In this document: positions 1-64,000 of the stretch, in pieces
Layout of the letters: the number at the start of each line of letters is the position of its first letter
How positions within the stretch are numbered: position 1 is the first letter of the stretch
Made by a program: the position numbers and the translations under genes
Notes under the pieces: model-generated
The model's input: the letters and a program-made list of their open reading frames with translations, nothing else
Database searches by the model: none
What the model was told of the DNA's origin: nothing
From: a virus
Direction: 5' to 3' (one strand)
IMG/VR virus record: IMGVR_UViG_3300025769_010106
Span: 1-64,000 of that record
Length of the DNA stretch: 64,000 nucleotides

Positions 1-2
1 AA

Positions 3-239
3 CTTAATGAACGTGATGAACGTTTAGTCAGTTTAATTGTAACTGAAAGTATAGCTGATTATATGGTATTAAGTGAAGATTCAAATTTAGTAGAAGCAGT
101 AGTTTATGAAACCGAGCAGGGTCATACTATGGAGTTCCCCGCAACCACTGACATTAGTGATACTGATGCTGAAAAGATTTTCGAAAGTATATCTAAATTT
201 TTCCAGGATTTTGAACTAGAGGTCAGCGGCAACCAATAA
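3..239 (+). CDS. 3' end of an acidic hypothetical protein, truncated by the window start
   Basis: Open frame 3 from the window start to TAA at 237-239 (read manually). Confidence 0.7.
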   Translation, partial: LNERDERLVSLIVTESIADYMVLSEDSNLVEAVVYETEQGHTMEFPATTDISDTDAEKIFESISKFFQDFELEVSGNQ

Positions 240-246
240 GTAGCTA

Positions 247-1452
247 ATGATTACATGGTTGTTTGATCGTAAAAATCAGTGGGGGGTCATACCCAATCTG
301 ATTTCTAGGACAGATATTGTTCCGAACAGTAAAGAATGGTGGGACCTGTGTGTTCAACCACCTTATAGTTATGAATTCAGATTCTTAAAATATTGTTCTT
401 TTGATAAAGTTGAATATAAACTTAGCCTTGTGTCTGATATCTGGCAAGCGCCAGCATATTATCCAGTCAATTTAAATTTCTGGGATAGTACGTTAGACTA
501 CTTCAGCTATATGTCACCAGACAGTCTTGCTAAACTACAGCGTGGTGATTTCAAAATATTATTTTATTACAGTGAAGGCGACGATGTTAATATTGAAATT
601 AAAGACCATATTAATAGACTAGCCAGTCTGCATAATATTGATAATAATAATATTATAGTAGTTTCTGCAAATTGGTTATCTTCTGACGAAAGAAATTTCT
701 TTTATTTTCCTGATGATGAATTATACTATAGATATATAAACCTGATGAAAAAAGACAGTGACTGGGTGAAAGAAATTAATTTTAGCCCTAGACACTATAA
801 GAGTACTTGCCTAATAAGAGCTGACAAAATATGGCGAAAGATCTTTGCAAGTTACTTTGTGCGCCTAGGCCTTAATAATCATAGTCAGTTTAGCTATAAT
901 AATTATAATTACGAAACTCCATTCATTGAAGAGGATGATATTAAATATTGGTCTAGACTTGATGATGAGCTGTTACAGGTGATATCTAGTTTTGAATTAC
1001 ATCTACCATATAAGTGTGATGACTTATTAGATTCCGACCATAACAATCATAAGTTAATAAATAGGAGGTTCTTTAACGAAAGTTATTGGAACATTGTAGT
1101 GGAAACACACTTCAATCAGAAAACTGTTTTCTTGACAGAAAAGACATTTAAGCCTATACTTAACTTACAACCATTTATTATACTTGGCCCACCGGATACT
1201 CTTAAATTACTCAAACATTTGGGGTATCAAACTTTTGATCAGGTACTAGATGAAAAATATGACAATATTACTGATGACATTGATAGAATGCATGCAGTAA
1301 TTGAAGCTAGCTACAGTTTAGATCAAAGAAACGATCAGGAACATATTAATTTACAGCATCTAATGGCAAAAGCTTTAATGCATAATCAGCAACACTTTCT
1401 AAGACCAAAAGTCAGTAGAATAAAAAACCTATTAGCACAGTTGGAATACTAA
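247..1452 (+). CDS. Hypothetical phage protein, possibly glycosyltransferase-like; paralogue of 49867-50925
   Basis: C-terminal VVET..FLTEKTFKPI...QPFII.G..GY.TF..DE.YD motif shared with 49867-50925. Confidence 0.55.
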   Translation: MITWLFDRKNQWGVIPNLISRTDIVPNSKEWWDLCVQPPYSYEFRFLKYCSFDKVEYKLSLVSDIWQAPAYYPVNLNFWDSTLDYFSYMSPDSLAKLQRGDFKILFYYSEGDDVNIEIKDHINRLASLHNIDNNNIIVVSANWLSSDERNFFYFPDDELYYRYINLMKKDSDWVKEINFSPRHYKSTCLIRADKIWRKIFASYFVRLGLNNHSQFSYNNYNYETPFIEEDDIKYWSRLDDELLQVISSFELHLPYKCDDLLDSDHNNHKLINRRFFNESYWNIVVETHFNQKTVFLTEKTFKPILNLQPFIILGPPDTLKLLKHLGYQTFDQVLDEKYDNITDDIDRMHAVIEASYSLDQRNDQEHINLQHLMAKALMHNQQHFLRPKVSRIKNLLAQLEY

Positions 1453-2123
1453 TGACCTCAATACACTTTGCAACACCATGCTACGGGGGACAGATCAACG
1501 AAGTCTGTTTTCAAAGTTATTTGCAGTGGACTATAATGGCGATGCAACACAATCTTGCGTTTACAGTTGACACACTAAGCAATGAAAGTAATATCAACAG
1601 AGGACGTAACAGTTGTGCAGCAAAGTTTCTCAAAGGTGATTGCACACACCTAATGTTTGTGGATGCTGATATCGGTTGGAACCCTGTTGACGTTGTAAAA
1701 CTAGTGAGTCTTCAAAAAGATATTGTAGTAGGCGCTTATCCTCAAAAGACAATGCCTGCGAAGTATGTGGTAAACGTTACTAAAGATGGAGAGCATGACG
1801 GCGATCTAGTAGAAGTAGACAGTGCAGGTACAGGCTTTATGCTTATTAGGCGTAATGTATTTGAACGGCTTATTGAAGAAGGTGCAGCTAAATACCATGA
1901 CGATATTGGTTTAGATGCGGAAACAAATGCTAACCAATACGACTTTTTTAATTGTACAGTAGAAGGCGGACAATATCTTACAGAAGATTACAGTTTTTGC
2001 CATAGTGTAAGACGTGCTGGATTTAAAATTTGGTTAGATAAAACTATTAACTTGACACACACCGGTTACTGGCGTTTCCCCGGTGATACTGCATTATTAG
2101 AGGATCTATATGGAAAATATTGA
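1452..2123 (+). CDS. GT-A fold glycosyltransferase-like protein
   Basis: ATPCYGG start, FVDADIGW DxD motif, GTGFMLI, TEDYSFC. Confidence 0.75.
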   Translation: MTSIHFATPCYGGQINEVCFQSYLQWTIMAMQHNLAFTVDTLSNESNINRGRNSCAAKFLKGDCTHLMFVDADIGWNPVDVVKLVSLQKDIVVGAYPQKTMPAKYVVNVTKDGEHDGDLVEVDSAGTGFMLIRRNVFERLIEEGAAKYHDDIGLDAETNANQYDFFNCTVEGGQYLTEDYSFCHSVRRAGFKIWLDKTINLTHTGYWRFPGDTALLEDLYGKY

Positions 2124-2568
2124 ATTTTTATTGAATTTAAAATGTGGAGCAGGTCCAGATGGATACCCTGATGTAAAGATTGGAATCATTACACATGATC
2201 CATTTGTTGAAAATGTCTATTGGCAGGGAAAAATTGAAGGCGATAAATTAGTTAAGTTCAATGCCGATATTGAAGAGGGCGATTTTGACCTTTTCATTGA
2301 TTTTGAAGGTAATCCTACTGATAAACTAATTGTAGACAAAAGTACAGGAATACCAATTAATGTTGGAGAACTAAGTATAGTTCAAATAGCTATTGATGAA
2401 ATACAACTAGAACACAGTTTTTATACTAAATCTACATTCTACGTAGATGAATCAGAGATATGGGTAGACAATAAGATTCAAACAGAGTGTATTAACTTTG
2501 GAAATAAAGGCGTATGGCGCTTACCTATGTTTATTCCTGTTTACTTATGGCTACTCGAAAATCTATAA
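2110..2568 (+). CDS. Hypothetical protein
   Basis: 152-aa ORF coupled to its neighbours. Confidence 0.6.
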   Translation: MENIEFLLNLKCGAGPDGYPDVKIGIITHDPFVENVYWQGKIEGDKLVKFNADIEEGDFDLFIDFEGNPTDKLIVDKSTGIPINVGELSIVQIAIDEIQLEHSFYTKSTFYVDESEIWVDNKIQTECINFGNKGVWRLPMFIPVYLWLLENL

Positions 2569-2571
2569 ATA
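2564..2571 (+). promoter_or_regulatory. T4-type late promoter TATAAATA
   Basis: Exact T4 late consensus, 4 nt before ATG 2576. Confidence 0.7.
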
Positions 2572-2575
2572 CTGT

Positions 2576-5170
2576 ATGAAAATCTATGAGGCAGAAGGTA
2601 AAACAGCAGTAATAGCTTTTGGTAGGATGAATCCTCCTACTATCGGTCATGCAAAATTAGCTGATAAAATAGCTAGTTTGCCTGGTGATCCGTATATCTT
2701 TCTAAGTCATAGTCAAAAACCCAAGACAGATCCCCTAAGTTTTGAACAAAAAGCAGGATATGCCAAGGCATTCTTCCCTAATGTAACTGTGGGTGATCCT
2801 GAAGTACGCACTGCTATTCAAGCGTTTAGTAAAATTTCAGACATGGGCTACAGCAACCTAATATATGTTGCTGGTAGCGACCGTGTGGACGACTTCCAAA
2901 AACTACTTTCAACATACAATGGTCAGCCTGATAAAGAAGGCAATGTAGCATATAACTTTGACAATATAAAGGTTGTCAGTGCTGGCGCCAGAGATCCTGA
3001 TGCAGAAGGTGCTGAAGGTATGAGTGCTAGTAAAATGAGAGCCGCCGCAGCAAGTGGCGACTTTGAATCGTTTAAGAGTGGTACACCCGATCCCAAACTT
3101 GCTCAGGCAATGTATAGAGATGTTCGTAATGGATTGGGTATGATGGAGAGTCTTGCACGTATCATTGAAGTTGCTACAATGCTAAAAAGTTTAGATGAAG
3201 TTAAACCCATTACAGAGGACGTTAAGAAAGCCTTTGGTGTAGTAGTTGAAGCCTGGAGCGAAAAGTATAAGCGTAGCATAAACTGTAACAATCCAAAAGG
3301 ATTTAGCCAACGTGCTCACTGTGCTGGCCGCAAAAAGAACAAAGGCGTAAACGAAGATGCAACGTCCTCTGATCTTTCCAGCGTATATACACCAAGTATT
3401 CCTGAAATTGCTAAAAAACATAATATATCACTGCAACAGGTTGTTGATCAACTAAAAAAGGGTCTTGCCAAAGAATCAGAACATACTAAAAACTTTGATG
3501 TAGCCTTAGAGATAGCAATGGATCATGTAGCAGAAATTCCTGACTATTATGATAGAATAGAAGATATTGAAGGACCTTATGTAGAGCCAGATCCCAAAGG
3601 CTACCAAAAAGACTTGTTGACTATGCCACAAAGAGCTGTGGTAATAGACACTCCCGGTGAGCTTGACTGGTATAAGATTGGTCAACACTATCCAAATCTA
3701 GGACAAGAAGATCCACATGAATATGGACAAAGCGAAACTGATATGGTTATTGTTCCTCCCAGTGAGGAGATGTTAGATAAACTAACCAAGGATCTATCAC
3801 GCTTGGGTATAAAGTGGAAAGTAATCGGTGGCACAAAAGATCAGCCCGAGATCCACAGTGAAAGCGAAGTAGCAGAAACAATACGTAAGACTGGTAGTCA
3901 GTATACTGTTTACAGTAAAAAGGGTAAGCGCATGGGCACTTATCCAAGTAAAAAACAGGCTAAAGAACGTCTAAGACAGATTGAATACTTCAAGCATGTA
4001 GGCGAATCTCAACTAAATGAACGTGCCACTGATATAGTCTATCACTATACCACAATTGGCCCAGCATTGAACATTTTAAAATCCGGTGAGTTTCAGTTAA
4101 GCAGCGTAGCAGGTAGCGTTGAACAGGATATCAATCCCAAAGGTCATAACTTTTTTCTAAGCACTGCCCGCAGCAAAGGTGGCGAATACCACAGCAGAGT
4201 TGGTGATTCAGCAGTAATGTTTGTACTGAATGGGCGCTGGTTTAGTGATCGTTATCCAGTTAAACCAGTGGACTATTGGGCTGGGTTCTCTATTGCTGGA
4301 CGTAACAAAGAAGCAGAGGATCGTATATTCAGCAAAGATCCTACTATGCCCATAGACCCTGTTACAAGTATACATGTTTTATTAAAAGAACAAAATCCAT
4401 TTGCTAGTGCTAAGACCAGACAGTTTCTAATACGAGCAAAAACACTGGGTATACCAACTTACTTGTATAAAGATGAATCTGCGTGGAGACTACAAAATAC
4501 TGCCAAAGCAGTCAGTGTAGCGCAAATGAAAAGTGAACTAAGTGGCCCAGAAACGTTTCGTACAGGTGGTAGCGGATCACGCTGGTTATTACCCTGGCTC
4601 GAAGTTATATTTGGCAAAACTGACGCTGATCTAGGTAAAAAAGCCAAAGACTTGGTAAGAGGTTTCCGCTATTATCATAACGATGGCGATGACCACGGAC
4701 TAGGAAATGAACTTAGCAATGCTAGAAAGCCTGGCAATTTAGACCGAGAAGATGCGGTTAAGATTCTAAAGTTCATGCGACAAAATCGTATGCTTACACA
4801 CAAAGATCTAGTAAACTATCTAGTAGACAAGTGGAAAGTAAAAGACGAATCCATAAACGAAGCAGGTGTTGGGCGTATTACTAAACAAAACGCAACCAAA
4901 GACGCACCAATTGGTAGCGAGTATGCAAACGTTAAGAAGCTAGGTTTGGGTAGTGGTAAGCCCAAAGAGCTACACGCTAAAGCAAGAAAGAATTCAGATC
5001 CCAATACACTATTCAATCTTGGACTAACAGAAGGACAGTTAAATGAAAAAGGCAGCATCGGCATACCATTGAGCAGTGGTATGACAGTAGTTATTGCGCC
5101 ACACCGTCCACTTAAAGTTAGGAAGAGCAAGAAAAAAGTCAAAATGGTAGGAGCAGGCGGGGAGGAATGA
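2576..5170 (+). CDS. Modular protein: N-terminal cytidyltransferase-like (HIGH) nucleotidyltransferase, several small domains and a putative ADP-ribosyltransferase-like domain
   Basis: FGRMNPPTIGH, VAGSDR and GMSASKMR motifs; later YHYTT..LNILKSG..FLSTAR..EAEDRIF. Start moved to ATG 2576 after the late promoter. Confidence 0.75.
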   Translation: MKIYEAEGKTAVIAFGRMNPPTIGHAKLADKIASLPGDPYIFLSHSQKPKTDPLSFEQKAGYAKAFFPNVTVGDPEVRTAIQAFSKISDMGYSNLIYVAGSDRVDDFQKLLSTYNGQPDKEGNVAYNFDNIKVVSAGARDPDAEGAEGMSASKMRAAAASGDFESFKSGTPDPKLAQAMYRDVRNGLGMMESLARIIEVATMLKSLDEVKPITEDVKKAFGVVVEAWSEKYKRSINCNNPKGFSQRAHCAGRKKNKGVNEDATSSDLSSVYTPSIPEIAKKHNISLQQVVDQLKKGLAKESEHTKNFDVALEIAMDHVAEIPDYYDRIEDIEGPYVEPDPKGYQKDLLTMPQRAVVIDTPGELDWYKIGQHYPNLGQEDPHEYGQSETDMVIVPPSEEMLDKLTKDLSRLGIKWKVIGGTKDQPEIHSESEVAETIRKTGSQYTVYSKKGKRMGTYPSKKQAKERLRQIEYFKHVGESQLNERATDIVYHYTTIGPALNILKSGEFQLSSVAGSVEQDINPKGHNFFLSTARSKGGEYHSRVGDSAVMFVLNGRWFSDRYPVKPVDYWAGFSIAGRNKEAEDRIFSKDPTMPIDPVTSIHVLLKEQNPFASAKTRQFLIRAKTLGIPTYLYKDESAWRLQNTAKAVSVAQMKSELSGPETFRTGGSGSRWLLPWLEVIFGKTDADLGKKAKDLVRGFRYYHNDGDDHGLGNELSNARKPGNLDREDAVKILKFMRQNRMLTHKDLVNYLVDKWKVKDESINEAGVGRITKQNATKDAPIGSEYANVKKLGLGSGKPKELHAKARKNSDPNTLFNLGLTEGQLNEKGSIGIPLSSGMTVVIAPHRPLKVRKSKKKVKMVGAGGEE

Positions 5171-5171
5171 C

Positions 5172-5945
5172 ATGTCAATTACCACTATGGAATTCAAAGA
5201 GCGCAGTTTGCTTTTTGCACAATTAGCAAAGATTGCATACTTAGATGAAAAGGGTGCACGAGCAGCAGCCAAAGTCTTAGGATTCACAACAACAAAATTT
5301 TATGATAGGAATGGTGCACAAGCCTATCGTTTCCAAAACAAAGACGATTGTGTTATTGCATGCAGAGGTACACAGCCTACTGAATTCAATGACATCAAAG
5401 CAGATCTACGTGCACTACCAGTTATAGCTGAAACAGTAAGTAGAGTGCACAAAGGTTTTAAGGTTGAAGTAGATGAACTTTGGCCTATGATACTAGAAGA
5501 CATTAAAAAAGCAAAACAAAAACTATGGTTCTGCGGACACAGTTTGGGTGCAGCAATGGCAACTATTATGGCTAGCCGCTGTCACTTGTACGAAGGTATC
5601 CCAGTTGTAGAAGAGCTATATACATATGGAAGCCCAAGAGTTGGATGGCGTAAATATGTTAACAGTTTAAAAGTTACACACCATCGTTGGGTGAACAATA
5701 ACGATATTGTTACTCGTGTGCCACTAGCAATCATGTTTTACGTACACCATGGCGAGGAACACTATTTGAACACTTGGGGTAATGTACGTGCTCCAACAGG
5801 ATGGCAAAGGACAAAGGACAGATTCCGGGGCATGTGGTTTGGTATTAAGAAGGGACAGATTGATAACTTCTCAGATCACAGCATGGTAAACTACGTGGCT
5901 TATCTAGAAAATTATGCGAATGACTTAGAAACACCACAAATATAA
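5172..5945 (+). CDS. Class 3 lipase (alpha/beta hydrolase)
   Basis: ACRGT, VHKGF, GHSLGAA nucleophile elbow, YTYGSPRVG, NNNDIV, DHSM. Confidence 0.9.
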   Translation: MSITTMEFKERSLLFAQLAKIAYLDEKGARAAAKVLGFTTTKFYDRNGAQAYRFQNKDDCVIACRGTQPTEFNDIKADLRALPVIAETVSRVHKGFKVEVDELWPMILEDIKKAKQKLWFCGHSLGAAMATIMASRCHLYEGIPVVEELYTYGSPRVGWRKYVNSLKVTHHRWVNNNDIVTRVPLAIMFYVHHGEEHYLNTWGNVRAPTGWQRTKDRFRGMWFGIKKGQIDNFSDHSMVNYVAYLENYANDLETPQI

Positions 5946-5971
5946 AGTAATCATCAATAGGGAGAACTAAG

Positions 5972-6298
5972 ATGAAGACCCTAATAAATCCACAACTTAA
6001 TTTAACAGAGGAGAAAGTGTATGATGAACAACTTAAACTATGTATTAAAGAACTTGAACAACTTGTTGAGGATTTTACAGGGAAACCTAAACCAGGTAGT
6101 CGCCCGGGCAGTTTAAAACGCAAGGCAGCGCAGTATCTAGGTAAAGGAGCAGGAGAAGAACTAAGCAGAACAGAACTAAAACAATTACGTGCTAAGGCAA
6201 ACAAAATGAAAAAGAGCTCACGCAAGGACGAACGTGCCCGCGGAGTACAACTAGCACGTCAGGTAAGTTTTGCTTTTAACATGAGAGACAGCAAATGA
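5972..6298 (+). CDS. Small basic protein, putative virion-internal
   Basis: GGAG RBS; acidic N-part ending LVE, then K/R-rich domain. Confidence 0.6.
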   Translation: MKTLINPQLNLTEEKVYDEQLKLCIKELEQLVEDFTGKPKPGSRPGSLKRKAAQYLGKGAGEELSRTELKQLRAKANKMKKSSRKDERARGVQLARQVSFAFNMRDSK

Positions 6299-6531
6299 AA
6301 TTGAACTTTGATATTAAATGTAGTGATTACACAAATACACCAGCGTACAGAGTATTTGTAAATGGTGAACTAATGACTGAACGTGACTTCGTTATACCCA
6401 ATAACCAGTTCAGTCACTATAACTTTACAGGATTTATTGATAGTGAAACAGCAGATATACAAGTTGAGAGCGTTACACCAGGTGTTACATTTACATACGA
6501 CAATGTGAGATTGACCAATGAGAGCGAATGA
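6295..6531 (+). CDS. Hypothetical protein
   Basis: ATGA overlap with upstream gene. Confidence 0.6.
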   Translation: MKLNFDIKCSDYTNTPAYRVFVNGELMTERDFVIPNNQFSHYNFTGFIDSETADIQVESVTPGVTFTYDNVRLTNESE

Positions 6532-6727
6532 ATTTATTAAAGAAACAGCAAGTGCTGGTGCTACCACAAGCGGAAATGTTGCTGTAGTAGTGAATCCAGC
6601 AGTTGCTCGCAGTAAGAAAAAACCAAAGATGCAAAAACCTACAGATAATGCATTAGATGGTGATGTAAGTTTATTTGGTGGCGAAGTAATTAAACGTAAT
6701 TCAAAAAAGCCACTGGCCACATTATAG
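6518..6727 (+). CDS. Small protein with capsid-targeting-like N-terminus
   Basis: MRANEFIKE resembles the T4 internal protein CTS MKTYQEFIAE. Confidence 0.55.
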   Translation: MRANEFIKETASAGATTSGNVAVVVNPAVARSKKKPKMQKPTDNALDGDVSLFGGEVIKRNSKKPLATL

Positions 6728-6735
6728 TATAAATA
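6728..6735 (+). promoter_or_regulatory. T4-type late promoter TATAAATA
   Basis: Exact consensus, inside the palindrome TATAGTAT-AA-ATACTATA (6723-6740). Confidence 0.7.
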
Positions 6736-6762
6736 CTATATTATTTTATTTAGGAAGATATC

Positions 6763-7155
6763 ATGAGTAACGACATAGCAAATACTTATAAAAAACTACA
6801 ACAGATTGCAGAAGGTCACCTAGGTGACATGGCTGATCGTTGTGAGACAGATCATGAAGTGCAAATGGCCCGTGCAGATCTATATAGGATAGGAAAATAT
6901 GCTATTGAGCTTCATGACATGCTACGAAACGTAAGCGAGGAACAGGGCTTAGAGGGTTGGGTACAAGCTAAGATTACCAAGGCAGCAGATTACATTGGCA
7001 GTGTTAAGCATCATCTAGAGTATGAGATGAGCGGAATGAATTCTGACAATCAGGAAGCGATGCCAGCAGATGCATTAGATGCACTTGAGTCTGCAGAGCC
7101 AGTTCAAGAGACCCGCAAACTCAAAACAAAGTATTCAGATTGGAGTAAGAGATGA
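6763..7155 (+). CDS. Hypothetical acidic late protein
   Basis: AGGA RBS; LEGWVQAKITKAADY motif; IAE and LE sites. Confidence 0.65.
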   Translation: MSNDIANTYKKLQQIAEGHLGDMADRCETDHEVQMARADLYRIGKYAIELHDMLRNVSEEQGLEGWVQAKITKAADYIGSVKHHLEYEMSGMNSDNQEAMPADALDALESAEPVQETRKLKTKYSDWSKR

Positions 7156-7760
7156 GCAATTCATTCGCAGACCTAGTAAAAAAGCTCAATGCTATTAGTG
7201 CTGATGAAGATCAAGTATCAGTAACCGGTGAAGAAGTATACAAGCCAGTTGAAGAAGCAGTAGTAGGCACTCGTGAGACAGCCAGTATTCTCAAGGTGTT
7301 TAATGAACTTGAAGAAGCAGCAAAGCCAGACTATATTGATTTAGATGGCGATGGCGATAAAGAAGAATCCATGAAGAAGGCTGCCGCTGACAAGAAAGCC
7401 AAGAAGGAATCTGTAGCTGAAGACAAAGCTAACGAAGATGTGCTAGGTGATATTGCTAGTCGATATCGTGACTTTATGAAGAGTGAAGTAGCACAGGGTA
7501 ATGATCTAACCACAGTTGATAGCGCAGTTAAAGAAGCCACAAGTTCTGCAACAGCAATCGATGATAGTTTTCAAAAGATGTTTAATATGATGGGCCGTCT
7601 TATGAAAGTTACAGCAGAAGGTGCAGTGCTTAGTAAAATGGTAGACCGTGAAGGCGGTGACGCTGCATGGATTGCAGATGCACATCAAAAACTAATTGAA
7701 GCTATGGAAGCTCTAGAAGAAGCACACATGTATAGCAACCCACCAAGGGAAGATGACTAA
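7152..7760 (+). CDS. Acidic late protein with EF-hand-like DLDGDGDKEE motif
   Basis: KPDYIDLDGDGDKEESMKKA; multiple xxE-A sites. Confidence 0.65.
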   Translation: MSNSFADLVKKLNAISADEDQVSVTGEEVYKPVEEAVVGTRETASILKVFNELEEAAKPDYIDLDGDGDKEESMKKAAADKKAKKESVAEDKANEDVLGDIASRYRDFMKSEVAQGNDLTTVDSAVKEATSSATAIDDSFQKMFNMMGRLMKVTAEGAVLSKMVDREGGDAAWIADAHQKLIEAMEALEEAHMYSNPPREDD

Positions 7761-7765
7761 TTATT

Positions 7766-7957
7766 ATGCGTTCCTCAGAATTTATTTCAAAAGCAATTAC
7801 TGAGGCTGAGTTTGATGAAGCAGCTGGCGAAAAGGATGCCTGCTATCATAAAGTAAAATCACGTTACAAAGTTTGGCCAAGCGCATATGCTAGCGGTGCA
7901 CTTGTAAAGTGTCGCAAGGTTGGCGCAGCTAACTGGGGCAATAAGAGTAAAAAGTAA
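7766..7957 (+). CDS. Small basic Cys-containing protein with CTS-like leader
   Basis: MRSSEFISKAITEAEFDE then KDACYHKVKSRYKVWPSAYASGALVKCRK. Confidence 0.65.
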   Translation: MRSSEFISKAITEAEFDEAAGEKDACYHKVKSRYKVWPSAYASGALVKCRKVGAANWGNKSKK

Positions 7958-8214
7958 TGCGGGTCCACGAGTTTACAACCAACGAAGATCTACGCAAGTG
8001 GTTTAAGGACAAATGGGTTCGTTTCGGTCCTGATGGTAAAATTCGTGGCGACTGTGCTAGGGATAGTGACAGTGAAGGCAAGCCCAAGTGTTTACCACAA
8101 AGTAAAGCACATGCACTAGGCAAAAAGAAACGTGCTACAGCAGCAAGTAGAAAGCGTAGAGAAGATCCCAAAAAGAACAGACGCGGTAAAGCCAAGAATG
8201 TGAGAACAAAATGA
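7957..8214 (+). CDS. Small basic Cys-containing protein with CTS-like leader
   Basis: MRVHEFTTNE then DLRKWFKDKWV..C..KPKCLP; TAATG coupling. Confidence 0.65.
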   Translation: MRVHEFTTNEDLRKWFKDKWVRFGPDGKIRGDCARDSDSEGKPKCLPQSKAHALGKKKRATAASRKRREDPKKNRRGKAKNVRTK

Positions 8215-8948
8215 AAGCAAGTGATCTAAAAAGAAATCCAGTTGAAGAAGCAATTAAGGAACATATTGCTCGTGGCATTCCTTTTAGTGAATGCATGTTC
8301 CGTCCTGGTAGTGAAGCATTTACAGAGTTTTATACTCGTGTGCGTAAGATGCGTGAAAGTCTTGACCTAGATTGGCAGGATCAGGAGTTACTTGATACAG
8401 ACATCGGTGAATGTATTATGGTAGAGGGCGAGCGTGTTCCTCTTGATGTTCCTATAGAAGACCTTGCTGAAGGAATGCCAGCCAGTGTTATAAAAAGCAA
8501 ACAACGCAATGCTGAAATGAGTGACGAAGATTTTGCTGAAAGATACAAAGACAAGAGCGATGATGACCTACGCTCAATGGCATGGCGTCATGGATATGGC
8601 AAAGGTAGTAACTATTATGTCAATAAGAAAAAACGTGGACTAGACGAAGAAGTAGAGCTTGACGAAGCAGAGTATCAAGGACGCAAAGTTAAACTGAATT
8701 CACCCAAACGTGGCGGTCCTAAAAAGTTCTATGTATATGTAAAGAATCCAAAGACTGGTCGTGTTAAGAAGATCAGTTGGGGCGATACATCAGGACTAAG
8801 CGTAAAGAGTGGCGATAGGGACAGAGTTCGTTCATTTGTAGCACGTCACAAGTGTAAACAAAAGAACGACAAGATGAAAGCAGGTTACTGGGCATGCCGC
8901 ACACCACGATATAAAGCTCTTGGTGTCAAAGGCGGCCAGTGGTGGTAA
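8211..8948 (+). CDS. Modular late protein with basic C-terminal domain
   Basis: Segments delimited by VEE, LAE and LDE; C-terminal AEYQGRKVKLN..KKFYVYV..ARHKC..GYWAC. Confidence 0.65.
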   Translation: MKASDLKRNPVEEAIKEHIARGIPFSECMFRPGSEAFTEFYTRVRKMRESLDLDWQDQELLDTDIGECIMVEGERVPLDVPIEDLAEGMPASVIKSKQRNAEMSDEDFAERYKDKSDDDLRSMAWRHGYGKGSNYYVNKKKRGLDEEVELDEAEYQGRKVKLNSPKRGGPKKFYVYVKNPKTGRVKKISWGDTSGLSVKSGDRDRVRSFVARHKCKQKNDKMKAGYWACRTPRYKALGVKGGQWW

Positions 8949-8995
8949 ACACTTTTTAATTATAAGTATTTTTTAAACTATATGATGGGAGAACT

Positions 8996-9928
8996 ATGCC
9001 GTTTAATATCCCGACGATTGATATCGGACAATCTTTTTCTAGTGATAGTGTATATGCTGAATCTCAGGCGAACTTACTTAGAGAAATACTGATTGAGTAC
9101 GGATTTTTTTCTGTAAACAATCATAATATCGATACTAAAATAATAAAGACTATTGAATCAAAAGCTAAAGAGTTTTTTAGTTGTAGTCCAGAGCAAAAAA
9201 ATTTATGCATAGGTTATTTAGAATCTACTGGATCCACAAGATTTATACCTGGCAATAGTCATATGCAAAACCTTAGAATAGTGCCAGATCATTTTTTTTC
9301 TAATAATCATAAATTATTGCAGTATGAAAATAGAAGGTTGGAATCAGTTGGTAAAACTATAGATGATTACATGCTTTTACCCAAAGACGATATTGTTGAC
9401 GGATTTGAAAGTGCTACAAGATCATATATTAATGCAATGAGCAGTGTTGCAAATAAACTACTTCCGCTATATGCAAGAGCACTAAACTTAGAATATAACT
9501 ATTTCAATAATTTATTCACTGATCCTTATTGGATTTTCTACTGTAAATATTATCCTCCATATTCAACCTTAGAAAATCAATATGGGTTAGCTGAGCATAG
9601 TGATTTAGATTTTATTACTATTTTACCATTATCAAGTGTGCCAGGCTTAGAGATTTTAGTGGAAAATTCTTGGCAACCTGTAGGTTATAAAGAAAATAGT
9701 ATTTTAGTTTTTACAGGTGATTTCTTACATCGTTGGTCTAACGGTCTTTGCAAAGCAGCAGTACATCGTGTTACAATTCCAGAAACAGATAGGTATTCTT
9801 TTCCTTTTCATTATAATCCTAATTTTGATGTGACTGATGAATCTTTACCAAGTTGTATAAATGAAAACCCTATTGTCGATTCTCCTCTTACGCTATTTGA
9901 TTTTTTACATAAAAGAACATTGTTATGA
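8996..9928 (+). CDS. 2OG-Fe(II) dioxygenase, isopenicillin-N-synthase-like family
   Basis: IPTIDI, GFFSVNNH, YYPP, HSD facial triad, HRV, RYS. Confidence 0.88.
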   Translation: MPFNIPTIDIGQSFSSDSVYAESQANLLREILIEYGFFSVNNHNIDTKIIKTIESKAKEFFSCSPEQKNLCIGYLESTGSTRFIPGNSHMQNLRIVPDHFFSNNHKLLQYENRRLESVGKTIDDYMLLPKDDIVDGFESATRSYINAMSSVANKLLPLYARALNLEYNYFNNLFTDPYWIFYCKYYPPYSTLENQYGLAEHSDLDFITILPLSSVPGLEILVENSWQPVGYKENSILVFTGDFLHRWSNGLCKAAVHRVTIPETDRYSFPFHYNPNFDVTDESLPSCINENPIVDSPLTLFDFLHKRTLL

Positions 9929-10188
9929 AACCATATACTGAAATTCGCAGTAGTAATACAATTACACGAACTTTTAGTGTAGACTGTAATGAAAGTGAAC
10001 TTGTTTGGCATAGAGATCATACTGACAGATATGTAGAAATATTAGAGGGTAATGGTTGGCGTTTTCAAATGGACAACGATTTACCCATAATTCTACAGCC
10101 TGGCGATACTCTTGCTATACCCAAAAACACATATCATCGCATACTAAAGGGAACAACCGACCTTGTTGTAGAGATTGTAGAGCGTTAG
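9925..10188 (+). CDS. Cupin-fold protein
   Basis: WHRD...LEG.GW...GD...IP...YHR. Confidence 0.7.
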   Translation: MKPYTEIRSSNTITRTFSVDCNESELVWHRDHTDRYVEILEGNGWRFQMDNDLPIILQPGDTLAIPKNTYHRILKGTTDLVVEIVER

Positions 10189-10202
10189 ATAAATACACTG
10201 TT

Positions 10203-10532
10203 ATGAACGCACAAGATATTAGAAATACAATTACTATGCTCGAACGCACTAACAGCGATTTTCAATATGTCGCTGGTAGAGACTTTAGACTAGTTACTAA
10301 AGTTGAAAAGAACGGCGAAGTCTATGCTCTCGGCTCACTAGACCATGACTATGATGATAATACAAAGTCAGATTATAGCGTATATAAGCTAGAACGTGAA
10401 GATGGATTTGAATACAATAATAAGTTTTACCCTCAAGAATTTTATAGTGAAGTGGAATCACTTAAACTTAGTCCCTATGTCAAACCACAAGTAGCTCTTG
10501 ATTCATTTAAATCTTGGTTATCAAAAGTATAG
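10203..10532 (+). CDS. Hypothetical late protein
   Basis: ATG 10203 follows GATAAATA (10188-10195); leader MNAQDIRNTITMLE. Confidence 0.6.
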   Translation: MNAQDIRNTITMLERTNSDFQYVAGRDFRLVTKVEKNGEVYALGSLDHDYDDNTKSDYSVYKLEREDGFEYNNKFYPQEFYSEVESLKLSPYVKPQVALDSFKSWLSKV

Positions 10533-10548
10533 TACGAGAGTAAATGTA

Positions 10549-11031
10549 ATGCTAACACAAAATATTCCATTTCTGAAGTGGTGGATACAACTCACTATAA
10601 CCTTTTTTGGTGCACTCATAGCCTGGAAATTGGGTTGGTGGGAAGCATTATGGTATGCTGATATAACAAAAATAAGCATAGCAATCATTGTTGTCTTTAT
10701 TGTGACTACTGGCTTAACTGGCTATATTAGTAAGGTTAATAGTAAGGAAATACAAAACTATAGCAACTACGTATGGTTTGGTAGTGAAGCTATGATTACT
10801 TTAGGTATGATTGGCACTGTAGCAGGATTTCTACTAATGCTTAATACAACTTTCAGTGGCTTAGATGTTAAGAATGTTGTAAATGTCCAGGAAGCTATTG
10901 CGGACATGGCAGTGGGAATGAGCACTGCACTCAGCACAACTCTTATTGGATTGATTTGCAGCATACTAACAAAACTGCAAATGGTTATTTTAGAGAATAG
11001 CTGGGACAATGGCGAACAAACCAAGATATAA
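10549..11031 (+). CDS. MotA/TolQ/ExbB proton-channel-like membrane protein
   Basis: LGMIGTVAGF and GMSTALSTTLIGL helices. Confidence 0.8.
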   Translation: MLTQNIPFLKWWIQLTITFFGALIAWKLGWWEALWYADITKISIAIIVVFIVTTGLTGYISKVNSKEIQNYSNYVWFGSEAMITLGMIGTVAGFLLMLNTTFSGLDVKNVVNVQEAIADMAVGMSTALSTTLIGLICSILTKLQMVILENSWDNGEQTKI

Positions 11032-11632
11032 ATCTGGCTTCGGCTTTATTGACTTATTGTTTAACCTGTTAGTAGGTTTTACATTCATGTTTATTCTGGC
11101 TTTTATTCTAATAAATCCAGTAGCGAAAAAAGCAAGTGTAGATCCAAAGGCGGAATATATTGTATTGGTAACATGGGATGATACTAGTACTTATGATATA
11201 GATACATGGGTAATGGATGACCAGAATAACATTATAAGTTTTAGACGTAAAGACCATGCTCTTATCCATCTAGAAAGAGATGATATGGGTATTAGTAATG
11301 ATAGGTTTATTGATAAGGATGGTAAAGAGAAGATACGACAGATTAATAGAGAAGCGGTAAGTATACGTTCAAGGGACCCTAGAGTCTTTTATGTAAGTTT
11401 ACATTGGTTTAGCAATGGTGGTTCACAAACTTCAGACCCTATTGATGTTACTGTAGAATTTATATCAGTAAATCCATTCGTATCAATATCAACTAAAACA
11501 GTTACGCTAACTAAAACTGGGCAAGAGATACCAGTCTATAGAATAGAAATATTTGATGATAAATCAGTGGACGTTGAGGATAGCAATACTCATATAATTT
11601 ATAGTGATACTAACTTACGGAAAGAATGGTAA
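11009..11632 (+). CDS. ExbD/MotB-like single-pass membrane protein
   Basis: FIDLLFNLLVGF..FILINP N-terminal TM with conserved Asp; follows the TolQ-like gene. Confidence 0.65.
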   Translation: MANKPRYKSGFGFIDLLFNLLVGFTFMFILAFILINPVAKKASVDPKAEYIVLVTWDDTSTYDIDTWVMDDQNNIISFRRKDHALIHLERDDMGISNDRFIDKDGKEKIRQINREAVSIRSRDPRVFYVSLHWFSNGGSQTSDPIDVTVEFISVNPFVSISTKTVTLTKTGQEIPVYRIEIFDDKSVDVEDSNTHIIYSDTNLRKEW

Positions 11633-12111
11633 TGTTTGACTTTAATCTGAGTATGATACAACTAGCAATGATCTGGAGTTTTGCAGGACTAGTCTGTCTT
11701 ATTCCACTATTAACAATAAGCAAAAAAACGAAGTTTTTAATCGTTCCAATAGTATTTGTAGCTATCTATTTAAGTTTTGTAACTAACTTAGGATTTATTG
11801 GTAAACCTTACTATGCCAAACCTGAAAAGTTTGTATACAAATATCATACAGTGGATAAAGTAGATGATCAAACGTATATCACATTATGGGCTATTGTAAA
11901 GGGCAAGGACAGCCTATATAGATTTCCTTATACAAAAGACAATGAAGATACACTTAATAAAGCAAAAGAACGTGGCAAATCTGGAACGCCTCAGATTGGT
12001 GAATTCTTAAAGAACAATAAAAAACAGAAAGAACAGAAAGGTTTAAACCCCGACTCGGGTGGAGACCTAAAGATGTATGACTTTCCTCATCAAAAGTTGT
12101 ACCCAAAATAA
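11626..12111 (+). CDS. Membrane protein (two N-terminal TM helices)
   Basis: Hydrophobic N-terminus; third gene of the trio. Confidence 0.6.
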   Translation: MVMFDFNLSMIQLAMIWSFAGLVCLIPLLTISKKTKFLIVPIVFVAIYLSFVTNLGFIGKPYYAKPEKFVYKYHTVDKVDDQTYITLWAIVKGKDSLYRFPYTKDNEDTLNKAKERGKSGTPQIGEFLKNNKKQKEQKGLNPDSGGDLKMYDFPHQKLYPK

Positions 12112-12118
12112 GTATAGG

Positions 12119-12147
12119 TTGACATTCGCACGGTCCCATAGTACACT
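12119..12147 (+). promoter_or_regulatory. Sigma70-like promoter
   Basis: TTGACA-N17-TACACT upstream of AAGGAG RBS. Confidence 0.65.
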
Positions 12148-12167
12148 TGAATCATAAGGAGAACTCA

Positions 12168-12434
12168 ATGAGTAACGGTGATCGCGTATTCAATCCAGAA
12201 GAAAAAGCTAAACTAACACAACTAATTAACGAGGGTCTTTCAGTCCTGCAGGAAGTGGACGACCTTAATGGCGGCCTAGATGACACAGTAAAGGCTATTG
12301 CAGAAGAAATGCAGATTAAGCCAGCAGTACTTAAAAAAGCAATTAAAACAGCATACAAGGCCGACTTTGCACGCCATAGTGAAGACCTAGCAGAACTGGA
12401 AAACATTCTAGCCACAGTTGGCAAACTACAGTGA
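12168..12434 (+). CDS. T4 DsbA/GapR-like dsDNA-binding protein
   Basis: Helical 88-aa protein, DDTVKAIAEEMQIKPAVLKKAIK pattern, just upstream of DNA polymerase. Confidence 0.55.
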   Translation: MSNGDRVFNPEEKAKLTQLINEGLSVLQEVDDLNGGLDDTVKAIAEEMQIKPAVLKKAIKTAYKADFARHSEDLAELENILATVGKLQ

Positions 12435-12655
12435 CAGTACGCAAACCCCATCAATGGCTTGCCTGGTTAGGCACGGCGGGCTTGTTGATTGCAGCAACAC
12501 TTGCTGCGTTCAATTTCTATCCCTTTTATATTTTTGCATTTATAATAGGAAATAGTTTATGGGCCATTGCAGGTTGGCTGTGGAAAGAGCAATCTTTGGT
12601 TGTTCTCAATGTAGTAATTACGCTAATATATGTGATAGGATTGTTTTTTAAGTAA
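12431..12655 (+). CDS. Small membrane protein
   Basis: Three hydrophobic segments. Confidence 0.65.
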   Translation: MTVRKPHQWLAWLGTAGLLIAATLAAFNFYPFYIFAFIIGNSLWAIAGWLWKEQSLVVLNVVITLIYVIGLFFK

Positions 12656-15330
12656 TGTACATAGACGCATATTTTGATAGAGAACACGACAGGATCAACG
12701 TTGTAGAACGTGTGGAAGGGCGTAGGGAATACAGAGAGTTCCCTGCTAACTACGTGTTCTATTACAGTGATGCTCGAGGTAAGTTCCGTACAATCTACGG
12801 AAACCCTGTAAGCCGTTTCAGTACACGTAATGGTAAGGAGTTCCAGAGAGAACTAAAGATTCATGGCAAACATGGTCTATGGGAAAGCGATATCAATCCA
12901 GTATTTCGCTGTTTAAGTGAACACTATATAGGCATTGACGCACCTAAACTACAGACATGCTTCTTTGATATTGAGGTGGACTTTGATCCTGTTCGTGGTT
13001 ACAGTAATACTGATGATCCATTTAATGCTATTACAAGTATCAGTATGTATTTGGATTGGCAAAACAAGCTAATCACTCTTGCTGTTCCACCTAAGAGTTT
13101 GAGTATGGAAAGTGCACAGGATCTTGTGCGTGACTTTGAAAATACAGTACTGTTCCAAAGAGAAACAGACATGCTGGAGGCATTTCTGGATCTAATAGAA
13201 GATGCAGACATACTCAGCGGTTGGAACTCAGAGGGATATGATATTCCCTACACTGTTAATCGTATAACTCGTGTGTTGAGTAAGGATGACACACGCAAGT
13301 TCTGTTTATGGGGACAGTATCCTAGAAAGCGTACTTTTGAACGTTTCGGCAAGGAAGAGTTTACTTATGATCTAATTGGCAGACAGCACTTAGACTATAT
13401 GCAGTTGTATCGCAAATATACATACCATGAAATGCATAGTTATAGTTTGGATGCTATTGGTGAGTATGAGTTAGGTGAGCGCAAAGTTGCCTATGAGGGT
13501 ACGCTAGACCAGCTTTACAACCAGGACTTTTATACATTTATTGACTATAACAGACAGGACACCATGCTCCTGTATAAGCTGGATACCAAACTAAAGTTTA
13601 TTGATCTTAGTAACGAGCTTGCTCACGCTAACACTGTTTTACTTCCTACTACAATGGGCGCGGTTGCTGTTACAGAACAGGCAATTATTAACGAAGCACA
13701 TGAACAGGGTTTGATTGTTCCCAATAAAAAGGACGCAGGTGAAAAGCATACAGCAGCAGGTGCATATGTTGCAGATCCTAAAAAAGGTATTCACGAATGG
13801 ATTGGTTCAATTGACTTAAACAGTCTATATCCTAGTGCAATTCGTGCTCTTAACATGGCACCAGAAACTATCGTGGGCCAACTACGTCCAATAATGACAG
13901 ACAATGAGTTAGGCAGACGTATAGCTGAAGATGGTGCTTCATTCGCTGGTAGTTGGGAAAACATGTTTGGTACGCTAGAGTATCAGGCAGTAATGGCTGG
14001 CGAGCGTGGAACGGAAATTACTATTGATTGGGAAACCGGCGGATCGGATACTCTTAGTGCTGCTGAAGTTTGGCGTTTAATCTTTGACAGTAATAATCCC
14101 TGGATACTTACTGCCAATGGTACAATCTTTACATACGAGAAAAAGGGTGTAATCCCAGCACTGCTAGAACGCTGGTATGCTGAACGTAAAGAACTGCAAG
14201 CGAAAATGCGTGAAGCAACTGGCGAGGAACGTGCGTTCTGGGACAAGCGGCAGCTAGTTAAGAAGATTAACCTTAACAGTTTGTATGGCGCTATTCTTAA
14301 TCCATACTGTCGTTTCTTTGACCGTCGTATTGGACAGTCCACTACACTCACAGGCAGATGTATTGCAAAGCATATGAGTGCAAAGACTAATGAGCTGCTA
14401 ACTGGCAAGTATGATCACGTGGGTGACACAATCATATATGGTGACACTGACTCTGTATATTTTAGTGCTTGGCCAGTAGTCCGTGAGCAAGTTGAGCGTG
14501 GCGAAATGCGCTGGGGCAAGGATGAATGTGTAGCATTATACGATACCATTGCAGATGAAGTGAACACTACATTTCCAGCATTCATGGAAAAAGACTTCCA
14601 CTGTCCGCGTAAAAATGGCGAGATCATTGCTGCCGGCAGAGAAATCATTGGCAGCCGCGGCATCTTTATTACAAAGAAGCGTTATGCAGTACTAGTGTAT
14701 GATCAGGAAGGTTATCGTACAGACAAAGATGGCAAGCCTGGCAAAGTAAAGGCTATGGGACTGGATCTCAAGCGTAGTGATACACCTAAGGTTATGCAGG
14801 ACTTTATGAGTGAGCTACTTGAAGAAGTACTGGATGGCAAGGGGTCCGAACATGCCGTGGAACGTATTCTAGAATTCAAACGTGATTTTGCTAATCTCCC
14901 AGGCTGGGAAAAGGGCACACCCAAGCGTGTTAACAACCTAACCAAGTTTACTAACCTAGAGTGGGGCAAAGAAGACGGCAAAGAAGTATACAAGGGCAAA
15001 GCAAACATGCCCGGACACGTCAGGGCCGCTATTAACTGGAACCGTCTAAAGAAAATGCATGGCGACAACTACAGCATGAATATTGTGGACGGTATGAAGA
15101 CCATTGTATGCAAACTCAAAGACAATCCCATGGGTTACACCAGCGTTGGCTATCCAGTGGACGAACTAAACCTACCTAACTGGTTTAAAGAACTTCCGTT
15201 TAATCATAAGGAAATGGAAGCAACTATTGTAGATCAAAAGCTAGATAACTTGTTGGGAGAGCTTGGCTGGAACTTAACACAAAAGACACAAATACATAGC
15301 ACGTTTGAAAGTTTATTTACATTTGAGTAA
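12655..15330 (+). CDS. polB: Family B DNA polymerase (T4 gp43-like)
   Basis: FDIE exonuclease, SGWNSEGYD, DLNSLYPS, KINLNSLYG, YGDTDS, KKRY. Confidence 0.97.
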   Translation: MYIDAYFDREHDRINVVERVEGRREYREFPANYVFYYSDARGKFRTIYGNPVSRFSTRNGKEFQRELKIHGKHGLWESDINPVFRCLSEHYIGIDAPKLQTCFFDIEVDFDPVRGYSNTDDPFNAITSISMYLDWQNKLITLAVPPKSLSMESAQDLVRDFENTVLFQRETDMLEAFLDLIEDADILSGWNSEGYDIPYTVNRITRVLSKDDTRKFCLWGQYPRKRTFERFGKEEFTYDLIGRQHLDYMQLYRKYTYHEMHSYSLDAIGEYELGERKVAYEGTLDQLYNQDFYTFIDYNRQDTMLLYKLDTKLKFIDLSNELAHANTVLLPTTMGAVAVTEQAIINEAHEQGLIVPNKKDAGEKHTAAGAYVADPKKGIHEWIGSIDLNSLYPSAIRALNMAPETIVGQLRPIMTDNELGRRIAEDGASFAGSWENMFGTLEYQAVMAGERGTEITIDWETGGSDTLSAAEVWRLIFDSNNPWILTANGTIFTYEKKGVIPALLERWYAERKELQAKMREATGEERAFWDKRQLVKKINLNSLYGAILNPYCRFFDRRIGQSTTLTGRCIAKHMSAKTNELLTGKYDHVGDTIIYGDTDSVYFSAWPVVREQVERGEMRWGKDECVALYDTIADEVNTTFPAFMEKDFHCPRKNGEIIAAGREIIGSRGIFITKKRYAVLVYDQEGYRTDKDGKPGKVKAMGLDLKRSDTPKVMQDFMSELLEEVLDGKGSEHAVERILEFKRDFANLPGWEKGTPKRVNNLTKFTNLEWGKEDGKEVYKGKANMPGHVRAAINWNRLKKMHGDNYSMNIVDGMKTIVCKLKDNPMGYTSVGYPVDELNLPNWFKELPFNHKEMEATIVDQKLDNLLGELGWNLTQKTQIHSTFESLFTFE

Positions 15331-15338
15331 TATACGTA

Positions 15339-15346
15339 TATAAATA
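15339..15346 (+). promoter_or_regulatory. T4-type late promoter TATAAATA
   Basis: Exact consensus; in-frame ATGs follow at 15352 and 15355. Confidence 0.55.
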
Positions 15347-15351
15347 TGTTT

Positions 15352-16365
15352 ATGATGGATGCTACTCATATAGACTTCCTAGAACGAGAGACTGATAAAC
15401 GTGCAGTTGCTGACATCCGCGACATAAAAGATTTATTAGATTCGTTTGTTCGCTTATATGAAATAAAGAGACGTATAGAAAGATATAATATTAATATTGA
15501 TGAGTCAGCCGAGCATATCAAAAACCAGATTGTTCATCAAAAAAGACATTTCCTTAATACCAGTTCACATGATAATTTGTTAGATAGTATTGACAATCTG
15601 CAACAAAGCATCAGCAATTATCAGGTAAAGTTGAAGGAACACAAAAAATATATTGAAAATAGGATAAGAGAATTTGAAATTATATTCCTTCAAAAAGACT
15701 ATTTGGAATTTGAATTTCATTTGAAATCCACCGCGGAAGATTTAATAGAAAGACGCTCAGAGTTAAGCAGTAATGTAAAAGACTATCTACTTACTTTGGG
15801 TCAAGAAAGTAGCGGTTGGCAATTATCAGCAGCAGATATAAATCCAACTGACGGGGGGTTCACATCTAGCCTTGTTGCAAATGAGCCTCTCTATATAGTG
15901 GGTAAACAGGAACTACTTGATTATACTACAAAATCAATTACAGAAAAGCATAATGCATTTTATGCAGAACGACGTGTAAGAAAGTATTTGGATCTGAATG
16001 ATCTTCCTAATAATGGTTTATGGAATATATTCTGTTTTAGTAAATATGAATATTACCCCCTAGATCCATTTAAGGACGAAGCTATAATAATCTATAACAA
16101 ACTGGTACCGGGCGGCAAGTTCTTTTTCACATATAATAACTGTGAACTCAAACCTGGTCTCGAGTTTTGCGGTGGCTTTAGAGCATACCAAACAGAGTCC
16201 CTGGTAAAAGGTATGCTGTATGGTTTGGGTTTTGATTTTGTGAAAAACATTGAATTTAATAACGGAGCTCATACTATAATGGTTGTAAAAAAACCAGGAA
16301 GTATGGCTAGTATAAAACGAAGTGTACCAGATATAAGCATCGTACGAAAACTAAATGATGAGTAA
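15352..16365 (+). CDS. Coiled-coil plus degenerate class I SAM methyltransferase-like protein
   Basis: LVPGGKFFFTY post-motif; helical N-terminal half. Confidence 0.45.
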   Translation: MMDATHIDFLERETDKRAVADIRDIKDLLDSFVRLYEIKRRIERYNINIDESAEHIKNQIVHQKRHFLNTSSHDNLLDSIDNLQQSISNYQVKLKEHKKYIENRIREFEIIFLQKDYLEFEFHLKSTAEDLIERRSELSSNVKDYLLTLGQESSGWQLSAADINPTDGGFTSSLVANEPLYIVGKQELLDYTTKSITEKHNAFYAERRVRKYLDLNDLPNNGLWNIFCFSKYEYYPLDPFKDEAIIIYNKLVPGGKFFFTYNNCELKPGLEFCGGFRAYQTESLVKGMLYGLGFDFVKNIEFNNGAHTIMVVKKPGSMASIKRSVPDISIVRKLNDE

Positions 16366-16579
16366 ATCAAATGGATAGAGAAATATCGTCTGTTCACTGA
16401 AGAAGAATGGATTTCTAATTGCAGGAATAATCAAGATACCTTCCCGAATTCTAAATTAGAAATGCAAGGCGGCGGCAATACAATAAGCTATATGGTTTGT
16501 GAATATATCCAAAAGAATATTGACTCAGAATCTAAATAATCATATAATTAACTATCAACTATAACATAAGGAACAATCT

Positions 16580-17311
16580 ATGAAAGATTATTTACTTGAC
16601 GCTGTGCAGCATACGCACAGCCTAGGTTTCATTGATCTGGTTAAGATCACAGGAACAGAGGATACAACAAATATTGAAGGTATTGCTGAGGATCGTACAG
16701 TTATACTCAAAGGCGAATTTCATAAGCCTGTACCAGAGTTTATGGGTACATTTGGTATGCCCAATCTTACTACATTAAATGTTATCCTACGTATTCCTGA
16801 ATACGCAGAAAATGAGAAGATTAGTATTAATACCCAAGAGCGAAACGGACAAACAGTACCGGTTGGTATCCACTTTGAAAACGCGACTGGCGACTTCCAG
16901 AATGACTATCGTTTTATGGCAAGTGAAGTTGTTAATGACAAGCTCAAGAGCGTTACAATGAAAACGGTTAACTGGGGTGTAGAATTTGAACCCACCGTAG
17001 CCAGTATTCAACGTCTTAAGATGATGATCAGTGCAAATAGCGGAGAAACAACTTTTATTGCTCGCACAGAAGGCAAGGATCTAAAGTTTGCATTTGGTGA
17101 TGCTAGCACACACGCAGGCGAGTTTGTGTTCCAGCCAGACGTTGGTGGTAAAGTAAGCAAGGGGTGGGCTTGGCCAGTTGAGGCAGTATCAAAGATCCTT
17201 AGCCTAGGTGGTGACCTGAGATATTCAATCTCTGATGACGGTGTTAGCCAGATCAGTGTTGACAGTGGACTAGGCGTATATAACTATCTACTTCCAGCAC
17301 AAACAAAATAA
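16580..17311 (+). CDS. Probable DNA polymerase sliding clamp (gp45/PCNA-like)
   Basis: 243 aa, beta-rich two-domain pattern, C-terminal YNYLLPA, near polB; own TTGACT/TATAAT promoter and AAGGA RBS. Confidence 0.55.
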   Translation: MKDYLLDAVQHTHSLGFIDLVKITGTEDTTNIEGIAEDRTVILKGEFHKPVPEFMGTFGMPNLTTLNVILRIPEYAENEKISINTQERNGQTVPVGIHFENATGDFQNDYRFMASEVVNDKLKSVTMKTVNWGVEFEPTVASIQRLKMMISANSGETTFIARTEGKDLKFAFGDASTHAGEFVFQPDVGGKVSKGWAWPVEAVSKILSLGGDLRYSISDDGVSQISVDSGLGVYNYLLPAQTK

Positions 17312-17947
17312 ATGTCCTTTGATTACAACATTCTTCCTAATATTAGAATACTGCTAAATCCAAATCTGGACTGTATATGGATTAATATTCCAAAGAATGG
17401 AAGTAGTTTTGTACAGAAAGTTTTACAGGACAATGGATGGCGTGTGCCACATCCGAACAGTCATGATGGGTTGCTTAGAAGTAACATACGCAAATTCTTT
17501 ATATTACGAAATCCGTTAGAAAGATTTATCAGTGGGTTTGCTGAATGTTTTATTGAAGAACCTTCCGTATTATCATTGCTTGATAATCCCACATTTTTAC
17601 GGATACTAGCACGTAATCCAGTCTATGACGGGCACACTACACAACAACATCTTTTTATTCCAGATTTAAGGAATAGTGAACACATATTTCTAGGATCAAG
17701 CCAACCTGCTCAACGGTTCTATTATAATCTTCAGGAATGGGTTAGAGCAATGGGCGGTCAAACAGACTGTGGAACATGGAAAGATCCAGCAAATCCTAAA
17801 GACAATGACGATAATAAACTTGCTATTAACCACAAGTTAAGAGAAATCATTGGTAGCAATAAAGATCTTAAACTCGCTATTGAAAATTTTTACAGTCAGG
17901 ATTATGATCTTCTAAATAAAGTCAAAAGAGTAAAATATGATGGATAG
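17312..17947 (+). CDS. Sulfotransferase family 2-like protein
   Basis: IPKNGSS 5'-PSB and LRNPLERFISG 3'-PB motifs. Confidence 0.7.
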   Translation: MSFDYNILPNIRILLNPNLDCIWINIPKNGSSFVQKVLQDNGWRVPHPNSHDGLLRSNIRKFFILRNPLERFISGFAECFIEEPSVLSLLDNPTFLRILARNPVYDGHTTQQHLFIPDLRNSEHIFLGSSQPAQRFYYNLQEWVRAMGGQTDCGTWKDPANPKDNDDNKLAINHKLREIIGSNKDLKLAIENFYSQDYDLLNKVKRVKYDG

Positions 17948-19397
17948 CAACTTTACACAACAGCAAAATGATTACGCAGTATTTCTACCGGCGATCAGTA
18001 GTTTCTATGCTACGTTTGTGGGTAGACAGCGGTATGAAAACTATGTTGATCCAGCACGTATTCCCAGTCACTTTACTAACGGTTTAGAGAGTGGTAACTG
18101 GTTAAGCAATGATGGTCTGTTTAACTACAAGTGGAGTCTGTATAGTTCAGGACATGTAGACTTAGACACTAACAAACATCTGCCTAAAGAAGCAATGATA
18201 CGTGAACGTGATCGTAGCACAAGTTTTATTGTTGGTGATAGTGGTGGCTATCAGATTGGTAAGGGCGTATGGGAAGCAGACTGGAAGGATCCCAACTGTC
18301 CACGAGCTCACGCCAAACGTGATGCTGTTCTAAAGTGGATGGATGCCTATATGGATTATGGCATGACACTTGACGTTCCCAGTTGGCTACAGCGTAGTAG
18401 TCAGGAAGCCAGAGATCGCACTGGTATTCACAGCTATGAAGATGCGTGTTCAGCAACTGAAATCAATAACGAATATTGGATACGTAATCGCAAGGGGGAA
18501 TGTCGTTTCCTAAACACACTACAGGGTGAGAATCATACAGAGGCAGATGATTGGTACAACCGTATGAAGAAATACTGTGATCCAAAACAGTATGAGAATC
18601 ACTTTAATGGTTGGGCAATGGGTGGACAAAACGTAAGTGATGTGCACCTTATTCTAAAGCGTATAGTTACTCTAATGCGTGATGGCTTACTTGAAAAGGG
18701 ACTACACGATTGGATGCACGTACTAGGTACTAGTAAACTAGAATGGGCGTGTCTACTAACAGATGTTCAACGTGCGATTCGTAAAAACTATAATGAAGAC
18801 TTTACAATTAGTTATGATTGTGCAAGTCCTTTCCTTGCAGTAGCAAATGGACAAGTATACTGTGAACTAACTATGGAAGATCGCAAGCGTTGGAGTTATC
18901 GTATGATGAAATGCTTTGACGATAGGAACTTGCATACTGATACAACTCCGTTTGGACAAGCATTTATACGTGAAGGCTGTTATCATAAGTTTGATGAAAC
19001 TGTAATTAGTAAGGGACTTACAGCAGCAGATATTTGTGCTTATGGTCCTGGTGACCTAAATAAGATTGGTAAAGAAGGCCGCACAAGTTGGGATAGTTTT
19101 ACATACTTCCTACTCATGGCTCACAGCGTGGCTCTACACATTCACGCTTGTCAGGAAAGTAATAGACGTTACGATAAGGGCATTGTTCCTAGCATGCTAG
19201 TACAAGAAGACTTTGATCGTGTACTAATGCGTGACGTAATTAATGAAATTATCGGTTGCGCGGATTCAGATAAGGCTTTAGAATTAGTAGATGAGTACAG
19301 TAGACTTTGGATGGAAGCAGTAGGTACTCGAGGTTATACCGGTAAACGTGCTATAAACTCTAATACAAAATACTATGATCTTTTTCAAGAGGTTTAG
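17937..19397 (+). CDS. dpdA: tRNA-guanine transglycosylase-like DNA 7-deazaguanine transglycosylase
   Basis: GDSGGYQIG, MTLDVP, LQG, GWAMGG, HVLG, SYDCASP TGT-fold motifs; folE/queD/queE nearby. Confidence 0.8.
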   Translation: MMDSNFTQQQNDYAVFLPAISSFYATFVGRQRYENYVDPARIPSHFTNGLESGNWLSNDGLFNYKWSLYSSGHVDLDTNKHLPKEAMIRERDRSTSFIVGDSGGYQIGKGVWEADWKDPNCPRAHAKRDAVLKWMDAYMDYGMTLDVPSWLQRSSQEARDRTGIHSYEDACSATEINNEYWIRNRKGECRFLNTLQGENHTEADDWYNRMKKYCDPKQYENHFNGWAMGGQNVSDVHLILKRIVTLMRDGLLEKGLHDWMHVLGTSKLEWACLLTDVQRAIRKNYNEDFTISYDCASPFLAVANGQVYCELTMEDRKRWSYRMMKCFDDRNLHTDTTPFGQAFIREGCYHKFDETVISKGLTAADICAYGPGDLNKIGKEGRTSWDSFTYFLLMAHSVALHIHACQESNRRYDKGIVPSMLVQEDFDRVLMRDVINEIIGCADSDKALELVDEYSRLWMEAVGTRGYTGKRAINSNTKYYDLFQEV

Positions 19398-19580
19398 ATG
19401 AAAGAAATTGATAGGCTCACTGAACAACACAATAGGCTTCATGCTAGTGTTGAGAAACTAGAAAAAGAACACACACAATTTCCACAAGATTCAGATATTA
19501 GTAATAAACTTTCAGAGTTGAAGAAAAAGAAACTTCAAGTTAAAGACGCACTGAATCAGGGGAAAAACAAAAGTGAATAG
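19398..19580 (+). CDS. DUF465/YdcH-like coiled-coil protein
   Basis: H..L...V..LE...LKKKKLQVKD pattern. Confidence 0.6.
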   Translation: MKEIDRLTEQHNRLHASVEKLEKEHTQFPQDSDISNKLSELKKKKLQVKDALNQGKNKSE

Positions 19581-19734
19581 AAAACAGTACACAGAGTGGG
19601 CATATTCTCAAATGAAGAAGTATGGTATTCCTATGCCCGAAACATATTCTGCAGATGAATTAGAATATCTCAATCCTGGTATTCCCAGAGATTTTATTGA
19701 CAATCATGTAAAGAACAGAGACAACAATGACTGA
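19573..19734 (+). CDS. Small hypothetical protein (53 aa, not in ORF track)
   Basis: GTG...TGA frame fills the gap and overlaps both neighbours. Confidence 0.55.
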   Translation: MNRKQYTEWAYSQMKKYGIPMPETYSADELEYLNPGIPRDFIDNHVKNRDNND

Positions 19735-20182
19735 AACAAGAGAGAGTCACGACGAGTTCATTCTACGTAGGATGCGTGAAGAAGGTCTAAAGGATCGTGT
19801 ACGCAAAGCCTCACGTATGGTATGGGTTACGTTTGAGAAGGAAGGTATGCATCGCTATCCAGCGGCTGCTGATGATCCTAAACTAGCAACAGGCGATGAA
19901 TATGATGTAAGTTTCTTACAATATCCTCATCGTCATATCTTCAAGTTCCGTGTTTGGATTGAAGTATTCCACGATGATCGTGATATTGAGTTTATCCAGT
20001 TCAAGCGTTGGATGAATAAACTTTACGAGGGCGAACTTGATGTAGACTTTAAGTCATGTGAGATGATTTCCGATGACCTTTATCTAACCATTCAGGATCG
20101 CTATCCAGGCCGTGATGTTTGGATTGAAGTATCCGAAGACGGCGAAAATGGCGCACTAACACAATACTCAAAGAACGTATGA
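19727..20182 (+). CDS. dpdL: QueD-paralogous T-fold protein, DpdL-like (predicted CDG decarboxylase)
   Basis: LQYPHRHIF (LxxxHRHxF), DRDIEF, SCEM, VSEDGENGA; canonical QueD is encoded separately. Confidence 0.65.
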   Translation: MTETRESHDEFILRRMREEGLKDRVRKASRMVWVTFEKEGMHRYPAAADDPKLATGDEYDVSFLQYPHRHIFKFRVWIEVFHDDRDIEFIQFKRWMNKLYEGELDVDFKSCEMISDDLYLTIQDRYPGRDVWIEVSEDGENGALTQYSKNV

Positions 20183-20748
20183 TGAAAATAAGAAATCCTC
20201 AGCCAAAAGTTTTAGACGGATCTACATCAAAGTTTGTTGGACTCTCAGGTAGAGACCGGGGTTTAGCTGTTCAGCAGTCCTACGAAGATGCCGGAATAAC
20301 GACCAACTGGGCTGAGGGTTTAGACTTGCCTCAGTTTGGCGAAGAAATTAAGACATTTACACCTAGTAACGATATAACCATTGGCACATACAAAAGTCGC
20401 GATTTACTCAACACAGATGGTAAAGTTTGTCTTAATAAACTAGGGTGTGCTCATCAGTGGCATGAATTTGATAAGTATAACGTAAAACGAAAAACCCATT
20501 ATGTAGATTTACGTTTAATACATGATATTATCGAAAACGATTTGAAGGCATTAACAGATGATTTCAGAACCAATCCCGGGTACGGTAAATGGACCTGTGC
20601 CAAATCTAAATATTTTATATTAGAATGGACTAGACCTGAAAGCAAAGCCACTGGTGTTAAATTAAGAATACGTGCATCAAAAGTAAAAAACTTAATAACA
20701 TTAGCAGGCCAACCAACCTTTAACAAATTATTTAAGGAAGTAGTATAA
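20179..20748 (+). CDS. Hypothetical protein, possible PD-(D/E)xK nuclease
   Basis: GLDLP...EEIKT. Confidence 0.35.
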   Translation: MMKIRNPQPKVLDGSTSKFVGLSGRDRGLAVQQSYEDAGITTNWAEGLDLPQFGEEIKTFTPSNDITIGTYKSRDLLNTDGKVCLNKLGCAHQWHEFDKYNVKRKTHYVDLRLIHDIIENDLKALTDDFRTNPGYGKWTCAKSKYFILEWTRPESKATGVKLRIRASKVKNLITLAGQPTFNKLFKEVV

Positions 20749-20957
20749 TGAAAAACGACGTGCAAAAGATTTTTGACGATCTAGACGATTACAAGCGTTT
20801 CTGCACAGTATTTGGTCATCCTTATAACGAGGCTGACCTATATAACAACAAGAGTCCAGCATACAACGAGTACGCCGCCTTTAAGGGAGGCAAACGTATT
20901 AGTAACAACTGGATTAGGGATGCTAAAGTTTTTGGACGTAACATCTTTGGTAATTGA
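20748..20957 (+). CDS. Hypothetical protein
   Basis: Coupled ORF with AAGGA RBS. Confidence 0.65.
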   Translation: MKNDVQKIFDDLDDYKRFCTVFGHPYNEADLYNNKSPAYNEYAAFKGGKRISNNWIRDAKVFGRNIFGN

Positions 20958-21259
20958 TGCGTGGGTTTCCATATATAGCTGAACCTTACGTAGAACGTTG
21001 GAGTAACCGCCCTCCGCATTTGAACCATGAGGGCGGTGCTCTTAACGCAGATTATACTACCGTGGATGCGCTGTGTGCTATAGCAAATCATCTAGGAAAA
21101 CATGGACTAGAATACAACAGAGATTGGTATTGGGAAGGACGAGGCTGGAACTTCACAAACAATGCTGGTATACCAACTGTAAGGTTGAGTTTTGCCAAAC
21201 AAGAGTATACACTGTTATTACCACTAGTGGAGAACGCACATGACTATATTTCTCGTTGA
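20957..21259 (+). CDS. Hypothetical protein
   Basis: TGATG coupling. Confidence 0.6.
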   Translation: MRGFPYIAEPYVERWSNRPPHLNHEGGALNADYTTVDALCAIANHLGKHGLEYNRDWYWEGRGWNFTNNAGIPTVRLSFAKQEYTLLLPLVENAHDYISR

Positions 21260-22286
21260 TTTAGAAGCAGTTGAGACACGTTACACCAGTGAATGGAAAA
21301 CGCATCTACCCAAACAATTACGTGCCGCAACTAATGAAGATGTTGTTGTTATTAGCGGAGGCGATGTACCTCAGGCTACTACTCCAGGTGCGTTCCTAAA
21401 CTTTGGAGGAACAAATGTTTATAAGAGTAATCAACTTGAACAGATTGCTGAGATGTTTTGTCGAGGGCAAGTACACAACGGCGACTATTTCCTTTACACA
21501 GATGCTTGGAACCCTACTGTTATCCAACTTCGTTATATGGCTGAACTACTGGGGGTTGACATTCGTATTGGCGGTCTATGGCATGCTGGCAGTTATGATC
21601 CTGCTGATTTCCTCGGGCGTCTTATAGGCGATAAGCCTTGGGTCAGACATGCCGAACAGAGCATGTATGAATGCTTTGATAACAACTTCTATGCATCACA
21701 GTTTCATATTGATATGTTTGCTGAAAGTCTAAAGATAGATCCAGCAAAAACAAAACGTGTTGGCTGGCCTATGGAGTATGAAGTAGATCAAATGCTGTCA
21801 TACAAGCATATGCAAAAGACCAATACTATTCTTTTCCCACATCGTATTGCACCCGAAAAGCAGCCTGAGATATTCCGTGACCTTGCAGAAAGTATGCCAG
21901 AGTATGAATGGATTATGTGTATGGAGCAGGGCTATACTAAAAATGATTACCATAATGCACTAGGTACATCCAAGTTAGTGTTTAGTGCTAATCTACAGGA
22001 AACACTAGGTATCAGTTGGTATGAAGGTTTGCTAGTTGATACCATTCCAATGATTCCCGATCGTCTAAGTTACAGTGAAATGGCTATCGATGAATTTAAG
22101 TATCCTAGTGAATGGACAGAAAGTTGGGATAAATATCAGGAACACAAATCTAGTGTTATTGAAACAATCCACGATTACATGATTAATTACGAAAAATATC
22201 GTAATGCTATGATTACTCAAACTAATAAGTTATCTAATGACTTCTTTAGTGGAAAACAACTTTATAATACAATAAAGAATCGATGA
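21240..22286 (+). CDS. GT-B fold glycosyltransferase
   Basis: HRIAPEKQP and SANLQETLGISWYEG (ExxG...E) motifs. Confidence 0.75.
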   Translation: MTIFLVDLEAVETRYTSEWKTHLPKQLRAATNEDVVVISGGDVPQATTPGAFLNFGGTNVYKSNQLEQIAEMFCRGQVHNGDYFLYTDAWNPTVIQLRYMAELLGVDIRIGGLWHAGSYDPADFLGRLIGDKPWVRHAEQSMYECFDNNFYASQFHIDMFAESLKIDPAKTKRVGWPMEYEVDQMLSYKHMQKTNTILFPHRIAPEKQPEIFRDLAESMPEYEWIMCMEQGYTKNDYHNALGTSKLVFSANLQETLGISWYEGLLVDTIPMIPDRLSYSEMAIDEFKYPSEWTESWDKYQEHKSSVIETIHDYMINYEKYRNAMITQTNKLSNDFFSGKQLYNTIKNR

Positions 22287-23110
22287 ATATACTTCTTATA
22301 GGCGGTGCTGGATTTATTGGTAAGCATCTCGAACGTGAACTAGAACAAGATAACAATGTAGTTGTTATTGATAAGAAGTTTGGTACTAATGTAAACAACC
22401 ATAACGATCTTAATCTCATTAGTCCAGATTATGATTGTGTGGTATTTCTTGCTGCAGAACCTAATCTTGCAGCAGTAAAGCGTAGTCCTGTAGAAGCTAC
22501 TCATACTATGACAACAGGACTTATTAACTGCCTAACAAAGTTTACTAACAGTCACTTTATCTACTTTAGTAGTAGTATGGTGTACGGTAATTGGGATAGC
22601 AATCTAACACACAAATATGAATACGACAGTCCTGCTCCTATTGACTTATATGGCAGACTAAAACTAGTTGGTGAAGGACTAGTTAAAGAGCTACACGATA
22701 ACTGGACTATTGTACGTCCTACCGCAGTCTACGGAGAGGGCGACGATCCTAATCGTGTGCTACCTACATTTATTCGTACTGCTAAAGAAGGTGGAGTAAT
22801 TGAAGTAAAAGGACATGATAACTGTTTAGACTTTACAAATGTAAGTGACGTTGTTCAAGCCGTACGTTTGATGATTAAACGGGAAAGCCGCAATCAAATC
22901 TATAACGTTAGTTACAGTCAAAGTCACGCACTAGATATTATTGCAGAATATATCTGCACACAGGTTGGCACAGGCAGTTACACTATTATTCAACGGGACT
23001 ACGACTATCCTAGACGTGGCGCTCTTAGCATACAAAAGGCTAGAGTTGATCTAGGATACGAGCCTAAAATTAGTGTTGAAAAAGGTATCAAGGCGTTACT
23101 ATGCAAGTAG
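22283..23110 (+). CDS. NAD-dependent epimerase/dehydratase
   Basis: GGAGFIG, SSSMVYG, YGRLK, DFTNVSD. Confidence 0.9.
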   Translation: MNILLIGGAGFIGKHLERELEQDNNVVVIDKKFGTNVNNHNDLNLISPDYDCVVFLAAEPNLAAVKRSPVEATHTMTTGLINCLTKFTNSHFIYFSSSMVYGNWDSNLTHKYEYDSPAPIDLYGRLKLVGEGLVKELHDNWTIVRPTAVYGEGDDPNRVLPTFIRTAKEGGVIEVKGHDNCLDFTNVSDVVQAVRLMIKRESRNQIYNVSYSQSHALDIIAEYICTQVGTGSYTIIQRDYDYPRRGALSIQKARVDLGYEPKISVEKGIKALLCK

Positions 23111-24318
23111 GATTTATTGGATTAGGAAAGCTAGGTCTGCCTTGTGCAGAAGCAATGTCTGTCAAACACTCAGTTACAGGGTTTGATATTGAAGACCGTG
23201 CTAGTGATAATATAAAAGTAGTCACAGATGTAAAAGATGCAGTACAAAACAAAGATCTAGTTTTTGTTGCTATTCAAACACCACATCATCCACAGTATGA
23301 TGGTAGCATGCCTTGTATGGACTATGAGCCGCAGGACTTTAACTATGATCAAGTAAAGCAGTGCTTAAAGGAAGTCAACGAGTATGCAAATGAACATACT
23401 CTTATAGTTCTTATTAGCACAGTACTTCCCGGTACTGTTCGCAGAGAACTTGCACCTTTAATTACACAAGCACGTTTTATCTATAACCCATATCTAATTG
23501 CTATGGGAAGTGTAGCATGGGATATGGTTAATCCAGAAATGGTTATTATCGGCACAGAGGATGGTAGTGAAACAGGTGATGCAAGTCTGCTTATTAACTT
23601 CTATAAAGAACTTATGCAGAACAATCCTCGCTATAGTGTAGGAACATGGGAAGAAGCAGAAAGTATTAAGATATTCTATAACACGTTTATTAGTGCAAAA
23701 CTCAGCCTTGTTAACATGATCCAAGACGTTGCAATGAAACTGGGTAACATGAATGTTGATGTAGTTACAGATGCTCTTGCTAACAGCACCCAACGTATTA
23801 TGGGCCCAAAGTATATGACAGCGGGAATGGGAGATGGTGGTCCTTGTCATCCACGTGATAATATTGCATTACGCTATATGGCTAAGGAATTAAATTTAGA
23901 ATACGATCTGTTCCATGCTATTATGAACAGTAGAGAAGTACAAGCACGTAATCTTGCAAACTTCCTATGTGATCTTGCCAAGGAACATGAACTACCTGTA
24001 CTCATACACGGCTATGCGTACAAGCCAGATGTCCCCTATACAGACGGTAGCTATAGTAGTTTGGTTGCACATTACTGTAGCGAGCGTGGATTTCATCCTA
24101 TGATTGTTGATCCTTTAACACATCCAGATCCTGGTCCTTATAGTGCAGTTGTACTTCTTGCTCACAATCCGAGTGTTACTTATAACTACATTAACAATCA
24201 ACAATCTAACGACTTATACTGCAAACTTAATGAGGACAGCGTTATTGTTGATCCTTGGCGCAGTTTTTCCGACACTAGTTATAAAGTGATTCATTATGGC
24301 AACACAAGAATGGCATAG
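23101..24318 (+). CDS. ugd: UDP-glucose/GDP-mannose dehydrogenase
   Basis: GLGKLG, STVLPGT, YNP, GGPCHPRD, GYAYKP. Confidence 0.9.
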   Translation: MQVGFIGLGKLGLPCAEAMSVKHSVTGFDIEDRASDNIKVVTDVKDAVQNKDLVFVAIQTPHHPQYDGSMPCMDYEPQDFNYDQVKQCLKEVNEYANEHTLIVLISTVLPGTVRRELAPLITQARFIYNPYLIAMGSVAWDMVNPEMVIIGTEDGSETGDASLLINFYKELMQNNPRYSVGTWEEAESIKIFYNTFISAKLSLVNMIQDVAMKLGNMNVDVVTDALANSTQRIMGPKYMTAGMGDGGPCHPRDNIALRYMAKELNLEYDLFHAIMNSREVQARNLANFLCDLAKEHELPVLIHGYAYKPDVPYTDGSYSSLVAHYCSERGFHPMIVDPLTHPDPGPYSAVVLLAHNPSVTYNYINNQQSNDLYCKLNEDSVIVDPWRSFSDTSYKVIHYGNTRMA

Positions 24319-24820
24319 AGGGCACGTCGAGCCCTTTTGGAACGACGAATATTGTTCTTTGTCATATGGTCTTGAGTCTTTTAATAGCAGGAAAGACATA
24401 GAACGTTGGCGTAGAGAAGGGTATGTTCATCCACAAAGTCATTTTACTGGGTTTATGTGTGACATGCGTAATCAACAACCAAGTTGGAATAATGTCATAA
24501 TACATTGGGCAGAAACAGAGTTTGCGCTTAAAGACATTGGTACAAGTTATTACAAAATGGGAACAGGCGTAATATTACCAAACCATAGAGATACCTTTAA
24601 ACGATATAGAGAACTTTTTAACTGTACATTAGAACAATGTGAGCGTATAATAATATTCTTGCAAGATTGGGAAAGCGGTCACTATTTCGAGATAGAAAAA
24701 AATCCAGTGGTGGGTTGGAAAGCTGGAGATTATTATTGGTGGCGTGGTGACGTAGAACACATGGCTGCTAATATAGGCACAACTAAGAGATATACTCTAC
24801 AAATTACAGGACACAAATAA
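24296..24820 (+). CDS. 2OG-Fe(II) oxygenase-like protein
   Basis: HRD...H..AN.G...RYTLQ. Confidence 0.6.
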
Positions 24821-26049
24821 TGAAGCGTATTTTACTATTGGGAAGCGGCGAGTTAGGTAAAGAGTTTACTATAAGTGCAAAACGTTTAGGTTGTTATGTT
24901 ATAGCATGTGATAGCTATATAGGTGCGCCCGCAATGCAGGTAGCTGATGAGTTTGAAGTTTTTGACATGCTAAATGATGATGATTTAAACAAGACTATTG
25001 ATTTTTATAAACCAGACTTGATTGTACCTGAAGTTGAAGCAATTCGTACAGAAGTGTTACTGGAAAAGGAAGCACAGGGTTATACTGTTGTTCCTACAGC
25101 AAGAGCTACTAACCTAACAATGAATCGAGATCGCATCAGGGATCGCGCAGTTGAACTTGGTTTGCGTACAGCAAAGTTTGAATATGCAAATAATTTAGAG
25201 GAACTTCAATTAGCCGTAGATAGAATAGGAATGCCTTGTGTAGTTAAGCCTGTAATGAGTTCTAGTGGTAAAGGTCAGAGCGTTGTTAAATTTCAGTCAG
25301 ATACAGAACATTGGCAAAAACATTATGGACCTGCATGGGAAAGCAAAGAAGAACTAGTTGAAAATGCTTGGAACTATGCAGTTGAAGGTATGCGTGGTGA
25401 TAGACAGCGTGTAATTGTAGAAGAGTTTATTGATTTTGATCTAGAGATCACACTACTAACTGTAAAGCAACATGAGGGCCCTACACTATTTTGTCCACCA
25501 ATTGGTCACTATCAAGAACGTGGAGATTATCAGTACAGTTGGCAACCTGCACTAGAAGAAACTTTTACAGGACACATTATCGAGACCCACGCACAGGAGA
25601 TGGCAAAAATCATTACAGATGATTTGGGTGGTGCTGGTATATTTGGTGTAGAGTTTTTTGTTAAGACCAAAGGCAATAGTCCTGAGGTTATCTTCAGCGA
25701 ACTGAGTCCACGCCCACATGATACTGGAATGGTAACCATGTTTACGCAAAACCTAAGTGAGTTTGACTTACATGCAAGAGCTATACTGGGATTACCAATT
25801 GGTGAAATTAAACTGGTACGTCCGGGCGCAAGTCACGTTGTCCTAGCACATGAAACTACACATGAGTTTATTATAAGCGGTATTAACGATGCACTTAAAA
25901 TACCAGACGTTGATGTAAGAGTGTTTGGTAAGCCTACAACGAGGCCATATCGTAGAATGGCAGTTGTACTTGCACCTAGTTTGAAAATTGCAAAAGAAGC
26001 AGCTGGTAAAATTAGTGTTGTAGATATTGCAACTGATGCAGGTTTATGA
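24820..26049 (+). CDS. purT: Formate-dependent phosphoribosylglycinamide formyltransferase
   Basis: [48 protein letters not shown]. Confidence 0.93.
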
Positions 26050-26651
26050 TGAATTACGATATTTTAGATAAGTTTGAAGGCGTTCTAAGGGAATATACTG
26101 GCGCGCCGCACGTTGTACTAACAGATTGTTGCACACATGCTATTGAATTATGTTTGAGGTTTCAGAAGTATACCGGGCCAGTCATACTTCCAAGTCATAC
26201 TTACATTAGTATCCCAATGACAATGCACAAGTTGGGATTAGAGTTATATTGGGACAAGGATTATAACTGGGAGTATGAATATCGTATTGCTCCTACAAAT
26301 ATCTGGGATAGTGCTAGAGCATTCGACGAGAATATGTATATAAGCGGTCGTATGCAGTGCCTAAGTTTCGGTTGGGACAAGCGGTTGGCTATTGGTCATG
26401 GTGGTGCTATTCTACTTGATAGCAGAAGTGATTATAATATCTTACGAAGAATGGCCTATGATGGCAGAACGCTAGATACTTCTCCTTGGGAGAATCAAAC
26501 TTATTGGTGGCTGGGATTCCACTATAACATGCGACTAGAAGATGCAGCAAAGGGTATAGATATGATGCTACATCCAGAAAACTTACCCAACAAACAAAGC
26601 CAACTTAAAACCTATCCAGATTGTAGTAAAATAAAAGTTGACTTATCTTAA
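26046..26651 (+). CDS. Short DegT/DnrJ-like PLP aminotransferase
   Basis: CTHAIEL, WDSA, LSFGWDK..GHGGAIL; lacks the usual C-terminal domain. Confidence 0.7.
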
Positions 26652-26691
26652 TTTATATCTTACAATTTAAAACTACAAAGGAACACAGTAC

Positions 26692-27372
26692 ATGAGAAAG
26701 ACTTCCGAAATAATCCGAGAGCGCATGCAGGCAACTAACAAGCGTTTTCATAGCAATGACAACATCAGTGATTTTATTCAGGATGGCGAACTAGAACTAC
26801 TACAGCAAGAAGTGGAAGAACGATTCCAAGAAGTTTTGGACGCTCTAGTCATTGATACAGTGAACGATCACAATACACAAGAAACAGCAAAGCGTGTTGC
26901 TAAGATGTTCGTAAATGAAACATTTGGCGGACGTTATCATCCAATGCCACGGGTTACGGCATTTCCTAATATGGGTTACAAGAGCATGTATACCAGCGGC
27001 CCTATTAGTATCCGTAGTACCTGTGCTCACCACTTCCAAAACATCGTGGGCAACTGCTGGGTAGGAATTATCCCAGAAGATGAAGTAATTGGACTTAGTA
27101 AGTTCAATCGCATCATTCACCATATCGCTGAACGCCCACAGATTCAGGAAGAAATGACTACACAGATTGCAGAAGTACTAAAAGAATATGCAAAGACAGA
27201 GCATATCGCTGTGGTAGTTAAAGCCGAGCACCATTGCATGACGGCCCGTGGTGTTCGGGAACATGAGAGCGATATGACTACCGCAGTTATGTGTGGTGGT
27301 TTTCTCACAGACCCAAGTGTTAAGCAGGAGTTTTACAACATCTGTTTAAGCATGAAGGGTCATGGCAACTAA
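26692..27372 (+). CDS. folE: GTP cyclohydrolase I
   Basis: TAKRVAKM, STCAHH, GLSKFNR, QIQE, HHCMTARG. Confidence 0.95.
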   Translation: MRKTSEIIRERMQATNKRFHSNDNISDFIQDGELELLQQEVEERFQEVLDALVIDTVNDHNTQETAKRVAKMFVNETFGGRYHPMPRVTAFPNMGYKSMYTSGPISIRSTCAHHFQNIVGNCWVGIIPEDEVIGLSKFNRIIHHIAERPQIQEEMTTQIAEVLKEYAKTEHIAVVVKAEHHCMTARGVREHESDMTTAVMCGGFLTDPSVKQEFYNICLSMKGHGN

Positions 27373-27396
27373 ACTTCAGAATAGGGAGAAAATTTT

Positions 27397-28020
27397 ATGA
27401 TGAAGTTACTAGAAGGTGTAGATCGCAAGTTGGTTACCAATCTTGTTATCATGCACACAATCGTAATTGCACTTTCAAATTACTTGGTGCAGTTCAAGTT
27501 TAACCTGTTCCCAGGTGCTAACTTGCCATTCTTTGGTGAGTTTCCACTTGCAGTTGCAGCATTTACATTTCCAATTGTAGTTGTTGCCACTGACTTGACC
27601 GTCCGTATGGTGGGCAAGGAAGCAGGCAGGGCAGTTGTTGCCCTAGCAGTCATCCCAGCAATCATTGTAAGTATTTTGGTTGTTTGGGGCGGCGGTGCAC
27701 CAGTTGAGAAGGCACTACGTATTGGTGCAGCAAGTGGTGTTGCATATGGCGTTGGTACAATGCTAGACGTTTATGTATTCCAGTATATTCGTGAGAAGTT
27801 CACAGAGATGTGGTGGGCTGCTCCAGCATTTTCAACCATTGTCGCAAACATCCTAGACACTTATGCGTTCTTCTATACAGCATTTTATCCAGCACCTTGG
27901 GTACATGCTGTTGCGTTCAACCAAACAATCACAAAGATTATTGTAGGGTTGATTGTGTTCCTACCAGCATATGGTTTCCTATTAAACTATTTGCGGAAGA
28001 AGCTAGGACGTAGTCTATAA
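27397..28020 (+). CDS. yhhQ: VUT-family queuosine-precursor transporter
   Basis: SNYLVQ, AAFTFP..ATDLTVR, LDVYVF, DTYAFF; six or more TM segments. Confidence 0.85.
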   Translation: MMKLLEGVDRKLVTNLVIMHTIVIALSNYLVQFKFNLFPGANLPFFGEFPLAVAAFTFPIVVVATDLTVRMVGKEAGRAVVALAVIPAIIVSILVVWGGGAPVEKALRIGAASGVAYGVGTMLDVYVFQYIREKFTEMWWAAPAFSTIVANILDTYAFFYTAFYPAPWVHAVAFNQTITKIIVGLIVFLPAYGFLLNYLRKKLGRSL

Positions 28021-28030
28021 TACGTGCTGT

Positions 28031-28058
28031 GGGGGGCCTTAGTGCCCCCCCTTTTTTT
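28031..28058 (+). terminator. Rho-independent terminator
   Basis: GGGGGGC-cttagt-GCCCCCC stem followed by a T7 tract after yhhQ. Confidence 0.85.
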
Positions 28059-28069
28059 AGGATACCTTA

Positions 28070-28351
28070 ATGCCAAAAATATATGAATCCCCAGACGGCG
28101 GTAAAACTATTAGAGAACGAGAGTTTGGTGACTATACTAATACAATTACTATAGCTGATCCTAGCACATTTGATGACAATGGTAGTTGGACAAGTATTAG
28201 TACAGGTACAATAACATTACATGATCCATGGCAAGAACAACAGGAACGTACAATGCTTATTGACAAGTATCCAGAACTAAAAGATAAGTGGGAAGAGTAC
28301 AAAGAGCTTGAAAAGCATTATAAGGCGTGGGATCTTTTATATAACAAATAA
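28070..28351 (+). CDS. Hypothetical protein
   Basis: IYESPDGGKTI..R.FG N-terminal motif. Confidence 0.65.
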   Translation: MPKIYESPDGGKTIREREFGDYTNTITIADPSTFDDNGSWTSISTGTITLHDPWQEQQERTMLIDKYPELKDKWEEYKELEKHYKAWDLLYNK

Positions 28352-28354
28352 TCA

Positions 28355-28390
28355 AAAACGGTAGACAAGTCTTTACTTCGTGTTATTATA
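28355..28390 (+). promoter_or_regulatory. Early-type promoter
   Basis: AAAACGGTAGACA-N13-TGTTATTATA, matching the 40-42 kb promoters. Confidence 0.6.
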
Positions 28391-28438
28391 AGAGTATGTT
28401 CAAGGTGAACATACTTTTTTTATGATAAAAACGAGGCT

Positions 28439-31400
28439 ATGATGACTCATTTTAAAACTATTGCAGGAGCATTGCTAGCCACCACAATGCTTACAGCGTG
28501 TCAGGGTGGCAGTTCAAATCCTGTTAAAGCTATCAATTCCGTTAAGGCTGAACTTAATCCTGTTGTAAACAGTAACTTTGGTGCTATTGCAGGCGAAATT
28601 TCTGCACTGGAAGCAATCGTAAATGAGGCAACCGGATCAGCAACTATTAGTGCTATTTTAAATCCCACAGAAGCAGATAAACGCACTGCTGAAAACATTG
28701 TATCTCGAATCGATGATGTTATTAACGGCTGGGAGGCACATAAAGCAGAATATAATCCAAAACTACTTGCTGTTAAAATGAGTTCTGAGGACTTTCGTCG
28801 TGCAGAAGCAGTTGTTAAAATTTTAAAAGAGGATCTACGTCCAGTTATTGTTGACGTTACCAATGGTAAGGGCTACGACACTGAAGCATTTGCTTTTCTT
28901 GAGAGTAAAGAAAAGATTGATGGTGTTATTGATAGTAAAAAGATAAAAATCTTTGAAAATGTAGTACCTACTCTAATTAGTTCAAACGTCAGTAGCGTAA
29001 CGGTAGACAAAACTAGTGCTGCTACCAGTCCTGATCGTCTTAAGGAAACTATTGTAGTTGATGGCGAGCAGACTGTAACTGGCGGTTCTAGCATTTCTGA
29101 TCTAACACGTACCGCTACTTGGGTAAAGACAACTACAAAGAAGATGGAGTATGATCGTAGTTGGACGGTTACACTACAAAATGTAACCACATATGTTTAC
29201 AGCGATGGTAGCACAAAAACTGAACGTAGTGAAATCCGTGAAGTACCTTATACACAGACACTTTCAGCTGCTGACATTGTTACTACACAGGACATGTCAC
29301 AGAACATTGCCTATACAGTTGAAGAACAAAACGATCCAACTACAACTGTCACTCGTGGCGAAACGGTTGTAGTAAATGAGTATGTGGATCGTGTTGAAAC
29401 TGCTACGCAGGAAGATGGTAGTAAGGTACATAACACCATTCGTACTACTACAACCACAAGCACTACGCCTGTCACTACTACACTAACATATCCTAAGATT
29501 AGTGTGTACACATACACAGATGGACATTCATTTACTCATGATGCTACAGATGAAGTGGTTAGTAGTACAGAAGATGAAGTTGTTGTCAATACAAGTGAAG
29601 CAACTGTAGAAAGTACTACAGAGCATGTTGTAGCGAGTGAAACCGTTACAAACGAAGTTATTACAGACGTAACAGAAGCTGATCCAGTATTTGATACAAC
29701 CTATGAAGACAAGACAACTAGTGAAACTGTAGACGGTAAATTAATTACTACTGTAACACGTTATTACACGACCACTGCTACTATTGTTACTACAACTACC
29801 ACAAACACAACTCCTGTGACAAAACAGATTTGGACTGATGGTACTGAGAAACTAATTCGCGGTGAAACTGTAGTTGAAACTAGTACTGAAAATACTGTAG
29901 TGACAGATAGTTGGACTAAGGTTATGAGCACCACAACAGAGGATGCTCCTGCTGATAGTACACCTATTGCAGACGATCATCCTGACATGGGCACACGTAC
30001 CGCAGGGTTCAACAGCAATCCTGTAAGCTATCGTACTTCAGAGTTCAATGGAACTTCTGGTCAGAACTACAAGCAGGCAATTAACGCAGACGTTGCATAC
30101 TCCCGTGGTTGGACTGGTAAAGGCAGTCTAATTACTATTGCTGATACTGGTTACGATAAGGATCACTCAGACCTTGCTGGTGCAGTTAAACATGAGTTCA
30201 ACACTCTAACAAATGATGCGACGTTTATGGATGACAACGTTGGTCACGGTAGTCATGTGTTGGGTATTGCGGCTGGACGTAAGAACGGTAGCGGTACACA
30301 CGGTGTTGCATTTGATGCAGACGTTGCAGTAGTTAAAGTAACTGATAGCACTGGCTACAGTTTCCAACGTGCACGAACAGGCGCTGCCTGGGCACGTGAT
30401 TTGGGTAGTGTTGCGTTTAACGTTAGTGCTAACTCACGTGAAGACTCAGCATTTAGAGCAAGTCTTACTCCAACAGGTACTACTGGTGTCCAGTATAGTA
30501 ATCACTGGTACTACGGTGAGAATGGATACAATGGTGCTGTAGACGAAGCCAAGTTGTGGGCAACTGCATTAGGTAGCGAACAGATCCTTGTGAACAGTGC
30601 TGGTAACTTTGGCAAGGATTATGTATCGGGTACTGGTCAGATGGCCCATGCTACAGATTCTAATGGCAACCTTATTATGGGCGGGCGTATGCTAATCGTT
30701 GGCTCATATGATCTTGCTAACAATAAGATTGCTAGTTACAGTAACAAGGCTGGTACAGTTTGTGCTACCTGGGACTTTACAAACAATCTCTGTAAAGATG
30801 CTGCCAAGGCAAGTGACTTCTATATTCTTGCACCAGGCGATAACATTCAGAGTGCATATAAAGACGGTACTAGTGTTAACATGAGTGGTACTAGTATGGC
30901 AGCACCTGTTGTTACTGGTGCACTTGCTATTGTACATCAGATGTGGCCTCACATGAAGGGTGAGAACCTGGTTAAACTGTTGCTGGTAACGGCAGACAAG
31001 GACTTGCCTGGCTATGCTGAACACACACATGGACAGGGTATGCTGGACTTGGACAAGGCTACACAGCCTGTAGGTGCAACTGGTATTCCTACCAGTGGAC
31101 GTACTGATGGCGAGATTGCCAATCTTGAAACATTAAGTGGTGGTGCTGGCATTGGTAATATTAGTAGCGATGCTTTTGCGGCACTAAGTAATGTTACGGT
31201 GCTTGATAGCTTTGAGCGTGATTTTACAATCAATCTAAACAACACTCAGGCTATTGATACTCGTCCTGGATCGTCAACAGAAGCACTAAGTTTTGGTGCA
31301 GACTATGACGGTTACTGGAACCTTGCTAATGCAGGCGAAGCCACTAGTGACTTGTTTGGTATTAGGACATCATTTAAGTTTGATCCAGATGCTAAAACAA

Positions 31401-32005
31401 ACGCTGACTGGGGCATGCGTACAGAGTATGATGTACATAGTAGCGAAGAAACTACTATTACTGCCGCACTTGGTATGATTAAGGAGACAGGTAAGTTCCT
31501 TAACAACGTTCAGGAAGGCTTTATGGGAGTTGGTGAGTCACACACCACAAACTATGCAGGCTTGCGTCTCAATCACAAGTTTGATGAGAACTGGTTTGGG
31601 TTTGGTAACTTCCAGTTGGGCATGACAGACGTTGAGTCATCCAAGGAGTTTAGTCTAGTAACTGGGTACAGCACCCTAGTAAGTAACAGTTGGGGTGTCG
31701 GTGCAGGTTACAAGTTTACTAACGGGTGGACTGTTGGCGCTAACTTTAGTCAGCCAATGACAGTTACAAGCGGTAAGATGAACTACAAGGTTCCAGTAGG
31801 ACGTACACTTGACGGACAGGTATTATTTAATGAAGGAAGTGCTGATGCAAGTACGAAAAATATTGAATATGATACCGGTTTGTTTGTAAAATATAATGTA
31901 AACAATGTTGCACTTGCTGGCTATGCAGAGCATCGTAGCAATGTTGCAGGCGTCGACGGTAACAACGAAGTTAACCTAGGCGTTAAATTGAACTTGAAGT
32001 TCTAA
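28439..32005 (+). CDS. Lipoprotein S8 subtilisin-like protease with Thr-rich stalk and C-terminal beta-barrel-like domain
   Basis: LTAC lipobox; IADTG, HGSHV and GTSMAAP catalytic triad; NSAGN; alternating beta strands ending LNLKF. Confidence 0.88.
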   Translation: MMTHFKTIAGALLATTMLTACQGGSSNPVKAINSVKAELNPVVNSNFGAIAGEISALEAIVNEATGSATISAILNPTEADKRTAENIVSRIDDVINGWEAHKAEYNPKLLAVKMSSEDFRRAEAVVKILKEDLRPVIVDVTNGKGYDTEAFAFLESKEKIDGVIDSKKIKIFENVVPTLISSNVSSVTVDKTSAATSPDRLKETIVVDGEQTVTGGSSISDLTRTATWVKTTTKKMEYDRSWTVTLQNVTTYVYSDGSTKTERSEIREVPYTQTLSAADIVTTQDMSQNIAYTVEEQNDPTTTVTRGETVVVNEYVDRVETATQEDGSKVHNTIRTTTTTSTTPVTTTLTYPKISVYTYTDGHSFTHDATDEVVSSTEDEVVVNTSEATVESTTEHVVASETVTNEVITDVTEADPVFDTTYEDKTTSETVDGKLITTVTRYYTTTATIVTTTTTNTTPVTKQIWTDGTEKLIRGETVVETSTENTVVTDSWTKVMSTTTEDAPADSTPIADDHPDMGTRTAGFNSNPVSYRTSEFNGTSGQNYKQAINADVAYSRGWTGKGSLITIADTGYDKDHSDLAGAVKHEFNTLTNDATFMDDNVGHGSHVLGIAAGRKNGSGTHGVAFDADVAVVKVTDSTGYSFQRARTGAAWARDLGSVAFNVSANSREDSAFRASLTPTGTTGVQYSNHWYYGENGYNGAVDEAKLWATALGSEQILVNSAGNFGKDYVSGTGQMAHATDSNGNLIMGGRMLIVGSYDLANNKIASYSNKAGTVCATWDFTNNLCKDAAKASDFYILAPGDNIQSAYKDGTSVNMSGTSMAAPVVTGALAIVHQMWPHMKGENLVKLLLVTADKDLPGYAEHTHGQGMLDLDKATQPVGATGIPTSGRTDGEIANLETLSGGAGIGNISSDAFAALSNVTVLDSFERDFTINLNNTQAIDTRPGSSTEALSFGADYDGYWNLANAGEATSDLFGIRTSFKFDPDAKTNADWGMRTEYDVHSSEETTITAALGMIKETGKFLNNVQEGFMGVGESHTTNYAGLRLNHKFDENWFGFGNFQLGMTDVESSKEFSLVTGYSTLVSNSWGVGAGYKFTNGWTVGANFSQPMTVTSGKMNYKVPVGRTLDGQVLFNEGSADASTKNIEYDTGLFVKYNVNNVALAGYAEHRSNVAGVDGNNEVNLGVKLNLKF

Positions 32006-32017
32006 GGAGATAAGGTA

Positions 32018-32476
32018 TTGAATCTAACTACGCTGACATATGAAAATATAGAAGCATTACAGTTTGATACCAACCACGACCCCGTGAGACCCGAGCTTGA
32101 CCTTAACTTTAGGTTAGGCCCGGGCCGTCGGGTTTATGTGTTGGAAACAGACGGTAAGTATCAGGCAGCAATTTGCGTTGCCTATACTAATGAAGTACCA
32201 ACTACTGTAAAGGAACTTGACCTTATGAGTCAGGCTGCTTGTCAGGAAGATCAACACGGTTCTATTTGTATAGCATATACAGTTTGGAGTCGTGCACCAC
32301 GTGCTGGTAGAGAAATTGTGTTTCGTTTGCTAGACGAATGTCGTGCAAATCATAAAGTCAAACGTCTTATTACACTAAGTCCAAAAACGGATATGGCACG
32401 TAGGTTTCACTTAAACAATGGAGCAGTTACTTTGCAGAACAATACTGCAACTGATAACTACGAATACAGTTTATGA
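32018..32476 (+). CDS. Hypothetical protein, possibly GNAT-like
   Basis: YTVWS..AGR..LITLSP...RFHL.NGA. Confidence 0.5.
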   Translation: MNLTTLTYENIEALQFDTNHDPVRPELDLNFRLGPGRRVYVLETDGKYQAAICVAYTNEVPTTVKELDLMSQAACQEDQHGSICIAYTVWSRAPRAGREIVFRLLDECRANHKVKRLITLSPKTDMARRFHLNNGAVTLQNNTATDNYEYSL

Positions 32477-32910
32477 ATATTTTCAAAAATAGAAAAAGAA
32501 TTATACTAGATCGCATTGGGCAACAGCCCTATCTAGAAAGGTATTACCTGTTCCTAAAAGATCGTAAATGGTTTCCATTTAACGTCTTCTTACACAAGTT
32601 TTTACAAAGTGATCCAGACGAACTACACGATCATCCTTGGCCCTACTTCACGCTAATCTTACGTGGAGGTTATTGGGAGACTACTCCTAAAGGACGCTTT
32701 TGGCGTGGCCCAGGGCATATGCGTGTTAACGGTCCTAAGAGTCTACATCGTGTAGAACTAGAACCAGGAGTATGTGCTTGGTCACTATTTTTTCCTGGTC
32801 CTAAACTACGTGAGTGGGGTTTCATTGTAAACGGTAAATGGATGCACAATGAAAAGTATTTTGAATGGCGAAAGCAGAAGGTAAGAGATGAACAAACTAT
32901 ATCTGTCTAA
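32473..32910 (+). CDS. Cupin-like protein
   Basis: LHDHPW..LILRGGYWE...HRV. Confidence 0.7.
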   Translation: MNIFKNRKRIILDRIGQQPYLERYYLFLKDRKWFPFNVFLHKFLQSDPDELHDHPWPYFTLILRGGYWETTPKGRFWRGPGHMRVNGPKSLHRVELEPGVCAWSLFFPGPKLREWGFIVNGKWMHNEKYFEWRKQKVRDEQTISV

Positions 32911-33400
32911 TCGAGATATTGAAAAAGGCGTACATGATATTGTAAACTCAATGTATGCTGACAACTGGCGGCCCGATTACATTGTAGGTATTACACGAGG
33001 TGGATTAATTCCTGCTGTAATGATGAGTCATCTAACTGGTATTAAGATGCACACACTGGACGTTCGTTTGCGTGATGGCGATGAACAACAATCTAACTAT
33101 TGGATGGCAGAGGATGCATTTGGGATCTTTCAAATGGGCGGCACATATGAAGATAAGAAAATTCTTATCTTAGACGATATTAACGATACTGGTGCTACAT
33201 TCCAATGGATCAAAGAAGATTGGCCGGCAGGCTGTCATCCAAATGAACGCCGATGGGATAAAGTTTGGCATAACAATGTTCGGTTTGCTACTATTGTGAA
33301 TAATCTATCCAGTAAGTTTGAGATTGATCACGCTAGTATTGAAATCAACAAAGCAGAGGAAGACACATGGGTTGTTTTCCCATATGAGGAGTGGTGGTGA
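32888..33400 (+). CDS. Type I phosphoribosyltransferase (xanthine/guanine PRT-like)
   Basis: GITRGGLIPA, LILDDINDTGAT PRPP loop, WVVFPYE. Confidence 0.88.
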   Translation: MNKLYLSNRDIEKGVHDIVNSMYADNWRPDYIVGITRGGLIPAVMMSHLTGIKMHTLDVRLRDGDEQQSNYWMAEDAFGIFQMGGTYEDKKILILDDINDTGATFQWIKEDWPAGCHPNERRWDKVWHNNVRFATIVNNLSSKFEIDHASIEINKAEEDTWVVFPYEEWW

Positions 33401-33996
33401 TGCACGTACCATTATTTGAAACACACAAAGACTGGATTACTGAAGAAGAACATGGCATGTTACAAGCATTGGTGTTGTATGCTCCACGCTGGCGTTTTGG
33501 TCAGGTAAGCGACGATACAATCCAACCAAACTATCCCATGTGGTTCCAAAACTTTTGGAATATTGGGACATTTGAGTTCAAACCAGATCAAGAGATAGTG
33601 ACCAATCTGTTATCACAGCTAAAAGATAGATTTTTAAAGCTATGTCCCAGTAATTATAAACTAGTTAGGTTTATGGCTAGCAGCAATACATTTGGTATTG
33701 ATGGCGATATCCATACAGACTGGCCACATCCTGATGTAAGCATTACCGGTGTGCTCTATACAGACAAGGTATGGGAACAGAACTGGGGCGGCGAAACAGC
33801 GCTCTACAAGGATGGCATTGTAGAAGCTAGCGAATATGAACCCAGAAAGCTCATTACGTTTGATAGCAGTATTGCCCATATAGGCAAAGGACCGCAGCGA
33901 CGTTGTAAGGAGATGAGAACAATTCTAGCGTTTCAAGCAGTTAGCGAAGACGCTCTAAATGCTAGAATGAACAAAAAGGTTGACTCTGAATTATAA
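33400..33996 (+). CDS. 2OG-Fe(II) oxygenase
   Basis: HTD, WGGET, FDSSIAH, R. Confidence 0.8.
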   Translation: MHVPLFETHKDWITEEEHGMLQALVLYAPRWRFGQVSDDTIQPNYPMWFQNFWNIGTFEFKPDQEIVTNLLSQLKDRFLKLCPSNYKLVRFMASSNTFGIDGDIHTDWPHPDVSITGVLYTDKVWEQNWGGETALYKDGIVEASEYEPRKLITFDSSIAHIGKGPQRRCKEMRTILAFQAVSEDALNARMNKKVDSEL

Positions 33997-34008
33997 ATAC
34001 CCTACAAT
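33980..34008 (+). promoter_or_regulatory. Dual promoter for queD: sigma70 TTGACT-N17-TACAAT with a late TATAAATA (33992-33999) in the spacer
   Basis: Both consensus elements read directly. Confidence 0.65.
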
Positions 34009-34017
34009 ATTAATCAT

Positions 34018-34076
34018 AGAGGACTTAGTGTTCGTTCCCTCTCTAAAAATTCCGCACACTCCATAACCAAGGAGTA
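34018..34076 (+). ncRNA. Candidate preQ1-I-like riboswitch in the queD leader
   Basis: P1 AGAGG/CCTCT, C before the P1 3' strand, A-rich linker, P2 AGTGT/ACACT, competing ACTCC/GGAGT anti-SD. Confidence 0.5.
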
Positions 34077-34081
34077 TAAAC

Positions 34082-34555
34082 ATGGCAAAGTATATTAGTA
34101 CAAAAACATATAGGCACCTAGGTCCCGTTGCATACAGACAGTGGCGAGCAGATTCACATTGTAATCTTATCCACGGATATGCACTGAGTTTTCATTTCGA
34201 GTTTGAAACTGATGACCTTGATGCTCGAAACTGGGTAGTAGACTTTGGTGGATTACGTCCACTAAAGGACAGCTTAGAAGATTGGTTTGATCACACTCTG
34301 CTAGTAGCACAGGATGATCCAGACCGCGACACGCTACTAGAACTAGGCAAGAAAGGCCTAGCAAAGATTACAGAAGTTGAAAAGACTGGATGCGAGGGTC
34401 TATCAGACTTTTTGTATGAGTATGTAAACACAATATTTTTACCTAGTTGGGAACCTGGCACCAGGGTATGGTGCTGTAAGGTTGAGGTAAGAGAAACTGA
34501 CTCGAATATGGCTATGCGAGTTGGTCACAGAGAAGATGGAGAATTTGATGTTTAA
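34082..34555 (+). CDS. queD: 6-carboxy-5,6,7,8-tetrahydropterin synthase
   Basis: CNLIHGY, VVDFG, FDH, GCE, VRET. Confidence 0.9.
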   Translation: MAKYISTKTYRHLGPVAYRQWRADSHCNLIHGYALSFHFEFETDDLDARNWVVDFGGLRPLKDSLEDWFDHTLLVAQDDPDRDTLLELGKKGLAKITEVEKTGCEGLSDFLYEYVNTIFLPSWEPGTRVWCCKVEVRETDSNMAMRVGHREDGEFDV

Positions 34556-34763
34556 AAGTTTATGGAACATGTTAACTGGCTCAGGCAGTATTAAAGACAT
34601 TGTTAAGATAGCAACAGTATCAGAAGCTGAGCTCAAGAAGATGACCAAGAAGCAGATTGATGACTGGGCTGTAAATGCAGGTGTTACACTTGATCGTCGT
34701 CTTACAAAGGACAAGATGATTGCCGAGCTAAAGACACATAAATCACAAGTTAATATTACCTAA
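34548..34763 (+). CDS. Small protein with Rho-N/HeH-like tail
   Basis: LKKMTKKQI..A...G..LDRRLTKDKMI. Confidence 0.5.
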   Translation: MFKSLWNMLTGSGSIKDIVKIATVSEAELKKMTKKQIDDWAVNAGVTLDRRLTKDKMIAELKTHKSQVNIT

Positions 34764-34772
34764 GAGGTTATA

Positions 34773-35636
34773 ATGAAAGTAAGATACACTGAAGCGTTTT
34801 ATTCAGTTCAAGGAGAAGGTCGCTGGACAGGTGTGCCCAGTGTTTTCCTTCGCATGTATGGTTGTAACTTTACATGTCCTAAGTTTGGCATTGCAAGAGA
34901 CAGTAACGAAACAGCAGAGCCCCATATCAATAAAATTGTAGATGAGATTGACAAATACAATAGCATTGATGAGCTACCACTTGTAACAGTTGGATGCGAT
35001 AGTTATGCAGCCTGGCATCCCGCATTTAAACGATTCCAGCATGATGTTGATATTGATCAACTAGTAGACGATCTGCTTGCACTTACACCAACAGGTTCTT
35101 GGACATTGGACAATGGACAGGATATCCATTTGGTTATTACAGGCGGTGAACCCTTGCTTGGTTGGCAACGAGCATATATACAATTATTCAAACACGAACG
35201 CATGAAGGACCTAAAGAATGTTACATTCGAAACTAATACTACACAGAATTTGTCTGACGATCTCAGATCGTACCTCACAGATAATCAACATGTACACATT
35301 ACATTCTCTTGTTCCCCTAAACTATCGGTTAGTGGACATACTTGGGTTGATGCTATCAAGCCTAATGTTGCTGTTGAGTACGCTAGTCTTCGTAACAGCC
35401 ACTTGTATCTTAAGTTCGTTGTTTGCGATGATGTTGACGTGGCAGAAGTTGATCGAGCTGTTGCAGAATATAGATCTGCAGGACTTGAAGCGCCGGTTTA
35501 CCTCATGCCAGTCGGCGGTACGACGGACAGTTACTTCAAAAATGGCCGCCAAGTCGCAGAGCTCGCCTTACAAAAAGGCTACAGATATAGTCCACGGCTC
35601 CACGTTGACATCTTTGGCAACGCCTGGGGAACCTAA
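34773..35636 (+). CDS. queE: 7-carboxy-7-deazaguanine synthase (radical SAM)
   Basis: FYSVQGEG..G.PSVFLR..GCNFTC..CDS, TGGEP, ETN, SPKL, SPRLH. Confidence 0.92.
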   Translation: MKVRYTEAFYSVQGEGRWTGVPSVFLRMYGCNFTCPKFGIARDSNETAEPHINKIVDEIDKYNSIDELPLVTVGCDSYAAWHPAFKRFQHDVDIDQLVDDLLALTPTGSWTLDNGQDIHLVITGGEPLLGWQRAYIQLFKHERMKDLKNVTFETNTTQNLSDDLRSYLTDNQHVHITFSCSPKLSVSGHTWVDAIKPNVAVEYASLRNSHLYLKFVVCDDVDVAEVDRAVAEYRSAGLEAPVYLMPVGGTTDSYFKNGRQVAELALQKGYRYSPRLHVDIFGNAWGT

Positions 35637-35669
35637 TCCTGAGGAAAAGTTTCGTAAGGCTGGCATTTT

Positions 35670-36227
35670 ATGAAAACCATCTGGGTTAGACATGGTGAGT
35701 CAGAATATAATGCCAAAAACTTAGCAACAGGCTGGCATGATCCTCTACTCACAGAGAAAGGCATAAACCAAGCAGCAAAAACTGCTAAAGAACTTGCTAA
35801 TCGTTATCAGTCAGTTGATAGCATCCATTGCAGTGATTTAAAAAGAGCTGCACAAACAGCAAGTATCATCGTTCAATTAACTCCATGGTTTGTTGATGTT
35901 AAAATTGATCCAAGGCTTAGGGAACGTGATTATGGTACTTGGTCTGGTTGCGATAAAAATCAAAATAAACTAAGTGTGGGTCAAGAACAATATTTAGCCA
36001 TAAGGAGAGGTTGGAAAACAGCACCGCCTGAAGGCGAAAGTCTCGAACAAACCTCAGTAAGGGTAGCAGACTATTTGGACAATATAGAACAAAGTAATGT
36101 TCCAATTATTTTTGTATGTCACGGAAATACTATAAGAGCAGCAAGTGTAATTTTTGGTAAAAATACACCGGAATCTGTTGTAGACTGGGAAATAGAGACT
36201 GGAGGTTTCGTAGAATGGGAATACTAG
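35670..36227 (+). CDS. Histidine phosphatase (phosphoglycerate mutase family)
   Basis: RHGES, SDLKRA, LRERDYG, GES, HG. Confidence 0.9.
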   Translation: MKTIWVRHGESEYNAKNLATGWHDPLLTEKGINQAAKTAKELANRYQSVDSIHCSDLKRAAQTASIIVQLTPWFVDVKIDPRLRERDYGTWSGCDKNQNKLSVGQEQYLAIRRGWKTAPPEGESLEQTSVRVADYLDNIEQSNVPIIFVCHGNTIRAASVIFGKNTPESVVDWEIETGGFVEWEY

Positions 36228-36583
36228 ACGACGCAAAACGTGCTATGGGTTTAGGTAAAGCTAAACGGGTTGAGGAACCTAAGCCACGGGCACCCAAGAA
36301 ATCAGATAAGGAAATCGCTACAGAAAAGGGTGAACCATGGGTTAGTGTCCTTAGTGTAGAAGTTGATCAGGAAAATCCTGGTAATGGTGCTTTTGAATTA
36401 GACTGGAACGAACCTTTTATTAAACTACTTTGGAAAAAAGGTTACCGTGACGAGAATGAAAACGATATGGTAGATCGTTGGTTCCAGGATGTATGCCGAC
36501 ACGTAGTTATGGAAAGCTACGAAAAAGATCAAGCTATGGTTACTCGTAACGACTTAGGTGATGGCAGGACTGAGTACAGATGA
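36215..36583 (+). CDS. Hypothetical phage protein
   Basis: ATEKGEPWV..FELDWN..VDRWF. Confidence 0.7.
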   Translation: MGILDDAKRAMGLGKAKRVEEPKPRAPKKSDKEIATEKGEPWVSVLSVEVDQENPGNGAFELDWNEPFIKLLWKKGYRDENENDMVDRWFQDVCRHVVMESYEKDQAMVTRNDLGDGRTEYR

Positions 36584-36756
36584 TCCGAGCTGTACCTCGT
36601 CAAGTAGCAAGGAACTATCTCAATACAATGGGCATGAGTTGGCTTATAACAGGTATGATTTTTGGTTCTCTATTAAGTCCCATGGGACTGGTTATCCTTA
36701 CACTTCTAACTGACTGGTGTTGGTGGAGAGTGTTCAAACACGCAAACAATCTATGA
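36580..36756 (+). CDS. Small membrane protein (58 aa, not in ORF track)
   Basis: ATGA overlaps at both ends; hydrophobic core. Confidence 0.6.
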   Translation: MIRAVPRQVARNYLNTMGMSWLITGMIFGSLLSPMGLVILTLLTDWCWWRVFKHANNL

Positions 36757-37511
36757 AAATATATCTAAACGGTGATAGTCACACTGCTGGTGCGGCAACA
36801 TACAAAAATTATTGCTTTGCTAATGATGATCCTGAGTATAGTCATCTAGGAGAGCTAGCTCATCCTAAATGTTTACAACTAAGTTATGGTTATGTCCTAG
36901 CAAAAATATTGAATGCTGAATTTTTTTGCGAAGCAATAAGTGCTAGTAGTAACTCTCGTATACTTAGAAAAACCAACGAATTCCTCAATAAGAAACTGGG
37001 CGGTGAGTTAATTGTTGTAATTGGCTGGAGTACATGGGAACGTGAGGAATGGCTGTACAATGACAACTACTACCAAGTAAATGGCAGTGGCACTGATATG
37101 GTTCCTAGAGAACTTGAAGAACAATACAAACAATGGGTGACTGAGCAAACTCGCAACAATATTTACAGTAAGTCATTAGAGTGGCACGATAAAATATATG
37201 AGTTACACAAACACCTAGACTCCAGAAATATTAAGCACTTGTTTTTTAACAGTTACGCCCACTTCCACAAAGTTCCTGAATTGGATTGGCATGGCTGTTA
37301 TTTGGATCCATACTCATCGGAAGGAACATATTGGAACTGGTGTAAGAATCAGGGATACAAATTACAGGATGATGTATCACATTACGGAAAAGATGCTCAT
37401 ATTGCCTGGGCAAAGTTTTTATTACACAGGTTGACAGATACGACAAACAGTAGTAGTATAGTAACTGTTAGATCAGCTAACATTAATAGAACTTTGCGAG
37501 TAAAAAAATGA
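36753..37511 (+). CDS. SGNH-hydrolase-like protein
   Basis: NGDSH, SNSRILR, GWS, late H. Confidence 0.6.
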   Translation: MKIYLNGDSHTAGAATYKNYCFANDDPEYSHLGELAHPKCLQLSYGYVLAKILNAEFFCEAISASSNSRILRKTNEFLNKKLGGELIVVIGWSTWEREEWLYNDNYYQVNGSGTDMVPRELEEQYKQWVTEQTRNNIYSKSLEWHDKIYELHKHLDSRNIKHLFFNSYAHFHKVPELDWHGCYLDPYSSEGTYWNWCKNQGYKLQDDVSHYGKDAHIAWAKFLLHRLTDTTNSSSIVTVRSANINRTLRVKK

Positions 37512-38518
37512 CTACATATTTGCTAGTAGATACAGCAAACACTTTTTTTAGGGCAAGGCATGCAGCTCATCGAGCGGCAGATCAATGGACCCGCTTGGGT
37601 TTTGCTATGCATGTAACTATGAGCGCAGTAAACAAAGCATGGCGTATAGCAGAAGCTGATCATGTGGTATTTGCACTCGAGGGCAGGAGTTGGCGTAAAG
37701 ACTATTATGAACCTTACAAAAAGAACCGTAAGGTAAAGTATGAAGCTCTTACAGAAGCAGAGCAGGAAGAAGATAATCTGTTCTGGGAAACATACGACGA
37801 GCTTACTACATTCCTTAAAGATAGTTCAAATTGCAGTGTCTTACGATGCGAGGTTGCAGAAGCAGATGATATTATTGCACGTTGGATTGATATGCATCCT
37901 AACGATAATCATGTAATTGTTAGCAGTGATACTGACTTTGTTCAGCTAGTTAGTGAGAACGTTCGTCAATACAACGGTATCCAAAATCACATGATTACTA
38001 TTGAAGGTGTGTTTGATGATTACGGTAAGCCTGTAAAGGACAAAAAGACAGGCGAGCCTAAGGAAGTGCCTAATCCTGAGTGGCTGTTGTTTGAAAAGTG
38101 TATGCGTGGTGATAGCACTGACAATGTATTCAGTGCTTATCCTGGTGTACGTAAAAAAGGCACTAAGAACAAGGTTGGTTTGCTGGAAGCATTTGAAGAT
38201 CGTGCTAGCAAAGGCTACAACTGGAATAATATGATGCTACAGCGTTGGACAGATCACAACGGTGAGGAACATCGTGTACTAGATGATTATGAGCGTAATC
38301 GCACACTAGTGGATCTTACTGCTCAACCTACTGAGATTAAAGATTTTGTTGATAACACAATCCGTGAACAAATGGATACTAAAACTAACAAGATGGTTGG
38401 TGCTAAGTTCCTCAAGTTCTGCGGCAAATATGAACTGAATAGGATTGCTGAAGATGTTACAAAATATGCAGAGTGGTTACAAAGTGGATACAATGCTACA
38501 AGCAATACCCATAGTTAA
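37508..38518 (+). CDS. rnh: RNase H / 5'-3' exonuclease (T4 rnh-like)
   Basis: LVD, YKKNR, EADDII, SSDTDFVQL, GDSTDNV. Confidence 0.9.
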   Translation: MTTYLLVDTANTFFRARHAAHRAADQWTRLGFAMHVTMSAVNKAWRIAEADHVVFALEGRSWRKDYYEPYKKNRKVKYEALTEAEQEEDNLFWETYDELTTFLKDSSNCSVLRCEVAEADDIIARWIDMHPNDNHVIVSSDTDFVQLVSENVRQYNGIQNHMITIEGVFDDYGKPVKDKKTGEPKEVPNPEWLLFEKCMRGDSTDNVFSAYPGVRKKGTKNKVGLLEAFEDRASKGYNWNNMMLQRWTDHNGEEHRVLDDYERNRTLVDLTAQPTEIKDFVDNTIREQMDTKTNKMVGAKFLKFCGKYELNRIAEDVTKYAEWLQSGYNATSNTHS

Positions 38519-38954
38519 TAATAAGTTCTGGATTATAGAACGTAATGGTCAGAAGGTAGGCACCTTACGACTAGGCAAAGAATATGTCCTAACAGTCCAG
38601 GATAAAAATGCACGGTATCCAGATCTAAACAGTTTGCTTGAAAAGCTGGACATCAACTTTGAACAGTCTAAACAGCTAGAAAATAAAAGTAAATCTAAAG
38701 AGTTTGATGTACATGGATTTCCTTGTAAGACTAAACCATATAATGATATTTTTGATCTAAAGCGTAAACTACCATTGTACACTAAAACTGAAAAAAGCCA
38801 GAGCTTTTATTGTGCTGGTTACTATGGCATACACTTTGACAATGGATGGGTAAGAGCATACTGTCCCAAGCTAATCACACTGAGTAGAAATGAATTCATA
38901 GGCCCATTCAAAGATAAATTGGAAATGCTAGAACAGATTAAGGCAAAATCTTAA
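38493..38954 (+). CDS. Hypothetical protein
   Basis: In-operon ORF; start set to ATG 38493. Confidence 0.65.
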   Translation: MLQAIPIVNNKFWIIERNGQKVGTLRLGKEYVLTVQDKNARYPDLNSLLEKLDINFEQSKQLENKSKSKEFDVHGFPCKTKPYNDIFDLKRKLPLYTKTEKSQSFYCAGYYGIHFDNGWVRAYCPKLITLSRNEFIGPFKDKLEMLEQIKAKS

Positions 38955-39169
38955 TGGCAAGGCTACCCTCTCTAATTAACTTGGACACCTTTATTACTAA
39001 GTGTACTAACAATAAAGCGGATCAATTGGTTATTAGTAAGGCTGACTCTATTAAGTTAGTAAACGATTATAAGCGATTGTTAACATATATTACTGAATTA
39101 CAGGCCCTAGTGATACAAGAAAGGGCAGGAAATGAGGTCACAGTGGAAATCAAGTCACCAGACTTTTAA
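38954..39169 (+). CDS. Hypothetical protein
   Basis: TAATG coupling. Confidence 0.6.
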   Translation: MARLPSLINLDTFITKCTNNKADQLVISKADSIKLVNDYKRLLTYITELQALVIQERAGNEVTVEIKSPDF

Positions 39170-39224
39170 AATATGGTACTATTTTTCTGATAAATAATAA
39201 TACGTTATTAGTCAGGAAAATCAA

Positions 39225-39524
39225 ATGAGCAGACCTAAGCCTAATGTTCTGTTAGAAAAAGTAGATAAAGAATCCTATAAAGTAGAGCAAGTGCTTGCTA
39301 GTGAAGGTGTATGGAGCGTATTCTATCAAGATAGTCCTATCAATCTAAAAAGCGGAAATCTACTTATAAACTATCCTGGTCCAAAGTACAAAAAGGTTAA
39401 CTTTAGTAATCCAGGTCATGCTATAAATCTTTGTAAAAAACTAAATCACCAGTTTCAGACTGCTGACTTTACTGTTATCTTACTAGGTACAGGCGAGATA
39501 GTTTATAAAGAAGATGCCAAGTAA
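39225..39524 (+). CDS. Hypothetical protein
   Basis: Follows GATAAATA (39189-39196) and AGGA RBS. Confidence 0.7.
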   Translation: MSRPKPNVLLEKVDKESYKVEQVLASEGVWSVFYQDSPINLKSGNLLINYPGPKYKKVNFSNPGHAINLCKKLNHQFQTADFTVILLGTGEIVYKEDAK

Positions 39525-39885
39525 GAAACAATATACAGATATTTTTTTAAAAAACGCTGAACACACTCGAATACCCAAAGGTACCGAGATGGTATTCTTT
39601 TGGAAAAATGTAAGAGAGACTGGCGGGCTTAGACTTACTGATTTAGGTTATAAGTGTTTAGTAGAGGATCTGCAACTCAAAACCTATGAGTTACAATTAT
39701 GGAACAAAGACAGTCATATAGATGTAAACTATAAGTTCCTATTAGATCTAGATAAACATTTGAATGTGCCATATTATGTTAGAATAGGAAGGTGGCCTGT
39801 TGTAACTCTCTTTGATGAGCAAACTTATTTTTGGGCCACGCTGCATGGTGATTTTCAGAGGTTCTTAGATGGATACAAAATTTGA
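39514..39885 (+). CDS. Hypothetical protein
   Basis: Overlapping in-operon ORF. Confidence 0.65.
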   Translation: MPSKKQYTDIFLKNAEHTRIPKGTEMVFFWKNVRETGGLRLTDLGYKCLVEDLQLKTYELQLWNKDSHIDVNYKFLLDLDKHLNVPYYVRIGRWPVVTLFDEQTYFWATLHGDFQRFLDGYKI

Positions 39886-40180
39886 ACTTAACTATATAAA
39901 GTCAATTTATGACAGCAAGTGGCGTTATTTAGTTAATATATGGTTTGATGACTTTGGTTATCTAACAACAAAAACTATCAGAGAAAACTTACTAAAAATA
40001 ATGCTTGATCTTTACGGAAAACAAGACATCAACTGGAGTATACGTTGGACTAGTGCTGGTGCTGATATCAGATTTGTCAATGATTGCGATGCGGGTAGTT
40101 TTATTATGTTTTATACTGACACCAAAGATTCGGATCGCTGGTATAGAAACAATAGTAGTTACGTTGGTAGAGGGCACTAA
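39869..40180 (+). CDS. Hypothetical protein
   Basis: Overlapping in-operon ORF. Confidence 0.55.
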   Translation: MDTKFELNYIKSIYDSKWRYLVNIWFDDFGYLTTKTIRENLLKIMLDLYGKQDINWSIRWTSAGADIRFVNDCDAGSFIMFYTDTKDSDRWYRNNSSYVGRGH

Positions 40181-40284
40181 ATTTAGCAATAGTATGCAAA
40201 TTCTAAGAAAAAACAACCGCAGAAATCTGCGATTTTTATTTCCTTATTTTTCAATAGGTTATTAAAACACCATTTTTTGTAGCC

Positions 40285-40345
40285 AAAATGGTTGACTATC
40301 TGGGTAGTCGTGCTATTATAAAGCATAAGTTGGAAATGAGGAGAG
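40285..40345 (+). repeat. 61-bp promoter+RBS cassette, copy 1
   Basis: 60/61 identical to 40622-40682; TTGACT..TGCTATTATA..GAGGAG. Confidence 0.9.
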
Positions 40346-40351
40346 CAAACT

Positions 40352-40615
40352 ATGCAAAACATTACTTTTCCGTTCACCGTTACACTAGCAGGCGACAGCA
40401 TTTGGGACTATGAGGGTCCGCAAACTGTTACAGTCTCAGACATCGCTGTACACGAGGATGAGGACTACAAGATGATCGACGTAGTACACGATACAACGTG
40501 GGAGATCTACACAGACAGTGGCTTTGAGGCCGCAATTAGCAAAGCACTTGGCTATGAGGTGCAATTTACAGAGCAAGGTATGCAACAAAACGGCATGGCC
40601 TCTATGGAAGCATAG
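40352..40615 (+). CDS. Small acidic early protein
   Basis: Directly downstream of cassette copy 1. Confidence 0.75.
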   Translation: MQNITFPFTVTLAGDSIWDYEGPQTVTVSDIAVHEDEDYKMIDVVHDTTWEIYTDSGFEAAISKALGYEVQFTEQGMQQNGMASMEA

Positions 40616-40621
40616 CATAAA

Positions 40622-40682
40622 AAAATGGTTGACTATCTGGGTAGTCGTGCTATTATAAAACATAAGTTGGAAATGAGGAGAG
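40622..40682 (+). repeat. 61-bp promoter+RBS cassette, copy 2
   Basis: Direct repeat of 40285-40345. Confidence 0.9.
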
Positions 40683-40687
40683 TAGAT

Positions 40688-40978
40688 ATGGCTATCATGT
40701 ACACCCTTCGAGTTTGGGAGCCGAAAGAGTGGAGAGTTCACATTGCTAAGGGCCCAGTAGCAAAAGGCCACGATAATACTTGGATGGTGCAAAAAGGGCA
40801 GTCCAAGATAGTGAGGTCTGAGACCCTTCCTATGGAAGAAGCTTTTGCTGCCGCTAAAGAAGAGCTCGCACGGTTCAATACAGTTGAGCTCTCATGGTTT
40901 GACACGAACTGGGGCCACGACGGCACTGGGTTCGTAGACGATAGAGTCACTGTAGGTCAGTTAAGCGAACTGGGTTGA
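40688..40978 (+). CDS. Small early protein
   Basis: ATG 40688 after the GAGGAG RBS of cassette copy 2. Confidence 0.7.
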   Translation: MAIMYTLRVWEPKEWRVHIAKGPVAKGHDNTWMVQKGQSKIVRSETLPMEEAFAAAKEELARFNTVELSWFDTNWGHDGTGFVDDRVTVGQLSELG

Positions 40979-41026
40979 CAGGATGTCTATTTTTTCCATG
41001 GGTGATGTGGTTACGTTTAACAATGT

Positions 41027-41061
41027 AAAACGGTTGACACATAGCACAAATGTGTTATGTT
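41027..41061 (+). promoter_or_regulatory. Early-type promoter
   Basis: AAAACGGTTGACA-N13-TGTTATGTT. Confidence 0.6.
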
Positions 41062-41089
41062 TAGATATTAGTTAAACAAGGAGAAAGAA

Positions 41090-42202
41090 ATGGCAGACAT
41101 TGTTAGTGCCCGTACTGTTACTCTTGCAGAAGCCGAGAATCGTATCGTTCGTGCTTTCCGCAATAAACTTCCGGTTTTCCTCTGGGGGCCTCCGGGTGTA
41201 GGTAAGAGCGAGCTTATGGCTGGTATTGCTAACAAGGGTATCCTGGGCAATGCTACACTGGTAGATATCCGTGTTGCGCTCATGGAGCCTACAGACCTGC
41301 GTGGCATGCCTTTCCTTAGCAAGAAGCAGGATAACATGCTCTGGGCACCTCCAGTGGATCTGCCCAGCGAAGAGATGGCTGCTGAGTATGATACTGTCAT
41401 CCTGTTCCTGGATGAAATGAACGCGGCTGCTCCTGCGGTGCAGGCTGCTGCCTACCAGCTGATCCTCAACCGTCGCATTGGCACTTATAAGTTGCCCGAG
41501 AATGTGGTGATTGTTGCCGCAGGTAACCGTGAGAGCGACAAGGGCGTTACCTACCGTATGCCCACTCCGCTGGCTAACCGCTTCGTCCACCTTGAAGTCC
41601 GTGCGGACTATGAAAGCTGGCTGAACTGGGCTGTTAACAACCAGATCAGCGAGGATGTGGTGGGTTATATCAGCTTCGCCAAGCAGGATCTCATGGACTT
41701 TGATCCTCGCGCTAGCGGCCGCTCGTTTGCTACACCGCGTAGCTGGACTTATGTCAGCCGCTTCCTGGAGGACGATACGATCTCTGATAGCGAACTTACT
41801 GACCTGGTCAGCGGTTGCGTGGGTGAGGGTGTTGCGATTAAGTTCATGGCGCACCGTAAGGTTGCCAAGGACATGCCGCACCCCAAGGATATCCTTGCTG
41901 GTAAGGTTAAGGAGCTCAAGATTAAGGAAATCAGCGCCCAGTATGCCCTGACTATTGGCATGTGCTACGAGCTCAAGAATGCCTACGATGACTTTGGTAA
42001 GAAGGACAGTAAGCGGTGGCACGAGATGGCTGACAACTTCTTCCGGTTCATGATGGATTTCTTCCCCACGGAGATGACTGTTATGGGTGCCCGTACAGCA
42101 ATCGCCAACTATAGCTTGCCCTTTCAACCCAACAAGCTTACTCACTTTAAGGAGTTCTTTGACCGGTTTGGCAAGTATGTTGTTAAGGCTTCAGAATTCT
42201 AA
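41090..42202 (+). CDS. MoxR-like AAA+ ATPase
   Basis: GPPGVGKS Walker A, LFLDE Walker B, AAGN, LANRF, TPRSW. Confidence 0.9.
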   Translation: MADIVSARTVTLAEAENRIVRAFRNKLPVFLWGPPGVGKSELMAGIANKGILGNATLVDIRVALMEPTDLRGMPFLSKKQDNMLWAPPVDLPSEEMAAEYDTVILFLDEMNAAAPAVQAAAYQLILNRRIGTYKLPENVVIVAAGNRESDKGVTYRMPTPLANRFVHLEVRADYESWLNWAVNNQISEDVVGYISFAKQDLMDFDPRASGRSFATPRSWTYVSRFLEDDTISDSELTDLVSGCVGEGVAIKFMAHRKVAKDMPHPKDILAGKVKELKIKEISAQYALTIGMCYELKNAYDDFGKKDSKRWHEMADNFFRFMMDFFPTEMTVMGARTAIANYSLPFQPNKLTHFKEFFDRFGKYVVKASEF

Positions 42203-42343
42203 TAGTAAAGTGGCTCCTCCTCGTAACCCTGGTAGCAGTCTGGCTACCAGGGTGCACGTCGGAAAAGTATTGCACCTTGGGATGTGGCAATACCAACTTA
42301 ACAAGACCTCCACAATACGATCAAACGGTAACAAAGAATAACG

Positions 42344-42622
42344 ATGATGCAAGAATTAACTCTCTCTGAGGACTTCGCAATTTGGTGGAAGATGCAGAAA
42401 TATGAGGATAGGAATATCCCTGCTCGCAAATTTGGTGACCAAAAGATAGTAGTTCGTAATGCTAGCAATAGCGGCTGGCCAGGTGAACAAAAAGATGTGC
42501 ACTACTGGGTAGAACTAGAAAACGGTTACGCAGTAGGGATGCGTCATGGTCGAGGACCTAGCGAAACACGCAGGGCAAAATATGCTGAATTTCCAGTAGT
42601 TTTTATGGGTAAAAACGGTTGA
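42344..42622 (+). CDS. Hypothetical protein
   Basis: 92-aa ORF between the AAA+ and VWA genes. Confidence 0.55.
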   Translation: MMQELTLSEDFAIWWKMQKYEDRNIPARKFGDQKIVVRNASNSGWPGEQKDVHYWVELENGYAVGMRHGRGPSETRRAKYAEFPVVFMGKNG

Positions 42623-42646
42623 CAGACACTATTTGTGTGTTAATAT
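42612..42646 (+). promoter_or_regulatory. Early-type promoter
   Basis: AAAACGGTTGACA-N13-TGTTAATAT. Confidence 0.6.
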
Positions 42647-42670
42647 AAACATATAAAAGGAGTGAACTGC

Positions 42671-43963
42671 ATGCCTACTACCACTGCAAACAAGAAAAAC
42701 GTAGAAATCCCAGTAGGGTTTGAGACTGTTCCTAGCGAGGACTATGAGGCTCGTGAGAAGCTCACTACAGCTCGAGTAGGCTTGCTTATTAGGGCACCAT
42801 GGTTTGGGAATATGGCAACCCGGTTACCACTGGTTAATGCAGACGACTGGTGCCCTACAGCGGCTACAGACGGTCGTTACTTCTATTACAATAGCAAGTT
42901 CATCAACATGCTAAAGACCAAAGAGGTAGAGTTTCTCTTCGGGCATGAGGTTTTGCACAATGTTTATGAGCATCTAGGGCGTAGTAAGGATAACAAGCAT
43001 AACGCCCAGATTGCTAATATTGCAGCTGACTATGCTGTAAACGGTGACCTTGTTAAGAGTGGTATTGGTACACTTATTACCACCGTGCCTGCTCTGCATG
43101 ATTCGAAATACTACGACATGAGCATGGAGGAAATCTATGATGACCTCTATGAGAACGCTGATAAGATTGACATGGATCAGCTTATTGATATGTTACTGGA
43201 CGAGCATCTTGAAAGCGACGATGATAACAGCTCTGGTGGGAAGCCTGAAGAGGATGAGAACGGTAACCTCAAGAGCTCGGGTAAGCCCACTTATTCTGAC
43301 GAAGAGCGCAAGAAGATCCGTGATGAGATCAAGGAAGCTCTTATTAATAGCGCCAAGCTGGGTGGTGGTGCTGGTAACCTTCCTGGGGGTGTTGCTCGCC
43401 TTGTTAAGGATCTTACCGAGCCCAAGATGGACTGGCGCAGCCTGCTTGCGATGAGCATTGAAAGCTCAATCAAGAGCGATTATAGTTTTATGCGTCGTAG
43501 CCGTAAGAGCTGGGGCAGTGACTTCCTGCTGCCTGGTATGATCCCCGAGCAGACTATTGACATTGCTATTGGCATGGACATGAGTGGTTCAATTGGTGAC
43601 CACCAGGCACGTGACTTCTTTAGCGAGTTCAAGGCTATTATGAACATGTACACAGACTTTAAAATTAAACTTTGGTGCTTTGATACTAAGGTTTATAACT
43701 ATGCTGAGTTTGATGCCAATAATCTCGACGAGATTATGAACTATCAGCCTATGGGAGGAGGTGGTACTGACTTCATGTGCAATTGGGACTTCATGAAGCA
43801 TGAAGATATTCAACCCAATCGCTTTGTGATGTTTACAGATGGGTACCCAATGGGTTCATGGGGCGATGAGTTCTACTGCGACACAGTGTTTATTATCCAT
43901 GGCCCAGATACTATTAAGCCAGCGTTTGGCAACTGGGCTTATTATGAGGGTACAAAAACCTAA
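42671..43963 (+). CDS. Metallopeptidase-like (HExxH) plus VWA domain protein (DUF2201-type), AAA+ partner
   Basis: TAATDG, HEVLH, DMSGS MIDAS, GGGGTDF, FTDG. Confidence 0.88.
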   Translation: MPTTTANKKNVEIPVGFETVPSEDYEAREKLTTARVGLLIRAPWFGNMATRLPLVNADDWCPTAATDGRYFYYNSKFINMLKTKEVEFLFGHEVLHNVYEHLGRSKDNKHNAQIANIAADYAVNGDLVKSGIGTLITTVPALHDSKYYDMSMEEIYDDLYENADKIDMDQLIDMLLDEHLESDDDNSSGGKPEEDENGNLKSSGKPTYSDEERKKIRDEIKEALINSAKLGGGAGNLPGGVARLVKDLTEPKMDWRSLLAMSIESSIKSDYSFMRRSRKSWGSDFLLPGMIPEQTIDIAIGMDMSGSIGDHQARDFFSEFKAIMNMYTDFKIKLWCFDTKVYNYAEFDANNLDEIMNYQPMGGGGTDFMCNWDFMKHEDIQPNRFVMFTDGYPMGSWGDEFYCDTVFIIHGPDTIKPAFGNWAYYEGTKT

Positions 43964-43968
43964 ACCAA

Positions 43969-44427
43969 TTAATTTTTTAGTGATTCAGAAATAGTTTCTA
44001 TATGCGTTTTGCAGTCTTTACTTAGTCTAAATAAGTTTTGAACATGCTGTCTTAGTTCTTTATCGTCACTTGCATCTAATCCGTTAATTAACAGGCCCAT
44101 AGAAATATCATTATATAAACTAATTACATCCTGATTTATATTGGAAATATAAGGTTGTAACGATCGCTGTAGCATAATTGAAATCTTCTCTGCTTCTAAC
44201 CAATCCTCTTTTAACATTTCTATTAAAGAGCTATCAGTGGTCATATTTTCTACACTCTCTTTAAACATATAATAAATACCTGCATAATATGCTGCTATTT
44301 TAAATGTAGCCTGGCAGGTCGTAATAGTTTTAAGGCCCTGATATAACACGTTCTTATCATTACCTTGCGCCCATACTGAAGAAGTCAAGATAATTGAAAT
44401 TAATATAGACAAAAAAGTTGATTTCAT
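43969..44427 (-). CDS. Secreted hypothetical protein
   Basis: Signal peptide MKSTFLSILISIILTSSVWA. Confidence 0.55.
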   Translation of the reverse strand: MKSTFLSILISIILTSSVWAQGNDKNVLYQGLKTITTCQATFKIAAYYAGIYYMFKESVENMTTDSSLIEMLKEDWLEAEKISIMLQRSLQPYISNINQDVISLYNDISMGLLINGLDASDDKELRQHVQNLFRLSKDCKTHIETISESLKN

Positions 44428-44472
44428 AATTATAAATCCATATAATAGTACTTAGTTAAAGGAGATATTTAT

Positions 44473-44805
44473 ATGTCAATCGAAGAACCAGTTGAAGAGA
44501 CCAATGAAGAAAACACTGTTCATGAAGTTAAGCCACAACAGCAGACCCTAAGCATTCAGGATCTTACGTTAATGGTTAATATTCTTGAAGTAGTGAGTAA
44601 TCGAGGTGCCATTAAAACTAATGAGATGGAATTAGTAGGTAAATTATATAATAATTTAGTACTATTCCTTAAAGAAAATGGTGTGATTGCTAATCAAACT
44701 CAGGAAGATGCAGTAGCACATGATGCTGAAAAAGTAGAAAACGAAGAAGGTGATTCAGATACTGCTGAAAAAGTAGAAAACGAAGAAGGTGATTCAGATG
44801 CTTAA
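44473..44805 (+). CDS. Acidic hypothetical protein with duplicated C-terminal 13-mer
   Basis: AAGGAG RBS; AEKVENEEGDSD twice. Confidence 0.7.
   Translation: MSIEEPVEETNEENTVHEVKPQQQTLSIQDLTLMVNILEVVSNRGAIKTNEMELVGKLYNNLVLFLKENGVIANQTQEDAVAHDAEKVENEEGDSDTAEKVENEEGDSDA
44724..44799 (+). repeat. Tandem duplication, period 39 bp (37 bp identical)
   Basis: TGCTGAAAAAGTAGAAAACGAAGAAGGTGATTCAGAT at 44724 and 44763. Confidence 0.9.
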
Positions 44806-45436
44806 ACATGTAGGTAGACATGGTGAACAAAGAGTCGCTGTTGTCTTTAGAGAAGTACCCAACGAGGAACATATGTGCTTGGTAATCTATCCAGGTCAGC
44901 TACAATCAGCATATCATAACGATCTTATGAAGTGTATTGAAAGTAACGCAGGACAAACTGCAAGCAATTTAGGCGAAGCCATGCAACGTTATGTTGGTGC
45001 TGACGGCCGCAATCTACTAGTAGCCGCTCACCGCGAACGCTGGATGAAGAAGGTACGGTGTCAGGACGTTATTATGACACCAGTTCCTAATCAGCAGGGT
45101 GCACGCCTTGATGAGATCAACAAGATCATTAAGGAAGTGGAATCAGGCGCAGATGCTGCCAAGCGTATGGCAGAGATTGATGCACAGGCTGGTATGGCAG
45201 ATCCTGCAAAGACTGTAAGCGATACAGCATATGCTGCAACTGCACCTGCAGGTGTACTAACTGATTCAGATATTGCCGCAGACATGATGAAGCAGGCAGC
45301 ACAAATGGAGTCACAGATTGCAGGACTACAGGCAGAAGTTGCACGTCTTACTGAAGAAGCAACTGCACTTGATCCAAGTGTTGCTCCAGCACCTGCTCCT
45401 AAGAAGCGCGGTCGTCCTAAGAAGGCTGCTGCCTAA
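44798..45436 (+). CDS. Hypothetical protein with coiled coil and AT-hook-like tail
   Basis: C-terminal PKKRGRPKK. Confidence 0.7.
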   Translation: MLKHVGRHGEQRVAVVFREVPNEEHMCLVIYPGQLQSAYHNDLMKCIESNAGQTASNLGEAMQRYVGADGRNLLVAAHRERWMKKVRCQDVIMTPVPNQQGARLDEINKIIKEVESGADAAKRMAEIDAQAGMADPAKTVSDTAYAATAPAGVLTDSDIAADMMKQAAQMESQIAGLQAEVARLTEEATALDPSVAPAPAPKKRGRPKKAAA

Positions 45437-46116
45437 TGAAGGTAAGCCTGGTTAGTTTTAGCCAAGCCAGTCCAGAGTTTTTAACTGAACACGATCTTGC
45501 TGATGCAGATGTGCAGGACCTTATTGCGTTCTGTGCTAGAGTCAGCAACCCTAGTGGACAGTTAAACATGGAGACTAGTGCAAAGCTCATTAAATATCTG
45601 ATCAAACACAAGCACTGGAGTCCCCTAGAAATGGTCAGTGCTTGTATGGAGATTGAAACTACTCGTGATATAGCAAGGCAGATCCTACGTCACAGGAGTT
45701 TCAGTTTCCAGGAGTTTAGCCAACGCTATGCTGATCCCACAAAGGATCTAGAGTTTGTTATTCGTGAAGCACGTTTGCAGGATACTACAAATCGTCAAAA
45801 CAGTATCGAGAACGATAATCAGCAGCTGGCTGTTGACTGGGAAGAGTATCAGAGAGATGTAATTGAATATGCCAATAGAGCATATCAATTTGCTATTGAA
45901 AATGGTATTGCAAAAGAACAGGCTCGTGCTGTTCTCCCGGAAGGACTGACCGTTTCTCGGTTATACATGAACGGCACACTACGTAGTTGGGTACACTATA
46001 TTGAACTACGTGGTGATAATGGTACTCAAAAGGAACACATGGAGATTGCTCATGCTTGTGCTAAGGTTATTGCAGATGTGTTCCCACTTGCAGACGAAAT
46101 GTTTGAATGGTCATAA
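45436..46116 (+). CDS. thyX: FAD-dependent thymidylate synthase
   Basis: HWSPLE, RHRSFSFQEFSQRY, EQARAVLP, LR..GTQKEH. Confidence 0.96.
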   Translation: MKVSLVSFSQASPEFLTEHDLADADVQDLIAFCARVSNPSGQLNMETSAKLIKYLIKHKHWSPLEMVSACMEIETTRDIARQILRHRSFSFQEFSQRYADPTKDLEFVIREARLQDTTNRQNSIENDNQQLAVDWEEYQRDVIEYANRAYQFAIENGIAKEQARAVLPEGLTVSRLYMNGTLRSWVHYIELRGDNGTQKEHMEIAHACAKVIADVFPLADEMFEWS

Positions 46117-46376
46117 AACATAACTGGGTACCTACACATTCATACCCACAGGGTTGCGGTTACTCGAAAGTATACGAACATCAGGTTACACTAGAGTGTG
46201 ATGGCGTAAATTACCAGAGCATGCAATGGGCAGCAGAACATTGCAACCGTCGTTGGGGTTGGTACTTTACAGTGCTAACTACTAACTATGAGAAACATGC
46301 AGTTATGACATTTGAAGACCCGGAAGAAATGATGCTTTGGGTATTGCGTTGGCAAGCAGAACATAGGAGAAAATAA
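46107..46376 (+). CDS. Hypothetical protein
   Basis: In-operon ORF. Confidence 0.6.
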   Translation: MVIKHNWVPTHSYPQGCGYSKVYEHQVTLECDGVNYQSMQWAAEHCNRRWGWYFTVLTTNYEKHAVMTFEDPEEMMLWVLRWQAEHRRK

Positions 46377-46660
46377 TGGGCGGCGATAAATCATTTGCTA
46401 ATATTGAAAAGATATTAACCAAGTATGAAAATGAAACTAACAGGTTGGAATTGGTTATTCATGCTGCTCAACTTGCAAGATCCAAAAAGATTTCAGGACG
46501 AGCTGCATTAAATGTTTTAGAAACAGAAACTATTAATTTAAAAGATTTAGACGAGCAACTGATGGATAAACTACAGAAACAAATCCAGAAAGACAATAAA
46601 GAAAAAGAAAGCAAAAAGGTAGATTCAGATGATCCACCTACACAACCTAAACAGACTTAA
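46376..46660 (+). CDS. Hypothetical protein, weak resemblance to RNAP omega subunit
   Basis: NRLELVIHAAQLAR...AAL..L. Confidence 0.4.
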   Translation: MGGDKSFANIEKILTKYENETNRLELVIHAAQLARSKKISGRAALNVLETETINLKDLDEQLMDKLQKQIQKDNKEKESKKVDSDDPPTQPKQT

Positions 46661-47621
46661 TAAAGAATTAAATACTGCTTTAATAAAAGCTAACGACCTG
46701 GTTCTAAAATCAGGTCGTGTCATGATGGGTGAATATACACTGGAGTTTGAAAGCAGAATAGCAAAAGTATCTGGAGCAAACTACGCATGTGTAGTAGGAA
46801 GTGGAAGCGACGCTCTGTTGTATGCGTTAGTATCTAGTAACACTACAGGACTTGTTGGCATGCCTGCTCAAACTTTTATTGCTACTAAAAATTCTATTTT
46901 AAGAGCTGGATGCATACCTTATTTGGTAGATGTAAAGAATAATGCTCTATTAAATTGGGATTTAATTCCAAACAGTGTTGATTGTGCTGTATGGGTTGGG
47001 TTATTTGGTAACTCTGAACCTCTACCTGATAACTTATTTGTAATAGAAGATGGAGCTCAACATTTTGGAGCAAGGCTTCAATCCAATATTGCAACATATA
47101 GTTTTGATCCTACAAAAAGTCTACCTAACTTTGGCAATGGCGGTGCAGTTGTTAGCAACGACAAACGTGTTATAGACAATGTAAAACTTTTACGCAGACA
47201 TCAAATAGTAAATGGACACACGGGCGGCAACAGCATAATGAGTGAACGTGAGTGTGCTGAAATGTGTGTTAAGTTAGATTACTTTCCTCTTTGGCAAGAG
47301 CGTAGACAGGAGATTGCTAGAGATTATTACACACATTTAGGACATCTTGTAAATTGTGTCACTCAACTAGATGGACAGATAAGCAAGTTTATTATTGAAA
47401 CAACTATGCGGGCTGACCTACAAAAATACCTATCTCACAAACATATAGAGACCAAACGTGCCTATGAACATCCAATATACGAATTTGACCAGGCATCCAA
47501 AAACTGTAAAAGATTTCTACAATTACCCTGTGATCCTTATATGACTGATGAAGAACTGTTAGCTGTTATAATGGCTGTCAAAGAATTCTTTGAGGAAAGC
47601 CCACTCGAAAGTTTGCTGTAG
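46629..47621 (+). CDS. DegT/DnrJ/EryC1 PLP sugar aminotransferase
   Basis: SGSDAL, EDGAQHFG, SFDPTKSL..GNGGAV. Confidence 0.9.
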   Translation: MIHLHNLNRLNKELNTALIKANDLVLKSGRVMMGEYTLEFESRIAKVSGANYACVVGSGSDALLYALVSSNTTGLVGMPAQTFIATKNSILRAGCIPYLVDVKNNALLNWDLIPNSVDCAVWVGLFGNSEPLPDNLFVIEDGAQHFGARLQSNIATYSFDPTKSLPNFGNGGAVVSNDKRVIDNVKLLRRHQIVNGHTGGNSIMSERECAEMCVKLDYFPLWQERRQEIARDYYTHLGHLVNCVTQLDGQISKFIIETTMRADLQKYLSHKHIETKRAYEHPIYEFDQASKNCKRFLQLPCDPYMTDEELLAVIMAVKEFFEESPLESLL

Positions 47622-49868
47622 ATCATTTCCATCTTCAACATACTTGACAGCATCCTCAGCACCTCGTACACTCCACTTACCATTCTCTCCATTACCAACT
47701 GTAGTCCATTGCTCTAGTCTATAACGACTTTCAATGTCTGACTGTTGAGTAAGTTTTACACATTCGCGGAAGGCTGTACGCCAAGTTTCATATGGCGTGG
47801 TGTTAAAGTCTGCTGTACTTGCTATTACAGGAACAACTCCGTGTCTAGCACTTAGCGTAAAGTCTAGCCCCCATTCAGTAGCATCCAATACCATTTGTTT
47901 GTGGTACGCAATAATACCCATGTGTCCATACTCTAATCCATTAACAGGATTACGACTGTGGAATATCCAATGCTTGGGGCCTTGCAGCCAATCTGGTTGC
48001 CAGTTAAAATTAAAGTCAGGTTCTACAATACACTTAGCAAATACGTTAAAGAACCAGGGTGTCTCACTGATCTCTGCACAGGCCTTATATGCTTCTGCTC
48101 TACCCGTTACACCATCTATGCGCTTGGCTCTAGGGCACATACACTTGAGTAGAAACCAGTTTTTATCGGCGTTTTTTTCACCATTACTAAGATACACAAC
48201 ATCTAGTAGTTTTTCTTCTATATTATAGTCATTATGACGCAATATGTATGGGTAGTCATAGAATTGAGTAGAAAAATGCTGTTTACAGTCCCTAGGCACT
48301 AGTAGTACGCTACCGCTCTGTGTAAAGACGTGCAGATCGGGTTTTTTCCAAAAACTAGGAACATAGTCCAAAGATTTAGTGTCTGTATTCAATATCCAAC
48401 TATATGACTGTGTAACTTCATGTAGTGCATTAACTGTGGGCCAGGGTCTATAAGGGACTGTAACATCCTCTACGTAGTTTATAGTATCAAACCACCCTAA
48501 AACTTTTAGGGTACTGTGTTGACTCTTAAAACGCTCCACAGGGACTAAAAATGTATCACCCTCACGCTGATTACAGCTAGGGAATACATGTAGCATATCC
48601 TTCTGCCAGGGTTCCGGTTCCCAGCCAAAATCAAAGTTAGTGTAATCACAAGTGCTACTCGTAACCCATATATACTCGCTATCTGTACGCTCGCATATTC
48701 TTCCCAGAGTTTCTAACCAGGTACTGAAAAATCTAGTTGTTTTATGATCTAGATCAGGTGTAAACTTATATCCATTACCAAAGTCTACATATACTATTTC
48801 TCTGTTGTCATCAAATAATTCTACCGTTTGATCTTCAACAAAGTTTAATTCTGGAAAGTCTTTAACATCCTCAAACCAAGGTACCAGTCGTAGGAATTCA
48901 AGTCTTGGTACTCTAAACACATTAGCCCATTTTTGAAACTTGCTGCCAAACACATGTATCATGTTGCTTTGCCAAGTTTCTGGATACCATCCAAAGTCAA
49001 AGTCTGTGTAGTCATAGTCACTGCTGACTATCCACACAAAATCACTATTACTATTTTCACAAGCCTTTTTAATAATACTGGCCCAGTTGCCTACACCTCT
49101 AATTTTACGAGCATTTGAATCTTGTGCTAATACTGTGTCAAAACTTTTTTTGTTGTTTTTATTAAATTGGTCTACAACAAAAATATCACTAGTGATCTTG
49201 CTTTTAACCTGTTGCACACTTTCATACTTGATTTCACTAGCACCAGGTGTGTGATATTCAGGACCGCCTTGTCTAGCCCATTTACTACCAAACACATGAA
49301 TGTAACTGTCGGACTTTCTTGGATGCCAACTAAAATCAAAATTATCCAAATCAGCGTTTGGTGGCACATGCCAATTGTTTAAATTTTCTAGTGCTGTTGA
49401 TCGTTGCACACTTTCATATTTTATTTCACTAGCACCGGGTGTATGATATTCAGGACCTCCATCAGGTTGCCATTGTGTTCCAAAAACATGAATATAATTT
49501 TCATTTGGATCTGGATGCCAACTTAAATCAAATTTGTTGGTGTCAATGTTTGAAGGTATTTGCCAGTTGTCAACACATGGCAGTCTAGTTACACGTTGAT
49601 CTTTCATGTAGTGTAAAGGACCAGGATTGTGTTTGGGTGTTAGATAAACTTGTCCGTCTTGTTGCCATTGACTGGGCCATACATACACATGATCATGCTC
49701 CCAGTGCGGAGGCACCATGTCAAAGCGAAAATCTGTGTAGTCATTTTGACCCGATAAATACCAGCAGTATTCAGTACGACTTTGCTGTTGTGCTGCTTCA
49801 ATTGAATCTGCAGGCTGCTCGTGAGCAAATAGATTAGGCTTAGAACCTGTATAGAAAACATCAAACAT
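47559..49868 (-). CDS. Repeat-containing glycosyltransferase-like protein
   Basis: Repeated FDF.W.P....HVF modules; C-terminal domain similar to 62022-62948 (AKRIDGV.G, NGL.YG, AFRE). Confidence 0.6.
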   Translation of the reverse strand: MFDVFYTGSKPNLFAHEQPADSIEAAQQQSRTEYCWYLSGQNDYTDFRFDMVPPHWEHDHVYVWPSQWQQDGQVYLTPKHNPGPLHYMKDQRVTRLPCVDNWQIPSNIDTNKFDLSWHPDPNENYIHVFGTQWQPDGGPEYHTPGASEIKYESVQRSTALENLNNWHVPPNADLDNFDFSWHPRKSDSYIHVFGSKWARQGGPEYHTPGASEIKYESVQQVKSKITSDIFVVDQFNKNNKKSFDTVLAQDSNARKIRGVGNWASIIKKACENSNSDFVWIVSSDYDYTDFDFGWYPETWQSNMIHVFGSKFQKWANVFRVPRLEFLRLVPWFEDVKDFPELNFVEDQTVELFDDNREIVYVDFGNGYKFTPDLDHKTTRFFSTWLETLGRICERTDSEYIWVTSSTCDYTNFDFGWEPEPWQKDMLHVFPSCNQREGDTFLVPVERFKSQHSTLKVLGWFDTINYVEDVTVPYRPWPTVNALHEVTQSYSWILNTDTKSLDYVPSFWKKPDLHVFTQSGSVLLVPRDCKQHFSTQFYDYPYILRHNDYNIEEKLLDVVYLSNGEKNADKNWFLLKCMCPRAKRIDGVTGRAEAYKACAEISETPWFFNVFAKCIVEPDFNFNWQPDWLQGPKHWIFHSRNPVNGLEYGHMGIIAYHKQMVLDATEWGLDFTLSARHGVVPVIASTADFNTTPYETWRTAFRECVKLTQQSDIESRYRLEQWTTVGNGENGKWSVRGAEDAVKYVEDGNDLQQTFEWAFLKEFFDSHYNS

Positions 49869-50925
49869 GTATAATTTAGAAACCTTTTATCCTACTATCA
49901 GCACATGGTTTAGACGCAAATATGACCATTTGGAACCTGCTGTGGTATACCCTTATCCATATGGCAGTGAACATCCAGAAGATACTGTGTTTGACAGTGC
50001 TTATGAATTTCCTAAGACTGTGTTACTATTATACGATCAAGAACCTTTTTGGTCAAGTATTCGTTGGCTAGATCATTTTGCTGAAATGTTTGCTGATTGG
50101 GGCTCAACAGTAATACTTATTACCACACAAGAATGGGGCACTAATTTAGACTATTATGTTAAAAACTTTAATTGGAAACATGTTTGTTACCAGCACCACC
50201 TGTTAGCATGCAGAGATTGGTATAGGGGTTATAGAAATCATCCACAACTGGTTTCACCTCAACAACGAAAACTTTATAATCATTTTGTATGTTATAATAG
50301 ACTTTTTGCTGAAAATAGACCACATAGAGTTAATCTTCTTAAAGACCTATATGATGATAACATACTATGCAAAGTTGATATGAGTTTTCCTGCAACTGAT
50401 CCTATTACAAATAGTTCTTATGCAGATATATCTGGTCGTAGTGATATACAGTTTATTCTACCATTAGACATAGACGATCCCAATCATAACAACAATAGTT
50501 TTACTTTAGATATACAATCTGCTAATGAAACTGCTATACATATTATTACTGAAACTATTTTCAATATTAAAGAAAATTATCTAAGCGAAAAAAGTTATAA
50601 ACCTATTGCCCTTAAACAACCATTTATAATATTTGGCGCTCCCTATAGCCTTAAGACTTTGCAGGATTTAGGATTTAAAACTTTTGCTAATTTTTGGGAT
50701 GAAAGTTATGATAACATTGAGGACCATGATCTAAGATACAGCAAGGCATATAAAATTGTTAAAGATATTGCTAGCATGTCATTAAATGATATTCAAAATA
50801 TTCTAATACAGTCTACGGATATTCTTGAATATAATTATAACCATTTTTATGCACAGGAAACTTTGGATAATATAGTTAATAATCTATTTTTAGATATTAC
50901 TAAGGCCGCTAGTTACGTAAATTAA
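49867..50925 (+). CDS. Hypothetical protein, paralogue of 247-1452
   Basis: IITET..YLSEKSYKPI..QPFII.G..GFKTF..WDESYD. Confidence 0.6.
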   Translation: MYNLETFYPTISTWFRRKYDHLEPAVVYPYPYGSEHPEDTVFDSAYEFPKTVLLLYDQEPFWSSIRWLDHFAEMFADWGSTVILITTQEWGTNLDYYVKNFNWKHVCYQHHLLACRDWYRGYRNHPQLVSPQQRKLYNHFVCYNRLFAENRPHRVNLLKDLYDDNILCKVDMSFPATDPITNSSYADISGRSDIQFILPLDIDDPNHNNNSFTLDIQSANETAIHIITETIFNIKENYLSEKSYKPIALKQPFIIFGAPYSLKTLQDLGFKTFANFWDESYDNIEDHDLRYSKAYKIVKDIASMSLNDIQNILIQSTDILEYNYNHFYAQETLDNIVNNLFLDITKAASYVN

Positions 50926-50926
50926 A

Positions 50927-51370
50927 TCAAACATCTATTTGTTCCACTGGTATATTACATTCTTTTAAAAACTCTAGTCCATCGTTTAATCGGTAGGGAT
51001 GAACATAGAATATTTCCTTAATACCTGCTTGATATAAGCCTTTAGAACATTCCATGCAGGGCTGATGTGTTATAAAGGCACTAGCACCTTCGCCACTTTC
51101 AGTAGATCGGGCCAACTTCATAAGAGCATTCATTTCCGCGTGAAGTACTTCTGGTTTGGTCACTAACTCAACATGATCCGCAGTGCCATTGCCTGTCATA
51201 AATTGTGTCTCACATTCATTAGTCCAGCCGCTGGGCATGCCATTATAGCCAATGCTAATCACACGATTGTCTTTTACAATCACACAGCCAACCTGTAGTC
51301 TAACCGCAGTACTACATTCGGCATATGCAAATGCAGCCTTCATGTGAGCTACTTTGTGTTTTTCCTTCAC
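50927..51370 (-). CDS. dCMP deaminase
   Basis: VGCVIV, GYNG, HAEMNA, PCMEC; start GTG 51370 or ATG 51391. Confidence 0.92.
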   Translation of the reverse strand: MKEKHKVAHMKAAFAYAECSTAVRLQVGCVIVKDNRVISIGYNGMPSGWTNECETQFMTGNGTADHVELVTKPEVLHAEMNALMKLARSTESGEGASAFITHQPCMECSKGLYQAGIKEIFYVHPYRLNDGLEFLKECNIPVEQIDV

Positions 51371-51434
51371 CAGCCTATGCCTCGTCGCCATCTCATTTTA
51401 TATAGTTTTACTAAAAGTTTGAATAACATAATCT

Positions 51435-51794
51435 CTAAAATCCTAAATCCATTCTCCATGGATACATTGTATAGCCAAGAGGACGTAAGACGAACTCTTC
51501 AAACAGTACGATTAAAACAATACCAAATACCCATTGTACCCAACGTGGCCAAGTTGTTCGCCAACGTGTAAAGGGACGCAATATCCATGCTAATATATTG
51601 GTTACCTTACCCCAGAACCAATCACCTACACTAAAGGGAGGAACTTTCCACAGTACTACAGGAACTATTAACCACCATATCCACTGTGGATAGTCGTCAT
51701 TGGGCTCATCTATTACAATCATTAGAACCAGTAGTGCTAGTAGGTATGCACCAATCCATTTTTTCATATGTGCTAGTTTATGTTTTTCTTTCAT
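51435..51794 (-). CDS. Trp-rich membrane protein
   Basis: Several TM segments; first 11 aa mimic the dCMP deaminase N-terminus. Confidence 0.65.
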   Translation of the reverse strand: MKEKHKLAHMKKWIGAYLLALLVLMIVIDEPNDDYPQWIWWLIVPVVLWKVPPFSVGDWFWGKVTNILAWILRPFTRWRTTWPRWVQWVFGIVLIVLFEEFVLRPLGYTMYPWRMDLGF

Positions 51795-52088
51795 TTAAAA
51801 TATACCTATCATTAGTTTAGTATCTTCCGGTATAAGATCAGGTCCCCACTGTGGTTCCCATACAAGTTCACGTTCTACTTCTGTCACACCGTCAACATTT
51901 TTGCAGGCTTGGTATATGTCTTCGCATATTTGATCGGCAAATGGACACATAAAACTTGTTAAGCTATGCTTTACATGAACTTTAGTTTTTTCTATTTCTA
52001 TACTATATATCAAACCCAAATCGTAAACATTAACGCTTATCTCTGGATCATAGACAAGACGTAGTGCTTCTATTATCTTATCTTTCAT
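51795..52088 (-). CDS. DUF59/SufT-like Fe-S cluster assembly factor
   Basis: VYDPEI.VNVYDLGLIY, LTS..CP, WEPQW. Confidence 0.88.
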   Translation of the reverse strand: MKDKIIEALRLVYDPEISVNVYDLGLIYSIEIEKTKVHVKHSLTSFMCPFADQICEDIYQACKNVDGVTEVERELVWEPQWGPDLIPEDTKLMIGIF

Positions 52089-53566
52089 GAGCAGACCTTC
52101 ACACCATACTGCTTTTCAAAACGATCTGCGTCAGCACGATCATTTACCATGGGCTCGCCACGGATGTTTAGGCTAGTGTTTAATAGCATTGGGCAGTCTG
52201 TCATTACATACCACTTTTCAAGTAGGTCCCTTGCGCCAGTACGATCATCCTTGCCTACTGTTTGTACACGACTGGTGTTGTCATAATGTACTATTGCAGG
52301 GAATAGATCTGGACGCTTACATTTATAGGTAAACTGCATATAGGGACTCGTATCCAGTCTGGGCATATCAAAATAATCGTGTGCATGCTCCTCTAATATC
52401 ATAGGAGCAAAAGGTCTGAACTTTTGTCTGCGTTTGATCTCGTTAACACGGTCTTTTATATCATCGCCGCGTGGGTCAGCAAGTAGACTGCGATTGCCCA
52501 GAGCACGTGGGCCAAACTCTGCACGACCACTTGCAACTCCTACAATACCTTCACGCTGTAGTTCGCCAATAATTTCTTCACTGGGATATTCACCGGGAAT
52601 GTTTGTTCCCAGATATGGCCCTTGCCAGTTTAAACGTTTGCCATATGCAAGAGCAGCAGCACCTAAACTACTACCACAGTCGCCAGGGTTTGGCATAACC
52701 CATAGTCTATTCCAGATATCACGAATCGCACTATTTGCAACACAGTTAAGAGCAACACCCCCCATGAACACGCAATCATCAATATCAGTATTTGTAATAC
52801 TTAATTGATGCATTGCCGTTCTGAGCATGCCTTCAGTGATCATTTGTGCAGCTCTGGCTATTTCTTCGATTGTATATTCACTGGCGAAACTGTCTTCTAC
52901 ACCAACGTGAAAATTTCGTTTAAAAATCTGTTTATGTTCATTATCTAAACTACCAGTAACAACCTCGCGATATGCATTTGGAGATCCATACGCTGCCATA
53001 CCCATGAGAATATATTCTTCTTCCATGGGTTTTAAACCACAACGCTTGGTCATTGCGCTGTAAAACAATCCTAAACTATGAGGGTAGCGACGTGTATAAA
53101 TCCTTTTATATTGTGCCCGACCTTGGTCATCGTATTCAGCACGATATGTTGACCAACAGTCCCATTCACCAATAGCATCTATTACTACCACAACAGCACG
53201 ATCAAAGGGTGATGTTTGAAACCCTGCCGCAGCATGACTTAAATGATGTCCTGAGTATTTGTCTACTTTAAGTCCGTATGGTTTTAATTGTTTAGTAGGA
53301 CTAGGGTCACCAAACACTTTACGCCACTCACCACTATATAGTTGACGTGTTTTTTTCAGCCATGGACGTTCATACCAAGCAACTAAATCAGGCGTACCAT
53401 AACCGAGTGCCTCAGCCATAATGCCTTCATTTAGTGTAGCATCATTTTTAACTTTACTATAGCGTTCGCTGTGACCTGCAAAAAGTATATTGCCTCTACT
53501 GTCCACGACACTGACACCAGCATCATGAAAGCCTGCACTCACGCCCATGTATGTTTTAAGTTTCAT
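52085..53566 (-). CDS. NodU/CmcH-family carbamoyltransferase
   Basis: HDAG, HHLSHA, DAIGE, GGVALNC, EFGPRALGNRS, RPFAP, LNTSLN. Confidence 0.93.
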   Translation of the reverse strand: MKLKTYMGVSAGFHDAGVSVVDSRGNILFAGHSERYSKVKNDATLNEGIMAEALGYGTPDLVAWYERPWLKKTRQLYSGEWRKVFGDPSPTKQLKPYGLKVDKYSGHHLSHAAAGFQTSPFDRAVVVVIDAIGEWDCWSTYRAEYDDQGRAQYKRIYTRRYPHSLGLFYSAMTKRCGLKPMEEEYILMGMAAYGSPNAYREVVTGSLDNEHKQIFKRNFHVGVEDSFASEYTIEEIARAAQMITEGMLRTAMHQLSITNTDIDDCVFMGGVALNCVANSAIRDIWNRLWVMPNPGDCGSSLGAAALAYGKRLNWQGPYLGTNIPGEYPSEEIIGELQREGIVGVASGRAEFGPRALGNRSLLADPRGDDIKDRVNEIKRRQKFRPFAPMILEEHAHDYFDMPRLDTSPYMQFTYKCKRPDLFPAIVHYDNTSRVQTVGKDDRTGARDLLEKWYVMTDCPMLLNTSLNIRGEPMVNDRADADRFEKQYGVKVCS

Positions 53567-53664
53567 TTGTAGATAAAAGGGTCCCTACGTCTCAACTCTT
53601 TTAGTCGCTTGCGATACTGTATCTCAAGTTTAATTCTGTTAATAAGGTTGCGAATCCAACGCAT
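53563..53664 (-). CDS. 33-aa basic peptide ending DPFIYK (not in ORF track)
   Basis: AGGAG RBS; MRWIRNLINRIKLEIQYRKRLKELRRRDPFIYK; ATGA overlap with the carbamoyltransferase. Confidence 0.7.
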   Translation of the reverse strand: MRWIRNLINRIKLEIQYRKRLKELRRRDPFIYK

Positions 53665-53676
53665 TATATTCTCCTG

Positions 53677-53901
53677 TTATTGTCCGTACCAGTTATGTAT
53701 TCCAAGGAACGCTGCGCCAAAGTAAAACATCTCCATTAGCATCCTAGGCATGTCACGATCTTTATAAGCAAAGTATGCCCATGCGGCGCAAGACACACTA
53801 CTGAGTGCCCATCCCATCCATTGTATGCTGACTATGCCACTTGTTAAAATAAACAATGCTGTAACAGCACCCACAAACCCCAACCATCTTTGTATTCTCA
53901 T
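53677..53901 (-). CDS. Small membrane protein
   Basis: Three hydrophobic segments, similar style to 12431-12655. Confidence 0.65.
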   Translation of the reverse strand: MRIQRWLGFVGAVTALFILTSGIVSIQWMGWALSSVSCAAWAYFAYKDRDMPRMLMEMFYFGAAFLGIHNWYGQ

Positions 53902-54971
53902 GGTATTAATCCTAGTGCTTGCATCTGCACATTTTCGTAGTCTTCATCGTCTACAGTATAATCAAAGTAGTAGGGAACGCCATCTACTTCAATACTATAT
54001 ATGTTTAGAAGAGGACTCATCATATCCCAAATCTGCACAGGATCGGTTGTTCCAAAACTACTTAGCATATCTACTTGGCCCAGTGGCAAATATCCTAAAC
54101 TAAGTCTTGGATCTGTTATATCCTTGCCATTGTCAATCATCCATTGATGGAATTCATCTATATCTTCGTTATGCCATTTATGATCACCACCATATACTAC
54201 ATCTTTAGCCCACTCTATATCGAATTCACCACTATAATATTTTAAATCTGTAATTGCTTCGCATACTGTGTCAGTTAACATCGGAGCATCTTCGTCTCTC
54301 CATACTTCAAAGTATGTTTTTCCTATCTGACACCAGTGCATGTACACGCCACCAAACACACGATCATATCCGTTAGTCACAAAGCCTGCACGATATTCAT
54401 CTTCTAAGTGTAGACGCGGAGCGTTAAGAAATGTAGTAATCTGGCTGGGCCTTACCCACTCAGGTGCTAGGGCATCTTTAACTAAACTTAGTATGTATGT
54501 TTCCATCTCATGGCATAGGTTGTTTAATTGTCTAATACTATATTTTACTTTAGGAGATGCATTGTAATAATAATTACTTAAATTTCCAACTGTACCTTGT
54601 AATATTTCAAAATGATTATGTAAACGATTTAAAATATTGTGTTTGACATAATGCTGATGTCGAGAAAATTTATATTCTTTGGGATCAAACCAAACACTAT
54701 CAGGCGTAAAGTGTTCTTCTATTCTGTAATCCAAATCACTTTTATTAATACGTTTTATATGCTTATTAAGTTCACTAACCATAGCATGTAAGCCACGTGT
54801 CTGTTTTGGAAACCCCATAAAGCAAAAGTTCTTTTCTAGGTGTAGTCCGCGCTCAAGAATCTCTAATAGAGCAGTTTTCCATGCACGACCCAAGGGAATA
54901 TCATGGGGAGTTATTGTGTAGTCTAACTCAACACCAGTTTCATGAGGACTTTTAAGAACTATTCGTATCAA
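53898..54971 (-). CDS. Hypothetical protein of the radical SAM island
   Basis: LNRLHNHFE, LNNLCHEME and IGKTY possible metal-binding motifs. Confidence 0.65.
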   Translation of the reverse strand: MIRIVLKSPHETGVELDYTITPHDIPLGRAWKTALLEILERGLHLEKNFCFMGFPKQTRGLHAMVSELNKHIKRINKSDLDYRIEEHFTPDSVWFDPKEYKFSRHQHYVKHNILNRLHNHFEILQGTVGNLSNYYYNASPKVKYSIRQLNNLCHEMETYILSLVKDALAPEWVRPSQITTFLNAPRLHLEDEYRAGFVTNGYDRVFGGVYMHWCQIGKTYFEVWRDEDAPMLTDTVCEAITDLKYYSGEFDIEWAKDVVYGGDHKWHNEDIDEFHQWMIDNGKDITDPRLSLGYLPLGQVDMLSSFGTTDPVQIWDMMSPLLNIYSIEVDGVPYYFDYTVDDEDYENVQMQALGLIP

Positions 54972-56229
54972 TACTTTCCCACCATTTTGCTAACTCAGTG
55001 TCGCGTAATGTATCAACGAACGGCATCCCGGCTCTTGCCGTATCTAGGCGTTCCATACGTCGCTTGGCCCGGGCTCTAGCCTTAGCATAGTCTTCGGGAT
55101 ACTCTTCCTCAAACGTAGGCCGTTTAATTAAGTTCATTAATACATCACGCATTGGACCTGATGTGTCAGGTAACACATCTGTTATTATAGCATGTAATAT
55201 GTCTCTGGGCAAGAATAAAGGACTCATGGCAATATCAGGTGTGAACGCAAATGTAACTTTAGCAAGTATGTCTACACCCAAATCTGCTGCTAGTTTTTGT
55301 ATATTGCGTATCTCAAATAAGCCTGGCACGGTTAGTGTAAAGTCTATACGCATTTGCCTACGGTATTTGCTAACAGCAATACCCTGCTTGAAGTTTTCCA
55401 GCCACTGATCATATTTGAGTCCAGTGCGTATGTATTCTCCTACAGCACCAGTGCCATCCAAACTAGCACAAATCTGCCAGTCTCTTATCTTCGGCAATAT
55501 ATCAGTATAAAGGTTACAGCCACCAAACTCAATACGACTAAGGTTGGTATTGTATCTAGCGTATATACGTGGACCATCTCCTAGTTCAATAATACGTTGC
55601 ATATAACGCCAGTGCTGTTCATACATAAGAGGCTCGCCGCCTACCCAGTATATTTCTTCAACACGATGTTCTTCCACTGCACAAGCAAACTCCTGTTCAA
55701 CAGTATCTTTTTGAAACTTTTCTATTGCTTGCTTTACAGGCGTTTCCATCCAGGGTTCTATTTTGCCATCCATACGTGCTTCTGCTTCCCAACTGCTACT
55801 AAGCATTGGGCCGCACATACGACATTTAAAGTTACAGAGGTTAGTAAAACGATAGTCCCAACTCACAGGCTGCATACTAGTATAGCCCGTGTCATCTGTT
55901 GTTCGTGCTATGTCATCATACTTGTGTTTGAATAAATGCCAGAAGTAATCACGATAAACATCTGTGTTTAGTAATTTCTTGTCGCAAACCTCACACTCAG
56001 GTGGCAGTTCACCTGCTAGCATTTGACGGCGCACTCTGCGTATATGTTCACCGTTCCACCACTCATCCAGTGTTTGTGGCAAATATTCATTAGTGCCGGC
56101 GGCGGTGTCTATATACTGACGAAAGTTCTGAGCAGGTTCTCTGCTGGCACAACATAGCCTACGCTCTGTCTGTGGTGACAGATAGGTGTGCGTCCAGGGT
56201 GCCATGCACAAGGTATCAGGTTTATTCAT
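54952..56229 (-). CDS. Radical SAM enzyme with N-terminal SPASM/twitch-like domain
   Basis: CMAPW..CC..CEVC; CNFKCRMC; GGEP. Confidence 0.88.
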   Translation of the reverse strand: MNKPDTLCMAPWTHTYLSPQTERRLCCASREPAQNFRQYIDTAAGTNEYLPQTLDEWWNGEHIRRVRRQMLAGELPPECEVCDKKLLNTDVYRDYFWHLFKHKYDDIARTTDDTGYTSMQPVSWDYRFTNLCNFKCRMCGPMLSSSWEAEARMDGKIEPWMETPVKQAIEKFQKDTVEQEFACAVEEHRVEEIYWVGGEPLMYEQHWRYMQRIIELGDGPRIYARYNTNLSRIEFGGCNLYTDILPKIRDWQICASLDGTGAVGEYIRTGLKYDQWLENFKQGIAVSKYRRQMRIDFTLTVPGLFEIRNIQKLAADLGVDILAKVTFAFTPDIAMSPLFLPRDILHAIITDVLPDTSGPMRDVLMNLIKRPTFEEEYPEDYAKARARAKRRMERLDTARAGMPFVDTLRDTELAKWWESIDTNSS

Positions 56230-56791
56230 CTGCTAATGGAAATTCAAATTTCCCATCTGCTGCTTTCCTAAACAAGTCCGATACCCACTGATGCCATTCT
56301 GGTGCATAATGATGTCCCAATTTACTGATTGGCCATCGGTCGGGATGGTCGATATAGGGTATCAGATCATAAAGAGTCATATCAATCAAGCGACATTGAT
56401 TCTGCTCACAAATTGATTTCAAATCTATTAGATTCCTAGAAAAGTTTTTCCTACACCAGTCATCGTCGTGTGTTTCCATAAAATAGATTCGATTACTGCA
56501 TGTAGGAAGACTCTGATAAAACTTTCCATCTTTTTGATATTCAAATCTACTCCAATCTGGCCAAAGACAGTAGACTATGTTTGGTTTATGTTCCGGTACG
56601 AGATCTTGTGCCAGACGAACAACCTGATCACCGCTGGCTGATCCAACCCCAAAATTCTTAGCCCCTAACAGATAAGGCCAGGTTTCGTTGTTTTCTACTC
56701 CAACACCCCAGGTATGGCTGCAACCAAATGCTATAGAATCCGAATTGGTGATTTTATTCCTAAATTTCAGTGGATTTTCACTCATAGCCAA
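56222..56791 (-). CDS. SGNH-hydrolase-like protein
   Basis: AFGCSHTWGVG, NFGVG, C-terminal GHH. Confidence 0.6.
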   Translation of the reverse strand: MAMSENPLKFRNKITNSDSIAFGCSHTWGVGVENNETWPYLLGAKNFGVGSASGDQVVRLAQDLVPEHKPNIVYCLWPDWSRFEYQKDGKFYQSLPTCSNRIYFMETHDDDWCRKNFSRNLIDLKSICEQNQCRLIDMTLYDLIPYIDHPDRWPISKLGHHYAPEWHQWVSDLFRKAADGKFEFPLADE

Positions 56792-58011
56792 GACTTTCTG
56801 CCAGCTCCCATAGCTATAGCAATAGGCGTGTGTGTTTCTAGAAAACTTTCATTTCTGAATTCGTCTGCCTTTTTCATCAACCTTACAAATTTTTCACCAT
56901 CACCAGTTGGACCATTTTTTATAAATTGTATTATTTTTTTTATTTCGTCTCTGTGTTGAGGAGGGAAATGATCCTGAGTTAGCCTATTAATAACTAAGTC
57001 TTTTGCTGCTTTAGTCATCTCACCTATATTCATATGCCTAGGGTCATGTAGCATATTAAAGTGATCGTAATCAAAATTCTGTTTTGAAACCCAGTCACAA
57101 AGATCCTTTAAATAGTAAACGTTTTGAGCGTTTATTGTCATACAAATTTGTAGTTGAATATTATCATTCTGCTCTCTTAAAATTTTAAACTTTTTGATAT
57201 TTTCCTGTACCTGCTCCCAATCAGCACCATATCGTTCAAGTTCAAATCGTTTACCTACGTTATCAATACTAAATGCTATTTCCACATACTTAAATTGTTT
57301 CCAAAGATCTATATGCTGTTCAGGATAGTGTGTGCCATTTGTATTATAATGTATTTCTATATTTTTTGCCAGATCCAGATCAACAGCCCGTTGTAGGAGA
57401 TTGAAGTGTTCCTGAATCATAAATGGTTCTCCGCCAGTAAATTCAAAGTGACGAATATTTGGTAGTATAGTTTCCATATGCTCCCAAAAAATGTCACTTT
57501 CCCTAGGCCATCTTCCTTGCTTTAACCACGTATGTGCAATATTAAATTTAGTATCTGCCTTCCATTCTTTTTTATGATATTCAATTTCTTCTGCTGCCCA
57601 TTTGCTACTACTCCAACTGCCGCATATGCGACATTTAAGGTTACATATGTTACCCAACTTTAAATCTAAAAACCAAATATCTTCAGGTTGAATGTTACTG
57701 TAATCTATTTTTTCACGTTCGTGTTTAAAACGTATGTCTGTATTCATACGCTTACTGGTTCTTCCAGCATCCTCTTCGTCCCAACAACGTTGACATGTTT
57801 TAGGACGCTCACCTTTTAGAAATTGTTCACGTAAATCTTTCATATAGTCACTCTGAAAGATATCTTTTAGTGTATGTTCTTTAAGATCATATTTCTCGCC
57901 ATTTGGCTGGAGAATTTCATCTATAGCCATACAGCATGGACGAGTTGTGCCGAGTGGTGTTGTTTCTAAACTTACCCAGGGCAACATACATAAGGTTTTA
58001 GGGTTTTGCAC
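56782..58011 (-). CDS. Radical SAM enzyme with N-terminal SPASM/twitch-like domain
   Basis: CMLPW..PCC..CQRC; CNLKCRIC; GGEP. Confidence 0.88.
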   Translation of the reverse strand: MQNPKTLCMLPWVSLETTPLGTTRPCCMAIDEILQPNGEKYDLKEHTLKDIFQSDYMKDLREQFLKGERPKTCQRCWDEEDAGRTSKRMNTDIRFKHEREKIDYSNIQPEDIWFLDLKLGNICNLKCRICGSWSSSKWAAEEIEYHKKEWKADTKFNIAHTWLKQGRWPRESDIFWEHMETILPNIRHFEFTGGEPFMIQEHFNLLQRAVDLDLAKNIEIHYNTNGTHYPEQHIDLWKQFKYVEIAFSIDNVGKRFELERYGADWEQVQENIKKFKILREQNDNIQLQICMTINAQNVYYLKDLCDWVSKQNFDYDHFNMLHDPRHMNIGEMTKAAKDLVINRLTQDHFPPQHRDEIKKIIQFIKNGPTGDGEKFVRLMKKADEFRNESFLETHTPIAIAMGAGRKSWL

Positions 58012-59326
58012 GAGCCGGCTCCAGTTCAGGAAAAGTTTTCCAGAAGTCTTCTTTTCTGAAGTTATCTAATTTTGCTACTTCAAATTCAAATCTTTCCCAG
58101 TTTTTTTCATAATTATCCTTAGCATTTAAGAAACTTATTACACCTTCTAAACCAGTTGATGCCCTGTTAAGTGAATCTTGAGGTCTTAACCATTCAATAT
58201 GCTTCCTATATGCAGGTTCAATAACTTCCTTCTTAAACCAAGTTGGGAATATATCTATTCTGTACCAATCAGGACTTTGACATATATTAATATTTAAGTC
58301 TTTAGGTTGTATGAACCCACGCTCTACCCAATCACGATGAAAATCAAGCACATGTAATACATTTTGACTTGTAATAGTTGCACTAATATAGAAGTCTATA
58401 TGTGGAACTTCTTCAATCATTCTCTGTCTGTTTTCTTCTGTTTTTTTCCACACGGCACCCTTGCGTATTAGTTCCCCTTGTTTGCCCATTCCGTCTAGAC
58501 TTGCACCAATACTAACATTATTAAAGTGTTTCCAATACTCTATGACATGTTTGTCTTTATATCTAAGTTCACTAAAGTTAGTGTTATATAGTAAACGTAC
58601 ATTTGTCTTTCCATGCTCGATAAGTTTTTCAAGTAGATAATAATGCTCTTTCATTATAAGCGGTTCGCCGCCTGCAAAATATACTTGTTCTAAGTATGGT
58701 ATATGCTTTTCCATTTGAGCGATCATACCATCTTCATCACCAGTCGTATATTCAACTCTTGCCATATCTCTGCCAAGTACATCTGGTTTGACACCATAGA
58801 GTCCTATATAATCCTCATACCAATTACTACTAAAAATAGGGCCACAACTTCTACATTTAAAATTACAGAGGTTACTAAACCTAACATCCCAGTATCTTAT
58901 TTTAAACTCATCATGGTTACCATCTTGACTTGTTTTATCAAGGTCCTTGATTAAATGACCATAGTTACGATTAGCATCATTACGCATACTGAAGAAACCA
59001 TTTTCTTCTTGTTCATAACATTTACCACATTCAACACAAGTATTTTCTTCCATCATGTTCTTGCGTAATCTTTTATAACCTTCTTGATTCCAAACTTCCT
59101 CCATTGTATTCTTTCTTAGATCACCAACTGGATGCCAGTAATCAGCAAAACAACAGGGATATGCTCTGCCGTCCGGAAACGCATGCATATGTACCCATGG
59201 AAGCATACAGAATCGTTTGCTCTCAATGAGTTTAAATTTTTCGTCTTCAGTTAATTTTTCTAATTCAATGAAGTGTGGTTTACGTTCATCATATTTGAAA
59301 TTTTTGTAAAAGTCCTTGTTAGACAT
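57998..59326 (-). CDS. Radical SAM enzyme with N-terminal SPASM/twitch-like domain
   Basis: CMLPW..PCC..CGKC; CNFKCRSC; GGEP. Confidence 0.88.
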   Translation of the reverse strand: MSNKDFYKNFKYDERKPHFIELEKLTEDEKFKLIESKRFCMLPWVHMHAFPDGRAYPCCFADYWHPVGDLRKNTMEEVWNQEGYKRLRKNMMEENTCVECGKCYEQEENGFFSMRNDANRNYGHLIKDLDKTSQDGNHDEFKIRYWDVRFSNLCNFKCRSCGPIFSSNWYEDYIGLYGVKPDVLGRDMARVEYTTGDEDGMIAQMEKHIPYLEQVYFAGGEPLIMKEHYYLLEKLIEHGKTNVRLLYNTNFSELRYKDKHVIEYWKHFNNVSIGASLDGMGKQGELIRKGAVWKKTEENRQRMIEEVPHIDFYISATITSQNVLHVLDFHRDWVERGFIQPKDLNINICQSPDWYRIDIFPTWFKKEVIEPAYRKHIEWLRPQDSLNRASTGLEGVISFLNAKDNYEKNWERFEFEVAKLDNFRKEDFWKTFPELEPARAKP

Positions 59327-60665
59327 TCTGATACCAATCCTTCAATTCTGGAAATACTGAGATTAAGTCCTTTTTTCTACGCACGTCATACTGACTATAA
59401 AACTTTTTAAAGTCATTGTGTAGTTTAGGCATTTCAAATGCTTCACTGTGCGGTGTTTCTACTGTACGCAAATATGTTACCAGTCGTTCCAACTGTCCTT
59501 GTTCAAACTGGTGCATGGGTGTACTACGGTTAAGAAACTTGGGTGCCCAGCGTTTGTATAGGTCTTCCAATTTATCAGCGTGACGATTGCGTATATCCAA
59601 TGGAAGTACTAGTGCCGACTGGAAACTTGGAAAGCGTAATATATTTAAACTGAATACTGCAAAATTATTCCCTAACAGTCTTCTTGTTTGTAATATTTGC
59701 TCGATTAGGTCTGGTAGTGTCTCCAAGCACAGCGCATTAACTGTCATCATGCAATGTGTGCCAACGCCTGCCTCACTCAATCTGCAAATATTTTCCCACC
59801 AATAGTCCCAATCTAATCCGTCACGTATATATTCTGCAGGCGCCCCTACTGCTTCACAACTGGTGTAAACATCCAAGCTAGGCAAGTAATTACGAGCATC
59901 AATTAGTCTGTCAATTAACTCACCCTTGCCTCCTAAGTTACTATTAATAGCAAGTTTGGTTTGGCTTTTGTCTGCGTTTGCTTTGAACCAATCTATTAAA
60001 CGCCACAAGTCTGCGCTCATTGTTGGCTCACCGCCGGTAACTCGTAGTTCACGTAATGTTTTATGTAAGTCTGTATCCCACCATTTAAAAAATGCTTCTA
60101 CGTAAGGATTTCTATCCTCCACCCCATAAAGCTGGCTACTACTATGAACGTGAGTAAAGTGGTTACGGCCATCACTAACAAGGCCCTTATAACTGCCATT
60201 TGTTTTTAGGTCCTTTACCCATGTGGTGCTAAAAGCAGGATTACAGTAACTACAAGCAAAATTGCAGGTACGATCAAATGCAATTTCGAGTGTACGGAGA
60301 TTGACGTCAATATCATGCGGGCTATTTCGTGCATCTTGTAATTCCTCATCAGTATATATCTTGCTCTTATATACACGGTCACTTATAAAATTAGGACCCA
60401 TATCTTCAATTTTCCAACAATACTCACAGCCGGTTGGACGCTCTCCACACTGCATTTGTCGCCGCTGTTCTTTTTTCTCTGGTGTATTGTGTAACAATTT
60501 TGGATTAGTTTCAACAGCAACAGGATCTACTTTATGTGGTAATGGATGATGGCAACTAGTAGTCATGCCAGATCCTAACCAGATAGTAGCATTATACCAT
60601 TTAGCACCACAAAAGGTCGGACTAAGTTTGTCTAGAACTTCCTGTTTATAAATTAAGTCATCCAT
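59319..60665 (-). CDS. Radical SAM enzyme with N-terminal twitch-like domain (second subfamily)
   Basis: CGAKW..SCHHP..CEYCW; CNFACSYC; GGEP. Confidence 0.88.
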   Translation of the reverse strand: MDDLIYKQEVLDKLSPTFCGAKWYNATIWLGSGMTTSCHHPLPHKVDPVAVETNPKLLHNTPEKKEQRRQMQCGERPTGCEYCWKIEDMGPNFISDRVYKSKIYTDEELQDARNSPHDIDVNLRTLEIAFDRTCNFACSYCNPAFSTTWVKDLKTNGSYKGLVSDGRNHFTHVHSSSQLYGVEDRNPYVEAFFKWWDTDLHKTLRELRVTGGEPTMSADLWRLIDWFKANADKSQTKLAINSNLGGKGELIDRLIDARNYLPSLDVYTSCEAVGAPAEYIRDGLDWDYWWENICRLSEAGVGTHCMMTVNALCLETLPDLIEQILQTRRLLGNNFAVFSLNILRFPSFQSALVLPLDIRNRHADKLEDLYKRWAPKFLNRSTPMHQFEQGQLERLVTYLRTVETPHSEAFEMPKLHNDFKKFYSQYDVRRKKDLISVFPELKDWYQNV

Positions 60666-62025
60666 TTGCTATATACCTACATTCATCCCAAAATTCTCTC
60701 ATCTCAGGAAATGTTTGTTCAAAGTTTGTGCCGCGGCGACGATCATGCTCACTAAAAAATCTATAAAAGTCTGCTCTGCGCGTGTCCACATCACTTACAT
60801 TATCCACACCCTGCATCCAGACTAGATCACGTCTCATCTTTAGTACTTCGTAGTCCTTAAATCCGTGCATCTCATCTAAATTTGATTCCATAAATTTTAT
60901 ACAGTCTTTAAGATATAACTGATATGCCGGAGTTAATATCTGCATACTTTGCCATTCAGGAGTATACAGTAATGGAGTATCAAACCAAATACGCTGATAA
61001 CTTTTGGTATAAGTCTTGCGAAGGTATAAAATATATTCTAGCAGTCTTTTCAAACTAATAATATTAAGATTACTCATAGTAATTATTAGAGTTAAACTAC
61101 TGCGATAGGGAATGTCGCGCACAAATCTTTCTATGCGTGACTTACAAAGTTCAAAGTCAAGTCCATGTCTAATATATTCAGCCTGTGCACCCCAGGTATC
61201 TAAGCTAACAAACTGCATGAAGTGTTCAATCTTTTCACCCTGTGTAAGCTGATGTATATAACCCATATAGTTTTCAAAAATATAATCATCTGTACTAAAG
61301 TTACTAGTAGTGTTTAAATGCAAATCTTTTTTAGGATTATCAAGCACATAATCAAACACACGATAGGTATTTGGATCCATGGTAGGTTCGCCACCAGTCA
61401 TACGAAAATGTTTTAGGTCTTTGTATAGATCAGGCCACCAACGCCAGAATGCTTCACGGTATGGATTGGCATCTTTATTGGGGATTGGTTTGCGTTCACC
61501 AATAAAATGTGCAGGATCATTATGTGGTGTGCTAGTAGGATAAGAACCATACTGCTTGGCTTCGCGTTCCCAGGTACTACTAAACTGTGGGCTACAATAA
61601 CTGCACTTCAAATTGCAAGCGTGATTAAAGTTAACTTCTACATAACTTGGATTTACATCTGCTTGTGGATTTGCTACAATATCAGCAAATGATTCCATAG
61701 CCCAGGGTTCACCACTGCGATAATGACGATCACTGATTGCGTTAGGTTGACTTTCAATATTCCAACAGTAGTTGCATTCAGTACACTTGACACCCTGTAT
61801 CATTTCAGCACGGCGCTCTTTCTTATGTGCAGTATTATGCAGGGCACTTGGATTGTCTGCAAGCGGCTCAACAGGAATGCGATGCAGTGGGGGATGGTAG
61901 CAACTATTGGTATGTCCGGTTGTTAAGTGTAGACTAACCTGTTTCCATTTAGCCAGGCAGAAACTATCGCTCACAGTAGCGAGTTTATACTTTGCTATAT
62001 TAGCATCAAAAAGGTAATCACTCAC
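60658..62025 (-). CDS. Radical SAM enzyme with N-terminal twitch-like domain (second subfamily)
   Basis: CLAKW..SCYHP..CNYCW; CNLKCSYC; GGEP. Confidence 0.88.
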   Translation of the reverse strand: MSDYLFDANIAKYKLATVSDSFCLAKWKQVSLHLTTGHTNSCYHPPLHRIPVEPLADNPSALHNTAHKKERRAEMIQGVKCTECNYCWNIESQPNAISDRHYRSGEPWAMESFADIVANPQADVNPSYVEVNFNHACNLKCSYCSPQFSSTWEREAKQYGSYPTSTPHNDPAHFIGERKPIPNKDANPYREAFWRWWPDLYKDLKHFRMTGGEPTMDPNTYRVFDYVLDNPKKDLHLNTTSNFSTDDYIFENYMGYIHQLTQGEKIEHFMQFVSLDTWGAQAEYIRHGLDFELCKSRIERFVRDIPYRSSLTLIITMSNLNIISLKRLLEYILYLRKTYTKSYQRIWFDTPLLYTPEWQSMQILTPAYQLYLKDCIKFMESNLDEMHGFKDYEVLKMRRDLVWMQGVDNVSDVDTRRADFYRFFSEHDRRRGTNFEQTFPEMREFWDECRYIANG

Positions 62026-62948
62026 CAGCCTTCGGCCTTTCTAATAACTTCTATTTCTGTAGTCATAGGATCGTATGCATGATAGGTTTGACTATAATAG
62101 TGCTTGAAGAATCTACTTTGTTCTGGTGTGTAATCAACGATTGGTAATTCAAGTTTACGTCTTAGTATAGCACCATATTCAGTAAAGTTTTCATCCCCAA
62201 TATCCCATTCTTCTTCCCAAATTCTATCCAAACTAGCAAAGTCTCTAACTTCATGCCAGTCCCAATCAGTACACATTAGTTTATATGTACCGTACCTAGC
62301 ACCATACATTGCCTCAAACCCATATTGTGCGTCAGCACCAACACTGTGCCAAACACAGAGCTTGTCAAAGTTTTTAGCATGTACCTGTTGCTTAAATTCT
62401 TCTACAGTAGGCTTGCGTCCTTTGTTAAGGCACATCTTAACGCCTTCTCTAAAACCAGCACGGAACGCATGTCTAGCACTACCATTAGGATATGTAGTAC
62501 TATAAACATTGTTCATTGCAAGATACTTGTCGTCAAAGCAAAACTCTACTACAGTTTCATCTGTACCGTCAGTTGCTTCATGTGTCTGCATATTATTAAC
62601 AAACTCACGTGTCCAGCAACTAAGTCCACCGTTGCCATACATAAGCCCGTTTATATTATTGCGAGCTTTCCAACGAAACACGCAATCAGCATATTCCTCT
62701 TTTATATCTAATACAAGATTGAAAAACGATTCATCAGGTATGTTGTCACCGTCTATGAGAACAAAGCGTTCTGTTTCACTTACTGCTGCCGCTGCTTTGT
62801 GTGCTGCATCACTTCCTTGCACACCATCCACACGTTTGGCCCAGGGAACCATATTTTGGATTTGAATCCAGAACTCTTCCTTTTTAGGTTCGTCAAATGA
62901 AAGATAGATGCAGTCTAGATCTGCAATATCAATTATTTGTCCAGCCAC
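62022..62948 (-). CDS. GT-A glycosyltransferase-like protein
   Basis: LSFDEP, KRVDGV.G, IDGDN DxD motif, NGLMYGNGG, AGFREGVK. Confidence 0.6.
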   Translation of the reverse strand: MAGQIIDIADLDCIYLSFDEPKKEEFWIQIQNMVPWAKRVDGVQGSDAAHKAAAAVSETERFVLIDGDNIPDESFFNLVLDIKEEYADCVFRWKARNNINGLMYGNGGLSCWTREFVNNMQTHEATDGTDETVVEFCFDDKYLAMNNVYSTTYPNGSARHAFRAGFREGVKMCLNKGRKPTVEEFKQQVHAKNFDKLCVWHSVGADAQYGFEAMYGARYGTYKLMCTDWDWHEVRDFASLDRIWEEEWDIGDENFTEYGAILRRKLELPIVDYTPEQSRFFKHYYSQTYHAYDPMTTEIEVIRKAEGW

Positions 62949-63163
62949 TCGTGCAACCTTGCTACATCTTGGTCACTGTCTATACATACACGAATACCAC
63001 GTGCATACACTGTGCGGTCTAGTTCATAGCTAGAACTAAATGACTGTTCACAAAACAATTTTAGCTCTGTGAATAGTTCTTGATTGTCTCTAAATTGAGC
63101 ATCATAAATTATATCACCTGAATTTGCCACATGTGGTAGAGGAACATATACTTCATTCTGCAT
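62933..63163 (-). CDS. Hypothetical protein
   Basis: In-operon ORF. Confidence 0.55.
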   Translation of the reverse strand: MQNEVYVPLPHVANSGDIIYDAQFRDNQELFTELKLFCEQSFSSSYELDRTVYARGIRVCIDSDQDVARLHEWLDK

Positions 63164-63470
63164 TTTCTATCTCCTTTATACAAAAATATGGATTATTTTT
63201 TAATGTAATTGCTGGTGTGGCTTGCCAGTAAACATGGACGGCTGTATCTATATCAACGATTTTGCCATCCTGAACACGCTGTCTTATAGGATATACCAGT
63301 GTATCCTCTGATATAACGATATAGTCTTCAGTCCAGTGTTCAGCTTTATTTACATGACAATAGTTAATAATTTCACCAGTTTCTTTATTGTAGCGCAAAC
63401 GAACCTCAAGTTCAACCTTAGTGCGATTGCCTAATAATTCAACTATTAATTTTTTTAACTCTGTACTCAT
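63153..63470 (-). CDS. Hypothetical protein
   Basis: In-operon ORF. Confidence 0.6.
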   Translation of the reverse strand: MSTELKKLIVELLGNRTKVELEVRLRYNKETGEIINYCHVNKAEHWTEDYIVISEDTLVYPIRQRVQDGKIVDIDTAVHVYWQATPAITLKNNPYFCIKEIENAE

Positions 63471-64000
63471 ATCTATCTATCAATTCTGGAGTGCAAAATG
63501 TTTTATCGTAATAGTGGAATGGATACTGTTGTGCATATCCGCCTACAATTAAATCAAAATCGTCTGTTAGTGTCCATGATACAGCATCCTGCCAGCGCAT
63601 ACTATTCTTCCAGTTATTAATTGCCGGCTTCATATGTGTAAACGTCGGATAACTTAATTTATTTGAACAAGGTATTCCAAGATTTAACTGTGCTAGCGCA
63701 TAAAGAACATCAGTGTCAGGTTTGTCATAGATACTATACTCAAGAACACTGTCACGCAACTCAGCCCAATGGTGTATCGCCTGCTCAATAGCTCTACAGA
63801 AGCCCACACTAGTCCTACTGTACCTAAAATATGAAAACCCATTATAAGCATCATCAAGCTGATTGGCATCAAAAAACTTCCTGTAGTAACGTGTTTGGGC
63901 AATATTACCCTGGTAATCTCTTACACTATTAGTATAGCACACATCATTTAATCTACAACCGTTCCACCAGTGATCCAAACTGCGAGGAATAATCATGTCA
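63439..64000 (-). CDS. C-terminal part of a glycosyltransferase-like protein, truncated by the window end
   Basis: Frame open to the window edge; DTDV..AL, FTHMKP, PFHY. Confidence 0.5.
   Translation of the reverse strand, partial: DMIIPRSLDHWWNGCRLNDVCYTNSVRDYQGNIAQTRYYRKFFDANQLDDAYNGFSYFRYSRTSVGFCRAIEQAIHHWAELRDSVLEYSIYDKPDTDVLYALAQLNLGIPCSNKLSYPTFTHMKPAINNWKNSMRWQDAVSWTLTDDFDLIVGGYAQQYPFHYYDKTFCTPELIDRYEYRVKKINS

What the first reader, a model, noticed from the sequence alone, without database searches (positions are those of the whole stretch)
2576..10532. Cluster of putative capsid-packaged, protease-processed proteins with CTS-like leaders
Seen: late-promoter genes start with short leaders ending in E (MKIYE, MRANEFIKE, MRSSEFISKAITE, MRVHEFTTNE, MKASDLKRNPVEE, MNAQDIRNTITMLE). 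Internal domain boundaries repeatedly fall at (L/I/V)xE: ITE, VVE, VNE, VAE, LNE, INE, LTE, LAE, LDE. The delimited segments are often very basic or Cys-containing. Known: T4 gp21 cleaves after (I/L)xE, and T4 internal proteins carry the CTS MKTYQEFIAE and are injected with the DNA. Inference: a mix-and-match polyprotein system that loads many small effectors or DNA-condensing peptides into the head.
Basis: partly seen in the sequence, partly recalled or inferred. Interest (0 to 1): 0.8.

Follow-up and report, generated by a model that had tools for sequence, protein, structure and literature searches.

The report
Capsid-targeted, protease-jointed phage cargo proteins
An uncultured giant T4-like marine phage puts short T4-style "load me into the head" tags on a cluster of late genes and strings unrelated small proteins and enzymes into an 864-residue chain joined at the cutting motif of T4-type head proteases, so it probably packs a swappable protein kit into its capsid; neither packing nor cutting has been measured.

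Summary
The quoted leaders and (L/I/V)xE boundaries are all present, and their positions are far from chance. Comparison with about 1,300 ORFs from related viral contigs and with two global protein searches shows three things.

- A 9-13 residue leader, M-[KR]-x-x-[ED]-[FILV]..h-x-E, precedes at least nine unrelated modules.
- The same h-x-E lies just upstream of those modules when they sit inside fusion proteins: 45% of 207 junctions against a 2.3% background, and 59 of 61 for the ART-fold domain.
- Near-identical relatives of the 864-aa ORF differ by whole cassettes exchanged at these joints.

T4's own sites have the same form (gp23 LTE|A; IPII/IPIII MKTYQEFIAE|A). Related jumbo contigs carry a gp21-family protease. 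Two podoviruses that lack it carry the same modules without leader or joint. NMNAT-like homologues with CTS-like N-termini were found by mass spectrometry in cyanophage virions.

This contig lacks the head genes. The real cluster ends at 8948, not 10532. Three leaders (MKIYE, MKASDL.., MNAQDI..) are weak.

The scan has found the same kind of system on other T4-like phage DNA. I found no paper that describes it.

The parts
2565..2572 (+). T4-type late promoter motif (T)ATAAATA, a few bases before the start codon at 2576
   Evidence: ATAAATA occurs 17 times on the contig against about 56 expected, mostly just upstream of co-oriented starts.
2576..5170 (+). 864-aa mosaic 'polyprotein'
   Evidence: Modules were defined by homology. 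Relatives P0128 and P0129 differ by whole cassettes at the joints.
2576..2590 (+). Short leader MKIYE|A, a truncated form of MLLRELYE|AE found in homologues
2591..3217 (+). NMNAT/cytidylyltransferase-like domain (aa 6-214), ending ..PITE214
   Evidence: phrog_3041 at 2.7e-49 and phrog_395 at 8.6e-36. Pfam CTP_transf_like scores 18.1 bits, below its cut-off of 21. 44% identity to the virion-detected S-SCSM1 NMNAT.
3218..3250 (+). Degenerate internal leader/linker DVKKAFGVVVE225
   Evidence: It aligns with the N-terminal leader MRAGEFITE of a stand-alone WSEKYK gene.
3251..3355 (+). Basic two-Cys mini-module AWSEKYKRSINCNNPKGFSQRAHCAGRKK.. (aa 226-260, net charge +7)
3356..3535 (+). DUF5661 module (aa 261-320), ending HVAE320
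   Evidence: Pfam PF18905 at 2.2e-12.
3536..3877 (+). Acidic module (aa 321-434, net charge -14), ending EVAE434
   Evidence: Absent from relative P0129.
3878..4021 (+). Basic module TIRKTGSQYTVYSKKGKRMG.. (aa 435-482, net charge +8), ending QLNE482
   Evidence: phrog_3684 and phrog_2859.
4022..4861 (+). 280-aa domain: ADP-ribosyltransferase fold (first ~160 aa) plus a helical part, ending SINE762
   Evidence: 1,314 relatives. h-x-E lies before the domain in 59 of 61. AF2 pLDDT 93. Foldseek DarT E 2.6e-4. VIA Z 11.4 for Tpt1 and 10.3 for DarT. Invariant S47, R50, E97, E99, R101.
4862..5032 (+). AGVGRITK module (aa 763-819, net charge +5), ending GLTE819
   Evidence: The stand-alone 66-aa gene in G002 begins MKISQIISE|AGVGKITK.
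5048..5167 (+). C-terminal basic tail (aa 825-864, net charge +7) after LNE824
   Evidence: Relative P0128 has a ~115-aa HExxH cassette inserted just before it.
5172..5945 (+). Class-3 lipase/esterase; membership of the cargo set is uncertain
   Evidence: Pfam Lipase_3 at 1.2e-17. The N-terminus MSIxxMNFKE is conserved but has Q/D variants at the last position.
5972..6298 (+). Basic 108-aa ORF with MKTLINPQLNLTE13; no homologues in my set
6518..6727 (+). Leader MRANEFIKE| followed by a copy of the MCP N-arm motif (TASAGATTSGNVAVV) and a basic tail
   Evidence: The MCPs of related phages read YLSE|QATAGATSAGNVATL and YIAE|SATAGATQAGN. S-CREM2 gp160, which carries such a motif, was detected in virions.
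6729..6736 (+). Second late promoter motif TATAAATA, 28 nt before the ATG at 6763
6763..7155 (+). Helical DHEVQMA-module protein with a 17-aa N-terminal piece ending IAE17|G
   Evidence: Homologues begin MREKEITE|GLGELA.. or MKEKELRNE|GLADLA.., and internal copies are preceded by TNE|G or IAE|G.
7152..7760 (+). Acidic 202-aa protein (net charge -15); its N-terminus MSNSFADLVKKL resembles that of ORF 6763
7766..7957 (+). 63-aa gene: leader MRSSEFISKAITE13| followed by a four-helix two-Cys basic module
   Evidence: 2,980 relatives. E13 invariant and T12 nearly so. Leader unstructured and helices from residue 13 in the AF2 model. 92% identical to an internal part of S-RIM8 gp114.
7957..8214 (+). 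85-aa gene: leader MRVHEFTTNE10| followed by the DLRKWF two-Cys module (net charge +18)
8211..8948 (+). 245-aa protein. The N-terminal leader is doubtful. The internal joint ELDE152|AEYQGRKV precedes a C-terminal two-Cys module.
   Evidence: phrog_7595. LDE|A, LFE|A and VDE|A precede this module in 16 contexts. The same module ends Melnitz gp18.

Best explanation
Genes 2576-8948 form two late operons of a jumbo T4-like phage. They encode head-internal cargo.

Proposed mechanism:
1. Each product, or each module of the 864-aa chain, is preceded by a short acidic-hydrophobic peptide ending in hydrophobic-x-Glu.
2. By analogy with the T4 capsid targeting sequence, the N-terminal peptide docks the protein on the scaffolding core of the prohead.
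3. The gp21-family prohead protease then cuts after each Glu. This removes the leaders and cuts the polyprotein into its parts: an NMNAT-like enzyme, a DarT/Tpt1-like ADP-ribosyltransferase-fold domain, DUF5661, acidic spacers and several small basic two-Cys modules.
4. The pieces stay in the head with the DNA and probably enter the host with it.

Shown: the leaders, the joints, their position-specific conservation across unrelated modules, cassette exchange at the joints, and the link with phages that have the protease.

Inferred: docking, cleavage, packaging and ejection in this phage.
For: 1. Leader independent of the module. In related loci, 113 of 1,334 unique ORFs start M[KR]xx[EDQ][FILVM]. 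These leaders stand in front of at least nine unrelated modules, among them a P-loop and a HAD-like enzyme.

2. T4 read from its own record shows the same form: IPII/IPIII MKTYQEFIAE|A, gp23 ..FLTE65|AEIGG, Alt MELITELFDE. In the T4 CTS, targeting depends on residues 4 and 7 and processing on residues 8 and 10 (PMC9026906).

3. Joints. [LIVMF]xE lies exactly at 93 of 207 projected internal junctions against a 2.3% background. E is at P1 in 59 of 61 starts of the ART-fold domain from an independent global search, and the other two are off by one residue. The P1 Glu is invariant in the 63-aa family.

4. Exact equivalence between fused and free forms. Polyprotein INE762|AGVGRITK matches the stand-alone MKISQIISE|AGVGKITK. 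VVE225|AWSEKYK matches MRAGEFITE|AWSEKYK. LNE482|RATD matches MRANEFLIE|RATD.

5. Relatives 96-99% identical in the shared parts differ by whole cassettes swapped at VNE260|, LNE482| and LTE819|.

6. Related contigs (DNA polymerase 59-60% identical, same synteny) carry the PF03420 protease, a scaffold protein, and an MCP with YLSE|QATAGAT.

7. Natural control. The complete podovirus genomes CRP-7 and C75C1 lack PF03420. Their copies of the modules have no leader and no h-x-E.

8. Virion proteomes. S-SCSM1 NMNAT (MKSFLQFLKE|A), its neighbours and the mosaic gp029 are virion proteins, and so is the S-CREM2 cytidylyltransferase (MKNFSSFLTE|A) (PMC9602691, PMC10665884).

9. Codons at the conserved leader positions vary, so the signal acts at the protein level.
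Against: - No protease, scaffold or MCP gene lies on this 108-kb contig, which CheckV rates 31% complete. The link to a gp21-type enzyme therefore rests on relatives.
- The polyprotein's own leader has only 5 residues (MKIYE), shorter than any tested CTS.
- The count of h-x-E motifs is not above shuffled expectation, and several sites lie inside the NMNAT-like domain.
- The joint before the AI(K/R)EHI module of ORF 8211 is not conserved in relatives.
- The lipase N-terminus has Q or D where E would be needed.
- The cyanophage mosaic proteins found in virions have no N-terminal leader.
- The modules also exist in phages without the protease, so they do not need cleavage to function.
- No peptide-level proteomics was available.
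Confidence: 0.7

Rival explanations
1. The modules and leaders are real but are not cut or packaged. Under this reading h-x-E is a shared N-cap or linker that travels with each recombining cassette. The N-terminal peptide has another role, for example translation efficiency on near-leaderless late mRNAs, or binding of a common partner in the infected cell.
For: The promoter at 2565 abuts the start codon. The overall motif count is not enriched. The modules work without leader or joint in podoviruses. In the 63-aa family the residue before Glu is nearly always Thr, which is tighter than a protease that accepts any residue there would require.
Against: The same motif marks the MCP maturation site in T4 and, by alignment, in relatives. 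The leader and joint are missing exactly where the protease is missing. Codons vary. Homologues have been found in virions (PMC9602691, PMC10665884). The AF2 model leaves the leader unstructured.
Confidence: 0.13
2. The proteins are prohead core or scaffold-type components like T4 gp22, gp67 and gp68. They enter the prohead and are cut, but the fragments are expelled or serve only in head-size determination and DNA condensation. They are not delivered as effectors.
For: The acidic pieces (net charge -14, -15) resemble core proteins. In G001 an 80-aa ORF beginning MKLMEF.. sits in the gp67 position next to the portal gene. ORF 6518 copies the MCP N-arm. In cyanomyoviruses and podoviruses the small basic modules lie next to the terminase genes.
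Against: The chain holds folded enzymes (NMNAT-like, ART fold, pLDDT 93), and these have no obvious scaffolding role. NMNAT-like proteins are still present in mature virions (PMC9602691, PMC10665884).
Confidence: 0.12
3. Chance or composition: Glu-rich and Ile/Leu-rich phage proteins give many h-x-E triplets, and N-terminal MK/MR is common.
For: The overall density of the motif in the polyprotein equals the shuffled expectation.
Against: Enrichment at junctions is about twenty-fold, 59 of 61 domain starts follow Glu in an independent sample, the leader genes are clustered, and cassettes are exchanged at the joints.
Confidence: 0.02

Closest known systems
Phage T4 internal proteins IPI, IPII, IPIII with the capsid targeting sequence (CTS), processed by the prohead protease gp21
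   Same: A roughly 10-residue N-terminal peptide (T4 MKTYQEFIAE|A, here MRANEFIKE|T, MRSSEFISKAITE|A) ending in hydrophobic-x-Glu. It stands on otherwise unrelated, often basic small proteins of a T4-like phage. Late promoter motifs are present.
   Different: Here one consensus leader serves dozens of module families across thousands of uncultured marine phages. Modules are also chained into polyproteins with the same motif at every joint, and cassettes are exchanged at these joints. None of the modules is homologous to a T4 IP. Nothing has been tested experimentally.
T4 Alt, a packaged and gp21-processed ADP-ribosyltransferase
   Same: An ART-fold enzyme with a cleavable N-terminal peptide, presumably carried in the head.
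   Different: The fold here is closest to DarT/Tpt1, which act on nucleic acids (Z 10-11), and not to Alt. It is one module of a chain that also holds an NMNAT-like enzyme. No sequence similarity to Alt was seen.
Inner-body and ejection proteins of giant phages phiKZ, 201phi2-1 and SPN3US, cut by a gp21-related protease at (S/A/G)-x-E
   Same: Jumbo phages load many proteins into the head and process them after Glu, often at several sites (PMC5694885).
   Different: Those propeptides are mostly over 100 residues long and the proteins are paralogous families. They are not short universal leaders on shuffled mini-modules, and that lineage is not T4-like in its replication genes.
Virion-associated NMNAT/cytidylyltransferase of T4-like cyanophages (S-SCSM1, S-CBWM1, S-CREM2)
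   Same: Homologous to the first domain of the 864-aa ORF (44% identity). N-termini MKSFLQFLKE|A and MKNFSSFLTE|A. Detected in virions by mass spectrometry.
   Different: The papers treat them as carried enzymes and do not mention a targeting sequence or protease sites (no 'cleav' or 'internal' in PMC10665884). In the cyanophages the enzyme is not fused to an ART-fold domain.

Membership tests
T4-type CTS / internal head protein system | N-terminal propeptide of about 10-20 residues with hydrophobic residues at the targeting positions | tested here: met
   MRANEFIKE, MRSSEFISKAITE and MRVHEFTTNE against T4 MKTYQEFIAE. The consensus comes from 113 ORFs. The polyprotein's own leader (MKIYE) is short.
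T4-type CTS / internal head protein system | Propeptide ends in the protease motif (L/I)-x-Glu; Asp is not tolerated at the last position | tested here: met
   IKE9, ITE13; TNE10 is atypical at P3. The P1 Glu is invariant in the 63-aa family. 62 of 113 leaders have h-x-E ending at residue 8-9.
T4-type CTS / internal head protein system | The same phage encodes a gp21-family (Peptidase_S77) prohead protease and a scaffolding core | tested here: inconclusive
   Not on this 31%-complete contig. Present on the related contigs G001, G002 and G004, which carry the same leader clusters.
T4-type CTS / internal head protein system | Late expression | tested here: inconclusive
   NATAAATA motifs at 2565 and 6729 head the two operons. 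The motif is depleted elsewhere on the contig. There are no expression data.
T4-type CTS / internal head protein system | Protein present in mature heads in processed form | not testable with these tools
   Only homologues in S-SCSM1 and S-CREM2 were found in virions (PMC9602691, PMC10665884). No peptide-level data are held.
T4-type CTS / internal head protein system | Sequence homology of the mature proteins to T4 IPI, IPII, IPIII | not tested
   No direct comparison with the T4 IPs was run. Pfam and PHROGs gave these ORFs no internal-protein annotation. In T4 relatives the IPs themselves are not conserved, only the CTS (PMC9026906).
ADP-ribosyltransferase superfamily (DarT/Tpt1-like) | ART fold | tested here: met
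   AF2 pLDDT 93. Foldseek DarT 7omw E 2.6e-4, probability 1.0. VIA Z 11.4, rmsd 2.3 A over 109 residues (Tpt1 7yw4), and Z 10.3, rmsd 3.5 A over 142 residues (DarT 7yk3_C).
ADP-ribosyltransferase superfamily (DarT/Tpt1-like) | Catalytic motif residues (H/R ... S-T-x ... E-x-E or equivalent) in the NAD pocket | tested here: inconclusive
   H8 is nearly invariant; S47, R50, E97, E99 and R101 are invariant in 54 sequences. Their placement in the pocket was not checked. No Pfam or PDB sequence hit.
Nucleotidyltransferase (NMNAT/cytidylyltransferase-like) | Rossmann-type domain with the (H/T)xGH motif and a family-profile match | tested here: met
   GRMNPPTIGH near the N-terminus. phrog_3041 at 2.7e-49. 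The Pfam CTP_transf_like score of 18.1 is below its cut-off of 21. The substrate is unknown.

The most novel reading that the evidence does not exclude
Marine T4-like phages, including jumbo ones, may share a general 'cargo grammar'. Any protein or module preceded by the 9-residue tag or by an h-x-E joint is loaded into the prohead and released by the head protease, so recombination at the joints lets phages re-equip the capsid at will.

In this phage the kit would deliver a ready-made NAD-centred pair with the DNA: an NMNAT-like enzyme and a DarT/Tpt1-like ART-fold enzyme. These could modify host nucleic acids or counter NAD-depleting defences before any phage gene is expressed. Protamine-like two-Cys basic peptides would travel with the genome.
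Probability: 0.3. Interest if true: 0.85.

Novelty: new variant of a known kind. Interest (0 to 1): 0.75.

Why it matters
The T4 CTS is known as a property of a few internal proteins of coliphages. This result would widen that picture in four ways.

- If the reading holds, the same principle organises a large, fast-evolving and almost wholly unannotated share of marine T4-like phage genomes. There are thousands of clusters for single modules (2,980 for the 63-aa module and 1,314 for the ART-fold domain).
- It would explain why NMNAT-like enzymes keep turning up in cyanophage virion proteomes.
- It gives a simple sequence rule for predicting which phage proteins are injected with the DNA, and these are prime candidates for counter-defence.
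- It offers natural, short, cleavable tags for loading foreign proteins into the capsids of non-coli phages.

The idea can be tested directly on cultured relatives such as Melnitz, S-SCSM1 and S-CREM2.

Tried and rejected
- Nucleotide search of 2400-10600 against 50,697 phage records found no match.
- Pfam gave nothing for the small ORFs.
- The PDB sequence search with the 280-aa domain found nothing.
- Foldseek with the 63-aa model found nothing.
- The supplement of PMC9602691 holds no peptide lists, so I could not check for semi-tryptic peptides.
- Overall enrichment of [LIVMF]xE in the polyprotein: rejected (16 against 13.9 +/- 3.2).
- Lipase as tagged cargo: left open, because its N-terminus varies at the would-be P1.
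- MKASDLKRNPVEE as a leader: doubtful, because the near-identical relative L007 has MRFTEFDLTPAQR before the same module and internal copies lack Glu there.
- MNAQDIRNTITMLE: no homologue and no support.
- ORFs 8996-10188 as cargo: rejected (2OG-Fe(II) oxygenase and cupin).
- A nucleotide-level signal as the cause of the leader: rejected on codon diversity.
- Literature: five searches for CTS-like leaders or polyproteins in marine or cyano T4-like phages returned only T4 and giant-phage papers.

Full report
**What the window is.** The window is the first 64 kb of a 108,479-base IMG/VR virus record that CheckV rates 31% complete, which implies a jumbo phage. It encodes a T4-type DNA polymerase at 12655-15330 (phrog_262, 3.9e-195). 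Elsewhere on the contig my reading of ORF N-termini suggests gp55-, gp46- and gp47-like genes, and there are giant structural ORFs. The heptamer ATAAATA occurs 17 times against about 56 expected from composition. Most copies lie just upstream of a co-oriented start codon, so it behaves as a T4-type late promoter. No gp21 protease (PF03420) or gp23 (PF07068) gene lies on the contig.

**The observation.** Genes 2576-8948 are tightly packed on the + strand behind promoter motifs at 2565 and 6729. A third motif at 10189 precedes the unsupported ORF 10203-10532. ORFs 8996-9928 and 9925-10188 are a 2OG-Fe(II) oxygenase and a cupin, so the cluster ends at 8948. Only three of 121 ORFs on the contig begin MRxxEF, and they are neighbours.

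**The modules are a huge shuffled family.**
- The 63-aa ORF 7766-7957 has 2,980 relatives of similar length. It is up to 92% identical to an internal piece of cyanomyovirus S-RIM8 gp114, a 592-aa mosaic encoded between the terS and terL genes. It is also similar to part of S-SCSM1 gp029, which is annotated 'virion protein'.
- The 85-aa ORF, the DHEVQMA protein and the C-terminus of ORF 8211 recur in these mosaics and in Melnitz gp18.
- Eighty related viral loci were fetched. In them, 109 of 884 ORFs begin M[KR]xx[EDQ][FILVM], and 108 of these lie on the strand of the module gene.
- The same 9-residue leader precedes quite unrelated proteins: MRASEIITE|KCWKGY.., MRATEFITE|KWSKKYK.., MKVAEIVNE|DLRKWF.., MKINEV..E|QATAGAT.., a P-loop protein and a HAD-like protein.
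- After removing duplicates, 113 of 1,334 ORFs carry the leader. In 62 of them [LIVMF]xE ends at residue 8 or 9, against 49 of 1,221 other ORFs.
- Codons at the conserved positions vary freely, so the signal is in the protein.

**The joints.** For eight module families, the residues just before the module are h-x-E both after N-terminal leaders and inside fusion proteins.

I made a blind projection. The first 40 mature residues of 82 leader-bearing ORFs were BLASTed against all ORFs. This gave 207 distinct internal junctions:
- 93 have [LIVMF]xE exactly at the projected site, against a background of 2.3%.
- 110 have Glu at P1, against 8.1%.
- Most of the rest are displaced by one to three residues.

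An independent global search with residues 483-762 of the polyprotein found 1,314 relatives. In the best 61, Glu precedes the domain in 59 and is one residue off in the other two. This holds whether the domain follows a 9-12 residue leader (MRANEFLIE|RATD.., MRANEFITE|SLS..) or lies deep inside a long protein (QLNE|, ILDE|, LTE|, INE|). One protein keeps a whole internal leader, NNMRANEFISE|GASS.

Three joints of the window's polyprotein are exact counterparts of leader/mature junctions in stand-alone genes: E225|A, E482|R and E762|A.

Two relatives that are 96-99% identical in the shared parts differ by whole cassettes. P0129 replaces residues 261 to about 470, between VNE260| and QLNE482|. 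P0128 inserts about 115 residues with an HELVH motif between GL(T/A)E| and LQE|RASIGIPL.

The total number of h-x-E triplets in the polyprotein is not raised (16 against 13.9 +/- 3.2). It is the placement that is special.

**Link to the T4 mechanism.** Read from the T4 record, IPII and IPIII begin MKTYQEFIAE|A. Alt begins MELITELFDE. The 65-residue propeptide of gp23 ends ..GSFLTE|AEIGG. Reviews state the following (PMC9026906; PMC5694885):
- All T4 internal head proteins reach the core through the CTS.
- Targeting depends mainly on residues 4 and 7, and processing on residues 8 and 10.
- gp21 cuts after Glu.

Contigs G001 (196 kb) and G002 (151 kb) are relatives of this phage. Their DNA polymerase is 59-60% identical, and in G001 the leader cluster lies next to the polymerase gene, as here. 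They, and also G004, carry a PF03420 protease. G001 has portal, protease, scaffold and MCP genes in T4 order. Its MCP reads ..KKYLSE|QATAGATSAGNVATLNRV.. where T4 gp23 aligns a few residues after its cleavage site. The G002 MCP reads ..YIAE|SATAGATQAGN.

ORF 6518-6727 of the window is a leader followed by a copy of this N-arm motif (MRANEFIKE|TASAGATTSGNVAVV). In G001 the copy matches that phage's own MCP closely.

**A natural control.** The complete podovirus genomes CRP-7 (58 kb) and C75C1 (39 kb) have no PF03420 match. Their copies of the same modules are small stand-alone genes beside the terminase or head genes. These copies have neither leader nor h-x-E: MATTKTKKDACYKKV.., MAVRKTAKGAKLKQWFKEDW.., MGELKKWRDQNWVRIG... 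S-SCSM1, Melnitz and S-RIM8 do have the protease.

**Published virion evidence.** In S-SCSM1, 45 proteins were found in CsCl-purified virions by mass spectrometry. Among them is the NMNAT (ORF91), and the authors note that NMNAT-like proteins recur in cyanophage virion proteomes (PMC9602691). That NMNAT is 44% identical to the first domain of the window's polyprotein and begins MKSFLQFLKE|A.

It lies in a run of five adjacent 'virion proteins'. Four of them have h-x-E at residues 10-13: MDSKTFNSLSE|A, MATVAETLLALNE|I, MKSFLQFLKE|A and MTHLNDISKVYME|K. The S-SCSM1 MCP has ..GSFLAE|A. The mosaic gp029 has VSE|G, MTE|G, FNE|D and VSE|G before its modules.

In S-CREM2 the virion-detected cytidylyltransferase begins MKNFSSFLTE|A behind an ATAAATA motif. 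The virion-detected gp160 carries an MCP-N-arm-like stretch (PMC10665884). Neither paper mentions a targeting sequence or cleavage.

The cultured OM43 phage Melnitz has a similar run of genes starting MQGFKTFLSE|A, (M)INFSKYITE|D, MKKFSELTSELIE|R and MKKFSEIIE|A.

**What the cargo is.**
- Residues 6-214 are NMNAT/cytidylyltransferase-like.
- Residues 483-762 fold with pLDDT 93. The first 160 residues or so have an ADP-ribosyltransferase fold closest to Tpt1 and DarT: Foldseek E 2.6e-4; VIA Z 11.4 with rmsd 2.3 A over 109 residues, and Z 10.3 with rmsd 3.5 A over 142 residues.
- In that domain H8 is nearly invariant and S47, R50, E97, E99 and R101 are invariant. This agrees with the sibling note e1-5970293. 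Activity and target are unknown.
- The small modules are basic (net charge +5 to +18) and four carry exactly two Cys. Others are acidic.
- The 63-aa module is predicted as four short helices with an unstructured leader. It has no PDB match.

**Caveats.**
- The head genes of this phage are not on the contig.
- The polyprotein's leader has only five residues. It is clearly a shortened form of MLLRELYE|AE found in homologues.
- The N-terminus of ORF 8211 and the lipase N-terminus are not convincing tags.
- The cyanophage mosaics lack an N-terminal tag.
- No cut has been observed in any of these phages.

**Novelty and standing.** I found no paper describing CTS-like leaders or protease-jointed polyproteins in marine T4-like phages. 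The T4 review only remarks that the CTS may be a general way for T4-like phages to load various proteins. Earlier notes of this scan report the same kind of system on other T4-like phage genomes. I read them after my own analysis and they are not independent evidence.

I file the finding as a new variant of a known kind, with confidence 0.7 that these are capsid-targeted, protease-processed cargo proteins.

Noticed in passing
window 6518-6727; G001 160775-161059; L116 43121-43306 (S-SCSM1 gp275); L117 7343-8236 (S-CREM2 gp160): Small proteins carry a copy of the MCP N-arm just after its presumed maturation site (QATAGATAAGNIAALN against the G001 MCP's own QATAGATSAGNVATLN). The S-CREM2 example was detected in virions. 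It may act as a capsid-interior anchor or as a protease-substrate mimic.
   Followed up: partly
L113 2224-2870 (CRP-7 gp63-65); L114 1954-2731 (C75C1); L002 4744-6519 (S-RIM8 gp114): The same small basic two-Cys modules sit next to terminase or head-closure genes in podoviruses and between the terS and terL genes in cyanomyoviruses. This hints at a role tied to DNA packaging.
   Followed up: partly
protein P0128 (996-aa relative of ORF 2576-5170): A near-identical relative carries an extra ~115-residue cassette with an HELVH (HExxH) motif, inserted between two h-x-E joints near the C-terminus.
   Followed up: no
whole contig; window 2565, 6729, 10189, 15340, 33993, 39190, 44472: ATAAATA is three-fold depleted (17 against about 56 expected) and sits mostly within 60 nt upstream of co-oriented starts. 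At 2565 and 15340 it almost abuts the ATG, which raises the question of near-leaderless late mRNAs (sibling note e1-5970294).
   Followed up: partly
window 54952-62025 (- strand): Five of the six consecutive ORFs in this stretch give radical-SAM matches in PHROGs. A Nol-like carbamoyltransferase lies nearby at 52085-53566.
   Followed up: no
L005 2350-3597 (Melnitz gp16): This leader-bearing gene (INFSKYITE|D..) contains a VKWDG motif reminiscent of nucleotidyl-transferring ligases. A ligase-like enzyme may be part of the cargo cluster in Melnitz.
   Followed up: no
window 6763-7155 and 7152-7760: Two adjacent ORFs share a different N-terminus (MSNDIANTYKKLQQIAE and MSNSFADLVKKLNAISA). This may be a second leader type.
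   Followed up: no

Follow-up and report, generated by a model that had tools for sequence, protein, structure and literature searches.

The uncultured giant phage from which the analysed stretch of DNA originates (64,000 nucleotides, here called the window) carries genes for sugar transfer and sugar editing within a gene set for the modification of DNA with 7-deazaguanine. The set is a QueC-less, DpdL-type module with FolE, a QueD-like and a QueE-like protein, DpdL and a DpdA-like transglycosylase. We put at about even the chance that the glycosyltransferase (GT) attaches a sugar to the deazaguanine, free or in DNA, and that the variable genes next to it diversify this sugar. If this is true, phage DNA may carry a sugar-bearing purine for which we found no description in the literature.

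A preliminary description of this DNA had claimed a run of six genes at 21240-26651 embedded in a block of deazaguanine genes, and both parts hold: all six open reading frames lie on the plus strand at exactly these positions, with the genes for the DpdA-like protein and DpdL on one side and folE and yhhQ on the other (Table 1). Neighbours in the run overlap by 4, 10, 23, 1 and 4 nucleotides in gene order, and the overlapping genes already begin upstream of the GT, at DpdL. The hairpin downstream of yhhQ, with its 7 G-C pairs followed by CTTTTTTT, is probably the end of the transcription unit; on the plus strand between DpdA and 28031, the only terminator-like sites are two weak ones with 3 G-C pairs each. 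Further downstream, the QueD-like and QueE-like genes supply 7-carboxy-7-deazaguanine, and the QueE family was recovered in related loci too. Searches of the 108-kb contig found neither QueC nor a thymidylate-synthase-like or TET/JBP gene. Among the first 29 stretches, 15 contained the phosphoribosyltransferase family, as did 29 of the 80 degT loci.

Table 1. Features of the deazaguanine module and its surroundings in the window.
Feature	Position	Strand	Basis
Sulfotransferase-like ORF	17312..17947	+	PF03567; 3' end overlaps DpdA-like start
DpdA-like (TGT-like) DNA transglycosylase candidate, 486 aa	17937..19397	+	DSGG.Q motif, hhalign, ESM Atlas
DpdL, QueD-like T-fold protein	19727..20182	+	LxxxHRHxF signature, tblastn
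Three small overlapping ORFs (189, 69, 101 aa)	20179..21259	+	bridge DpdL to GT
GT4-type GT-B glycosyltransferase	21240..22286	+	AF2 model, Foldseek, VIA, conserved residues, synteny
Extended-SDR NDP-sugar epimerase or oxidoreductase, 275 aa	22283..23110	+	PF01370, motifs
Nucleotide-sugar 6-dehydrogenase (UDP-glucose dehydrogenase-like, ugd)	23101..24318	+	PF00984, PF03721, phrog_9148
Small cupin, 2OG-Fe(II) oxygenase-like, AspH type	24296..24820	+	invariant residues, PF05118 in relatives
PurT, formate-dependent GAR transformylase (ATP-grasp)	24820..26049	+	NF006766, 1kj8
Short DegT-type PLP protein, 201 aa	26046..26651	+	PF01041, AF2, Foldseek
FolE, GTP cyclohydrolase I	26692..27372	+	PF01227, E 1.5e-46
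YhhQ/Vut_1-type membrane protein (queuosine-precursor transporter family)	27397..28020	+	PF02592, E 1.5e-21
Terminator-like G+C hairpin, then T run	28031..28050	+	7 G-C pairs
Phosphoribosyltransferase, frequent module neighbour	32888..33400	+	PF00156, E 2e-13
QueD-like gene	34082..34555	+	PF01242, E 2.6e-14
QueE-like gene	34773..35636	+	weak Fer4_12 match

A direct Pfam search with the DpdA-like protein gave no TGT match. Residues D101, S102, G103, G104 and Q106 of its DSGG.Q motif are invariant among 36 relatives, it aligns with gp123 of phage ACP17 at a hhalign probability of 91%, and it scores 0.94 in the ESM Atlas against a cluster with PF01702 in 17% of the members. The signature of DpdL (PMC10516641) is present in the window protein and in 90 of the 92 family members, and the window protein matches the DpdL region of phage phiST (tblastn, E 8e-9). 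DpdL has been proposed to decarboxylate 7-carboxy-7-deazaguanine, and the catalytic Cys of QueD/PTPS is absent from it (PMC10516641). The three small open reading frames between DpdL and the GT had no match in a Pfam search; the one of 69 amino acids is conserved, with its family found in 52 loci. The sulfotransferase-like protein (PF03567 Sulfotransfer_2, E 1.5e-6; weak match to phrog_3347, galactose-3-O-sulfotransferase) has a copy with 52% identity in a related locus, L001, and may be a further tailoring enzyme, although its membership in the module is uncertain.

The GT had no sequence match in Pfam, Glycos_transf_1 included, or in the PDB. Its AF2 model (pLDDT 95.2) matches GT4-type GT-B enzymes (Foldseek TM 0.64-0.68; VIA Z up to 25.9) including BshA, sucrose-phosphate synthase, MshA and PglA; E254 and E262 form the conserved E-x7-E pair, and R202 and K207 are conserved too. 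The best structural matches use small-molecule acceptors, and T4 alpha-glucosyltransferase ranks 36th (VIA, Z 18.4). The GT family was found in phage and metagenome sequences only, always adjoining deazaguanine genes.

The enzyme types claimed for the six genes were mostly recovered by Pfam, NCBIfam, AF2 and fold searches. The SDR (PF01370, E 6e-29) contains the GxxGxxG and YxxxK motifs and has GalE, UDP-GlcA decarboxylase and UDP-GlcA 4-epimerases among its PDB matches, and the dehydrogenase matches PF00984, PF03721 and phrog_9148 (E 4.5e-94), with its Cys in a GGPCHPRD motif. The 2OG oxygenase-like cupin of the AspH type has no Pfam match in the window itself, but residues H97, D99, H155, R165 and T167 do not vary among 32 relatives, 7 of which match PF05118, and 21% of the members of an ESM Atlas neighbour cluster have this domain. 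The short DegT protein (PF01041, E 1.4e-14) is reduced to the large domain and still has the Schiff-base Lys; in 37 sequences K112 and D88 do not vary, and its AF2 model (pLDDT 91.5) has as top Foldseek matches the NDP-sugar aminotransferases GDP-perosamine synthase, ArnB, DesI, WecE and PglE. PurT scores 520 bits with NF006766 (cut-off 339) and 495 versus 502 with TIGR01142, and aligns with E. coli PurT (1kj8) over almost the full length (E 4e-97), keeping the GAR phosphate-binding positions and retaining 18 protein letters and the RR positions. Judged from its sequence, it looks like a near-orthodox GAR transformylase and not like the formyl-tailoring enzyme that had been suggested.

The association of the GT with deazaguanine genes was followed in 102 GT loci and, in a separate search with the short DegT, in the best 80 loci; all were retrieved with proteins of the window and many are related to each other, so that there are fewer independent events than the counts suggest. 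DpdL is present in the fetched stretch of 91 of the 102 GT loci, at a median distance of 241 nucleotides, and in 8 of the other 11 the GT lies too close to the contig end to tell. Two loci, L032 and L038, start inside the cassette, and their relative L034 keeps DpdL upstream of it. The GT thus does not spread independently of dpdA/dpdL, and the link is kept across lineages, with DpdL truly absent from one distant GT lineage only. GT and DpdL adjoin in the unrelated cultured phages PA5oct, ACP17, Phosso, Xanthomonas X1 and Burkholderia BCSR5 (GT identity 25-46%) and in a distant uncultured GT branch (29%); down to 25-29% identity, the adjacency is kept in unrelated phage groups with differing flanks. 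In cultured phages, all groups whose GT reaches 25% identity or more have DpdL and seven DpdL groups have no GT, which fits an accessory step downstream of DpdL.

Of the best 80 loci found with the short DegT, 73 contain the GT in the fetched stretch, with the genes arranged as DpdA-DpdL-GT-(SDR)-degT-FolE, and all 80 have deazaguanine genes beside degT or end at the contig edge. In a second gene order, DpdL-SDR-ugd-oxygenase-PurT-degT-DpdA-GT-FolE, the cassette is still inside the module. The SDR is common, with about 53 loci having one between GT and degT, and a median of 70 nucleotides separates degT from the FolE gene behind it (68 loci). Synteny splits the run into layers: degT occurs in 75 of the 102 GT loci, and the oxygenase (18), ugd (13) and PurT (8) are rare extras, the full cassette being seen with at least three GT clades. 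Between the window and L034, identity is 77-91% for DpdL, ugd, PurT and degT but only 40-43% for DpdA, GT and FolE, a block mosaicism which indicates that GT and DpdA were exchanged together as one block. Gene content of the interval from DpdA to folE varies greatly between loci; elsewhere it contains GFO/IDH/MocA, ADH, an FkbM methyltransferase and a GDSL-like match that is weak and falls short of the Pfam cut-off.

From the gene identities, the operon structure and the co-location observed across many lineages we infer the acceptor of the GT, the order of the steps, the identity of the sugar and the role of PurT. FolE, QueD and QueE would produce 7-carboxy-7-deazaguanine, DpdL would convert it, probably via decarboxylation, and DpdA would exchange guanine in DNA for the product. 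With an NDP-sugar as donor, the GT would glycosylate the deazaguanine, either as the free base before insertion or in the DNA afterwards, and the genes between the GT and folE would prepare or edit the transferred sugar. The dehydrogenase may generate a uronic acid, the SDR may epimerise or oxidise the sugar at C4, the short DegT-type enzyme may add an amino group, and in some lineages the small oxygenase may hydroxylate. Phages with differing subsets of these genes would carry a diversified sugar, which is what one would expect if host nucleases put this mark under pressure. For PurT, true purine synthesis is the most likely role; it would reuse the formate released by FolE and help to replace the GTP consumed by the pathway.

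Several observations count for glycosylation of the deazaguanine: PA5oct DNA is resistant to enzymes with G in their sites (PMC12191111), dpdL and dpdA of ACP17 on their own produced no dDG in E. coli, which the authors put down to a possible need for other enzymes (PMC10516641), phage GTs with relatives among the small-molecule and LPS GTs are known to use DNA as substrate (10.1101/2023.12.21.572611), and other sugar-type enzymes occupy the same interval in other loci. It counts against it that 7-deazaguanine has no hydroxyl or obvious acceptor atom, that phiST makes plain dDG without a GT, that the best fold matches have small-molecule acceptors and that more distant short-DegT and ugd relatives belong to ordinary glycan clusters. 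Hydroxylation of the base, as suggested earlier, is not a general step: with 18 of 102 loci the oxygenase is too rare to supply a hydroxyl acceptor in general. The short aminotransferase and the SDR do travel with the module, whereas ugd has relatives in marine phages in which searches found neither GT nor DpdL. The preliminary reading is therefore supported in its GT-DpdL link and in the co-travel of short DegT and SDR, and is weaker for hydroxylation, PurT and ugd.

It might also be, although we consider it unlikely, that the cassette, perhaps with the GT, makes activated sugars for a glycan outside DNA, on a virion protein or a host envelope molecule, the deazaguanine adjacency reflecting accessory genes that gather in a variable, co-transcribed region near the DNA polymerase. 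The high variability of the DpdA-folE interval would fit this, as would the ugd relatives in Synechococcus phage Bellamy and Pelagibacter phage HTVC008M, where searches for GT and DpdL returned neither. In the cultured phages immuto_2-6A (Flavobacterium) and S-SCSM2R (Synechococcus), multi-GT glycan clusters contain more distant relatives of the short DegT (32-40% identity), and in immuto DNA the measured base was fdPreQ1, with no sugar reported. However, such gathering has to be set against a GT-DpdL adjacency that persists to 25-29% GT identity in unrelated phages, the deazaguanine genes or contig ends beside degT in all of the best 80 loci, a cassette that stays within the module under two gene orders, and the exchange of GT and DpdA as one block.

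This joint behaviour of GT and DpdA, together with DpdA and QueE travelling with the set, also makes it improbable that the GT acts on a free GTP-derived small molecule that never enters DNA, such as a pterin or a free 7-deazapurine, with DpdL, SDR and FolE as a pterin-glycoside-like route beside the DNA pathway. Pterin-glycoside synthesis uses a T-fold protein, a GT4 enzyme, an SDR and GTP cyclohydrolase I, and the usual order DpdL-GT-SDR-degT-FolE brings these types together; the top fold matches of the GT, all with small acceptors, include a UDP-glucose:tetrahydrobiopterin glucosyltransferase (5zer, Z 21.1). But BGluT, the cyanobacterial enzyme that glucosylates tetrahydrobiopterin, is only 22nd among these matches, pterin glycosides are not known from the hosts of PA5oct, ACP17, Phosso and X1, and DpdL is without the QueD/PTPS catalytic Cys (PMC10516641). 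We give a very small chance to a route in which SDR, short DegT and PurT do not act on a sugar and instead remodel the deazaguanine side chain at C7 with neither QueC nor QueF, by reduction of the carboxylate to an aldehyde and transamination of this to an aminomethyl group (as in preQ1), which PurT would formylate with formate and ATP. The product would be an fdPreQ1-like base, with PurT in the role of DpdN of immuto; phage DNA is known to contain fdPreQ1, for which the PurN-like DpdN is the proposed formyltransferase (PMC10516641). That no QueC was found on the contig and that the short DegT lacks the C-terminal domain of NDP-sugar aminotransferases agrees with this route, and PurT is the formate-dependent counterpart of PurN. 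It is opposed by the closeness of PurT to the E. coli enzyme with its GAR phosphate-binding positions, by PurT in 8 versus degT in 75 of the 102 loci, and by the structural neighbours of the short DegT, which are all NDP-sugar aminotransferases; GT and ugd would moreover be left without a role.

Among known systems, the DpdL/DpdA3 system of Cellulophaga phage phiST makes plain dDG (Cui, Hutinet et al. 2023, PMC10516641) and resembles the window in its QueC-less route with FolE, QueD, QueE, DpdL (LxxxHRHxF) and a TGT-like DpdA that has diverged strongly, as well as in the location of the module near replication genes. It differs in having no GT, SDR, DegT, ugd, oxygenase or PurT and in its DpdA of 259 amino acids versus 486 in the window, and tblastn showed no link between these two proteins. 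The GT4 small-molecule enzymes BshA, MshA, sucrose-phosphate synthase and BGluT match the fold of the window GT over its whole length (Z 21-26) and share the E-x7-E and Arg/Lys pairs, whereas identity is 10-15% and a Pfam Glycos_transf_1 match is missing. The Arn pathway to UDP-4-formamido-arabinose (Ugd, ArnA, ArnB) likewise combines a 6-dehydrogenase, an SDR, a DegT-type aminotransferase and a formyl-adding enzyme; in the window, however, Met replaces the catalytic Glu of UDP-GlcA decarboxylases in the SDR (SSSMVYG versus TSEVYG), the formyl enzyme is the ATP-grasp PurT and not a folate-dependent transformylase, and the aminotransferase has half the size.

Sugars can be attached to 7-deazaguanine derivatives: eukaryotic tRNA contains mannosyl- and galactosyl-queuosine, with the sugar on a cyclopentenediol hydroxyl, and the 7-deazapurine antibiotics dapiramicin and huimycin are N2-glycosylated. 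To our knowledge, these occur in RNA or as free metabolites and none in DNA. Phage DNA is known to be glycosylated on hydroxymethyl or hydroxy pyrimidines, as for the T4 alpha- and beta-glucosyltransferases, the 5hmC glycans (10.1101/2023.12.21.572611) and glycosylated 5-hydroxycytosine (PMC13326640), whereas the partner genes in the window make a purine analogue. The window shares with these systems a phage GT-B enzyme akin to cellular small-molecule and LPS GTs, located inside a base-modification cluster, and a sugar chemistry that differs between phages.

A link between the glycosyltransferase (GT) and dpdL, which the preliminary description had named as a check, holds across the related loci. 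Using profiles built from window proteins and run over all fetched loci, we found DpdL in 91 of 102 GT loci with a median gap of 241 nt; these loci were retrieved with the window's own proteins and include many close kin. For eight of the 11 GT loci in which DpdL was not seen, the GT lies too close to the contig end to judge. Two loci (L032 and L038) begin inside the cassette, and their relative L034 keeps DpdL upstream of it. Cultured phages encoding the GT are Phosso, the PA5oct group, ACP17, Xanthomonas X1/BUDD and Burkholderia BCSR5, and in each of these five groups the gene adjoins DpdL, DpdA-like, folE or queE genes. Only the most distant branch of the GT, the PhiXhv-12 group (23% identity), differs: in Xanthomonas phage PhiXhv-12 (L023) the GT forms a trio with a GlmS-like amidotransferase and an LmbE/BshB-like deacetylase, and no deazaguanine genes are located nearby. 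The distant loci L024 and L025 contain two GT paralogues each, one beside folE and the other beside DpdL. Metagenomes contain at least 8000 relatives of the GT, and 1196 clusters were counted at 50% identity. For the distant GTs P0252, P0267 and P0227 no usable related loci were found; the single metagenome match is a 1.5-kb contig, which is too short for gene context. GTDB species genomes contain no close GT relative, and cultured phages gave no megablast match to the region. Seven cultured groups have DpdL but no GT; one of them is phiST, whose DNA is fully substituted with the deazaguanine dDG (PMC10516641). Thus, the GT is an accessory of DpdL systems and not a requirement.

The locus belongs to an uncultured T4-like large phage; the window covers the first 64 kb of its 108-kb IMG/VR contig, which is 31% complete by CheckV. 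Plus-strand genes run from the family-B DNA polymerase through the region of interest. The six cassette ORFs (GT, SDR, ugd, oxygenase, PurT and a short DegT, degT) were recovered with the boundaries first described and overlap by 4, 10, 23, 1 and 4 nt in succession. The overlapping run starts upstream of the cassette, at DpdL, which three small ORFs connect to the GT; after the cassette come folE, a YhhQ-type transporter, a phosphoribosyltransferase, a QueD-like and a QueE-like gene. Since the sole strong terminator-like hairpin on the plus strand is located immediately 3' of yhhQ, the genes from DpdA-like through yhhQ look like a single transcription unit as judged from the sequence. Promoter-like sites were not more frequent than in shuffled sequence; the folE leader (40 nt) contains the promoter-like TTGACT-17-TACAAT. 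No RNA family was identified with Rfam within 17-36 kb, including this leader.

Several further ORFs were observed around the module. A sulfotransferase-like ORF (PF03567, E 1.5e-6), the end of which overlaps the start of the DpdA-like gene and of which L001 has a 52% identical copy, could be a further tailoring enzyme, for sugar sulfation. Directly 3' of the terminator-like hairpin of the module lies an ORF of 1188 aa, residues 560-866 of which form a subtilase S8 domain. In 71 loci (L001 and 70 others), a family of ~175-aa proteins without Pfam match is encoded in the interval from DpdA to DpdL; this family is absent from the entire window contig.

Coordinates of the features discussed
Feature	Source	Position	Strand
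Family-B DNA polymerase	window	12655-15330	+
Sulfotransferase-like ORF	window	17312-17947	
DpdA-like ORF	window	17937-19397	
DpdL	window	19727-20182	
Six-gene cassette	window	21240-26651	+
GT	window	21240-22286	+
folE leader	window	26652-26691	
Terminator-like hairpin	window	28031-28050	+
ORF with subtilase S8 domain	window	28439-32005	
QueD-like gene	window	34082-34555	
Region compared with L034	window	17937-27372	
~175-aa family member	L001	7726-8238	
Amidotransferase, deacetylase and GT trio	L023 (PhiXhv-12)	5669-8903	
Glycan cluster	L113 (immuto_2-6A)	2423-13239	

The DpdA-like protein (486 aa) has residues D101, S102, G103, G104 and Q106 invariant across 36 sequences (DSGG.Q), a DSGGFQ-type motif that we take to be the site of the catalytic Asp. 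It is 34% identical to PA5oct gp168, hhalign paired it with ACP17 gp123 (91% probability), and in the ESM Atlas it scores 0.94 to a cluster in which 17% of the members have TGT. PF01702 was matched neither by this protein nor elsewhere on the contig, and by one of the 36 relatives only weakly (E 0.062); the sequence has no match in the PDB and the family profile retrieves no TGT. Missing direct Pfam and PDB support has also been reported in the literature for divergent DpdA families. DpdL (151 aa) is the proposed CDG decarboxylase. Its LQYPHRHIF corresponds to the signature LxxxHRHxF, present in 90 of 92 family members, which replaces the QueD motif CxxxHGH (PMC10516641). The protein has no direct Pfam PTPS match and is 31% identical to the DpdL region of phiST (gp040; tblastn, E 8e-9). 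The QueD-like protein reads C-N-L-I-H-G-Y where QueD has CxxxHGH, so that a Tyr takes the place of the second metal-binding His.

The GT protein (348 aa) did not match Pfam, including Glycos_transf_1 (PF00534), PHROG, NCBIfam or PDB sequences; one GT paralogue of L024 matches PF00534 weakly and under the cut-off (E 4e-4). The AF2 model, run on an alignment with 61 relatives, has a pLDDT of 95.2 and a GT-B fold with two Rossmann-like domains. Its nearest folds are GT4-type retaining enzymes, namely BshA, sucrose-phosphate synthase, MshA, glycogen synthase and PglA (Foldseek TM 0.64-0.68, including BshA, MshA and glycogen synthase; VIA Z 25.9 and 25.1, residues 1-348 covered). The C-terminal domain contains an E-x7-E pair, eight residues apart, with E254 at least 90% conserved and E262 invariant, and the Arg/Lys pair R202 and K207 is at least 90% conserved at each position. 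In GT4-type enzymes such an Arg/Lys pair is assigned to the NDP phosphates. The isoelectric point was considered as a clue for DNA binding and is uninformative, the GT (pI 5.1) as well as the DpdA-like protein being acidic.

The tailoring genes encode recognisable enzymes. The SDR is of the extended type (PF01370) and has the GxxGxxG and YxxxK motifs; among its neighbours in the PDB are 4-epimerases, UDP-GlcA decarboxylases and UDP-GlcA 4-epimerases. It reads SSSMVYG where human UXS1 has TSEVYG, placing a Met at the position of the decarboxylase Glu (the Glu of S-T-S-E-V-Y-G), which we take to be catalytic in UDP-GlcA oxidative decarboxylation. The predicted nucleotide-sugar 6-dehydrogenase ugd passes Pfam with its N-terminal and central domains and has its active-site Cys in GGPCHPRD; its C-terminal domain (20.5 bits, cut-off 30) and TIGR03026 (155, cut-off 189.8) stay under the thresholds. 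The degT product (201 aa) matches PF01041 with 54.6 bits (cut-off 19.8), and its K112, which aligns with the Schiff-base Lys of AHBA synthase, and D88, the Asp holding the PLP ring, are invariant. In its AF2 model (pLDDT 91.5) all top Foldseek matches are NDP-sugar aminotransferases, with TM-scores normalised to the targets of just 0.32-0.40. It is not the full two-domain enzyme of ~360-400 aa but a cut-down DegT-type enzyme, in which profile positions ~87-182 are squeezed into ~33 residues and the C-terminal domain is missing; this short form is itself conserved (62% mean column identity). Both a full-length and a short DegT-type aminotransferase are encoded in an ~11-kb glycan cluster of Flavobacterium phage immuto_2-6A, together with five annotated glycosyltransferases, a methyltransferase and an epimerase.

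Hydroxylation of the base had been suggested on account of the oxygenase gene. The protein (174 aa) is oxygenase-like: all 32 sequences compared share H97, D99, H155, R165 and T167, giving the HxD...H iron triad and the 2-oxoglutarate-binding Arg of the 2OG-Fe(II) type. Its Pfam support is indirect, in that seven of the 32 relatives match PF05118 (Asp/Asn beta-hydroxylase, AspH-like; best E 3.1e-5) and the window protein itself has no Pfam match. However, with a presence in just 18 of the 102 loci it could not generally supply the missing hydroxyl. The suggested role of PurT in formyl tailoring is less likely than one in purine synthesis, since the protein looks orthodox (NF006766 520 bits, cut-off 339; TIGR01142 495.4, slightly below 502.15; E 4e-97 against E. 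coli PurT). Aligned to 1kj8, it retains the Glu of PEIEAI, the Asp of PRPHDTG, the Lys of FGKP and the RR pair, which are positions of the GAR substrate site. Formate, which FolE sets free from GTP, is a substrate of PurT; thus, PurT is best read as purine supply. An Arn-like UDP-Ara4FN pathway was rejected, because PurT appears orthodox and the decarboxylase Glu is missing from the SDR.

The usual gene order is DpdA-DpdL-GT-(SDR)-degT-FolE, and alternatively the entire cassette is located between DpdL and DpdA. SDR and degT accompany the GT in 40 of the 102 loci, degT only in 19 and SDR only in nine, while the GT stands alone in 16, the full five-gene set is found in eight and other mixtures in ten; beyond the GT-degT interval, some of the genes called as SDR are other, distant SDRs. 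The half-size aminotransferase and the SDR belong regularly to the module, to which the uronic-acid, oxygenase and PurT genes add optional layers. Joint gain and loss of PurT and degT was refuted by the larger sample (degT in 75 loci, PurT in eight), and PurT is rare among cultured phages. The full cassette requires at least three changes on the GT tree, which was made with a quick method and is unsure in its long branches. Between the window and L034, DpdL, ugd, PurT, degT and yhhQ share 77-91% identity, compared with only 40-43% for DpdA, GT and FolE; the diverged three sit together in L034 and therefore seem to be exchanged as one unit. In other loci the same interval contains GFO/IDH/MocA, ADH and FkbM-methyltransferase genes as well as a weak GDSL-like match. 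This pattern resembles a glycan-diversity locus anchored in the deazaguanine module, and the proposed sugar would probably differ from a plain hexose in some cases.

That the GT system makes a sugar-bearing deazaguanine has, in our judgement, an even chance of being right. Candidate acceptors are a ring carbon, the exocyclic N2 or a group that another enzyme attaches, dDG itself having no hydroxyl to offer. The sugars might be made for a target other than deazaguanine, which we consider unlikely. Relatives of the short DegT with 32-40% identity occur in multi-GT glycan clusters of the cultured phages immuto_2-6A and S-SCSM2R, the base measured in immuto DNA is fdPreQ1 with no sugar reported, and relatives of ugd are present in Bellamy and HTVC008M, neither of which was returned by the GT or DpdL searches. 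On the other side, 254 viral stretches were retrieved in an independent search that used the short DegT as query, and the best 80 of these all have deazaguanine genes beside degT or the contig ends there.

It is still less probable that the GT gives a free small-molecule product. The pterin glucosyltransferase BGluT is among its fold matches (Z 21.1, below the GT4-type top matches), as is T4 alpha-glucosyltransferase AGT (1y6f; Z 18.4, rank 36), so that the fold does not tell the acceptor. Side-chain amination and formylation would use degT and PurT without a sugar; given the orthodox PurT, this is very improbable. Returning to a sugar on deazaguanine, we propose more tentatively, and with somewhat less than even confidence, that virion DNA of the window phage and many relatives carries 7-deazaguanine with a sugar, here amino and/or uronic, and that the variable genes diversify such bases via conflict with host nucleases.

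We found no paper on glycosylated deazaguanine in DNA. PA5oct DNA behaves as G-modified (PMC12191111), and dpdL plus dpdA of ACP17 yielded no dDG in E. coli (PMC10516641), a failure that a GT step could explain. A sugar on 7-deazapurine would bear on phage escape from restriction enzymes, CRISPR and defence DNA glycosylases, on the sequencing of environmental phage DNA, given the many metagenome GT relatives, and on enzymes for DNA labelling. As to a 5-hmC pathway of the T4 type, neither PF00303 nor PF12851 is matched on the 108-kb contig, 31% complete as it is, and thymidylate-synthase-like and TET/JBP genes were not found there. QueC was not found on the contig. To our knowledge, all DNA sugar modifications sit on hydroxylated or hydroxymethylated pyrimidines. 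If true, a glycosylated deazaguanine would be the first glycosylated purine-type base in DNA and a new class of natural DNA base.

Follow-up and report, generated by a model that had tools for sequence, protein, structure and literature searches.

Class I preQ1 riboswitches (preQ1-I) are the described RNAs closest in layout to the element reported here. In their types I–III, exemplified by B. subtilis queC, T. tengcongensis, C. antarcticum and E. coli yhhQ, L2 holds a highly conserved cytidine as specificity base, and the minor-groove edge of the ligand is read by a uridine conserved in L1 and by the adenine at the end of L3 (PMC10622847). Their short P2 3′ strand includes the first nucleotides of the Shine-Dalgarno sequence (SD) or feeds a terminator, and the output is OFF. 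To our knowledge, few phages encode riboswitches for their own use, and a riboswitch class confined to phages would, if true, be new territory.

The locus studied here lies in a 64,000-nt stretch (the window), positions 1 to 64,000 of IMG/VR record IMGVR_UViG_3300025769_010106; the record as a whole is a 108-kb fragment of an uncultured jumbo phage and is estimated to be 31% complete. A queD-like gene is preceded in the window by a leader of 66 bases, for which an earlier note had proposed a preQ1-I-like pseudoknot, and a coordinate check of the window sequence found all the bases named there at their positions. A sigma-70-type promoter is predicted upstream on the plus strand, with TTGACT at 33980–33985, a 17-nt spacer and TACAAT at 34003–34008. 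It has 10 of 12 matches and is the sole sigma-70-like site that a consensus scan finds within 33800–34800, in agreement with what had been noted before. The promoter overlaps the 3′ end of the preceding 2OG-Fe(II) oxygenase-like ORF, and close relatives have a similar promoter directly upstream of P1. Judged from the promoter, the transcript would start at ~34015, 2–3 nt 5′ of P1.

Read on the plus strand, the window copy begins with the P1 5′ strand AGAGG (34018–34022), whose partner is CCUCU (34038–34042). L1 is ACUU (34023–34026), with an invariant CU at 34024–34025 and a first base that is A, U or C among relatives, and it leads into the P2 5′ strand AGUGU-U-CG (34027–34034). L2 (34035–34037) consists of UU and the unpaired C34037, an invariant base and the candidate for the specificity base. 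The 10-nt L3 is CTAAAAATTC (as RNA CUAAAAAUUC; 34043–34052), and it is followed by the P2 3′ strand CG-C-ACACU (34053–34060). In P2, AGUGU at 34027–34031 pairs with ACACU at 34056–34060, and CG at 34033–34034 pairs with CG at 34053–34054 beyond the U34032.C34055 mismatch, both bases of which are invariant. A covariance model of the motif finds one copy in the whole record. The nested fold of the window leader is unremarkable against chance in single-sequence folding (z = −0.37), so a fold of this one sequence cannot carry the claim, and the support is comparative.

The motif and preQ1-I have in common the H-type pseudoknot with a 5-bp P1 and the cytidine at the 3′ end of L2, right before the P1 3′ strand (PMC10622847). 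They also share an A-rich L3, in the motif long enough that it could lie along the P1 minor groove, and a place before a 7-deazaguanine-pathway gene, and many motif copies contain the preQ1-I-identical words AGAGG...C-CCUCU-(A/U)UAAA. An ordinary preQ1-I member, binding preQ1 and repressing, would be expected to show just such an AGAGG/CCUCU P1, such a C, such an L3 and a queuosine-pathway gene. Other features differ. At the positions where preQ1-I has its L1 uridine and terminal L3 adenine, the motif conserves neither base, and its L3 ends in Y-U-C. P2 has 5–10 bp with an invariant U.C mismatch, whereas that of preQ1-I has 3–4 partly non-canonical pairs, and L2 is only 2–3 nt long, unlike its preQ1-I counterpart. 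In most copies the P2 3′ strand measures 5–10 nt, and with the SD 5–26 nt farther on, outside the knot, the knot cannot bury it. Instead, the 3′ end of P2 overlaps a predicted anti-RBS helix, and the predicted output is ON, as opposed to OFF in preQ1-I. Finally, the motif occurs almost exclusively in uncultured phages, unlike preQ1-I.

Searches with known RNA families gave the same separation from preQ1-I. No Rfam 15 family matches the window at its gathering threshold, and none, RF00522 (threshold 39 bits) included, matches the 201-nt slice 33950–34150 at E ≤ 10. Run alone on the 108-kb record, RF00522 gives five weak matches elsewhere and none at 34015–34084, and ten diverse related loci have no Rfam match, RF00522 included. 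Membership in the preQ1-I family as Rfam defines it, which the earlier note had proposed to check with the Rfam preQ1 covariance models, thus fell through at the site in the window, the record and the relatives alike. With no RF00522 match and a longer P2 that leaves out the SD, the motif is, by these sequence comparisons, preQ1-I-like in layout and not a member of the family; it may descend from a preQ1-I aptamer. Carriers of the motif also lack TGT/DpdA and have just two marginal partial matches to QueC (see below). Ordinary preQ1-I membership, which we regard as hardly probable at all, was rejected on the missing RF00522 match, the SD outside the knot and the pathway without QueC or TGT/DpdA. 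Rfam models of other small pseudoknots that surround their ligand with a loop strand set in a helix groove (SAM-II/SAM-V, guanidine-III and preQ1-II) have no match either, and their conserved nucleotides and gene associations differ. The motif is undescribed in the full-text literature searched and absent from the Weinberg 2017 catalogue of 224 motifs.

We regard it as close to certain that queD leaders contain this pseudoknot as a genuine, conserved cis-element. We aligned 150 aptamers, 146 of them distinct. Their core is a 44-nt H-type pseudoknot with a P1 of 5 bp and a P2 made of two junction pairs, the invariant U.C mismatch and 3–7 outer pairs. Among the 146 distinct leaders, paired cells amount to 93.4%, compared with 70.7% in column shuffles (0/500 reach the observed value), and drop to 36%–53% when the partners are slid by 1–3 columns. 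The covariation score is 0.582, against 0.181 in the control, and 8 of the 12 pairs show changes on both sides. The knot with its P1, P2, mismatch and unpaired C therefore stands as it was first described, and the covariation check on queD leaders of related phages that had been suggested for it came out in its favor. P1 is 99.6% paired, with G-C/C-G/U-A and A-U/C-G exchanges; the variants among relatives are AGAGG/CCUCU, AGCGG/CCGCU, ACCGG/CCGGU and AUCGG/CCGAU. P2 is 89% paired. Its five outer pairs were absent from every search pattern, and the outer helix is 86%–92% paired at its first four positions, with 4–6 pair types each.

Many of the "invariant" columns of this large alignment were set by the search patterns themselves. 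Independent support for them comes from the protein-harvested loci, from the 73 of 73 matches to a pattern that left the mismatch unspecified and from the 64 of 64 loci that were collected through their protein only. The U.C mismatch and its junction pairs (C-G and R-Y) are present in all 73 distinct matches, although the pattern had not specified them, and so is UCR in the P2 5′ strand, which was likewise not required; the earlier suggestion that P2 extends over one mismatch is borne out by these counts. A base other than C before the P1 3′ strand was found in 0 pattern matches, against at least 119 with C. L1 has a variable first base (A 83, U 43, C 33) followed by an invariant C-U. The consensus of L3 is N-W-A-N-A-N-A-Y-U-C, 10 nt and rarely 11, with an invariant A at positions 3, 5 and 7.

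The association with queD was approached from the protein side and from the RNA side. A search of IMG/VR for QueD relatives at the protein level yielded 80 loci, 45 of which have the leader motif, with compensating changes. Three more, with the motif at L064:2663-2706, L077:2749-2794 and L078:2753-2795, were added by the covariance model and have a small ORF between motif and queD. This ORF, of 58–88 aa and unrelated to queD, comes after the motif and platform and ends right before queD, and by this arrangement the element would control the first gene of a short operon and not queD directly. An RNA-only pattern that used no gene information had at least 119 matches. Among the 80 loci listed for it, 78 have the motif 9–45 nt before a QueD homologue with 30%–100% identity to that of the window; of the two exceptions, one leaves the contig end, and the other stands before a 306-aa protein that is also of the PTPS family. 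In a second pattern, any P1 5′ strand was allowed and the common P1 3′ strands were excluded. It brought in the new P1 3′ strands CCGGU and CCGAU, and 74 of its 81 matches have the matching ACCGG or AUCGG and a QueD gene; the remaining seven have neither the partner strand nor a QueD gene and look like chance. In both RNA-only searches the matches stand upstream of QueD-family genes, and the tie to queD first seen in the window extends beyond it. The motif is also abundant. Retrieval by protein alone of the QueD clade that is ~40% identical to the window's matched more than 600 stretches, and all sampled copies have the motif: every invariant position is intact in 64 of the 64 loci with enough upstream sequence. 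Across hundreds of uncultured phages, then, the motif is found directly upstream of a QueD-family gene or of an operon containing one, a conserved covarying structure in cis to functionally coherent genes, as is expected of a riboswitch.

These comparative data are compatible with a protein partner too, and queD is the only gene that is always with the motif. The leader might be a protein-binding translational operator, in the simplest case one by which the QueD-like enzyme regulates its own synthesis, with binding shifting the balance between P2 and the anti-RBS helix. Pseudoknot operators are established in phages: the pseudoknot in the T4 gene 32 leader exerts translational control of a phage mRNA as the operator for the gp32 protein. 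Ribosomal-protein leaders can be likened as well. The T4 element is another pseudoknot of a phage leader, but it is tied to gene 32, whereas the motif is tied to queD and laid out as a metabolite aptamer, in a copy of the small-molecule aptamer of queD's own pathway. Moreover, the motif stays unchanged before QueD proteins that are just 30%–40% identical, of both the HGY and the HGH (L152) types, and it occurs before the unrelated small ORF in L064, L077 and L078. We give a protein operator a small chance.

The predicted output depends on what the P2 3′ strand competes with. In the window, an anti-SD sequence ACUCC (34058–34062) can pair with the SD GGAGU (34071–34075), which lies 6 nt 5′ of the ATG (34082). 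The anti-SD has 34058–34060 in common with P2, so that P2 and the anti-SD hairpin are mutually exclusive. P1 together with the anti-SD hairpin is the minimum-energy fold, and since the hairpin alone is worth −6.3 kcal/mol and P2 alone −3.7 kcal/mol, the default state should hide the RBS, and a stabilization of the knot by ~3 kcal/mol would free it. The Vibrio vulnificus add adenine riboswitch, a translational ON switch with an anti-SD competitor, is alike in that its aptamer helix and its RBS-sequestering helix share few nucleotides and binding frees the RBS; its aptamer is a three-way junction of the purine type, unrelated to the motif in fold and sequence.

The platform differs by clade, and the overlap of the P2 3′ end with an anti-RBS helix recurs. 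The helix is ACUCC/GGAGU in the window type, CCUC/GAGG in relatives with the SD GAGG, and CCUAUG/CAUAGG in the ACCGG and AGCGG types (L208 is an example of the ACCGG type and L091 of the GACUUUCA type). In a large group, the last three bases of P2 plus AUC pair with the start-codon region GAUGRC. Compensating changes back these helices: ..YCAUC goes with GAUGRC in 53 of 53 distinct platforms and ..CAUUG with CAAUGGC in 5 of 5, and GCC is found solely with GGC. Complementarity between the P2-3′-end segment and the RBS averages −6.95 kcal/mol, compared with −3.88 kcal/mol in shuffles (mean z −1.9), and is significant at p ≤ 0.05 in 42% of leaders; the CGCCGU-type clade has no clear helix between the two. 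Accessibility of the RBS over the whole ensemble rises from 0.37 with the knot free to 0.56 with the knot locked, which is not above composition-matched shuffles (0.37 to 0.53; p = 0.65 and 0.11). The ON reading hence rests on the targeted complementarity and the clade compensations. The geometry that the earlier note had proposed is upheld in the three shared bases and in these compensations, and not in ensemble accessibility, where the leaders behave like shuffles. On this sequence evidence, ON is the likely direction.

On the minus strand, the consensus scan also reports a terminator-like hairpin with a T-run at 34055–34078. This call arises from the anti-SD hairpin and the A-rich L3 read in reverse complement, and it is probably incidental, because the flanking genes are both on the plus strand. 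Chance or a minus-strand terminator as the source of the structure was ruled out on the orientation of these genes and on conservation that tracks the plus-strand structure.

Taken at its simplest, the leader would be the aptamer and expression platform of a phage-specific candidate riboswitch with ON logic, a reading that we hold at somewhat better than even. In the ligand-free transcript, P1 and the ACUCC/GGAGU hairpin would form and the SD would be hidden. A ligand with a guanine-like Watson-Crick face would pair with C34037 at a site flanked by P1 and the junction pairs of P2, and the bound ligand would stabilize docking of the 3′ strand (34053–34060) into P2. Formation of P2 would take 34058–34060 away from the anti-SD hairpin, free the RBS and turn queD translation on. 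The same leader could also act with no ligand, as a constitutive or temperature- or Mg2+-responsive mRNA stabilizer, translation enhancer or uncoupling barrier. The ensemble accessibility change that does not exceed shuffles would fit such an element, as would the position of the motif 2–5 nt past an upstream stop codon in many clades, where structure could modulate coupling. However, C34037, the U.C mismatch, the CU of L1 and the A-N-A-N-A-Y-U-C of L3 are strictly kept across deep divergence, which is typical of a pocket and not of a roadblock, and the clade-specific compensations in the competing helix point to a two-state design. A ligand-independent role thus seems quite unlikely.

What a riboswitch at this site might sense can be approached through the gene it precedes and its neighbors. 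The queD-like gene (34082–34555, plus strand) encodes a 157-aa protein of the PTPS/QueD T-fold family (Pfam PTPS, 2.6e-14; phrog_2389, 8.7e-41). Its score against the NCBIfam QueD equivalog is 32.7 bits, well under the cut-off of 89. In profile comparisons the best solved relatives of the QueD-like proteins are QueD enzymes, and alignment shows that the family retains Cys27, His31, Asp70 and His71, so that the catalytic Cys, Asp and His are kept. Two of the three zinc histidines of the canonical relative L152 are replaced by tyrosine, and HGH becomes HGY (SHCxxxHGY); L152, a canonical HGH-type QueD, is also preceded by the motif. The next gene downstream (34773–35636, plus strand) is a queE-like radical SAM gene (phrog_2076, 2.3e-52), of whose product the NCBIfam QueE models match the N-terminus only, below cut-off. 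The gap between the two genes is 217 nt (34556–34772), holds just an 80-aa TTG ORF that overlaps the end of queD, and has no second copy of the motif by the covariance model.

Upstream on the same strand are GTP cyclohydrolase I (FolE), with which the pathway begins (26815–27342; PF01227, 158.7 bits), and a purine-type phosphoribosyltransferase (32888–33400; Pfam Pribosyltran, 2e-13; weak match to xanthine PRT), and the record also encodes a histidine phosphatase. The module of FolE, phosphoribosyltransferase, QueD-like, QueE-like and phosphatase genes thus occupies 26815–27342, 32888–33400 and 34082–36227. Right upstream of the module, at 28439–32005, lies an ORF of 1188 aa whose product has a serine protease domain of the subtilisin/mycosin-like kind. 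We compared 18 other motif-bearing records (G001-G018), two of which are estimated to be complete. A QueE-like gene is present in 18/18, FolE in 15/18 and a phosphoribosyltransferase, clustered near QueE/FolE, in 10/18. Neither QueC nor TGT/DpdA is found in the window's record; among the other 18, TGT/DpdA is found in none and QueC is represented by two marginal partial matches only. This context, already read as speaking against preQ1 from the window, thus recurs among the carriers. The pathway seems to stop at 7-carboxy-7-deazaguanine (CDG) or a derivative, possibly made into a nucleotide, and preQ1 is accordingly an unlikely ligand. The FolE/QueD-like/QueE-like/phosphoribosyltransferase module suggests that a 7-carboxy-7-deazaguanine-type base is converted to a nucleotide by a route other than DpdA. 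Our best guess at the ligand is a compound with a guanine-like face; CDG or another 7-deazapurine would qualify, as would guanine or a pterin, for example the substrate of QueD. The enzyme draws on the pool of folate precursors, and a switch that turns it on when the precursor is sensed would make sense, though this we infer only.

A broader reading, which we put forward tentatively and at a little under even chance, is that the motif represents an undescribed, phage-restricted riboswitch class. It would have arisen by descent from or convergence on the preQ1-I fold and would combine an altered pocket with a non-preQ1 ligand and ON logic, gating a deazapurine-nucleotide module that is independent of QueC and DpdA. 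The altered pocket in this reading consists of the U.C mismatch, the C-U in L1 and the Y-U-C in L3. If the phage-restricted class is real, the smallest known aptamer fold has been adapted to a different ligand and an inverted output. At 44 nt, the element is suited to structural work. The ligand would tell what the widespread phage FolE/QueD/QueE module makes without QueC and DpdA, and the RNA, through whatever binds it, offers a direct handle on the question of the phage 7-deazaguanine product.

The distribution of the motif outside uncultured phages is very narrow. In 185,579 species genomes, the AGAGG-type pattern has one match, L206:5069-5113, again before a QueD-like gene. It lies on a 17.4-kb contig of a Crocinitomicaceae MAG, possibly a prophage or a phage contig that was binned with it, and might hint at the host. 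The closest QueD-like genes of cultured phages (Acidovorax ACP17, Xanthomonas X1 and BUDD, Synechococcus BUCT-ZZ01) have neither the leader nor the motif, and blastn with three leader types against 50,697 phage records returned noise only. The module's gene set also occurs in the cultured cyanophage BUCT-ZZ01, where the genes are tightly packed and the leader is absent.

Two variations in arrangement were seen among the carriers. In the MTYY-type clade (L333-L412), the motif starts 2–5 nt after the upstream stop codon, e.g., UAAUGAGAGG. A terminating ribosome would unwind P1 in such leaders, and a link to upstream translation is possible. L316 has two copies of the motif 2.2 kb apart, at 9177-9221(-) and 11408-11452(-). 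After one of them come a full QueD-like gene, a short-chain dehydrogenase and a C-methyltransferase, in this order; after the other come a 42-aa N-terminal fragment of a QueD-like gene and then a 672-aa B12-binding radical SAM gene. The double copy looks like the result of an insertion that duplicated the leader.
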